Assembly: GCF_003945235.1 (NCBI RefSeq)
Contig: NZ_RSDW01000001.1
Coordinates: forward strand, 810,001 to 842,000
Length of the DNA stretch: 32,000 nt
Direction of reading: 5' to 3'
DNA from: Edaphobacter aggregans
Lineage (GTDB): Bacteria; Acidobacteriota; Terriglobia; Terriglobales; Acidobacteriaceae
The position numbers were made by a program, and so were the translations under genes. The notes under the pieces are model-generated. The model saw nothing but the letters and a program-made list of their open reading frames with translations. It was not told where the DNA came from and made no database searches. Of the stretch, positions 1-32,000 are shown one piece after another (within the stretch, counting starts at the first letter, position 1; every line of letters starts with the position of its first letter).

Positions 1-52
1 CGAAGTAGTGAAGACCGGCGTCCCCGGTTTCATCCCAGCGAGGTAGACCAAC

Positions 53-481
53 ATGGAAACCGAACAGCGCCCAATACAGTCGATCCCAGACCAGTCCACG
101 CAAGAGGAACAAATACGCGAAGCCCTCGATCGGCACTGGCGCGCGTCGGCGGCCGGCGATGCGAACGCCGAACACGATATTTACGCCGACGATGCCATTT
201 GTGATTATCCCCAGTCAGGCGAGCGAATCCTCGGGCGAGCCAATTTGCAGGCCTTGCGGAGTCATCATCCCGGCAAGCCGTCAGGTTTCACCGTCAAGCG
301 AATTCTCGGAAAAGGCGATCTCTGGGTCACAGAATACACAATTACTTACCAAGGGCGACCAGCATACACGGTGAGCATCATGGAGTTCCGCAACGGCAAG
401 ATCGTGCACGAGACACAGTATTTCGCCGATCCCTTCGAGGCACCGGCCTGGCGGAGCCAATGGGTTCAGCAGATCGCGTGA
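53..481 (+). CDS. SnoaL/NTF2-like fold protein, function unknown
   Basis: 142-aa ORF preceded by an SD-like box (gcGAGGTagaccaacATG). Size and sequence pattern (DRHWRASAAGD, WVTEYTITY, MEFRNGKIVHETQYF) fit the SnoaL-like/NTF2 cone fold as I recall it. The nested ORF 159..374 is an alternative-frame artefact. Confidence 0.6.
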   Translation: METEQRPIQSIPDQSTQEEQIREALDRHWRASAAGDANAEHDIYADDAICDYPQSGERILGRANLQALRSHHPGKPSGFTVKRILGKGDLWVTEYTITYQGRPAYTVSIMEFRNGKIVHETQYFADPFEAPAWRSQWVQQIA

Positions 482-530
482 CCGAACCCAACCCGCGCCA
501 GGACATCCCGATTATGGTCTTCACGCTTCG

Positions 531-1142
531 TCAGTGGGAATCGCCGGGAAGCAGGTTATGGGGCAAGTCTGTCAGAGTGGCTTTGCCATCCTTGCCATAG
601 TCGATCCGCCAGATGCGGTCGAACTGCTCGTCGGGCCACTTGGCGTAGGGAGGCTGGGCTCCCAGCGCGGTCACGAGCGAAGGCAAAACGCCATGGTGCC
701 AGGCGATGAGCACCACCTTGCCGGCGTACTTTCCGCTAAGCAGAGAGCGGGCAAGCGCAGCATAGTCCTCACTCATATAGGTGCTGTCGATTGGGAGATG
801 AAGCGCCGCAGCCAGCGGAGTGATCGTCTGAACTGGCCGGTTGGAATGCGCGCTCTGATGGGCAGCGATAAGGACCTGCGGCGTGGGCAGATCAGGGCGG
901 ACGCCGGCAGGCACAAAGAGGCTCGTGAGCAGGTCGGCTCGCTTGAATCCAGTGGGTGAGAGGTCAATTCGGCCATCAGTCAGTTTTTCCGCGTGACGGA
1001 TGACGAGAATCGTAGCCGGAGGCTGCCCGGTGATCGGTACGGGCTGAACAGGCTTGTGCGGCTCCTGCGCCGCTGAAGCCGTCAGAGCGACAAGGAACAG
1101 AACAACAGGCCGGAGTGCTTTTGCGATAACTCGTTTATGCAT
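531..1142 (-). CDS. exported histidine phosphatase superfamily protein
   Basis: 203-aa ORF with an N-terminal signal-like segment (MHKRVIAKALRPVVLFLVALTASAAQE). It has an RHxxx catalytic-type motif (VIRHAEK) soon after the predicted mature N-terminus and a later WHHG histidine box. Overlapping ORFs 534..959 and 773..976 were judged to be shadows. Confidence 0.65.
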   Translation of the reverse strand: MHKRVIAKALRPVVLFLVALTASAAQEPHKPVQPVPITGQPPATILVIRHAEKLTDGRIDLSPTGFKRADLLTSLFVPAGVRPDLPTPQVLIAAHQSAHSNRPVQTITPLAAALHLPIDSTYMSEDYAALARSLLSGKYAGKVVLIAWHHGVLPSLVTALGAQPPYAKWPDEQFDRIWRIDYGKDGKATLTDLPHNLLPGDSH

Positions 1143-1261
1143 AAGGGATAAGCATCGCCGATGCGCCCTGGAAGTTTTGTGAATGGTGGAAGAATTCTAA
1201 TTGCGCTGTAACGAACACGCACACGTATTTACCGCCGCAAGGTTCGAGCGTACATTTCTCT

Positions 1262-1302
1262 ACGACCAATTAAGTCCGAATGATTGACGACCAATTTAGT
1301 CC
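1262..1302 (+). promoter_or_regulatory. tandem direct repeat ACGACCAATTWAGTCC x2, a candidate operator upstream of the iron operon
   Basis: acgaccaattaagtcc (1262-1277) and acgaccaatttagtcc (1287-1302) match at 15 of 16 positions and start 25 bp apart. The second copy overlaps the putative -35 and spacer of the promoter below. Confidence 0.4.
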
Positions 1303-1312
1303 TCAATAGACT
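1284..1312 (+). promoter_or_regulatory. putative sigma70-type promoter (TTGACG-17-TAGACT) for the FTR1 operon
   Basis: TTGACG lies at 1284-1289, followed by a 17-nt spacer and TAGACT at 1307-1312. This is about 100 nt upstream of the ATG at 1411, in the divergent intergenic region. Confidence 0.35.
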
Positions 1313-1410
1313 AGATGGTGGTACGAGAGTGACTTCAGCCCACGTTGAGACGGGGGATCGAGGCTTGGGCAGACGGTTGACCGCCCTCCCTCAGGGAAGA
1401 GAAAGACCTT

Positions 1411-2688
1411 ATGTTGCAGGCATTTATCATCACGCTCCGCGAAGGTGTCGAAGCATCGCTGATCGTCGGAATCGTGTTCGCCTACCTGACCAAGATCGGG
1501 CGGGTGGAGCTGAAGAAGACCGTCTTCTGGGCGCTGGGTGCGGCGCTGGCAGCGAGCGTGGCGGTGGCCGTGGTGCTCGCTCGGCTGCAATTCAATCCGG
1601 ACATATTCGAAGGCTGGGTGATGCTTGCGGCAGCGGCGTTCGTCATCAGCATGATCTGGTTCATGCACAAGACAGCCCGCACCATGCGCGGCTCCATCGA
1701 AGAGAAGGTCGCAAAATACACAGGGGGCGAGCGCGGCGTCTCGAAATTTGGCCTGTTCTTCTTCGTCTTTCTGCTCGTTCTGCGCGAGGGCGTCGAGACC
1801 GTTCTCATCCTCTCCGCCGTAACCCTTAACTCCACCGAACTCCTCAGCTTCACCGGAACCCTCCTCGGTGTCGCCGTATCAGTCGTCTTTGGCGTGCTCT
1901 TCATCCGCGGAAGCGTAAAGATCAACATACAGCGCTTCTTCCGCGTAACGACCGTCATCCTGTACTTCGTGGCCTTCCAGTTGTTGGTCAGCGGACTGCA
2001 TGAGCTAAGCGAGAACGGCGTCCTCCCCTCCAGCACCACCGAGATGCGCCTCATCGGCCCCATCGTCCGTAACGACCTCTTCTTCTTCGTCACCATGCTA
2101 GCCCTCGCCGGTCTCATGATGCTCCTTGAGTACAAGCGCCGCGCCCCCGTATCCCTCGGCCCCAACGCCACCGCCGCCGACAAGCGCCGAGCCGAGTGGT
2201 CCCAGCGCCGCGAAAAGATGTGGATGACCGCCGTCGTCGCCACCAGCTTCGTCTTCATCTTCCTCTCCACCGCTGAGTTCATCTACGCCAAAAGCTCCAC
2301 CGCTCTCTCCCCCACCGCTGCCGTAACCCTCGTCGGCAGCCAGGTCACCCTCCCCACCGCCGACATCAACGACAACCAGCTTCACCGATTCGGCGTTCAC
2401 GTAGACGACGGCAAGGGCGGCAACGTCGAAGTCCGCTTCCTCCTCTTCCGCAAACCCGACGGAAACATCGTCACCGTAGGCGACGCCTGCCGCATCTGCG
2501 GCCCCGTAGGCTTCTACATCGGCAGCCAGGGAATCACCTGCAAGATGTGCGCCTCCCCGCTCAACGCAGCGTCCATGGGCCAGGAGGGCGGCTGCAACCC
2601 AATCCCGCTGAAGTCGACGGTAAGCGGTGGCCAGGTAGTCATTCAGGCGGCAGACCTCAAGACACTCGTCTCAGTCTTCGAGCGATAA
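1411..2688 (+). CDS. FTR1/EfeU-type iron permease fused to a DUF2318-like cysteine-rich membrane domain
   Basis: 425-aa ORF. Two RExxE motifs (REGVE at aa 10-14 and aa 125-129) sit in a polytopic N-terminal half, which is the FTR1 hallmark. After an additional TM segment, the C-terminal ~150 aa carry CRIC-x13-CKMC-x14-C within ...GGCNPIPLK, the DUF2318 pattern as I recall it. Confidence 0.85.
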   Translation: MLQAFIITLREGVEASLIVGIVFAYLTKIGRVELKKTVFWALGAALAASVAVAVVLARLQFNPDIFEGWVMLAAAAFVISMIWFMHKTARTMRGSIEEKVAKYTGGERGVSKFGLFFFVFLLVLREGVETVLILSAVTLNSTELLSFTGTLLGVAVSVVFGVLFIRGSVKINIQRFFRVTTVILYFVAFQLLVSGLHELSENGVLPSSTTEMRLIGPIVRNDLFFFVTMLALAGLMMLLEYKRRAPVSLGPNATAADKRRAEWSQRREKMWMTAVVATSFVFIFLSTAEFIYAKSSTALSPTAAVTLVGSQVTLPTADINDNQLHRFGVHVDDGKGGNVEVRFLLFRKPDGNIVTVGDACRICGPVGFYIGSQGITCKMCASPLNAASMGQEGGCNPIPLKSTVSGGQVVIQAADLKTLVSVFER

Positions 2689-2701
2689 GGCAGGCACCTC
2701 G

Positions 2702-3979
2702 ATGTTCTTTCGATTGCTGATGGAGAGCTTCAGACGGCAGCGCCGCCGCAAGGCGCTGGCCGGCCTCGCAATCCTGCTAGGCACAACTGCCGTCACAGCA
2801 ATGCTGGCCCTAGCTCTCACCATCGGCGACCGAATCCACAATGAACTAGCCGTCTACGGCGCAAACATCATAGTCTTCCCTACCGCCGAACAACTCGATG
2901 TAAAAATCGGTGGCGTGGATGTAAAACCCGCTTCAGGCTCCTTTCTCAAGGAGACCGACCTCTCCAAACTAAAGACCATCTTCTGGGCCAACAACATCAC
3001 TGGCCTCTCCCCTGAACTTCCTCTCACGATTAACACCTCCACCGCTGGCGGCTCGCCCATCGCAATATCTGCGCTCGGACTCTGGTTTAACCATCCCTTT
3101 ACAGACACGCTCAAGACTGGCGCACCCTCCCTGCATCCGTGGTGGAAGATCAACGGCGCATGGCCCACCTCAAACGATCAGGCAGTAATCGGCAGCGCTC
3201 TGGCAACAAAACTCAACCTGCACACCGGCGACACGCTCGCTCTACCTGAACTTGCGTCACATCTCACGATCACGGGAGTCGTCTCCACCGGCGACGCCAC
3301 AGAAAATCAGTTGCTCCTCCCCCTAAGCGCCGCGCAAACCTTCGCCAATCTTCCTAACTCCATCTCTCGCGTCGAAGTAAGCGCCCGCACCAAGCCCGAA
3401 GACGCCTTCGCCCGCAAAGACCCCGACACCCTCTCTCCCAAACTCCGCGAAGTCTGGTACTGCCGACCCTACGCCAACTCCATCGCCTACCAGATCCGCG
3501 AAGCCATCCCCGGCTCCCAAGCCGAGCAAGTCCGCCGCGTCGAGCAGTCCGAAGGCACCGTCCTCGCCCGCATCAGTGGCCTCATGTGGCTCATCTGCGC
3601 AGCCGCTCTCCTCGCCGCAGGATTCGCCGTAAGCGCCGCCATGGCCACCGCAATTCTCGAACGCCAGGGCGAGATCGGCCTCATGCGCTCCCTCGGCGCA
3701 AGCAAAGGCGCAATCGCCATGCTCTTCTACGCCGAAACCGGCCTCCTCGCTATCATCGGCGGCACTCTCGGCTATCTTCTAGGCTCCGGACTAGCCGCAT
3801 GGCTAGGCGCACGAATCTTCGCCAACGAAGCCGCAGTCACCCTCGGCACCATCCTGAACCCAGTCCTCCTCCCGGTAGTCATAGCCCTCGCACTAGTAGT
3901 AGCCATCGCCGGAAGCACCCCCTCCATCCGTACCACCCTAAAGATGAACCCCTCCGAAATCCTGCGAGCCGACGCGTGA
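2702..3979 (+). CDS. ABC transporter permease, FtsX/MacB-type (large periplasmic domain)
   Basis: 425-aa ORF with an N-terminal basic stretch plus TM1 (RRQRRRKALAGLAILLG), a ~230-aa extracytoplasmic domain and a C-terminal FtsX-like 3-TM bundle (...LMRSLGASKGAIAMLFYAETGLLAIIGG...). It starts 13 nt after the FTR1 stop. Confidence 0.85.
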   Translation: MFFRLLMESFRRQRRRKALAGLAILLGTTAVTAMLALALTIGDRIHNELAVYGANIIVFPTAEQLDVKIGGVDVKPASGSFLKETDLSKLKTIFWANNITGLSPELPLTINTSTAGGSPIAISALGLWFNHPFTDTLKTGAPSLHPWWKINGAWPTSNDQAVIGSALATKLNLHTGDTLALPELASHLTITGVVSTGDATENQLLLPLSAAQTFANLPNSISRVEVSARTKPEDAFARKDPDTLSPKLREVWYCRPYANSIAYQIREAIPGSQAEQVRRVEQSEGTVLARISGLMWLICAAALLAAGFAVSAAMATAILERQGEIGLMRSLGASKGAIAMLFYAETGLLAIIGGTLGYLLGSGLAAWLGARIFANEAAVTLGTILNPVLLPVVIALALVVAIAGSTPSIRTTLKMNPSEILRADA

Positions 3980-4014
3980 AGACAACCGTGAAGACCCATC
4001 TCACCTTCACCACG

Positions 4015-5097
4015 ATGCTGCGCCGCTCGCTCATCCACCGTCGCGGCCGAAGCTTCTCTGCGCTCGTAGCGATGACTGTCTCTGCAGCCGTAGCCACCGC
4101 CCTCCTGACCCTCTACGCCGACCTCGACGCCAAGCTCCACAAAGAGTTCCGCAGCTTCGGCGCGAACATCGTCGTCACAGCGCCCACCGGAAGCAAGGGC
4201 CTCCCCGAAGACGCTCTAGCCCGCATCAAAACTGCCGCAGGTCCTGACGCCATCGCCGCCGAGTTCGCCTACGCCGTAGCCACAACCGACCGAGGCACAT
4301 CAGTCGTCGTAGCAGGCACCGACTTCGACGCCCTCCGCCGCCTCAACGCATCATGGCAAGTCGACGCATGGCCCACCGCAGCCGACACCAACGCAGCCCT
4401 CCTGGGCCAACGCGCCGCAAACTTCATAGCCGACGAGCGCGCCGTCAAGCTGACCTTCGCAGGCAAAGACATAACCCTCCGCGGAACGGGTCGCCTCAAA
4501 ACGGGCGGCGACGAAGACAGCCGCATCTACATCCCAACGTCCGCCTTTCACGCCTGGACCGACGTCGCCCCCACCGTAATCGAACTCCAAATCCCAGGCG
4601 GCGCAGTCAACGTCGAATCCGCCCTGACCCGCCTGCAGCACGAACTCCCTGACGCAAAGGTCGAGCCCGTCCGCCAGCTCGTCGAAGGCGAATCCCGCAT
4701 CGTCGACAAGACCCACGCCCTCATGTACGGCGCCGTCCTCCTGATCGCCCTCACCGTAGCGGTCAGCGTCCTGGCCACGCTCTCCGCCAGCGTGCTCGAA
4801 CGTCGCCGCGACTTCGCCCTCATGAAGGCCCTGGGCGGCTCGCAAACGCAACTAATGGGAATGTTCCTACTCGAAGCATTAGTCCTGGCACTAGCAGGTG
4901 TAGCGGTAGGCTTCGTCATAGGATCGGCAGCCGCATGGATCATCAGCCAGGTCAACTTCCACACCGCATCGCAGCCTCGCATTGGAGTTCTTCCGCTGGT
5001 CCTGCTCCTGAACGTGCTGATCGCGGCGATGGCAGCCCTCTTCCCCGTCCGCGTCCTTCGCGGATTGCAACCCGCAGCGCTGTTGAAAGGGGAATGA
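4015..5097 (+). CDS. second FtsX/MacB-type ABC permease
   Basis: The ATG at 4015 gives MLRRSLIHRRGRSFSALVAMTV..., parallel to the paralog's N-terminus. An alternative GTG at 3976 overlaps the upstream stop (GTGA) and cannot be excluded. The C-terminal FtsX box is ...LMKALGGSQTQLMGMFLLEALVLALAG.... The 390-nt 5' extension of track ORF 3586..5097 (Arg/Pro-rich) overlaps the previous gene out of frame and is rejected. Confidence 0.8.
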   Translation: MLRRSLIHRRGRSFSALVAMTVSAAVATALLTLYADLDAKLHKEFRSFGANIVVTAPTGSKGLPEDALARIKTAAGPDAIAAEFAYAVATTDRGTSVVVAGTDFDALRRLNASWQVDAWPTAADTNAALLGQRAANFIADERAVKLTFAGKDITLRGTGRLKTGGDEDSRIYIPTSAFHAWTDVAPTVIELQIPGGAVNVESALTRLQHELPDAKVEPVRQLVEGESRIVDKTHALMYGAVLLIALTVAVSVLATLSASVLERRRDFALMKALGGSQTQLMGMFLLEALVLALAGVAVGFVIGSAAAWIISQVNFHTASQPRIGVLPLVLLLNVLIAAMAALFPVRVLRGLQPAALLKGE

Positions 5098-5101
5098 GAA
5101 G

Positions 5102-5845
<744 letters not shown>

Positions 5846-5888
5846 CTCAACACCATACAAACCTCTCCCCCCAAAAACCCACTACCCC

Positions 5889-5945
5889 GTCATCCTGAGC
5901 GAAGACGTGCAGCATTTCGCACGTCGCAGTCGAAGGACCCCGACA
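5889..5945. repeat. intergenic repeat of the GTCATCC..GAGCGAAG family with an internal hairpin
   Basis: Sequence gtcatcctgagcgaag...cgaaggacccc. It contains a perfect 7-bp inverted repeat, gacgtgc (5904-5910) and gcacgtc (5919-5925), around an 8-nt loop. Related cores occur at 8297 and 10597 in this window. Confidence 0.4.
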
Positions 5946-6047
5946 CCGCGAACGCCCACCCATACCCTTCCCAAACCCAAAAAACGCAACCGGTTACATT
6001 TGTGATAGAAAAAGTCGACTGTTCTCACTCCATAAATCGAGCCCCCA

Positions 6048-8276
6048 ATGTCCTATCGCACTCGCATCGCGCTGGCCGTACTGCTCTTCTTGCTGATTAC
6101 CTGCACTCCATCCATCCTCGCCGCTCCCCCCGCCATCACCTACGACAGCGCCGCCAAAACCTTCCGCCTCGACGCCGCCTCCGTCTCCTACATCTTCGGC
6201 ATCAACGATCGCAACGAGCTCCAATCCCTCTACTGGGGCAATCGCCTAGCTCCCACCGACCGCGTCGCCGCAGCCCACTCTCTTCCCGAGCAGGCCTCCT
6301 TCGACCTCTCCCAAACCACCACCCCGCAGGAGTTCGCAGGGTGGGGCTCCGAGCTCTACGACGAGCCTGCCCTCAAAATCACCTTCCCTGACGGCAACCG
6401 CGACCTCGTCCTCCACTACGCCTCCCACACCATCGAAGGCAACACCCTAACCATCGTCCTCCGCGACATCTCCCGCGACGTCTTCGTCACCCTCCGCTAC
6501 ACCATCGATCCCGACACCGGCATCCTAGGCCGCTCCGCCACCATCGAAAACCGCACCTCTACCCCCCTCACCATCGAGCAAGCCGCAGCCGCCAGTTGGA
6601 ACCTTCCTCGCGGCACCGACTACACCATGCACTACCTGAGCGGCCGCTGGGCCGGCGAGTTCCACTACAACTCCCGCCCCGTCCAGCCCGGCAAAACTGT
6701 CCTCGAAAGCCGTCGCGGCTCCACCGGCCACCAGAACAACCCCTGGTTCGCAATCAGCCAGGGCACCGTCACCGAGCAGAGCGGCGACGTCTGGTTCGGC
6801 GCCCTCGCTTGGTCCGGCTCCTGGAGCATCACCCTCGAGCAAGACCAGCTCCAACAGATCCGCGTCACCGGCGGCTTCAACCCCTTCGACTTCGCCTACC
6901 CACTCGCCCCCGGCCAAAAGCTCGAAACACCAGTCTTCTACGGCGGATACACCAACGAAGGCATGGGCGAAGCCTCCCGCATCTTCCACCGATTCCAGCT
7001 TGCCAACATCCTCCCCCGTCCCTCCGGCCAGCCACTTCCCCGCCCCCGCCCCGTCCTCTACAACTCCTGGGAAGCCACCGAATTTAACGTAGACGAACCC
7101 GGCCAGACCGCCCTCGCCGAAAAAGCCGCGAGCATCGGCGTCGAGCGCTTCGTCATGGACGACGGCTGGTTCGGCCAGCGCAAAGACGACCACGCCGGCC
7201 TCGGCGACTGGTACGTCAACCCGCAAAAATTCCCCAACGGCCTCAAGCCCCTCATTGACAAAGTCCACTCCCTCAACATGGACTTCGGCCTCTGGGTCGA
7301 GCCTGAGATGGTCAACCCCAACAGCGACCTCTACCGCAAGCATCCCGACTGGGTCATCCACTTCACCGGCCGACCCGAGACCGAGGGCCGCCAACAACTC
7401 TTACTCAACCTCGCCATGCCCGAGGTTCGCGACTACGTCTTCGGCTTCCTCGACAAGCTCCTCACCGAAAACGACATCGCCTTCCTCAAGTGGGACTACA
7501 ACCGCAACTGGGCCGAACCCGGCTGGCCCTCCGCCCCACTCGAGCAGCAGAAGTCGCTCCCCGTCGCCTACGTCCACAACCTCTACTCCATCCTCGCCGA
7601 GCTCCGCGCCAAGCACCCCAAGGTTGAGTTCGAGTCCTGCTCCGGCGGCGGTGGCCGCATCGACCTCGGCATCCTCCGCTATACCGAAGAGGTCTGGACC
7701 TCCGACAATACCGATCCCTTCGACCGCCTCTCCATCCAGGACGGCTTCACCCACGCCTACACCCCCGGCGTCATGATGGCCTGGGTCACCGACTCACCCT
7801 CCGGCGGCCCCAACCATCAGGTCTTCACCACCGCCTACCGCTTCCTCTCCTCTATGCAGGGAGGCCTCGGCATCGGCTCCAATCTCAACAAGTGGTCCCC
7901 CGACGACTTCGCCACAGCTAAGAGCATGGTCGCCGCCTACAAATCCATCCGCGACACCGTCCAGCACGGCGATCTCTACCGCCTCGTCTCCGCGCAGGCC
8001 GACAGCAACTTCGCCGCGACCGAATCCGTCTCCCGCGACCGCAAACAAGCCGTAGCCTTCGCCTTCCTCCACACCAGCCAGATGGGCTACCCCACCCCGC
8101 GCCTCTTCCTGCAGGGACTCGACCCCGCCGCCACCTACCGAACCCGCATCATCCACGGCACCCTAGCCCGCGGTACACCCGAAACAGCCAGCGGAGCCTA
8201 CTGGATGTCCCACGGCCTCGACATCAACCTCCGAGGCGACTACGACGCCGCCGGAATCATCTTCGAGCAACCCTAA
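6048..8276 (+). CDS. exported alpha-galactosidase, glycoside hydrolase family 36
   Basis: 742-aa ORF with a signal-like N-terminus (MSYRTRIALAVLLFLLITCTPSILAAPP). The GH36/melibiase catalytic core reads ...ERFVMDDGWFGQRKDDHAGLGDWYVNPQKFPNGLKPL...DFGLWVEPEMVNPNSDLYRKHPDW...LKWDYNR...CSGGGGR. Confidence 0.9.
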   Translation: MSYRTRIALAVLLFLLITCTPSILAAPPAITYDSAAKTFRLDAASVSYIFGINDRNELQSLYWGNRLAPTDRVAAAHSLPEQASFDLSQTTTPQEFAGWGSELYDEPALKITFPDGNRDLVLHYASHTIEGNTLTIVLRDISRDVFVTLRYTIDPDTGILGRSATIENRTSTPLTIEQAAAASWNLPRGTDYTMHYLSGRWAGEFHYNSRPVQPGKTVLESRRGSTGHQNNPWFAISQGTVTEQSGDVWFGALAWSGSWSITLEQDQLQQIRVTGGFNPFDFAYPLAPGQKLETPVFYGGYTNEGMGEASRIFHRFQLANILPRPSGQPLPRPRPVLYNSWEATEFNVDEPGQTALAEKAASIGVERFVMDDGWFGQRKDDHAGLGDWYVNPQKFPNGLKPLIDKVHSLNMDFGLWVEPEMVNPNSDLYRKHPDWVIHFTGRPETEGRQQLLLNLAMPEVRDYVFGFLDKLLTENDIAFLKWDYNRNWAEPGWPSAPLEQQKSLPVAYVHNLYSILAELRAKHPKVEFESCSGGGGRIDLGILRYTEEVWTSDNTDPFDRLSIQDGFTHAYTPGVMMAWVTDSPSGGPNHQVFTTAYRFLSSMQGGLGIGSNLNKWSPDDFATAKSMVAAYKSIRDTVQHGDLYRLVSAQADSNFAATESVSRDRKQAVAFAFLHTSQMGYPTPRLFLQGLDPAATYRTRIIHGTLARGTPETASGAYWMSHGLDINLRGDYDAAGIIFEQP

Positions 8277-8296
8277 TTGCCTTTGCTCTTTTAGTT

Positions 8297-8378
8297 GTCA
8301 TCCCGTAGGGATCTGCTTCTGTCGTTGTCGTTGCCCTCGCTGTTGTCGTTGCTCGTCGACGTGCCTCGCTCCGTCAGG
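8297..8378. repeat. intergenic repeat (GTCATCCC core followed by GTCGTT-type short tandem units)
   Basis: gtcatcccgtagggatctgcttct is followed by gtcgttgtcgttgccctcgctgttgtcgttgctcgtcg. ORFs 8291..8518(-) and 8295..8708(+) that read through it are low-complexity artefacts. Confidence 0.4.
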
Positions 8379-8421
8379 AAAGAAGCCTTTAGCGAACCAC
8401 CAAGAACCGGAGATTTACCAA

Positions 8422-10494
8422 ATGATCCCAACGTTTCGCCGCTTACTAACCACCGTTTTTGCCACATCCCTGCTGACCGCAACACTCCCCGCCCAGCAAG
8501 CCCCCGCCACCCCACCACCCCTCTACCTCGGCACCGCCTGGTACCCCGAACAGTGGCCCGAGTCCCGCTGGGAAGCCGACCTCACCCTCATGGAGCAAGC
8601 CGGCGTCCGCTTCGTCCGCATCACCGAATTCTCCTGGTCCTCCATGGAGCCCACCGAAGGCCACTACAACTTCGACTGGATCGACCACGCCATCGCCGCC
8701 GCCGCTAAACACCACATCGCCGTAGTCCTCGGCACTCCCGGCGCAACCCCGCCCGCATGGCTCACCCAGAAGTACCCCGAAGTCCTCCGCATCAAGCAGG
8801 ACGGTCAGCGAGACCAGCACGGCAACCGCGAGCAGTTCAACTGGTCCAGCCCCAAATACCTCGAACTCACCCACGACATCGTCGAGCGAATGGCCAAGCG
8901 CTACGGCCACAACCCTAACGTTATTGGCTGGCAGATCGACAACGAATACGCCAACCTCTCCTACGGCGACGACGTCAAAAAGCAGTTCCAGGACTGGCTG
9001 AAAGCCCAATACAAAACCCTCGATAACCTCAATGCCCGCTGGACCACCGCCTACTGGTCCGAGTCTTACTCTGACTGGTCCCAGATCCCCATTCAGGAGA
9101 ACTACGGCAACCCCGGCCTCCTCCTCAACTGGAAGCGCTTCGTCTCCGACACCTGGCGCGCCTACCAAAAAAATCAGCTCGACGTCATCCGCCCCAACAG
9201 CGATCCACGCCAATTCATCACTACGAACATGATGGGCTGGTTCGACGGCTACGACCACTACACCGTCTCCCAGGACCTCGACCTCGCCTCATGGGATGAC
9301 TACGTAGGCCGTGGCCACCTTGACGTCTATCGCAACGGCGCCGCCCATGACCTCACCCGCGGTTTCCTCCGCAAAAACTTCTGGGTCATGGAGACCCAAC
9401 CTGGCTTCGTCAACTGGAACGCCGTCAACACCGCTCTCGACAAAGGCGAGGTCCGCGCGATGGCCTGGCACGACGTTGGCCACGGAGCCGACGCCGTCAG
9501 TTACTGGCAGTGGCGCTCTGCCCTCAACGGTCAGGAAGAACTTCACGGCACCCTCGTAGGCCCCGACGGCACTCCCGTCCCCCTCTATGGTGAAGCCCTG
9601 CAACTCGGCAAAGACTTCGCCAAAGCCGGTCCCGCACTGGCCGGAACCAGCCCTCACTCACAGGTCGCCATCCTCCACTCCTATGAGAGCCGCTGGGCCA
9701 TCAACTGGCAGCGCCATAACCAGAACTTCGATCCCATCACCCAGATTCTCAGCTACTACAAGCCCCTCCGCGATCTCAGCCAATCCGTCGACATCGTTCA
9801 GCCAACCGCGCCCCTCGACAGTTACAAATTAGTCGTAGCCCCTGGCCTCGCCGTCCTCACCGAGGAAGCCGCCAAAAACCTCATTACCTACGTCCAGAAC
9901 GGTGGCCACCTCGTCCTCGGCCAGCGCACGGCCATGAAGGACGGAGACAACAGCCTCCAACCCCATCGCGGCCCCGGCCCCCTCACCGACATCCTCGGCG
10001 GCCGCGTCGAGCAGTTCTACGCCATCGACGACGCCGACCCCAGCGCCATCGTCCCTGTCGAAGGCAAATGGGGCAACACCACTTCCAAAATCTGGGCCGA
10101 ACAACTCAGCGCCAGCGCCCCTGACACTGAAGTCCTCATGCGCTACGGCAAATCCAACGGCTGGCTCGACGGCCAACCCGCCGCCATCACCCGCAAAGTA
10201 GGCAAAGGCCGCATCACCTACATCGGAGCCTGGATGGACGACGCCACCCTCCTCACCGCCGCCAAGTGGATGACCGAGACCAGCGGAGTCACCGCAGCCT
10301 TCGGCCCCGTCCCCGAAGGCGTAGACGTCTATCCCCGCGAAGGCAACGGCAAAAAGGTCTTCATCCTGGTCAACTTCGCCAAAACCCCACAATCAATCAG
10401 GCTACCCTCGAAGATGTACAACATCCTCGACGACAAAGATCTAACCACCGTCACCCTCGACCGCTACGGAGTAGTCATCCTCCAACCCCGCTAG
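8422..10494 (+). CDS. exported beta-galactosidase, glycoside hydrolase family 42
   Basis: 690-aa ORF. The GH42 N-terminal TIM-barrel signature is LGTAWYPEQWPESRWEADLTLMEQAGVRFVRITEFSWSSMEP...WQIDNEY.... It is preceded by a signal-like peptide (MIPTFRRLLTTVFATSLLTATLPAQQ). Confidence 0.9.
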   Translation: MIPTFRRLLTTVFATSLLTATLPAQQAPATPPPLYLGTAWYPEQWPESRWEADLTLMEQAGVRFVRITEFSWSSMEPTEGHYNFDWIDHAIAAAAKHHIAVVLGTPGATPPAWLTQKYPEVLRIKQDGQRDQHGNREQFNWSSPKYLELTHDIVERMAKRYGHNPNVIGWQIDNEYANLSYGDDVKKQFQDWLKAQYKTLDNLNARWTTAYWSESYSDWSQIPIQENYGNPGLLLNWKRFVSDTWRAYQKNQLDVIRPNSDPRQFITTNMMGWFDGYDHYTVSQDLDLASWDDYVGRGHLDVYRNGAAHDLTRGFLRKNFWVMETQPGFVNWNAVNTALDKGEVRAMAWHDVGHGADAVSYWQWRSALNGQEELHGTLVGPDGTPVPLYGEALQLGKDFAKAGPALAGTSPHSQVAILHSYESRWAINWQRHNQNFDPITQILSYYKPLRDLSQSVDIVQPTAPLDSYKLVVAPGLAVLTEEAAKNLITYVQNGGHLVLGQRTAMKDGDNSLQPHRGPGPLTDILGGRVEQFYAIDDADPSAIVPVEGKWGNTTSKIWAEQLSASAPDTEVLMRYGKSNGWLDGQPAAITRKVGKGRITYIGAWMDDATLLTAAKWMTETSGVTAAFGPVPEGVDVYPREGNGKKVFILVNFAKTPQSIRLPSKMYNILDDKDLTTVTLDRYGVVILQPR

Positions 10495-10522
10495 TCACAA
10501 CCTCATCGTGAACCCGCAAATC

Positions 10523-10630
10523 GGGTGCCCCATATCTGGCGGCCTTATCGCCAGATGTGGGCCATTCGCGCGAAGGCGCGCGAACCGCTTCACTAGTCAT
10601 TCCGACCCTGAGCGAGACCGAAGCAGTAAG
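10523..10630. repeat. composite intergenic repeat: two hairpins plus a GTCATTCC..GAGCGAGACCGAAG core
   Basis: Hairpin 1 is catatctggcg/cgccagatgtg (10531-10559, one mismatch). Hairpin 2 is ttcgcgcg-aagg-cgcgcgaa (10565-10584, perfect 8 bp). These are followed by gtcattccgaccctgagcgagaccgaagcag (10597-10626). It lies between convergent genes. Confidence 0.4.
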
Positions 10631-10810
10631 CCAGCCAAAAAGTCGAAGTACCCCCAAAGACAAGCCAAGCAAAATCAATACTTTGCAAGACACCCATCCC
10701 GCAACCCCGCAAATCAAGAGACTTTCAGCACCGCACCAAAATCAAGTCCAAAGCTAACTCATTATTATCGAATACTTTGCGCAAAAAAAAACAGGGGTAG
10801 GGGTCATGAA

Positions 10811-10850
10811 AACCGCAAAAGAAGGGCCGGAATCACCGGCCTTCTTCCTC
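10811..10850 (-). terminator. rho-independent terminator of uxaC
   Basis: On the minus strand the sequence is gaagaaggccgg-tgatt-ccggcccttctt (one bulged C), followed by ttttgcggtttt. It starts ~14 nt after the uxaC stop. Confidence 0.6.
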
Positions 10851-10863
10851 AAAAAAAACGCAG

Positions 10864-12261
10864 CTACAGCTTGTAAGCCTTCTTGACCAGATTCACGGTC
10901 AGGTCCTTCACCACCTCGAAGGCCTCTACCTCATCGAGCCGATGCTCCGCCACAAGCCGCCCAAGGAAGGCACAATCGATCCGACGCGCCACATCATGCC
11001 GAGCCGGGATCGACAGGAACGCCCGCGTGTCGTCGTTGAACCCCACAGTGTTGTAGAAGCCCGCCGTCTCTGTAGCCTGCTCGCGGAACCGCATCATCCC
11101 CTCAGGCGAATCGTGGAACCACCAAGGCGGACCAAGCCGGAGCGCCGGATAGTGCCCCGCCAGCGGAGCCAACTCGCGCGAATAGCTCGTCTCGTCCAGC
11201 GTGAACAAGATGAAGGTCAGCCGCGTATCGTTGCCGTACTTGCTAAGCAGCGGGCGCAGGTTGCGGACATACTCAGTCGGAGAAGGAATATCAGCGCCTT
11301 TATCCCTGCCGAACTTCTCGTAAAGCTTCCGGTTATGGTTCCGGATGCTCCCGGGATGCAGTTGCATCGTCAACCCATCCTCCACGCTCATGCCAGCCAT
11401 CTCGGTCAGCATCTGCGCCTGGAAGATCTCCTCCTCCTGCGGCACCGACTTCCCCGAGAGTATCCGCCCATAAAGCGACTCCGCCGTAGCCGCATCAAGA
11501 TCCGCAGTCATCGCCGACAGATGCCCATGGTCGGTAGCCGTAGCCCCCATGGACTTAAAGAACGCTCTCCGGCTACGCAGAGCATTCAAGTAGCCCTTAT
11601 ATGTACCAATGTTTTCGCCAGTGATCTCGCCAAGCTTCTCGATGTTCTGGAGAAAACCCGCGTACTCGGCATCAATCACCGAGTCAGGACGGAACGTCGG
11701 CACAACCCGCCCCTTCCAGCCGGACTCCCGGATGGCCTTGTGGTATGCAAGCGTATCCAGCGCCGTATCGGTAGTCGCCAGCACCTCGATATTGAAGCTC
11801 TCATATAGCGCACGCGGCCGAAACTCCGGCGTCTCGAGCTTCTTGGCAATCACGTCGTAGTACTCGTCCGCATTACCGGGCCCTAGCCGGCCCGTAAGAC
11901 CAAATTGATTCTCCAACGTATAGTCGAGCCACAAACGAGTCGGCGTCCCGCGAAACAGATAGTAGTGTTTCGCAAAAATACGCCAAACCTCGCGCGGATC
12001 GGCACTCTGGCTGCCATCGTTCTGCGGAATCCCTAGCGACTCCAGCGAAACGCCCTGCGAATAGAGCATCCGAAAGATGTAATGATCCGGCTGAATCAGC
12101 AGCGCGGCAGGATTGGGAAAAGCCCCATTCTCCGCAAACCATCGCGGATCGGTATGGCCATGCGGCGAGATAATCGGCAGGCTACTCACCGCCTCGTACA
12201 ATTTCATAGCCACACAGCGCGCCGCGGAATCCGCAGGAAACAGCCTGTTGTCATTCAACAT
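10864..12261 (-). CDS. uxaC: glucuronate (uronate) isomerase
   Basis: ~465 aa with a metal-binding HxH near the N-terminus (IISPHGHTDPRWF) and overall UxaC-like length and sequence. I chose the ATG at 12261 because it is preceded by a strong SD (gattGAAGGAGttgaagcgATG). The track's start at 12303 adds 14 unsupported codons. Confidence 0.85.
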   Translation of the reverse strand: MLNDNRLFPADSAARCVAMKLYEAVSSLPIISPHGHTDPRWFAENGAFPNPAALLIQPDHYIFRMLYSQGVSLESLGIPQNDGSQSADPREVWRIFAKHYYLFRGTPTRLWLDYTLENQFGLTGRLGPGNADEYYDVIAKKLETPEFRPRALYESFNIEVLATTDTALDTLAYHKAIRESGWKGRVVPTFRPDSVIDAEYAGFLQNIEKLGEITGENIGTYKGYLNALRSRRAFFKSMGATATDHGHLSAMTADLDAATAESLYGRILSGKSVPQEEEIFQAQMLTEMAGMSVEDGLTMQLHPGSIRNHNRKLYEKFGRDKGADIPSPTEYVRNLRPLLSKYGNDTRLTFILFTLDETSYSRELAPLAGHYPALRLGPPWWFHDSPEGMMRFREQATETAGFYNTVGFNDDTRAFLSIPARHDVARRIDCAFLGRLVAEHRLDEVEAFEVVKDLTVNLVKKAYKL

Positions 12262-12364
12262 CGCTTCAACTCCTTCAATCAGATAACGGTCGTGTCGTAA
12301 CACGATAACCTTTGAAGCCTATCAAATTTGGTCGTACCACGAACAAATACCTTTTCCCACAAAT

Positions 12365-12396
12365 AGAGAGAGGCACCCCGAAGGGTGCCTCTCTCT
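12365..12396 (-). terminator. rho-independent-type terminator hairpin after the outer-membrane protein gene
   Basis: Perfect 14-bp stem agagagaggcaccc / gggtgcctctctct with a 4-nt loop (UUCG on the transcribed minus strand), 13 nt after the stop at 12410. The trailing U-tract is weak (auuugug). Confidence 0.7.
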
Positions 12397-12409
12397 GCAG
12401 GACAACGCT

Positions 12410-14239
12410 TTACGGAATGTAGTAACGCATGCTGGTGAAGACCATGTTATTGGTCGCATTGGCACCGCCGCCAACACCGGCCCACGCCTTACGAGTCAGA
12501 TAGCTGTACTGCAACTGATACTGCAGACGGCCGTACTTAGGATTGCTGTACACCCGATACGTAAAGCCAGCCGTACCCTGCATAACGTAGCGCGTAGCAC
12601 CAAGGCAGTTCGCCGGAGTGCCCGGAGCATACGGCGCGTTGCCCGCTACGCCGATGCTGCCAAGGCCCGAGCTGGGATTACCATTCGGAGGCAGCGTCTC
12701 AGTACCGCATCCGGAGTTGTTGCTTGTCACTGGAGCATAGCCAACCAGCACTCCCTTGGAGTTCAGGTAGGTCGTGCGTTGTGCATACTCACCACCCGCA
12801 TAGCCAAAGAGGTCCAGCTTGGGTGTCGGGTGCAATTCGATCGACACCAGCGACTGGGTTCCCTTGATCGGCGCAAGCGTTCCATCCGGACGAACTGTGA
12901 CGTCAGGCAGCGTGGAGGTACCGTACCGGCCTACGCCAGTGCCCGTAAGTACGTGGAAACCGAGATCGGCATAGTGCGTAGCCGAGACGCGGGCATTGGC
13001 ATAGAATCCGCCGGCGGCCCTCGTATCGTTCGTAGCTCCGGCAGTCGTCGTCACAGCCGGGTAGTAGCGGCTGCGGAACCAACGTGCCAAACCGCCAATC
13101 TCGAAGTGGCCATACTTCGCATCGTAAGTGCCCTTCACGATCACGTCAGGCGCAACGTTGTTCGAGTAGTTCGCCGTCAGGTTGTAAAGACCGCCACCCG
13201 TGCCAGCGTTTCCGATGAAAAAATTCGTAGGTGCATTGGTCGCCGAGTAAACGAACTCCGCCTGTTCAAGCGACGCCGCCGCCGTGAAGCCGTTGTTGAA
13301 CTTCTGCTGGAACCGAATGCTTGGCTGACGCTCCCAGCTGAAACCGACGTGGTACTGAGCGTCAATCGTCATCGGCAGGTTCTCGGTCCGGTTATCCGTC
13401 GACTTCTTGGTCTCGGTTACGAGCGACCACATCTGACCACCGGTGAGGATAAAGCCACTCTTCATCGCGGCCTGACCCCAAATCTGACGCTGCCGCAACG
13501 TATAACTGTTGCTCTGGTTATCGTTGCTGGTGGCACCAGCCGAGAGGAAGTCAGCCTCGACATAGCCCGACAGCTTGAACGGTCCGGTATTGCCCTCAAA
13601 CAAGGAACCGACGCGGCTCTGACGTCCCGAGAAGTTCAACTCGCTGACATGCGCCATTCCCGCTCCATTGAAAGGAGTCGAATTGAAGGGCGTATTGACG
13701 TCGGAAGCGAGCGACCGGGTGCGGTACACCGTTTCAAACGCAAAGAAGGCAACCGGCGTGATCGTCAAGCCCTTATAACGGATGGCCAAAGGAGAGTCGA
13801 TCTTCTCGAGAATATCCTTCTTGGTGTCGCTGATCGTCTGCGCGATACCCGTAGCATTGCTCTTCAGGTCGGTGACAGTACTGTTCAGCGTGGTGACAGC
13901 CTCCGAGTTCGCCGCAACGCTGGTGCTCACACTCTCGGCCTTGGCGTTCGCTGCGGCGGCAGAAGCCTCGGCACCCTGAACAGATTGCTGCACGGTAGCC
14001 AGCTTCGCATCGCGCTCAGCAAGCTGCGTTTTCAACGCATCGATCTGGCTCTGCTGGTTCGCCATCTGCTCGCGCATCTCACGAAGTTCCTGCTGCAACG
14101 GCGTCTCGGCCGGTGCCTTCCTCGCAGCCCTCTTCGCTGTAGTCTTGGCCGGCGTAGTTGCCGTACCCGTCTGCGCCTGCATCGATACTGTACTCAACAC
14201 CAGTACCGCAGCTATAGCCGCTCGCAAATGCTTCGTCAT
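12410..14239 (-). CDS. outer-membrane beta-barrel protein (porin-like) with an N-terminal coiled-coil
   Basis: Signal peptide MTKHLRAAIAAVLVLSTVSMQAQT. There are ~100 aa of heptad-like, Ala/Gln/Glu-rich sequence (LQQELREMREQMANQQSQIDALKTQLAERDAKLATVQQ...), then ~450 aa with alternating-hydrophobic, Gly/Tyr/Asn/Thr-rich strands (GRLQYQLQYSYLTR, GFTYRVYS). I prefer the ATG at 14239 (gcGAGGAtccATG) over the track's TTG at 14251. Confidence 0.65.
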   Translation of the reverse strand: MTKHLRAAIAAVLVLSTVSMQAQTGTATTPAKTTAKRAARKAPAETPLQQELREMREQMANQQSQIDALKTQLAERDAKLATVQQSVQGAEASAAAANAKAESVSTSVAANSEAVTTLNSTVTDLKSNATGIAQTISDTKKDILEKIDSPLAIRYKGLTITPVAFFAFETVYRTRSLASDVNTPFNSTPFNGAGMAHVSELNFSGRQSRVGSLFEGNTGPFKLSGYVEADFLSAGATSNDNQSNSYTLRQRQIWGQAAMKSGFILTGGQMWSLVTETKKSTDNRTENLPMTIDAQYHVGFSWERQPSIRFQQKFNNGFTAAASLEQAEFVYSATNAPTNFFIGNAGTGGGLYNLTANYSNNVAPDVIVKGTYDAKYGHFEIGGLARWFRSRYYPAVTTTAGATNDTRAAGGFYANARVSATHYADLGFHVLTGTGVGRYGTSTLPDVTVRPDGTLAPIKGTQSLVSIELHPTPKLDLFGYAGGEYAQRTTYLNSKGVLVGYAPVTSNNSGCGTETLPPNGNPSSGLGSIGVAGNAPYAPGTPANCLGATRYVMQGTAGFTYRVYSNPKYGRLQYQLQYSYLTRKAWAGVGGGANATNNMVFTSMRYYIP

Positions 14240-14490
14240 GGATCCTCGCAAAATTAGAAAGGCAAAGGGACAGATAAGACAACAGATCGGGCTGGGTTCC
14301 CAAATCGGTTACCTTCCGTTTGCTCTTTCGCACATGCTCCCAGACTCATGTAAACAGAAAAATAATTTGCGCGATCTTCGCCTAAATCATGACTTTTTCA
14401 CATTCCTTTAACATTTCCCGGCGCCTTCGCCAAACGGAATTTGGCTCCCTATGCTCCCACGTTTCCCCTAACTCATTTACCGTTATTGAT

Positions 14491-16647
14491 ATGCAATATC
14501 CCCGCTTTGCCGCAGCCCTGCTTGCCTTCTCCACCCTGCCGTTTGGTCCGGCCATGGCCCAGCCCGGTAGCCAGTCGCTCCATTTGATCCCGGTTCCACG
14601 CGAGGTGCGACCTGCGGCAACACAATCTCTGGCTAACGGAGTACAAATCAACTGTTCGTCACCCTGCCCCACAGAGGATGTCTTCGCCATCGATGACCTG
14701 AAGACCTACCTCGCCTCGCAAAGCATCGTTGTCAACGCTACGTCACCAGTGAACATCCTGGTCACACGCTACGGCTCGACCCTCTCGAAATCGATCTACG
14801 CAGACGCAGCCGGGCTGAAATCAGCCTCTGACTCCCCTTCCGATCTCCCGCAGGAGATGAAGGCTGAGGGCTACGCCATCATCCCGGACGGTAAGGGTCT
14901 CGCTATCACCGCGGCCACCGACTCAGGCATCTTCTACGCGCTCCAGACAGTAAAGCAGATGGTGATTGGCACAGGCAGCACCGCTGTCCTCAACACCGCC
15001 TCGATTCGCGACTGGCCAGCCTTGAAGTATCGCGGCCTCGACGATGACCTCTCCCGCGGTCCAGTTCCGACGCTCGAGTTCCAAAAGAAGCAGATCCGTA
15101 CCATCGCAGCCTACAAGATCAACATCTACTCGCCCTACTTTGAGCACACAATGCAGTACACCGGGCATCCCCTGATGGCGCCTCCCGGAGGAACGTTCAC
15201 CCAGGATCAGGCGCGTGAACTGGTCGCCTACGCAACGAAGTACCACGTCACCGTCATCCCCGAGCAGGAGGCCTTCGGGCATCTCCACTACCTCCTGAAC
15301 TGGGAGCAGTACACTCCGCTGGCCGAGACGCCACACGGACATGTGCTGGCCCCAGCCCAACCCGATGCACAAAAGCTAACCCACGACATGTTCTTCGAGC
15401 TGGCCAAAATCTATCCCGGGCCATTCCTCCACCTCGGAGCCGATGAGACCGTTGAGTTGGGCAAAGGCCAGACCAAGCCACAGGTCGATGCACAGGGCCT
15501 CGGCGCGGTCTATCTCGGATTCCTGCAGCGCATCGTCTCCGATCTGAAGCCGCTCAATCGCAAGCTGCTCTTCTGGGGCGACATCGCCATGCACGATCCT
15601 GACCTGGTCAAGCAACTCCCTCCCGACTTCAAGCAGGCCACCATCGCCGTAGCATGGGAGTACAACCCACAGCCCAAGGGCTTTACGCGGTTCATTGCTC
15701 CCTTCACGGACGCAGGCATCGAGACCTGGGTCGCGCCGGGCGTCAACAACTGGTCACGCGTCTATCCCAACTTCAACAACATGTTCGCTAATGTGCAGCA
15801 GTTCACCGCGCAGGGCCAGCAGATGGGAGTAACCGGCCAGCTCAATACAGTCTGGGACGACGATGGCGAGGCCCTCTTCAACTCCAACTGGTACGGCGTG
15901 CTCTTCGGAGCCGAAGCCGCCTGGCACAAAGGCGAGGCATCCATTCCTACCTTTCAGAACAGCTACGGCGCCAACTTCCACGGAGACCTCACCGGCTCCA
16001 TCGATCTCGCCCAGCAGGAGATGATGGCAGCGCACCGGCTTCTCAAGGATTCGCCTCTTAAAGCGGATGCATCCAACCTCGTATTCTGGGTTGATCCCTG
16101 GTCTCCCGACGGCCAACGTCAGGCAGCACAAATAAGGCCCCTCCTCTCCGAACTGCGTCTACACGCCGAACGCACTCTTACCCTCATCGCCCAGGCGCGC
16201 AACGCGAACCCGAATCTCCGCGAGACCGATGCAATCGACGCTCTCGAACTAGGCGCTCGCCGCATGGACATGATCGGCTTCAAGTACCAGATCACCGACG
16301 AGATCGCAACCAGCTACGCCAATGCCTATGCGCTTCAAGGCTCGAAGAACAAAGACGACCGCATGGAAGTATCTCGCAGTCTGGGTGACATTAATGGCGT
16401 CAACGGCAAGCTGCAGGATATGCGCAATAACCTCTCCCTGTTGCGCGATCTCTACGAAGCAGCATGGCTTAAGAGCTACCGACCCTACTTTCTGCACAAC
16501 AACCTCGCACGCTTCGACCTCACGACCCAGATGTGGCTCGAGCGCGTCGACAAAGTCCGCTCGGCGCAACGACAGTGGGCGAACTCGCAGTCTATCCCGC
16601 CAGCCGCTGACCTTGGGATACCCCCACCACCAACAACAGCACATTAG
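14491..16647 (+). CDS. exported beta-N-acetylhexosaminidase, glycoside hydrolase family 20
   Basis: GH20 catalytic-domain pattern: LKYRGLDDDLSRGPVP...INIYSPYFEHT...VIPEQEAFGHLHYLL...LHLGADE...W. The start at ATG 14491 gives a signal peptide (MQYPRFAAALLAFSTLPFGPAMAQP). The track's 34-codon 5' extension has no support. Confidence 0.8.
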   Translation: MQYPRFAAALLAFSTLPFGPAMAQPGSQSLHLIPVPREVRPAATQSLANGVQINCSSPCPTEDVFAIDDLKTYLASQSIVVNATSPVNILVTRYGSTLSKSIYADAAGLKSASDSPSDLPQEMKAEGYAIIPDGKGLAITAATDSGIFYALQTVKQMVIGTGSTAVLNTASIRDWPALKYRGLDDDLSRGPVPTLEFQKKQIRTIAAYKINIYSPYFEHTMQYTGHPLMAPPGGTFTQDQARELVAYATKYHVTVIPEQEAFGHLHYLLNWEQYTPLAETPHGHVLAPAQPDAQKLTHDMFFELAKIYPGPFLHLGADETVELGKGQTKPQVDAQGLGAVYLGFLQRIVSDLKPLNRKLLFWGDIAMHDPDLVKQLPPDFKQATIAVAWEYNPQPKGFTRFIAPFTDAGIETWVAPGVNNWSRVYPNFNNMFANVQQFTAQGQQMGVTGQLNTVWDDDGEALFNSNWYGVLFGAEAAWHKGEASIPTFQNSYGANFHGDLTGSIDLAQQEMMAAHRLLKDSPLKADASNLVFWVDPWSPDGQRQAAQIRPLLSELRLHAERTLTLIAQARNANPNLRETDAIDALELGARRMDMIGFKYQITDEIATSYANAYALQGSKNKDDRMEVSRSLGDINGVNGKLQDMRNNLSLLRDLYEAAWLKSYRPYFLHNNLARFDLTTQMWLERVDKVRSAQRQWANSQSIPPAADLGIPPPPTTAH

Positions 16648-16737
16648 TCCAACAAGTCCGACATGATATGAACTGAGCGCGGAAAAGTTCCGAGTATCCG
16701 CGCCCCAAAGCCTCTCGTAGCACTAGACTAATCACCG

Positions 16738-17871
16738 ATGATCCAGACACTAACCGCACGACGCCTCCTTACGCCGCAAGGCGCCCTCGATCATCCCGTC
16801 ATTACCATCGCTGACGGCCTGATCCAGTCAATCGAGTCCACCGCCACCAGCAGCGAAGACACGACCTTGACGCCTGCCTTTCTCGACATCCACACCCATG
16901 GTGCTGCCAATCACGACGTCATGGAAGGCACCCCTGAAGCCCTCAGCGCCATCAGCCGTTTTCTGGCCACACGTGGCGTCGGGCAGTACCTTGCAACCAC
17001 GGTCACGGCACCCGTCGACAAAACACTGCGTTCTCTCGAAGGCATAGCCAACGTCATCGAATCCCACGACCACAACGGGGCCACTCCTATTGGCATCCAT
17101 CTTGAAGGCCCCTTCATCTCGCACATCAAACGAGGCGTGCATCCGCCGGCCGACATCCTTCCGCCCTCAATCGAACTCTTTGATCGCTTTCAGCAGGCCG
17201 CCCGCGGACACATCCACCTGATGACCATCGCGCCCGAGGTTCCCGGAGCAGTCGATCTGATCGCCCACGCTGCAAAGCAAGGCGTGCGACTCAGCTTAGG
17301 CCACAGCAATGCCACCTCCGCAGAGACAAAGGCAGGCATCACCGCCGGAGCCACAACCGCCACCCACACCTTCAACGCCATGCGATCCCTCGACCACCGT
17401 GAACCCGGCATCATCGGCACTGTCCTCGACGACGATCAACTTTTCGCCGAGCTGATCTGCGACGGCATCCACGTGGCTCCCGAGTTAGTACGCCTGTGGC
17501 TTAAGGCCAAGGGAGCAGAAAAAGCCATCCTCGTCACCGACAGCATGAGCGCCACCGGCATGCCGGACGGAGACTACATGCTCGGCACCTTCCGCGTCAC
17601 CGTAGCCAACGGCCGCTGCTACCTTGCCGACGATCTATCTCGCGGCACACACACCCTGGCGGGCAGCGTCCTCACCATGGATCGCGCCGTCGCTAATCTA
17701 CAGGCATTCACAGGGATCCCCTTCGCAACAGCCATTCGCCTCGCAACCACCAACCCCGCCACCATGCTCGGACTCCATTCACCACTCGCTCCCGGCCAGC
17801 CGGCGAACTTCAATCGCTTCACTCCAGACGGCCAACTCAAATCCACGATCCTCCACGGAGTGCCCGTCTAA
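16738..17871 (+). CDS. nagA: N-acetylglucosamine-6-phosphate deacetylase
   Basis: 377 aa with amidohydrolase/NagA motifs: FLDIHTHGA, GIHLEGPFIS, LGHSNAT, THTFNAM, ELICDGIHV, LVTDSM. Confidence 0.9.
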   Translation: MIQTLTARRLLTPQGALDHPVITIADGLIQSIESTATSSEDTTLTPAFLDIHTHGAANHDVMEGTPEALSAISRFLATRGVGQYLATTVTAPVDKTLRSLEGIANVIESHDHNGATPIGIHLEGPFISHIKRGVHPPADILPPSIELFDRFQQAARGHIHLMTIAPEVPGAVDLIAHAAKQGVRLSLGHSNATSAETKAGITAGATTATHTFNAMRSLDHREPGIIGTVLDDDQLFAELICDGIHVAPELVRLWLKAKGAEKAILVTDSMSATGMPDGDYMLGTFRVTVANGRCYLADDLSRGTHTLAGSVLTMDRAVANLQAFTGIPFATAIRLATTNPATMLGLHSPLAPGQPANFNRFTPDGQLKSTILHGVPV

Positions 17872-17928
17872 GCATCCTCCACAGCCAGAACATCTCTCAA
17901 TCGGCGTTTAGAATAAAACGTCTGAGCC

Positions 17929-19242
17929 ATGCCCTCCCCGCACACCACACAACCCTCTATAGGGATCGACTTCGGCACCACCAACAGCTCCATCGCGCTC
18001 GCCCTACCCAACGGCGAGATCGACCTGGTCCGCTTCCCCACTGCCGCCGCAACCACCGAATCCTTCCGCTCCGTCCTCTACCTCGAACAGCACAAGCAAG
18101 CCGGCCGTTCCCAGGTAAAAAGCTTCACCGGTCCCTCCGCTATCGAGCACTACCTCGAAGCCGAGCACAAGGGCCGCCTCATTCAGTCGCTCAAGTCCTA
18201 TCTCTCCAGTCGCACGCTCACCGGAACAGAAGTCTTCGGTCGCCGCTATCTCCTCGAAGACCTGATCTCGCGCATCCTCACCGACCTGCGCCTCCACGCC
18301 GAGCGGCAGTTCAACCAATCCATCCGTCACGCCACCATCGGCCGCCCCGTGCGCTTCGTCGGCGCCGACACTCCCTATGACGATGCCTTCGCTCTCGCTC
18401 GCCTCCAACAAGCCTTTCTCCACGCAGGCTTCGAATCCGTCGACTTCGAAATGGAACCCATCGCCGCTGCCTACGCCTACGAAGCCACTCTCGACCATGA
18501 CGAACTCATCCTCATCGGAGACTTCGGCGGCGGCACCAGCGACTTCTCTCTGGTAAACGTAGGCCCCGGCACGCGAACAGCATCCGCTCCCCAACGAGTC
18601 CTCGGCAACGCAGGCCTCGGACTAGCCGGCGACGCCTTCGACGCGCGCATCGTCCGCAAACTTGTCTCACCCGCCCTCGGTGCCGACTCTCTCGCGCGCT
18701 CACTCGGCAAGCTACTCCCCGCCGTTCCCGCCTGGATTTACGCGAACCTCGAGCGCTGGCACTACCTCTCCTTTCTCAAGACCCGCAACGTCAGCAACAT
18801 CCTCAAAAGCGCCCACGCCAACGCGCTCGAACCGGAAAAGATCGAAGCACTGATCACCCTCATCGACGAAGACCTTGGCTACCAGCTTCATCAGGCAGTG
18901 CAGCGGCTGAAGATCGAGCTCTCCCGCAACGAGACGGCGCAGTTCCGTTTCCGCGACGGCAGCATGAACATCCAGTCCGTAGTCACACGCGAGGAGTTCG
19001 AGTCCTGGATCACCGACGACCTCGAATCGATCGAGCACTCCGTGGACGACCTGCTCGCATCCACCAACATCCCTGCGAAACAGATCGACCGCGTCTTCCT
19101 AACCGGAGGAACCAGCTTCGTCCCCGCCGTACGCCGCATCTTCGAATCGCGCTTCACCGCAGCCCGCGTCCGCACGGGCAACGAGTTCACCTCAGTCGCG
19201 CGCGGTCTGGCCTTGCGAGACCAAGAGTCCTCGCGCCCATAA
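17929..19242 (+). CDS. Hsp70-family ATPase, short YegD-like form (nucleotide-binding domain, no canonical substrate-binding domain)
   Basis: 437 aa with the phosphate-1 motif IGIDFGTTNSSIA, the phosphate-2 motif IGDFGGGTSDFS and the C-terminal adenosine motif VFLTGGTSFVPAVR. It is too short for DnaK. Confidence 0.75.
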   Translation: MPSPHTTQPSIGIDFGTTNSSIALALPNGEIDLVRFPTAAATTESFRSVLYLEQHKQAGRSQVKSFTGPSAIEHYLEAEHKGRLIQSLKSYLSSRTLTGTEVFGRRYLLEDLISRILTDLRLHAERQFNQSIRHATIGRPVRFVGADTPYDDAFALARLQQAFLHAGFESVDFEMEPIAAAYAYEATLDHDELILIGDFGGGTSDFSLVNVGPGTRTASAPQRVLGNAGLGLAGDAFDARIVRKLVSPALGADSLARSLGKLLPAVPAWIYANLERWHYLSFLKTRNVSNILKSAHANALEPEKIEALITLIDEDLGYQLHQAVQRLKIELSRNETAQFRFRDGSMNIQSVVTREEFESWITDDLESIEHSVDDLLASTNIPAKQIDRVFLTGGTSFVPAVRRIFESRFTAARVRTGNEFTSVARGLALRDQESSRP

Positions 19243-19244
19243 CT

Positions 19245-20705
19245 TCAGTGCAGCCGATAAGCCTTGTCGCCCGTAGCCACGGGAATGTCGTCCCCGACCT
19301 TAGGTGCATCAATACTCGCCGCTCCTGCCAATCCCGTACCGGTCACATTGTTGATACTCAGCAGCGGCCCCGAGTAACCCGTCACATGAATATCTCGAAT
19401 CACCGCATGGTGCACATTCGCCAGCGAGATCCCCTTGGCGCACGTCCCACTCACATTCACCAACGAAAAACCCTCCAGCGGCTTCCTAGGATGAATGCCA
19501 GTACCCTCCACCAAACTGGGACAATCCTTCACACGAATGTTCGAAAAGCGAAAGTTTTTGATCGTAGGTATTCCCTCGTCGCCGCCAACCGGAAACTCAT
19601 CCTGAATCCCACTCGCAAGGATATTGAAGCGAAGGAAACCCCCAGTCATGCCTGAGGCGTCGAGATCATTGGCAACGATATCCTCAATGAATGCACCACG
19701 CCCAGGACGACTCTTGATGTAAATCGCGAATGTCTTCGCCCCCGTAAACTTGCAGTGCTCAATCCTCACATTGCGAATTCCCCCCGAGGTCTCACTCCCG
19801 ATGCCGATGCAAGCGAAGATTGAGTCAGCAAACGTGCAATTCGTGATCTGGATGTCCTCGCTGGTCTTCAGCAGCGAATAGGCCTCACTGCCCCGACCAG
19901 ACTTGATCGAGATGCAGTCATCGCCCGTAGCAATATCGCACCCGTCGATAACCACGCGCTTGCAAGAGTCGACGTCGATCCCATCGCCATTCCCTCCCGT
20001 GCTCCGAATCGTCAGATTACGAATAACAACGTCTTCGCAATAAGTCGGGTGCAGCGACCACATCAAATGGTAGTCAGTAGAGAAGTCCTCAAAGCGAAGA
20101 TGATTGCATCCCATCGGCTCGATCAACGCAGGATGCCGCAGCGGATTCTTTGCATTGGGCCTGCCTCCAAGCGCATAGTTGCCGCTGATCTTCCCGGGGC
20201 CAACAACACCGGTATGGTCAGCCTGCACAGCATAGATAAGCCCAACGTGGCCCGGAATCCACTTGCCTTCCCACCGCACCTGCATCACCGGATAATCCGC
20301 GAAGTCCGGCGACCCGACGATCACCGCATCCTTTTCCAGCCGAAGCAACACGTTCGACCGAAGAGCAATCGCCCCCGTAAAGTAGTTCCCTGCAGGAACG
20401 ACAACCTCGCCCCCACCAAAGACCCAGCAGCGATCAATCGCCTGCTGCAGCGCAACGGTGTCCTTGGTAGTGCCGTCTCCTACTGCTCCATAGTCACGCA
20501 CATTCAACGTAAGAGCAGGCTTGGCCACTGCGGGCTGAACCGCCTTGCGAGACTGAGCAGTCGCAGTTGCTTCAACAAGCGCCAAGGCCCCGCTCGAACA
20601 AATCGCAGGAGCCAAGAGGGCACTCTGCCCTGCCCTCTTAAGAAAGCTTCGACGAGTACTACCATCCCCGTTACCGACACGATCGATCAAGCTGGCCCCT
20701 TCCAA
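19245..20705 (-). CDS. Tat-exported glycoside hydrolase family 28 / pectin-lyase-fold protein (polygalacturonase-like)
   Basis: Twin-arginine motif TRRSFLKRAG. It has an N-terminal LNVRDYGAVGDGTTKDT box and parallel beta-helix repeats with GNGDGIDVDS and ATGDDCISIKSG (GH28 Asp boxes). The usual G-H-G box reads ACIGIGSE here. The start codon is TTG with no clear SD, so the start is uncertain. Confidence 0.75.
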   Translation of the reverse strand: MEGASLIDRVGNGDGSTRRSFLKRAGQSALLAPAICSSGALALVEATATAQSRKAVQPAVAKPALTLNVRDYGAVGDGTTKDTVALQQAIDRCWVFGGGEVVVPAGNYFTGAIALRSNVLLRLEKDAVIVGSPDFADYPVMQVRWEGKWIPGHVGLIYAVQADHTGVVGPGKISGNYALGGRPNAKNPLRHPALIEPMGCNHLRFEDFSTDYHLMWSLHPTYCEDVVIRNLTIRSTGGNGDGIDVDSCKRVVIDGCDIATGDDCISIKSGRGSEAYSLLKTSEDIQITNCTFADSIFACIGIGSETSGGIRNVRIEHCKFTGAKTFAIYIKSRPGRGAFIEDIVANDLDASGMTGGFLRFNILASGIQDEFPVGGDEGIPTIKNFRFSNIRVKDCPSLVEGTGIHPRKPLEGFSLVNVSGTCAKGISLANVHHAVIRDIHVTGYSGPLLSINNVTGTGLAGAASIDAPKVGDDIPVATGDKAYRLH

Positions 20706-20771
20706 TTGGGAAAAAGATTGGGCAGCCCAAAGCGCCGCCTCTCTATTTACGCTGTCACCGGCGCGCAGGTT

Positions 20772-21680
20772 TCATTTGCCGCCCCTCGCCCGCCATAACG
20801 CACCCTCGAGCGAATCAGCCGCCGCCTCCATCACCTTCACATTCGGAGCGGACTTCTTCAGCACCGCCACCATCGCCGCGCGCACCGGAGCGATCTGAGC
20901 AATCACGCCGCCCGTATACGCCACTTTGATCCTGTCGTCGCCCCCTGACTCCTGCATCTTCAGCGCGACAAGCGCCACCTGTTCGGCAAGTTCGGCACCG
21001 GCACGCTCTAGCACCGCAGCAGCCAGCTCATCGCCGCCCTCCGCACATCTGGCCACCAAAGGAGCCAACGCAGCAAAATCGGGACCTGGCCGCTCATTCG
21101 CCTTCTCCACAATCTCACCCAGCGACCCTACCCTCCAGAACTCACCAATCACCTTCAGCAATTCCGTAGGGACACCACGGTCCTTCGCCCAGAACCCAGC
21201 ACGCAAAGCCTCCTGGCCAATCCAGAAGCCACTTCCCTCATCTCCCAATGCCGGTCCCCAACCACCAACGTTGTATATCGTTCCATCGGCAGCGCGTCCA
21301 ACGAAGTTCGAACCCGTACCGGCGATCACGAGAATACCCGGGCCGCCTTTAAAAGCTCCATCGAGCGCAATCTCCTCGTCACCGCACAGCAGAAGTTCGC
21401 CACCCACCACATCGCTAATCTCGCGCTCGGCCCACTCTCTCACCGCCTCGATCGTGAACCCTGCAAGGCCGATGCAGGTCCTCGCAACCTCTCCCAGGCC
21501 CACGCCCGCAGCCAAAGATACCTCGGCCAGCATCGCCCGCAGCCGTGCCGAAGCCTCCGCCTCGCCCACCCGCATCAGCTTTATGCTACCCGTGACCGCG
21601 CGCCCCAGAACACGCGTCTCATCGGCCAGCGCACACGAAGTCTTAGTCCCACCTGCATCAATCGCCAAAAACAAGCTCAT
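20772..21680 (-). CDS. BadF/BadG/BcrA/BcrD-type ATPase, N-acetylglucosamine-kinase-like
   Basis: N-terminal FLAIDAGGTKTSCAL phosphate-binding motif and later LVIAGTGSN / GWGPALGDEGSGFWIG motifs, typical of this ASKHA sugar-kinase family. I prefer the ATG at 21680 to the TTG at 21731. Confidence 0.75.
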   Translation of the reverse strand: MSLFLAIDAGGTKTSCALADETRVLGRAVTGSIKLMRVGEAEASARLRAMLAEVSLAAGVGLGEVARTCIGLAGFTIEAVREWAEREISDVVGGELLLCGDEEIALDGAFKGGPGILVIAGTGSNFVGRAADGTIYNVGGWGPALGDEGSGFWIGQEALRAGFWAKDRGVPTELLKVIGEFWRVGSLGEIVEKANERPGPDFAALAPLVARCAEGGDELAAAVLERAGAELAEQVALVALKMQESGGDDRIKVAYTGGVIAQIAPVRAAMVAVLKKSAPNVKVMEAAADSLEGALWRARGGK

Positions 21681-21817
21681 ATCCAAGCCATCATAAAGGC
21701 TCGGTGCCGCTTCTGGCCTATTCTCGTCCAACTACAGGAGTAAAAAATCGACCCACCGCCGGCACTCTCGAAAACCTCCTCCTCAAAAATCTGCTCCACC
21801 GCTATAAACTCGCTTTC

Positions 21818-24800
21818 ATGCCCCAAGCAGTACTTCCGACACGCCTGCATACGGTCGATCTTGCCCTCATCGCCATCTACCTGATTGGGATTACCCTTTT
21901 CGGCCTCCGCTTTCGTAGCAAAGATCCCACGACCCGTTCACTGCGCAGTTACTTCCTCGCCGACCAGAAGATCCCATGGTGGGCGATCGCACTCTCCATC
22001 GTCTCGGCCGAAACCAGCACCCTCACCATCATCAGCATCCCCGGCGTGGCCTTTGCTGGCGACTTTGGCTTCCTCCAAATCGTCATCGGCTACATGATCG
22101 GACGCATCGTAGTCGCTGCGCTCTTCCTCCCCCGTTATTTCCAGGGCCAGATGCTCACCGCCTACCAACTGATCGACCAACGTTTCGGACGCAGCCTGCA
22201 CAAAGTCACCGCCGGCCTCTTCCTTCTCACCCGAGCCGCAGCCGAAGGCGTTCGCGTCTTCGCCGTCAGCATCGTCGTCGGCATCGCCATCGGCACCGGA
22301 GACATCCTGTCCATCGGCATCATCTCCGCCCTCACGCTGCTCTATACCTTCGAAGGTGGCATGGCAGCCGTCATCTGGACCGACGTCGTTCAGATGGCCA
22401 TCTACATCGGCGGCACCATCGTCGCCATCTCAACATTGGGCAGCCACATCCCAGGCGGATGGTCGCAGATCCACCAGATCGCCGGAGCCGCGGACAAATT
22501 CCGCATCTTCCACTTCGCCCTCAACCTCACCCAGAACTACACCTTCTGGGCTGGCGTCCTCGGCGGAACCTTTCTCACTATGGCCTCACACGGCACCGAT
22601 CAGCTCATGGTCCAGCGTATGCTCGCCGCCCGCAACCTTCGCGAATCCCGCCTCGCACTCCTCTCGAGCGGAGTCGTCATCTTCCTTCAATTCACTCTCT
22701 TCCTGCTCATCGGGGCGGGCCTCTATGTCTTCTACGGAATGCATCCCACAACCTTCCGTACCAACGACTACATCTTTCCCACCTTCATCGTTCACGAGAT
22801 GCCCATCGGCATCGCCGGCCTTCTCATCGCCGCCATCCTCGCCGCAGCCATGTCGAACCTCAGCGCCGCACTCAACTCCCTCTCTTCGACAACGGTTGTA
22901 GACTTCTACATGCACTGGCGCCCCCAGGCCAATGACCGCGAACGCATGATGATATCCCGCTCCTCCACCGTATTGTGGGCACTCGTCCTCTTCGCCGTCG
23001 CCGTCTACAGCGTCTTCGTCGGAGGCAAAGGACACGTCGTCGAAGTCGGTCTATCCATCGCTTCCGTAGCCTACGGAGCCCTGCTCGGCGTCTTCCTCCT
23101 CGGCACGCTCACACGCTACGCAACTCAAACAGGAGCCATCCTGGGCATGATCTGCGGCTTCACCCTTAACGTTGCATTATGGCAATTTCCAGGCCGCATC
23201 TTGTTTAGCGGAATCACAAACACTAAAGGAATCAGACCAGACGGCACGATTTTTCAGAGCTACCTCATACCGCCGATCACCATCCCCCACATAGCCTTCA
23301 CTTGGTACGTACTCATCGGAGCCATCGTGACCTTCGCCATCGGCAGCGTCGCCAGTGTTCTGCTCCCCACCAAGCCTCGCGCCAAAGCCATTGCCGCCGC
23401 CCTGATCCTGTTACTCGCGGCGAATCAACTCGTCGCTCCCGTTACAACATCGGCGCAAACAGTTCAGACCCAACCCTCAGCCACACCCGACTTCACCCCC
23501 ATCACCGCTCTCATCAACCAGGCCATCGCCGCAAAAAAACTTCCCGGCGCAGTAGTCCTGATCAACCACAACGGCAAAAAAGTCTTCGAGCAGGCCTACG
23601 GGAACCGCGCCATCGAACCCACCATCGAACCCATGACCGAAGACACCATCTTCGACATGGCCTCGCTCACCAAGTGCCTCGCCACCGCCACGGCAATCAT
23701 GCAGCTCTACGAGGCAGGCAAGTTCCAATTCGACGACCCCGTCGCCAAATATCTTCCCGCCTTCGGCGCCAACGGCAAAGAAAACGTGACCATCCGCGAG
23801 CTTCTCACCCACTACTCCGGTCTACCCGAAGACGTCGACCTCAAAGACCCCTGGGGCCTCGCCGCACCCGACAAGGCCGAAGGCATCCGCCGCGCCATGA
23901 ACGCGACCCTCTACGGCCCTCCCGGCCTCACCTTCAAATACTCCGACATCAACTTCATCACCCTCGGAGCCCTCGTAGAAAAACTCAGCGGCCAGCCTCT
24001 CGATGTCTACGCGCAAAAGCACATCTTTACTCCGCTCGAAATGACCCACACCCGCTACCTGCCGATAAACGCAGCCTGCGGAGAATCAAACTTCATTCCC
24101 TTCCCGTCGCGCGAAGACTCACTGACCGCGATCCTGCACACCGGCAGAGCCGTCGACAAATTCTGTACCGCATCGTCATGGAACGCACAGGATTGGGTTC
24201 CAAACATCGCCCCCACGGCCCACGACAACGAACTCAACGCGCAGGTCAACCCTAATTACGATCGCCTCCTCCGAGGCACCGTCCACGACCCCACCACACG
24301 CCGCATGGGCGGAGTCGCCGGCCACGCGGGAGTCTTCTCCACCGCCGCCGACGTCGCCCTCTACGCCCAGGCCCTCCTCGACAAGCTCCTCCACAACACA
24401 GGCGACTTCCCCCTCAGCCAGGCCACACTCCAGCTCATGACACGCCCCGAGCAGCCGCCCACCGCCGTCAACACCGCCACCACCTTCACCCCCGACGGCC
24501 AACCCACCAAGGGTGTCGCTACCCGCGGCTTCGGCTGGGACATCAACTCCGCCTACTCCCGTCCGCGCGGCGAAATCTTTCCCATCGGAAGCTTCGGCCA
24601 CACCGGCTTCACCGGAACATCCCTCTGGATTGACCCACAGTCCAACACCTTTGTCATTCTCCTAGCCAACGCCATCCATCCACGCGGCAACCCACCTATC
24701 TCCGCCCTCCGAGGCCAGGTAGCCACCGCCGCCGCGAAAGCCCTCGACCTGGAAGGACTCTTCCATTCCAAGCCGGAAGGTAAATGCACCTGCACGCACT

Positions 24801-26125
24801 GCCCAGGCTGTCCCGGATTGTCGGTTGAATCAGACGTAGCCCCTCAATCAAACCCTGAGAGTCATTTGCTAGTTGCTTCCAATAACACCACCCTAACCGG
24901 CATAGACGTCCTCACCTCCACTCACTACACCGCCCTAGCCGAAGCCGCCCGCCGCCACAACAACCGCCTCCGCATCGCCCTCCTCACCAACCACACCGGC
25001 CTCGACTACCAGGGCCGCCGCACCATCGACCTCCTCTACACCGAAGCCCCCAAGCAAGTCTCCGGCCTCCAACTCACCACCCTCTTCTCTCCCGAGCACG
25101 GCATCTTCGGCAAGCAGGACACCACCAGCATCGCCGCCGAAACCGACCCCACCACCCACCTCCCCGTCGTCAGCCTCTACGGCCCCAAAGACTCCGACAA
25201 GCGTCCCTCCCACGGCCAGCTCAAAGACCTCGACGCCGTCCTCATCGACCTCCAGGACGCAGGCGTCCGCTTCTACACCTACGAAGCCGTCACCGGCTAC
25301 TTCCTCGAAGCCGCCGCTCAGGAGAAAGCTCTCGGCCACAACCTCGAGATCATCGTCCTCGACCGCCCCAACCCCATCGGCGGCGTGCAAGTGCAAGGCC
25401 CAGTCTCCGACGCAGGTCGCGACTCCTACACCAACTACATGCCGCTCCCCGTCCGCCACGGCCTCACCCTAGGCGAACTCGCCCGTTATATCGACGGCGA
25501 GCGCCGCCTTCCCACTCCCGGCTCTCCCAATGTGCAATCCCCGCTCAACGCCCAACTCACCGTCATCCCGCTCGAGCACTGGACACGCGACCAATACTTC
25601 GACCAGACCGGCCTCCCCTGGACGAACCCCAGCCCTAACCTCCGCAGCATCACCGCAGCCACGCTCTACCCCGGCGTCGCCCTCCTGGAGACCACCAACG
25701 TCTCCGTAGGCCGCGGCACCGACACCCCCTTCGAACATTTCGGCGCGCCCTATATCGACGCCGCCGCACTATCTGCCTACCTCACCAAACGCAACATCCC
25801 CGGCGTCGCCTTCACCCCGACCACCATCGCCGTAGCCGAGGACGCCAACCACTACCCGTACCACGGCCAGACCATCCCCGCCATTCACCTCACCGTCACC
25901 GATCGCAACGCCCTCGACTCCCCAGCCCTCGGCATCGAACTGCTCTCCGCCCTCCAGCGTCTCTACCCAAAGCAGTTCAATCTAGCCCGCGCCGACCGGC
26001 TCCTCGTCAGCGTCAACACCATGCTCGCCCTTCAGAACAACGAAGACCCCCACAAAATCGTCGCCTCCTGGGCTCCAGACCTCAACACCTTCAAAGCAAG
26101 CCGCAAGCCCTACCTCCTCTACTAA
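21818..26125 (+). CDS. tripartite fusion: sodium:solute symporter family transporter + beta-lactamase-fold serine hydrolase + DUF1343 (NamZ/YbbC-like) domain
   Basis: This is a single uninterrupted frame. The ATG at 21818 gives a typical SSS N-terminus (...VDLALIAIYLIGITLFGLRF...YFLADQKIPWWAIALSIVSAETSTLT...), whereas the track's GTG at 21704 overlaps the divergent gene's upstream region. About 13 TM helices are followed by a signal-peptide-like 14th helix (23365-23463). Next comes SxxK (SLTK, 23663-23674) and GHTGFTG (24596-24616). A Cys-rich linker follows, then DUF1343-like sequence from ~24895 (TGIDVL...LLTNHTGLD...). Confidence 0.8.
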   Translation: MPQAVLPTRLHTVDLALIAIYLIGITLFGLRFRSKDPTTRSLRSYFLADQKIPWWAIALSIVSAETSTLTIISIPGVAFAGDFGFLQIVIGYMIGRIVVAALFLPRYFQGQMLTAYQLIDQRFGRSLHKVTAGLFLLTRAAAEGVRVFAVSIVVGIAIGTGDILSIGIISALTLLYTFEGGMAAVIWTDVVQMAIYIGGTIVAISTLGSHIPGGWSQIHQIAGAADKFRIFHFALNLTQNYTFWAGVLGGTFLTMASHGTDQLMVQRMLAARNLRESRLALLSSGVVIFLQFTLFLLIGAGLYVFYGMHPTTFRTNDYIFPTFIVHEMPIGIAGLLIAAILAAAMSNLSAALNSLSSTTVVDFYMHWRPQANDRERMMISRSSTVLWALVLFAVAVYSVFVGGKGHVVEVGLSIASVAYGALLGVFLLGTLTRYATQTGAILGMICGFTLNVALWQFPGRILFSGITNTKGIRPDGTIFQSYLIPPITIPHIAFTWYVLIGAIVTFAIGSVASVLLPTKPRAKAIAAALILLLAANQLVAPVTTSAQTVQTQPSATPDFTPITALINQAIAAKKLPGAVVLINHNGKKVFEQAYGNRAIEPTIEPMTEDTIFDMASLTKCLATATAIMQLYEAGKFQFDDPVAKYLPAFGANGKENVTIRELLTHYSGLPEDVDLKDPWGLAAPDKAEGIRRAMNATLYGPPGLTFKYSDINFITLGALVEKLSGQPLDVYAQKHIFTPLEMTHTRYLPINAACGESNFIPFPSREDSLTAILHTGRAVDKFCTASSWNAQDWVPNIAPTAHDNELNAQVNPNYDRLLRGTVHDPTTRRMGGVAGHAGVFSTAADVALYAQALLDKLLHNTGDFPLSQATLQLMTRPEQPPTAVNTATTFTPDGQPTKGVATRGFGWDINSAYSRPRGEIFPIGSFGHTGFTGTSLWIDPQSNTFVILLANAIHPRGNPPISALRGQVATAAAKALDLEGLFHSKPEGKCTCTHCPGCPGLSVESDVAPQSNPESHLLVASNNTTLTGIDVLTSTHYTALAEAARRHNNRLRIALLTNHTGLDYQGRRTIDLLYTEAPKQVSGLQLTTLFSPEHGIFGKQDTTSIAAETDPTTHLPVVSLYGPKDSDKRPSHGQLKDLDAVLIDLQDAGVRFYTYEAVTGYFLEAAAQEKALGHNLEIIVLDRPNPIGGVQVQGPVSDAGRDSYTNYMPLPVRHGLTLGELARYIDGERRLPTPGSPNVQSPLNAQLTVIPLEHWTRDQYFDQTGLPWTNPSPNLRSITAATLYPGVALLETTNVSVGRGTDTPFEHFGAPYIDAAALSAYLTKRNIPGVAFTPTTIAVAEDANHYPYHGQTIPAIHLTVTDRNALDSPALGIELLSALQRLYPKQFNLARADRLLVSVNTMLALQNNEDPHKIVASWAPDLNTFKASRKPYLLY

Positions 26126-26241
26126 AGAACCGACATCGGCGATGTAAGATCGTGTGTTTTCTGCTCCCTACTGCCTATTCCCTGCTTCCCGTCCCTCAAA
26201 AGATGTATCTATTTGGCAACACCAGCAGTCACAAATTCATA

Positions 26242-26290
26242 CCCTCTACAACTTCTTTACGTCACAATAGGTAGATATATATGTAGAGGG
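26242..26290 (+). promoter_or_regulatory. 9-bp perfect inverted repeat whose 3' arm covers the phoU Shine-Dalgarno sequence
   Basis: ccctctaca (26242-26250) and tgtagaggg (26282-26290) are separated by 31 AT-rich nt. The GAGGG of the right arm lies 8 nt upstream of the phoU ATG (26299). Confidence 0.4.
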
Positions 26291-26298
26291 ACTCCCCA

Positions 26299-26973
26299 AT
26301 GCCCCGGATCAACTTCCAGCAACAACTCGTCGCACTGAAGGACAAGCTTCTTGCCATGGCCGCTCTCTCGCAGCAGGCCCTCTCCCTCGCCCTCGAAGCC
26401 TATCTCACCGGCGACATGGGCCTCTGTGACCACGTCAAAGAGATCGAAGCCGCCATCAACACCGCCGAGCGCGACGTCGACGAGATGGCCTACGATCTCC
26501 TCGCCAAAGAGCAGCCCATGGCCATCGACCTCCGCTTTATCCTCTCCGTCATCAAGATCAACGGAGACCTGGAGCGCATCGGCGACCAGGCCTCCAACAT
26601 TGCCCAGCGCGCCCAGGCCGTCGCCGGAGAACCGCAGATCTCGCTCCCCATCGACATTCCCGACATGGGCGAGAAGGTCGGAATCATGATCCGCCGCGCC
26701 GTCCAATCGCTGCTCGAAGCCGACGCCCGCCTCGCCGAATCCGTCCTCGCCATGGATGACGAGATCGACGACATGAACCGTGACGTTCAAAGCGAGCTGG
26801 TCGACGTCATGCAGCAGCATCCCACTGTCAGCAGTCAGGCCCTCAACGCGATCATCATCTCGCGCAACCTCGAGCGCGCCGCTGACCACGCCACCAACAT
26901 CGCCGAAGACGTCATCTTCTGGGTCCGAGGCTCCGACGTCCGCCACAAATTCTCACTCGCCGAAGCCGACTAA
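26299..26973 (+). CDS. phoU: phosphate signalling/transport accessory protein PhoU
   Basis: 224 aa with the duplicated PhoU repeat and characteristic E/DxxxD-type boxes (INGDLERIGDQASNIA and ISRNLERAADHATNIAEDV). No pstSCAB genes are adjacent. Confidence 0.9.
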   Translation: MPRINFQQQLVALKDKLLAMAALSQQALSLALEAYLTGDMGLCDHVKEIEAAINTAERDVDEMAYDLLAKEQPMAIDLRFILSVIKINGDLERIGDQASNIAQRAQAVAGEPQISLPIDIPDMGEKVGIMIRRAVQSLLEADARLAESVLAMDDEIDDMNRDVQSELVDVMQQHPTVSSQALNAIIISRNLERAADHATNIAEDVIFWVRGSDVRHKFSLAEAD

Positions 26974-27133
26974 CGGCTCCTTACAGTCAGCGCAACGGCA
27001 CGGCCTGTACCAGTCTGGCTACGCTCCACGTCTGCGATTCTCCCGCCACATGAGGGCTGAAAGCCGGATCCATATCTACGGAAAATTCACCTTGAGCGCG
27101 AACCGTAACGCTCACGCCCACTCGCATCCACCC

Positions 27134-27182
27134 ATAAAAGAGCCTTTGCTCTTTGCCGCCTTTTAGTCCAAAATTCGATAGA
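27134..27182 (+). promoter_or_regulatory. conserved upstream block A (ATAAA-N5-CTTTGCTCTTT-N6-TTTTAGT-N2-AAAA-N2-CGATAGA), a possible promoter or leader element
   Basis: It is nearly identical in layout to block B at 27781-27829. TTGCTC-17-CAAAAT is a possible -35/-10 pair. The block sits the same distance (107 nt from TTTGCTCTTT) upstream of its ATG as block B. Confidence 0.4.
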
Positions 27183-27252
27183 CCCATTGCATCACTTGAG
27201 TGCTCCGACAGCAGAACCGCAATCCATTCGCTCCGTGAAAGGTACTCTGCGC

Positions 27253-27726
27253 ATGCTCACGACTGTCCTTCTCTTCTGTTTTTTTATCGGCTGCATCGCA
27301 GGCCTGCGATCCCTTACCGCCCCCGCCGCCGTCTGCTGGGCAGCGCATCTCGGCTGGCTTCACTTCACGGGAACAAACCTCAGCTTCATCGATCACCTCC
27401 CAACCCTGGGGCTCTTCACATTGCTGGCGCTCGCCGAACTCGTCACGGATAAACTCCCAAAGACACCCGCACGTACAGCAGCCCTCGGCCTCATCGCCCG
27501 TATCATCATGGGCGCATTCTGCGGAGCAGCTCTCGCCGTAGCCACTGGCGGCGGCTTCCTCGGTGGATCCATCATCGGCGTTATCGGCGCCTTGGTCGGC
27601 ACCTTCGGCGGATACCACATCCGCCGCGCCCTCGTGACCCAGGCCCACCTCCCCGACATCGCCGTGGCCCTTGCCGAAGACCTCGTCGCCATCCTCGGCG
27701 CTTTCTACATCGTCTCCCACGTCTAA
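27253..27726 (+). CDS. DUF4126-like small polytopic membrane protein, copy 1
   Basis: 157 aa from the ATG at 27253 (gtGAAAGGtactctgcgcATG). It has 4-5 hydrophobic segments and the conserved E-L-x-x-D-K-L-P-K-T-P box I associate with DUF4126. The track's 22-codon 5' extension is not conserved in the paralog. Confidence 0.6.
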   Translation: MLTTVLLFCFFIGCIAGLRSLTAPAAVCWAAHLGWLHFTGTNLSFIDHLPTLGLFTLLALAELVTDKLPKTPARTAALGLIARIIMGAFCGAALAVATGGGFLGGSIIGVIGALVGTFGGYHIRRALVTQAHLPDIAVALAEDLVAILGAFYIVSHV

Positions 27727-27780
27727 ACAAGCATCCCACTTGCCTAGCCTCGTAGTAGGTCCCGCGCGAATTCAGCGCCG

Positions 27781-27829
27781 AATAAACATGCTTTGCTCTT
27801 TACTGTTTTTTAGTTAAAAATGCGATAGA
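27781..27829 (+). promoter_or_regulatory. conserved upstream block B (paralogous to block A)
   Basis: aataaacatgCTTTGCTCTTTactgttTTTTTAGTtaAAAAtgCGATAGA. The possible promoter pair is TTGCTC-17-AAAAAT. Further conserved islands (GCT.GAC.GCA, CAAT.C, GAAAGGTAC.CTGC) run down to the ATG at 27899. Confidence 0.4.
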
Positions 27830-27898
27830 TCAATCAGTTGCACCTCTCTGCTAGACGCAACGGGACCACAATACCTTTGTTCAAAGAAAGGTACCTGC

Positions 27899-28372
27899 AT
27901 GCTAACCACTATCATTTTCTTCTGCTTTCTTCTGGGCTGCGTAGCTGGTCTGCGCACCTTCACAGCTCCAGCGGTCGTCTGCTGGGGCGCACATCTCGGC
28001 TGGCTGCACTTCGCCGGAACCGGCTTCGGTTTTATCGACTACATGGTGACGCTCATCATCTTCACTCTATTGGCGCTCGGAGAGCTGATCTCAGACAAGC
28101 TGCCAAAGACTCCAGCCCGCACGACCCCGCCCCAATTGATCGGGCGTATCCTCTTTGGCGGATTTGCTGGCGCGGCACTTTCGGTGGGCGCTGGTGGCGC
28201 CCTTATGACGGGACTCCTTGCTGGAGCGGTCGGTGCTGCGATCGGAACATTTGCCGGCTACCACATGCGCCATGCTCTGGTCACTCAGCTGAGACTGCCG
28301 GACTTGCCCGTCGCAATCATGGAAGATCTCCTCGCCATCGCGGGCGGTCTTTTTCTCGTCTCTCACATCTAG
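27899..28372 (+). CDS. DUF4126-like small polytopic membrane protein, copy 2 (tandem paralog)
   Basis: 157 aa with a gap-free alignment to copy 1: 96 of 157 identical residues by my hand count. The ORF 27838..28383 is in another frame and is rejected. Confidence 0.6.
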   Translation: MLTTIIFFCFLLGCVAGLRTFTAPAVVCWGAHLGWLHFAGTGFGFIDYMVTLIIFTLLALGELISDKLPKTPARTTPPQLIGRILFGGFAGAALSVGAGGALMTGLLAGAVGAAIGTFAGYHMRHALVTQLRLPDLPVAIMEDLLAIAGGLFLVSHI

Positions 28373-28422
28373 CCTTACCGTAACCTGCCGGGCTTCGCTG
28401 CAGCACGGCGCAAAGGAGCGAC

Positions 28423-29817
28423 ATGCCCGAATCAACAGACTTTGACGCCATCATTATCGGCTCTGGCCAGGGCGGCAACCCTCTGGCCGGAGCCCTCTCA
28501 AACAAAGGCAAGCGCACCGCAGTCATCGAGCGCGCCGAAGTAGGTGGCACCTGCGTCAACACAGGCTGCACCCCCACCAAAACCATGGTAGCCAGCGCCG
28601 AAGTAGCCTACCTCGCACGGCGCGGAAACGACTACGGCGTCCACACCGGCGAAATCTCCGTCGACATGGCAATAGTCCGCGAACGCAAGCGCAACATCGT
28701 GAAGCAATGGCGCGAAGGCAGCGAAAATGGCCTGAAGAGAGCCCAACTCGTCGAACTCATCCGAGGCCAGGCATCCTTCGTAGGACCAAAGCAGATCAAC
28801 GTCCGCCTGAACGAAGGTGGCGAACGAACCCTAACCGCCAACTGGATCTTCCTCAACACGGGCCTCTCCACCAGCAAGCCGCCGCTCACTGGACTCGACA
28901 CCGTGCCCTGGCTCGACAATGCCAGCATCATGGAGCTCGACACCGTACCCCAACACCTCATCGTCCTCGGAGGCGGCTACGTCGGTCTCGAATTCGCCCA
29001 GATGTTCCAGCGTTTCGGCAGCCGCGTCACGGTCATCCAGCGCGACCACCAACTCCTCCCCGCCGAAGACACCGACGTAGCCGACGAGATCACAAAATTC
29101 CTCTGCGAAGACGGCATGGAAATTCTCCTAAATGCCAGTGCCGAATCAGTCTCCTCCTCCGGCAAAGCCATCACCCTGACCGTCCAACAAGACGGCGCAA
29201 CCAAAATCATCGAAGGCAGCCACCTTCTCATCGCCACCGGCCGCCACCCCAACACAGCCGACCTCAACCTCCCCGCCGCGGGCATCACTACCGACAAACA
29301 CGGCTTCATCCCCACAAACGACAAACTCGAAACCACCGTCCCCGGCATCTATGTCATCGGCGACGTCAAAGGTGGCCCTGCCTTCACCCACATCTCCTAC
29401 GACGACTTCCGCATCCACCGCGACAACCTCCTCGAAGGTCGCAGCGCGAGCATAGCCAACCGCGTCATCCCCTACTGCGTCTTCCTCGACCCCCAGCTGG
29501 GCCGTGTCGGCCTCAATGAAAAAGAAGCCGCCCAACAAGGAAAGAAAGTCCGCATAGCTCGCATCCCCATGACCTCCGTAGCCCGCGCCGTCGAAACCGA
29601 CCGCTCCCGAGGCTTCATGAAAGCCCTCGTCGATCCCGAAACCGATCAGATTCTGGGCGCCGCCATCCTCGCCGAAGAAGGCGGCGAAATCATGGCCATG
29701 ATCCAGATCGCCATGATGGGCAAACTGAAGTACACCGTCCTACGCGAAGGCGACTTCGCCCACCCCACGCTATCCGAGTCGCTCAACACTCTCTTCAGCA
29801 ACTTCCAGCCCGATTGA
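28423..29817 (+). CDS. class I FAD-dependent pyridine nucleotide-disulfide oxidoreductase (RclA/MerA-like, not a bona fide mercuric reductase)
   Basis: 464 aa with FAD-binding IIGSGQGG, the redox-active disulfide GGTCVNTGCTPTK, the NAD(P)H site LGGGYVGLEF and the C-terminal dimerisation/His-Glu box FAHPTLSE. It has no N-terminal metal-binding domain and no C-terminal Cys pair. Confidence 0.85.
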   Translation: MPESTDFDAIIIGSGQGGNPLAGALSNKGKRTAVIERAEVGGTCVNTGCTPTKTMVASAEVAYLARRGNDYGVHTGEISVDMAIVRERKRNIVKQWREGSENGLKRAQLVELIRGQASFVGPKQINVRLNEGGERTLTANWIFLNTGLSTSKPPLTGLDTVPWLDNASIMELDTVPQHLIVLGGGYVGLEFAQMFQRFGSRVTVIQRDHQLLPAEDTDVADEITKFLCEDGMEILLNASAESVSSSGKAITLTVQQDGATKIIEGSHLLIATGRHPNTADLNLPAAGITTDKHGFIPTNDKLETTVPGIYVIGDVKGGPAFTHISYDDFRIHRDNLLEGRSASIANRVIPYCVFLDPQLGRVGLNEKEAAQQGKKVRIARIPMTSVARAVETDRSRGFMKALVDPETDQILGAAILAEEGGEIMAMIQIAMMGKLKYTVLREGDFAHPTLSESLNTLFSNFQPD

Positions 29818-29875
29818 CCTAGGTCATCTGGTCAGTTGCCCAGAATAACCTCGCCTGACAAGGCGGAGCATACCG

Positions 29876-30552
29876 TTGGAAAGTCCAGTCCCCACTAAAG
29901 CCGACCCCATCGCCGAGCCGCGCCGATGGCTCCGCATTGTCGAGTGGATTCTGTTCGCATTGCTGGCGGGCCAGACCGGCGTAAAGACACTGCCAAGCGC
30001 ATGGCGAACCCTCAACACCGACTTCTCCAATTACTATCTGACCCGCGCTTCGACACAGCTTCCGTGGCGGCGGATAGTCCTCATCAACGTGTTTGAAATG
30101 TCTTTCCTACCGAACGGAGATCTCATATTCACCGCAAGCTTAGGGAGACGGCCAGGCTTATTCACCACCGATCAGGCAGGAAGCATCAGATCCCTCGGCA
30201 TGGATGACGGTCGCTATCCTTCCGTCTCGCCAGACGGCCATTGGCTCGCATCCAGCCACCTGCAGAGCGGAAACTAGAATCTTTGGCTCCGCAATCTGGA
30301 CGGGCGGCCAAACGCACAGATTCACCGCCCCCCTGCAACAATATCGAACCCACCTGGACCACCGACTCGCAAACCTTGATTTACGCCAGCGACTGCGGGC
30401 GAGCCCTTTGGTTTACCATACTTTGCAGACGCAACATCAACGGCGACAGTCCGGATTCGCATACTAAATCTGCAGAGACCTCCGCTGCCGAAGTTACCGC
30501 ACCGAACCACACCATTCCCGTCGCCCTTGACTCCACCCCAATCCGCCATTAA
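29876..30552 (+). pseudogene. decayed remnant of a membrane-anchored PD40/TolB-like beta-propeller protein
   Basis: A TTG-initiated ORF (29876-30277) ends in a PD40-like repeat (YPSVSPDGHWLASS) at an in-frame TAG. The same frame continues NLWLRNLDGRPNAQI.... The next PD40-like unit (NNIEPTWTTDSQTLIYASD) is in a different frame after a C6 run at ~30328-30333. This amounts to one premature stop plus one frameshift. The N-terminal part (one TM, TDFSNYYLT) is far too short for an intact parent. Confidence 0.4.
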
Positions 30553-30741
30553 GCTTTAAGCAATGGCGATTCTCCGCACCTTGCGCTCCTCAGCCTGTCG
30601 CATGTGTTGTTGCGACCCTGTGCGCCGTCGCCTTTGCCTCGATTCGTAGACTTCCAAGTCCCGAACATCCCAGCAAAGTCACACAGCGCCCACCTACCCA
30701 GTGGGCCTTTCTTATTTCTGGCCGACCCAAAGGATTCCATC

Positions 30742-32000
30742 ATGTCCACCACACCAGCACCGGTAGTCAAAGAAACCAAGGCCCAGCGCTCCGAACGCCT
30801 CAAGCTCGCCAAAAATCCCTGGGAAGCCTGGGACGAGGTCCGCGAGTTCGCCCGCAACGGCCGCGACACCGTACTGCCCGAATGGACCGGCCTCTACTTC
30901 AAGTGGTGGGGCGTCTACACCCAGGGCGACGGCCTCGGTGTCACCGGCGGAGCCAACGGCGAAGGCAAAGCCACCGAGTTTTTCATGATGCGCATCGGCC
31001 TCCCCAACGGCATTCTCACCAGTGAGCAGACCCGCGTCATCGGCCAGCTCACCAAAAAGTACGCCCGCAACCTCGCCGACATTACCACCCGCCAGAACAT
31101 CCAGCTCCACTGGCTCACCCTCTCCGGACTCGTCGAAGTAGTCGACGCCCTCACCGCCGTCGGCCTCTCTCCCAAGGGAGCCTGCGGAGACGTCGTCCGC
31201 AACGTCACCGGCTGCCCCCTCGCTGGACTCGACCACACCGAACTCATCGACTCCAGCCCCCTCGCCGTCGAAATCGCCCACCACCTCACGGCAAACCCGG
31301 AGTTCTACAACCTCCCGCGCAAGTTCAAGATCTCCGTCACCGGCTGCCCCGTCTGGTGCACCTACCCCGAGATCAACGACGTAGCCCTCACCGCCATCAA
31401 GCGCACCGTCGATGGCAAGGAAGAGATCGGCTACACCCTCCGCGTAGGCGGCGGCCTCTCCACCGAGCCCCACATCGCCGAGCGCATCCCCGCCTTCATC
31501 CCGCAGGACAAGGCCCTCGAAGTCGTCACCGCCGTAGTCCGCATCTTCAAGGAGCAATCCGAGCTCCGCGAAAACCGCACCCGCGCCCGCATCAAGTACC
31601 TCTTCATGCGCCACGGCTGGACCGCCGAATCCTTCCTCGTCGCTCTCGAAGAAAAGCTCGACTACAAACTCGATCCCAACCCCGCATCCGCCGACACCGT
31701 CCCCGCCGACATCTACCGCGACCATGTCGGCATCACGTCGCAGCGCCAGCCCGGTCTCTCCTCCGTCGGAGCCTCCGTACTCAACGGACGTCTCTCAGGC
31801 GACCAGCTCATCGCCCTCGCCGACCTCGCCGACAAGTACGGCAACGGCCAGCTCCGCGCCACGATCGGCCAGAACATCCTCATCGTCAACGTCCCCGATC
31901 GCGAGACCGCGGCCCTCGTCATCGAGCTCAACACCCTCAACCTCCACGTCGACGTCTCGGCCTTCTGGCGCGGCGCCATCGCCTGCACCGGCACCGAGTT
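30742..32000 (+). CDS. ferredoxin-type sulfite/nitrite reductase hemoprotein (NirA/Sir family), 3'-truncated by the window end
   Basis: This CDS is not in the ORF track because it has no stop in the window. My translation from the ATG at 30742 (aAAGGAttccatcATG) reads MSTTPAPVVKETKAQRSERLKLAKNPWEAW...LYFKWWGVYTQGD...FFMMRIGLPNGILTSEQTRVIGQLTKKYARNLADITTRQNIQLHWL...GACGDVVRNVTGCP...RKFKISVTGCPVWCTYPEINDVAL...LRVGGGLS...NRTRARIKYL...ACTGTEF. The repeated NIR_SIR ferredoxin-like half-domains and the Cys cluster are recognisable. The antisense ORFs 30712..31725 and 31713..31994 are shadows. Confidence 0.85.
   Translation, partial: MSTTPAPVVKETKAQRSERLKLAKNPWEAWDEVREFARNGRDTVLPEWTGLYFKWWGVYTQGDGLGVTGGANGEGKATEFFMMRIGLPNGILTSEQTRVIGQLTKKYARNLADITTRQNIQLHWLTLSGLVEVVDALTAVGLSPKGACGDVVRNVTGCPLAGLDHTELIDSSPLAVEIAHHLTANPEFYNLPRKFKISVTGCPVWCTYPEINDVALTAIKRTVDGKEEIGYTLRVGGGLSTEPHIAERIPAFIPQDKALEVVTAVVRIFKEQSELRENRTRARIKYLFMRHGWTAESFLVALEEKLDYKLDPNPASADTVPADIYRDHVGITSQRQPGLSSVGASVLNGRLSGDQLIALADLADKYGNGQLRATIGQNILIVNVPDRETAALVIELNTLNLHVDVSAFWRGAIACTGTE

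Follow-up and report, generated by a model that had tools for sequence, protein, structure and literature searches.

An SSS-family transporter gene joined through an embedded signal peptide to two predicted peptidoglycan-trimming enzymes in Edaphobacter aggregans

A single gene of Edaphobacter aggregans, located in the 32,000-nucleotide stretch of DNA analysed here (the window), encodes an SSS transporter module, a beta-lactamase-fold serine hydrolase and a NamZ module in one chain (Table 1). Our best explanation, to which we give a probability of about 0.6, is that its product is the precursor of an SSS importer and of exported enzymes that would trim peptidoglycan, coupled to amino-sugar uptake. 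Because the 14th hydrophobic segment of the protein is an intact signal peptide, the enzymes would be exported and possibly cleaved off.

Table 1. Positions of the fusion gene, its parts and its neighbours in the window
Feature	Position	Strand	Details
Secreted GH20 beta-N-acetylhexosaminidase	14389..16647	+	Pfam GH20, GH20b
nagA, GlcNAc-6-phosphate deacetylase	16738..17871	+	TIGR00221, 309.9 bits (cut-off 225.65)
BcrAD/BadFG-type sugar kinase (MurNAc/GlcNAc-kinase-like), divergent	20772..21680	-	Pfam BcrAD_BadFG, 119.5 bits
Divergent intergenic region between kinase and fusion gene, presumed promoters	21681..21817	.	137 bp
SSS + hydrolase + NamZ fusion gene	21818..26125	+	1,435 codons plus stop; precursor 155.3 kDa
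SSS (LeuT-fold) transporter module, aa 1-518	21818..23371	+	SSF, TIGR00813, SiaT collinearity
Embedded Sec-type signal peptide, 14th hydrophobic segment, aa 519-547	23372..23458	+	
Variable linker ending in conserved PDF(T/S), the mature enzyme start	23459..23503	+	Low conservation, length variation
Beta-lactamase-fold (S12/PBP4B-YfeW-like) serine hydrolase, aa 563-955	23504..24682	+	Pfam, 222.7 bits
Hydrolase motifs	SLTK 23663-23674, YSD 23939-23947, HTG 24599-24607	+	SxxK, YSD and HTG conserved
Cys/Pro-rich interdomain linker, variable, aa 976-1025	24743..24892	+	Conservation 0.14-0.16, 61-68% gaps among homologues
NamZ/GH171 (ex-DUF1343) exo-beta-N-acetylmuramidase module, aa 1027-1435	24896..26122	+	NamZ_N + NamZ_C
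Candidate catalytic Glu1093, in FSPEHG	25094-25096	+	Near-invariant in 93 sequences
Candidate catalytic Arg1299, in SVGRGT	25712-25714	+	Near-invariant in 93 sequences

Domain content of the fusion protein

The fusion gene lies in a stop-to-stop frame at 21704..26125 (+) with zero stops in the 1,435 codons from its ATG at 21818, and its start position agrees with the N-terminus of homologues. This bears out the single uninterrupted frame that an earlier note, made from the letters of this DNA, had described. The motifs it had located are also exactly placed (SLTK at 23663-23674, GHTGFTG at 24596-24616 and TGIDVL from aa 1027, about nt 24896). The three families it had named were recovered in profile-HMM searches, with all Pfam assignments judged against, and lying above, curated cut-offs: SSF at aa 45-447 (141.5 bits, cut-off 22.8), Beta-lactamase at aa 563-955 (222.7 bits, cut-off 27), NamZ_N at aa 1053-1278 (224.8 bits, cut-off 26.9) and NamZ_C at aa 1283-1435 (139.6 bits, cut-off 25). 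The NCBIfam 'sss' superfamily model (TIGR00813) scored 215 bits against a cut-off of 184. Across homologues, conservation is 80-97% in the domains and the linkers are variable; the catalytic motifs are retained in both enzyme domains.

The joint between transporter and enzymes

About 13 hydrophobic helices had been counted previously. Thirteen SSS helices are indeed present, but the protein has 14 hydrophobic segments in all, the extra one being the embedded signal peptide, with the layout KPRAK / AIAAALILLLAANQLVAPV / TSA and a predicted cut before Q548. A K/R loop of 6-7 residues lies between helix 13 and the signal-peptide core, and the stretch of the fusion gene from helix 13 to the enzyme lacks a start codon in frame. 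The n-, h- and c-region layout is present across 115 distinct homologues, 58 of which carry a strict [AS]x[AG][QE] motif, compared with a mean of 12.7 (maximum 23) in 500 shuffles. In the homologues, the uncharged run has a median length of 15 residues, and the last K/R lies a median of 24 residues from the putative cleavage site.

Nine related genomes contain a split form, in which the SSS gene ends right behind helix 13 and is abutted or overlapped (ATGA) by a two-enzyme gene with its own N-terminal signal peptide. In this second gene a classical signal peptide is followed by (P)DF(T/S)..IPGAVV as in the fusion, and PDFT or PDFS follows the signal peptide in fused and free forms alike. The embedded segment is collinear with the signal peptides of these second genes, and also with those of the stand-alone two-enzyme proteins P0126, P0130 and P0133. 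Comparison of the two forms shows that the fusion arose by read-through between translationally coupled SSS and secreted two-enzyme genes. Silvibacterium is among the relatives in which the two genes are still separate.

The enzyme part had earlier been placed in the periplasm, and three lines of evidence support this: the second genes of the split orthologues encode signal peptides, positive charges are biased to the inside, and SiaT has a 13-TM topology with the N-terminus out and the C-terminus in. The signal peptide at aa 519-547 would drive export of the C-terminal 888 residues and, as it is complete, the enzymes may therefore be freed after export. Signal peptidase I probably cuts after A547, in which case the precursor would yield a transporter of 59 kDa and, free in the periplasm, an enzyme of 96 kDa; if uncut, the enzymes would stay tethered to the transporter through a signal-anchor helix. 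The earlier claim that hydrolysis is physically coupled to uptake is put in doubt by a joint that forms a complete signal peptide, its signal-peptidase-type site being conserved.

That claim corresponds to a permanent tether, in which the uncut segment serves as a 14th TM anchor and the amidase and muramidase hand sugar to their own transporter; it departs from our best explanation on cleavage only, and we regard it as possible but doubtful. The single ORF is kept in 55 of 80 species and the fusion apparently had more than one origin, which suggests a benefit of linkage beyond operon coupling. However, a neutral stop-codon toggle would also give repeated fusion and fission if cleavage restores two proteins. 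The median of 24 residues from K/R to the site is enough to span the membrane, whereas the uncharged core is short. The strict AxA-Q/E motif is missing from about one homologue in two. However, the segment evolves fast and yet retains a c-region of the small-x-small plus Q/E type more often than the shuffles would predict, and the signal peptides of the free orthologues, with which the segment is collinear, are presumably cleaved.

The enzyme modules

In the hydrolase, S616, K619, Y708 and G930 are invariant among 93 diverse sequences, and at least 90% of them retain S709, D710, H928 and T932. Among NCBIfam families PBP4B scores best (144 bits, under the equivalog cut-off of 385), and E. coli YfeW/PBP4B has the motifs in common and aligns with 29% identity over 407 columns (E=5e-39); the E. 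coli gene order is murQ-murP-yfeW. The AF2 model of the enzyme part has a pLDDT of 91, and Foldseek matched the hydrolase fold to EstG, family VIII esterases, R61 DD-peptidase and AmpC. The module is a putative AmiE-like MurNAc-L-Ala amidase; amidase activity cannot be assigned to it by sequence or fold, the closest structures being esterases and DD-peptidases.

The interdomain linker that follows (pLDDT below 50 in the AF2 model) leads to a NamZ module that is complete by domain content, from which we infer muramidase activity. PDB entries 4JJA and 4K05 match it with E about 1e-47, both having FSPEHG and 4JJA also GRGT, and Foldseek gave TM scores of 0.89 and 0.84 to BF0371 and BF0379. Glu92 and Arg279 have catalytic roles in BsNamZ (PMC8054146). 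Characterised members of the NamZ family are all exo-muramidases acting on non-reducing-end MurNAc (PMC8054146; bioRxiv 10.1101/2021.12.02.470905), and their paralogues release MurNAc or GlcNAc-MurNAc, with sequence not predicting which (bioRxiv 10.1101/2021.12.02.470905).

Gene neighbourhood and proposed function

The conserved core cluster consists of a secreted GH20, the SSS module and the two-enzyme module, with NagA and a MurK-like kinase often adjacent. GH20 is the commonest conserved neighbour, upstream in 54 of 80 loci, followed by NagA (30 of 80) and the kinase immediately upstream and divergent (29 of 80), so that the amino-sugar context proposed earlier is real and partly conserved. 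Neighbours vary, one relative having no GH20, NagA or kinase nearby. In Silvibacterium bohemicum, GH20 stands directly before the SSS gene, and these two genes and the two-enzyme gene are tightly packed in one operon. In the window, GH20 has a signal peptide (N-terminal sequence ...AMA/QPG) and its true start is probably near 14491. The kinase most likely starts at ATG 21680. No sigma-70 consensus was found in the 137-bp intergenic region, an absence that is uninformative for the host phylum. The best PDB match of the kinase, over its full length, is 8ZO3, 'N-acetylmuramic acid/N-acetylglucosamine kinase' (E=7.6e-24), and NCBIfam NagK_SO3507 matches it weakly.

We propose that peptidoglycan fragments would be trimmed in the periplasm from the non-reducing end, together with the secreted GH20. 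GH20 would remove GlcNAc, the serine hydrolase would take the stem peptide off MurNAc, and NamZ would release MurNAc. The SSS module would import the amino sugar set free in this way, most probably MurNAc and perhaps also GlcNAc; the adjacent MurK-like kinase would phosphorylate it in the cytoplasm, and NagA would then act on GlcNAc-6-P. NagZ, AmiE and NamZ of B. subtilis digest peptidoglycan sequentially from non-reducing ends (PMC8054146). In T. forsythia, MurNAc is imported by the non-PTS transporter MurT, paired with the BcrAD/BadFG kinase MurK; the same paper places MurT in the 'sodium symporter superfamily' (Introduction) and in the 'major facilitator superfamily' (Discussion) (PMC5790795).

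The assignment to MurNAc is weakened by the lack of a nearby MurQ etherase: a tblastn search with the E. coli protein as query (E<=1e-3) detected none in the window, nor up to 10 kb from the gene in any of 85 related loci, so that no full catabolic route for MurNAc can be traced at these loci. This would fit another substrate, with GlcNAc or another amino-sugar polymer being scavenged, or with the hydrolase acting as an esterase or a DD/LD-peptidase, and MurNAc not imported. Polymers that come into question are chitin or fungal wall, exopolysaccharide and teichoic-acid-like glycans. We consider this rather unlikely. GH20, NagA and a NagK-like kinase make up a complete GlcNAc route, and the NagK_SO3507 match, the esterase folds closest to the hydrolase (EstG, family VIII) and the plant- and pectin-type glycan utilisation genes in the rest of the window (GH36, GH42, GH28, UxaC) point the same way. 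However, the NamZ enzymes characterised so far are exo-muramidases, the best named relative of the hydrolase (YfeW) sits in the E. coli MurNAc operon, a GH3+hydrolase+NamZ fusion parallels NagZ/AmiE/NamZ, and the best solved kinase relative phosphorylates both MurNAc and GlcNAc. For GlcNAc use, no more than GH20, the kinase and NagA would be needed.

The transporter module

The SSS module aligns collinearly with residues 9-478 of SiaT (5NV9), which has 13 TM helices, a periplasmic N-terminus and a cytoplasmic C-terminus (PMC5931594). The module is likewise predicted to have 13 TM helices, with the N-terminus out and the C-terminus in, and K+R number 18 per 83 'in' residues versus 8 per 132 'out' residues. 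The nearest solved relatives (SiaT, SMVT, SMCT1) take carboxylated substrates, not neutral sugars. The SiaT substrate ligands lack conservation, whereas D189 (SiaT D182), R267 (SiaT R260), S346 and S349 are kept. AF2 modelled this half of the protein poorly (pLDDT 46).

SSS domains joined to signalling modules exist, for example CbrA. An SSS module that anchors the enzymes in the membrane or acts as their sensor instead of being a transporter, as in SSS-type sensor kinases, is nevertheless improbable. It would draw on these precedents and on a non-canonical Na2 site, with S346/N347 in place of Ser-Ser/Thr. However, the helix cores are the best conserved region of the protein (0.94-0.98), the four residues named above are retained, the NCBIfam sss cut-off is passed, and split orthologues encode an ordinary stand-alone SSS protein of about 500 aa.

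Distribution and origin

The full-length architecture was found in more than 120 protein clusters, which share 67-94% identity and keep the frame intact with linkers of variable length, and as a single intact ORF in 55 of 80 species-level Acidobacteriaceae genomes. The fusion is therefore far beyond chance or assembly error, and the ORF is a real, single gene with wide conservation in soil Acidobacteria. It is scarcely credible that separate genes, two or three in number, were merged by a missed stop, a frameshift or a chimeric assembly: 10 of 80 related loci do carry frameshifts or in-frame stops within otherwise collinear sequence, several of them in MAG assemblies, and assembly error or pseudogene formation could account for the breaks, but the independent clusters come from isolates and metagenomes, the intact genomes include complete Tunturiibacter chromosomes, the frame is held although linker lengths differ, and true split junctions look different, with a stop, a start codon and a signal peptide.

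The architecture is no rarity, being present across the Acidobacteriaceae, where homologues are annotated just as 'SSS family transporter'. The statement that its two enzymes are normally separate is only half right. They are stand-alone proteins in B. subtilis, but beta-lactamase+NamZ is very common across many phyla as one secreted protein about 800 aa long, catalogued in 2008 as 'DDPept-DUF1343' (PMC2605481). All 8000 scored candidates of our two-enzyme search reached E<=1e-30, and 81 of the best 150 representatives were such proteins (730-860 aa). Most stand-alone relatives start with signal peptides or lipoboxes. P0208, a natural GH3+beta-lactamase+NamZ fusion, puts the B. subtilis trio NagZ/AmiE/NamZ in one chain. 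In other phyla, the two-enzyme gene has a CE4 deacetylase and DUF4015 as neighbours, and no transporter. Judged from these sequences, the hydrolase+NamZ pair is already common and the transporter fusion alone appears to be clade-specific.

We found no paper describing the SSS + hydrolase + NamZ architecture, in line with the earlier remark that no characterised protein is known to have it. The parts of this protein are known, and their combination is new to description.

A transporter and two hydrolases in one reading frame

On the + strand, the reading frame that ends with the stop codon at 26123-26125 extends without interruption from 21704, and the ATG at 21818, which is the same start as in the relatives, gives a protein of 1435 residues. 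Profile searches with the SSF (PF00474), Beta-lactamase and NamZ (GH171, formerly DUF1343) models of Pfam found four domains along this protein, all of them over the curated cut-offs (see table), and the NCBIfam model of the SSS superfamily (TIGR00813) was passed with 215.3 bits against a cut-off of 184. The single frame with three modules that the earlier note had read is thus borne out, as are the motifs it quoted: SLTK at 23663-23674, GHTGFTG at 24596-24616 and TGIDVL from residue 1027. An ATG at 21680 is most plausibly the start of the divergent kinase gene, in which case 137 bp separate the two genes. A scan of 20700-26400 with the sigma-70 consensus, which is uninformative for this phylum, found no promoter-like sites, and the count of terminator-like sites in the same region was not above that of shuffled sequences. 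Along the window (1-32000), the + strand has strongly negative GC skew values (-0.2 to -0.4) where it carries the genes and values near zero where the genes lie on the minus strand (10.8-14.2 kb); on the coding strand, C clearly outnumbers G.

Coordinates of the features discussed in the text. Positions are nucleotides of the window, residues (aa) of the fusion protein, or nucleotides of the related locus named; the arrow marks the predicted cleavage site.
Feature	Position	Strand	Details
FTR1 iron permease + FtrD-like fusion gene	1411-2685	+	
Two permease genes and ABC ATPase gene	2702-5842		MacB/FtsX-type permeases
ORF613 gene	12413-14251	-	613-aa secreted protein
ORF613 export signal	14251-14170	-	MQA↓QTG
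GH20 gene	14389-16647		signal peptide ending in AMA↓QPG
GH20 export signal	14491-14560		AMA↓QPG
nagA	16738-17871		TIGR00221, 310 bits
YegD-like Hsp70-family gene	17929-19239	+	between nagA and kinase gene
GH28 gene	19248-20705	-	between nagA and kinase gene
GH28 export signal	20705-20580	-	ATA↓QSR, with Tat-like RRSFLK
BcrAD/BadFG kinase gene	20772-21680	-	divergent from fusion gene
Fusion gene	21818-26125	+	1435 codons
SSF domain	aa 45-447		Pfam, 141.5 bits, cut-off 22.8, model positions 1-406 of 406
Internal export signal of fusion	23372-23461		TSA↓QTV
Beta-lactamase domain	aa 563-955		Pfam, 222.7 bits, far over curated cut-off
NamZ_N domain	aa 1053-1278		Pfam, 224.8 bits, far over curated cut-off
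NamZ_C domain	aa 1283-1435		Pfam, 139.6 bits, far over curated cut-off
PhoU-family gene	26299-26973	+	downstream of fusion gene
SSS+Beta-lactamase ORF, Granulicella MAG	L066 10001-13003		
Outer-membrane beta-barrel gene, Silvibacterium bohemicum	L084 15379-18984	+	CarboxypepD_reg + OMP_b-brl_4
CE4/DUF4015/two-enzyme trio, proteobacterial genome	L087 5784-10376		
CE4/DUF4015/two-enzyme trio, Ferrovum	L088 5879-10355		
CE4/DUF4015/two-enzyme trio, Nitrospirae MAG	L089 5853-10418		

Fused and split forms in the Acidobacteriaceae

Among 5.8 billion proteins searched, more than 120 full-length clusters have the same four domains, at 99-100% coverage and 67-94% identity, from Edaphobacter, Granulicella, Terriglobus and other Acidobacteriaceae. 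In the database these clusters are labelled merely as 'SSS family transporter', a label that conceals two-thirds of the protein and thus presents an annotation problem. Taking one genome per species, we collected 80 loci, essentially all from Acidobacteriaceae/Terriglobales (Edaphobacter, Tunturiibacter, Granulicella, Terriglobus, Bryocella, Silvibacterium and Alloacidobacterium), the nearest to the window being from Edaphobacter (88%). Such a survey of relatives had been proposed in the earlier note, and it shows that the architecture is no artefact and not rare: a single ORF runs from the SSS part to the end of NamZ in 55 of the 80 loci, and nine are genuinely split, among them that of the isolate Silvibacterium bohemicum S15. 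Contig ends cut five further loci, NamZ is missing from one, and ten contain frameshifts or in-frame stops within otherwise collinear sequence. Several of these ten come from MAGs; the breaks could reflect misassembly or pseudogenes. In a Granulicella MAG (locus L066), the ORF comprises SSS and Beta-lactamase only and ends after ~1028 residues; no NamZ was detected in this locus, and an unrelated gene comes next.

Across 120 aligned homologues, conservation of the domain cores was 80-97%, and residues 451-500, 526-560, 751-800 and 976-1025 varied in sequence and length with the frame kept. In a rough neighbour-joining tree of the family, the split forms were basal, one fused clade was nested among split ones, and the split Terriglobus albidus was placed beside fused Terriglobus. 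This suggests that fusion or fission has occurred more than once. The presence of split and fused forms within one bacterial family makes this a tractable case of gene fusion.

An export signal at the joint

Following helix 13, the protein continues with PTKPRAK, then AIAAALILLLAANQLVAPV, then TSA↓QTVQTQPSATPDFTPI. This stretch has the layout of a Sec (SPase I) signal peptide, for which we required a positive n-region, an apolar h-region of 7-15 residues and small residues at positions -3 and -1 of the c-region: the n-region is KPRAK, the h-region AIAAALILLLAA..LVAPV and the c-region T-S-A↓Q. All 115 distinct homologues contain a K/R-rich stretch, an uncharged run (median 15 residues, IQR 13-17) and a small-x-small motif, mostly with Gln or Glu next, and the (-3,-1) site is present in 113. 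A strict [AS]x[AG][QE] motif is seen in 58 of the 115; when these residues were shuffled 500 times, the mean was 12.7 and the maximum 23, a comparison that carries no probability as the sequences are related. The motif is retained by means of differing residues, although the segment otherwise evolves fast.

The split loci illustrate how a signal peptide could have come to lie in the middle of a protein. There, the SSS gene stops a few residues past helix 13 (e.g., LLPKAHRSR followed by the stop codon), and the second gene, which abuts the first or shares an ATGA overlap with it, begins with a classical signal peptide and the same mature N-terminus (MIRCIKYLSLLLIALAATFRLEG↓QQTSDFAPIDRLITEAIAAKKFPGAVV). 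Free two-enzyme relatives, in which the serine hydrolase and NamZ form a protein of their own (P0126, P0130 and P0133), have the same N-terminal appearance. The internal signal peptide is thus collinear with the N-terminal signal peptides of the second gene in the nine split orthologues and of the free two-enzyme proteins. As the SSS gene and the signal-peptide gene abut or overlap in the split loci, the comparison firmly indicates that the fused gene arose by read-through of two translationally coupled genes, which would explain the position of the signal peptide. The C-terminal 888 residues, i.e., the enzyme half, are accordingly placed outside the cytoplasm by a predicted export signal shared with the split orthologues, and this settles the question of topology as the earlier note had supposed, with the enzymes facing the periplasm. 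Separate translation of the enzyme half from an internal start is unlikely, as between helix 13 and the enzyme domain there is no conserved Met and no in-frame ATG, GTG or TTG, except for a GTG within helix 13 itself. The gene thus offers a clear-cut example from nature of an export signal that appears to be trapped within a polytopic protein.

Signal peptidase probably cuts after A547, and we put the probability of this at roughly 0.6, given the short h-region and the conserved c-region motif. Cleavage would yield products of 59.0 kDa (pI 9.9) and 96.4 kDa (pI 6.0), compared to 155.3 kDa for the uncut protein. If the product is cleaved, loss of the stop codon would be nearly neutral, which fits repeated fusion and fission. 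We consider it rather doubtful that the 155-kDa protein persists uncleaved, with the former signal peptide serving as a 14th helix that would hold the amidase-muramidase pair over the mouth of the SSS module and pass MurNAc straight to the carrier. If this were true, periplasmic hydrolases that generate the substrate would be covalently joined to the secondary transporter that imports it, an arrangement for which we know of no characterised precedent. Whether the protein is cleaved or tethered can be answered by a simple blot.

Both outcomes have parallels. The cytochrome b-c1 polyprotein FbcH of Bradyrhizobium is a precursor with an internal signal peptide and is cleaved there, and in the ABC importers OpuA and GlnPQ, substrate-binding domains are fused to the membrane domain and remain tethered. 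Like these, the fusion protein combines a polytopic membrane protein, a signal or anchor segment and a periplasmic domain in one frame. However, the periplasmic parts of FbcH, OpuA and GlnPQ are cytochrome or binding proteins instead of substrate-generating hydrolases, and their carriers do not belong to the SSS family.

The four readable export signals in the window, those of GH20, ORF613, GH28 and the fusion, all end in small-x-Ala followed by Gln, and the export signals of the split orthologues likewise end before Gln (VFA↓Q, AFA↓Q, SHA↓Q). This pattern, here in an acidobacterium, resembles the 'Q-rule' described for signal peptides of Bacteroidetes.

The transporter module

The hydropathy profile shows 14 hydrophobic segments, the first 13 of which are collinear with residues 9-478 of SiaT, the Na+/sialic acid symporter of Proteus mirabilis (5NV9, E = 1e-43; PMC5931594). 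SiaT is the closest solved transporter, with collinearity over 470 residues, and in its structure 13 helices run from a periplasmic N-terminus to a cytoplasmic C-terminus (PMC5931594). In this orientation, the loops of the SSS module contain 18 K/R in 83 residues on the inside and 8 in 132 on the outside. As an AlphaFold2 model of residues 1-975 was unusable (pLDDT 46, pTM 0.29, from a 56-sequence alignment at 67-94% identity), the topology was derived from homology, charge bias and the split orthologues, and it is the same as in SiaT: 13 TM helices, with the N-terminus out and the C-terminus in.

The SSS module shares the inner-gate Arg and the Na3 Asp (D189) of SiaT. In the Na2 site (S342/S343 in SiaT, the Ser-Ser/Thr of TM8), S346 is conserved, and an invariant Asn, N347, stands in the second position, where SiaT has a serine. 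The SiaT substrate ligands T58, Q82 and R135 are replaced by E65, a gap and A142, with the invariant residues R139, E143 and R146 nearby. SiaT also differs from the fusion protein in that it has no C-terminal extension. The match to SiaT and a sialidase-like neighbour in one relative might have indicated a sialic-acid transporter, but this reading was rejected as the SiaT ligand residues are not conserved, and the neighbourhood of that relative looks like uronate catabolism. The substrate of SiaT is an acidic N-acetyl amino sugar, as would be MurNAc, the cargo proposed for the SSS module below.

The enzyme half

The earlier note took the hydrolase and NamZ to be normally separate, and this part of it held only in half. 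When residues 236-1435 were searched against 1.84 billion representatives, 81 of the best 150 were proteins of ~730-860 aa. Those checked with Pfam had the architecture Beta-lactamase+NamZ_N+NamZ_C, and most had an N-terminal signal peptide or lipobox. A search seeded with P0138, a two-enzyme representative from this set, gave at least 8000 matches, including Gallionella, Ferrovum, Acidithiobacillus, Nitrospirae and others; as all 8000 listed candidates had E<=1e-30, the two-enzyme fusion is common. In the search with residues 236-1435, the three-way fusion made up only a handful of 50%-identity clusters. The two-enzyme architecture was catalogued as 'DDPept-DUF1343' in a 2008 survey (PMC2605481). 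We found no functional study of a Beta-lactamase+NamZ protein in the literature and no paper that mentions the three-way fusion. The stand-alone proteins (~800 aa, PMC2605481) are 35-57% identical to the module of the fusion and share its signal peptide and PDF(T/S) mature N-terminus, but have no transporter. All four domains therefore belong to known families and the two-enzyme module is already common, whereas the transporter fusion, although present in public databases, is uncharacterised.

P0208 (1349 aa) contains GH3 (NagZ-type), Beta-lactamase and NamZ domains in one chain according to Pfam. It is the NagZ/AmiE/NamZ trio of Bacillus subtilis as a single chain; this trio degrades peptidoglycan sequentially from non-reducing ends (PMC8054146). 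Other domain variants were FG-GAP+Beta-lactamase+NamZ (P0177 and P0187) and tandem NamZ with SLH or Ig-like domains (P0237 and P0223).

An AlphaFold2 model of residues 547-1435 from a 93-sequence alignment had a pLDDT of 91, with disorder only in the interdomain linker and one insertion. Foldseek matched its C-terminal half to BF0371 (4K05, TM 0.89) and BF0379 (4JJA, TM 0.84), and its N-terminal half to EstG, family VIII esterases, R61 DD-peptidase and AmpC. The motifs SxxK, Y-x-N/D and (H/K)TG of beta-lactamase-fold (S12) hydrolases are present as S616-L-T-K619, Y708-S-D710 and H928-T-G930; S616, K619, Y708 and G930 are invariant in the 93 diverse sequences, and S709, D710, H928 and T932 are conserved in >=90%. 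In the NamZ part, E1093 (FSPEHG) and R1299 (SVGRGT) are nearly invariant in the same sequences and align with 4JJA. They are likely the equivalents of the conserved Glu92 at the tip of beta-2 and Arg279 of the C-domain in BsNamZ, a mapping made from the description of that enzyme (PMC8054146). According to the authors who studied NamZ specificity, the product (MurNAc or GlcNAc-MurNAc) is not predictable from sequence (bioRxiv 10.1101/2021.12.02.470905).

The best named relative of the hydrolase module is YfeW (PBP4B) of E. coli, at 29% identity over 407 columns (E=5e-39), with SxxK, YSD and HTG common to both. As the module scored 144 bits against the PBP4B model NF002968, under the equivalog cut-off of 385, it is a relative and not an orthologue of PBP4B. 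In the murQ-murP-yfeW set of E. coli K-12, yfeW comes third and thus adjoins genes for MurNAc uptake and catabolism, although YfeW, unlike the fusion, is a separate protein. AmiE-like amidase activity of the serine hydrolase is therefore a reasonable supposition. Together with the GH3+hydrolase+NamZ fusion, the transporter fusion offers independent genomic support for a widespread beta-lactamase-fold subgroup acting beside NamZ on cell-wall glycans.

Genomic neighbourhood

The amino-sugar context proposed from the flanking kinase, nagA and GH20 genes recurs in the relatives. Across the 80 loci, GH20 was found upstream in 54, NagA in 30 and the kinase in 29, with PhoU downstream in 35, the Hsp70-like gene in 13 and GH28 in two. 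Among solved structures, the kinase is best matched, at full length and with E=7.6e-24, by 8ZO3, which is named 'N-acetylmuramic acid/N-acetylglucosamine kinase'. The Edaphobacter bradus locus runs GH20, nagA, kinase (divergent) and fusion, with nagA directly beside the kinase gene, and Silvibacterium bohemicum has a tight operon of GH20, SSS and the two-enzyme gene. One relative had no GH20, NagA or kinase neighbours. The association of GH20, SSS and the two-enzyme module is conserved.

Several further features of these regions were observed. The Hsp70-like gene occupies the position between nagA and the kinase only in the 13 loci, which are Edaphobacter/Tunturiibacter-like, and the PhoU-family gene follows the fusion gene even at loci with different upstream neighbours. 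The secreted 613-aa protein has a weak coiled-coil-type Pfam match (Fez1, below cut-off) and no NCBIfam family, and its gene keeps its place between uxaC and GH20 at 26 of the 80 loci. The window contains another fusion, of an FTR1 iron permease to an FtrD-like membrane iron-sulfur domain, with two MacB/FtsX-type permease genes and a gene for an ABC ATPase after it. In S. bohemicum (L084), a large TonB-dependent-receptor-like outer-membrane beta-barrel gene lies ~1.5 kb downstream of the GH20/SSS/two-enzyme operon, past an unannotated minus-strand ORF, and might provide an outer-membrane entry route for the substrate. In Proteobacteria and Nitrospirae, the free two-enzyme gene instead closes a conserved trio, preceded by genes for a CE4 polysaccharide deacetylase and DUF4015. 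The ends of these genes overlap or nearly abut, and the trio has the look of another cell-wall-glycan operon, so far uncharacterised.

Proposed function and comparison with known systems

We propose that in the periplasm, GH20 would take off terminal GlcNAc, the serine hydrolase would take off the stem peptide and NamZ would free MurNAc from peptidoglycan fragments. The SSS module would import the freed sugar, the kinase would phosphorylate it, and NagA would act downstream. We favour MurNAc as the cargo because NamZ is fused to the carrier, because Tannerella forsythia pairs the non-PTS transporter MurT with the BcrAD/BadFG kinase MurK (PMC5790795), and because the closest solved SSS relatives carry carboxylated solutes. 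GlcNAc is a less favoured but credible cargo, and the absence of a nearby murQ is a real gap for the MurNAc reading: a tblastn search with E. coli MurQ gave no match in the window or within 10 kb of the gene in 85 loci, and a literature search on MurQ in Acidobacteria yielded nothing useful. Compared to the cluster of T. forsythia MurT (Tanf_08375), the kinase partner is matched (MurK-like, adjacent in 29 of 80 loci) and the MurQ partner is missing.

The murQ-murR-murP-amiE-nagZ-namZ operon of B. subtilis follows the same logic and has the AmiE and NamZ families in common with our system (PMC8054146). There, secreted AmiE, NamZ and exo-GlcNAc'ase strip peptidoglycan at the non-reducing end, and the transporter takes up the monosaccharide (PMC8054146). 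In B. subtilis, however, all proteins are separate, the carrier is the PTS protein MurP, the GlcNAc'ase is the GH3 enzyme NagZ and murQ is in the operon, whereas the window encodes an SSS carrier fused to AmiE-like and NamZ modules and a GH20 GlcNAc'ase, with no murQ nearby and a separate kinase that would replace PTS phosphorylation.

The MurT-MurK-MurQ plus NamZ1/NamZ2 system belongs to the Gram-negative T. forsythia, in which periplasmic NamZ with A↓Q signal peptides release MurNAc (PMC5790795; bioRxiv 10.1101/2021.12.02.470905). It likewise has a non-PTS inner-membrane importer and a BcrAD/BadFG-family kinase, with the carriers compared by description only; MurT is described as belonging to the sodium-symporter superfamily, but as MFS in the Discussion of the same paper (PMC5790795). 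Unlike our system, its proteins are separate and murQ is adjacent. What sets the fusion apart from both sets is one polypeptide of a carrier and two enzymes with an internal signal peptide, an SSS instead of a PTS carrier, a GH20 instead of a GH3 hexosaminidase, and no adjacent murQ.

The fusion is a natural link of an SSS carrier to AmiE-like and NamZ exo-enzymes, and it speaks for a cell-wall function of a large beta-lactamase-fold subgroup. It also nominates a non-PTS route of peptidoglycan-sugar uptake in the Acidobacteriaceae, which are abundant soil bacteria, and thereby bears on the recycling of bacterial necromass.
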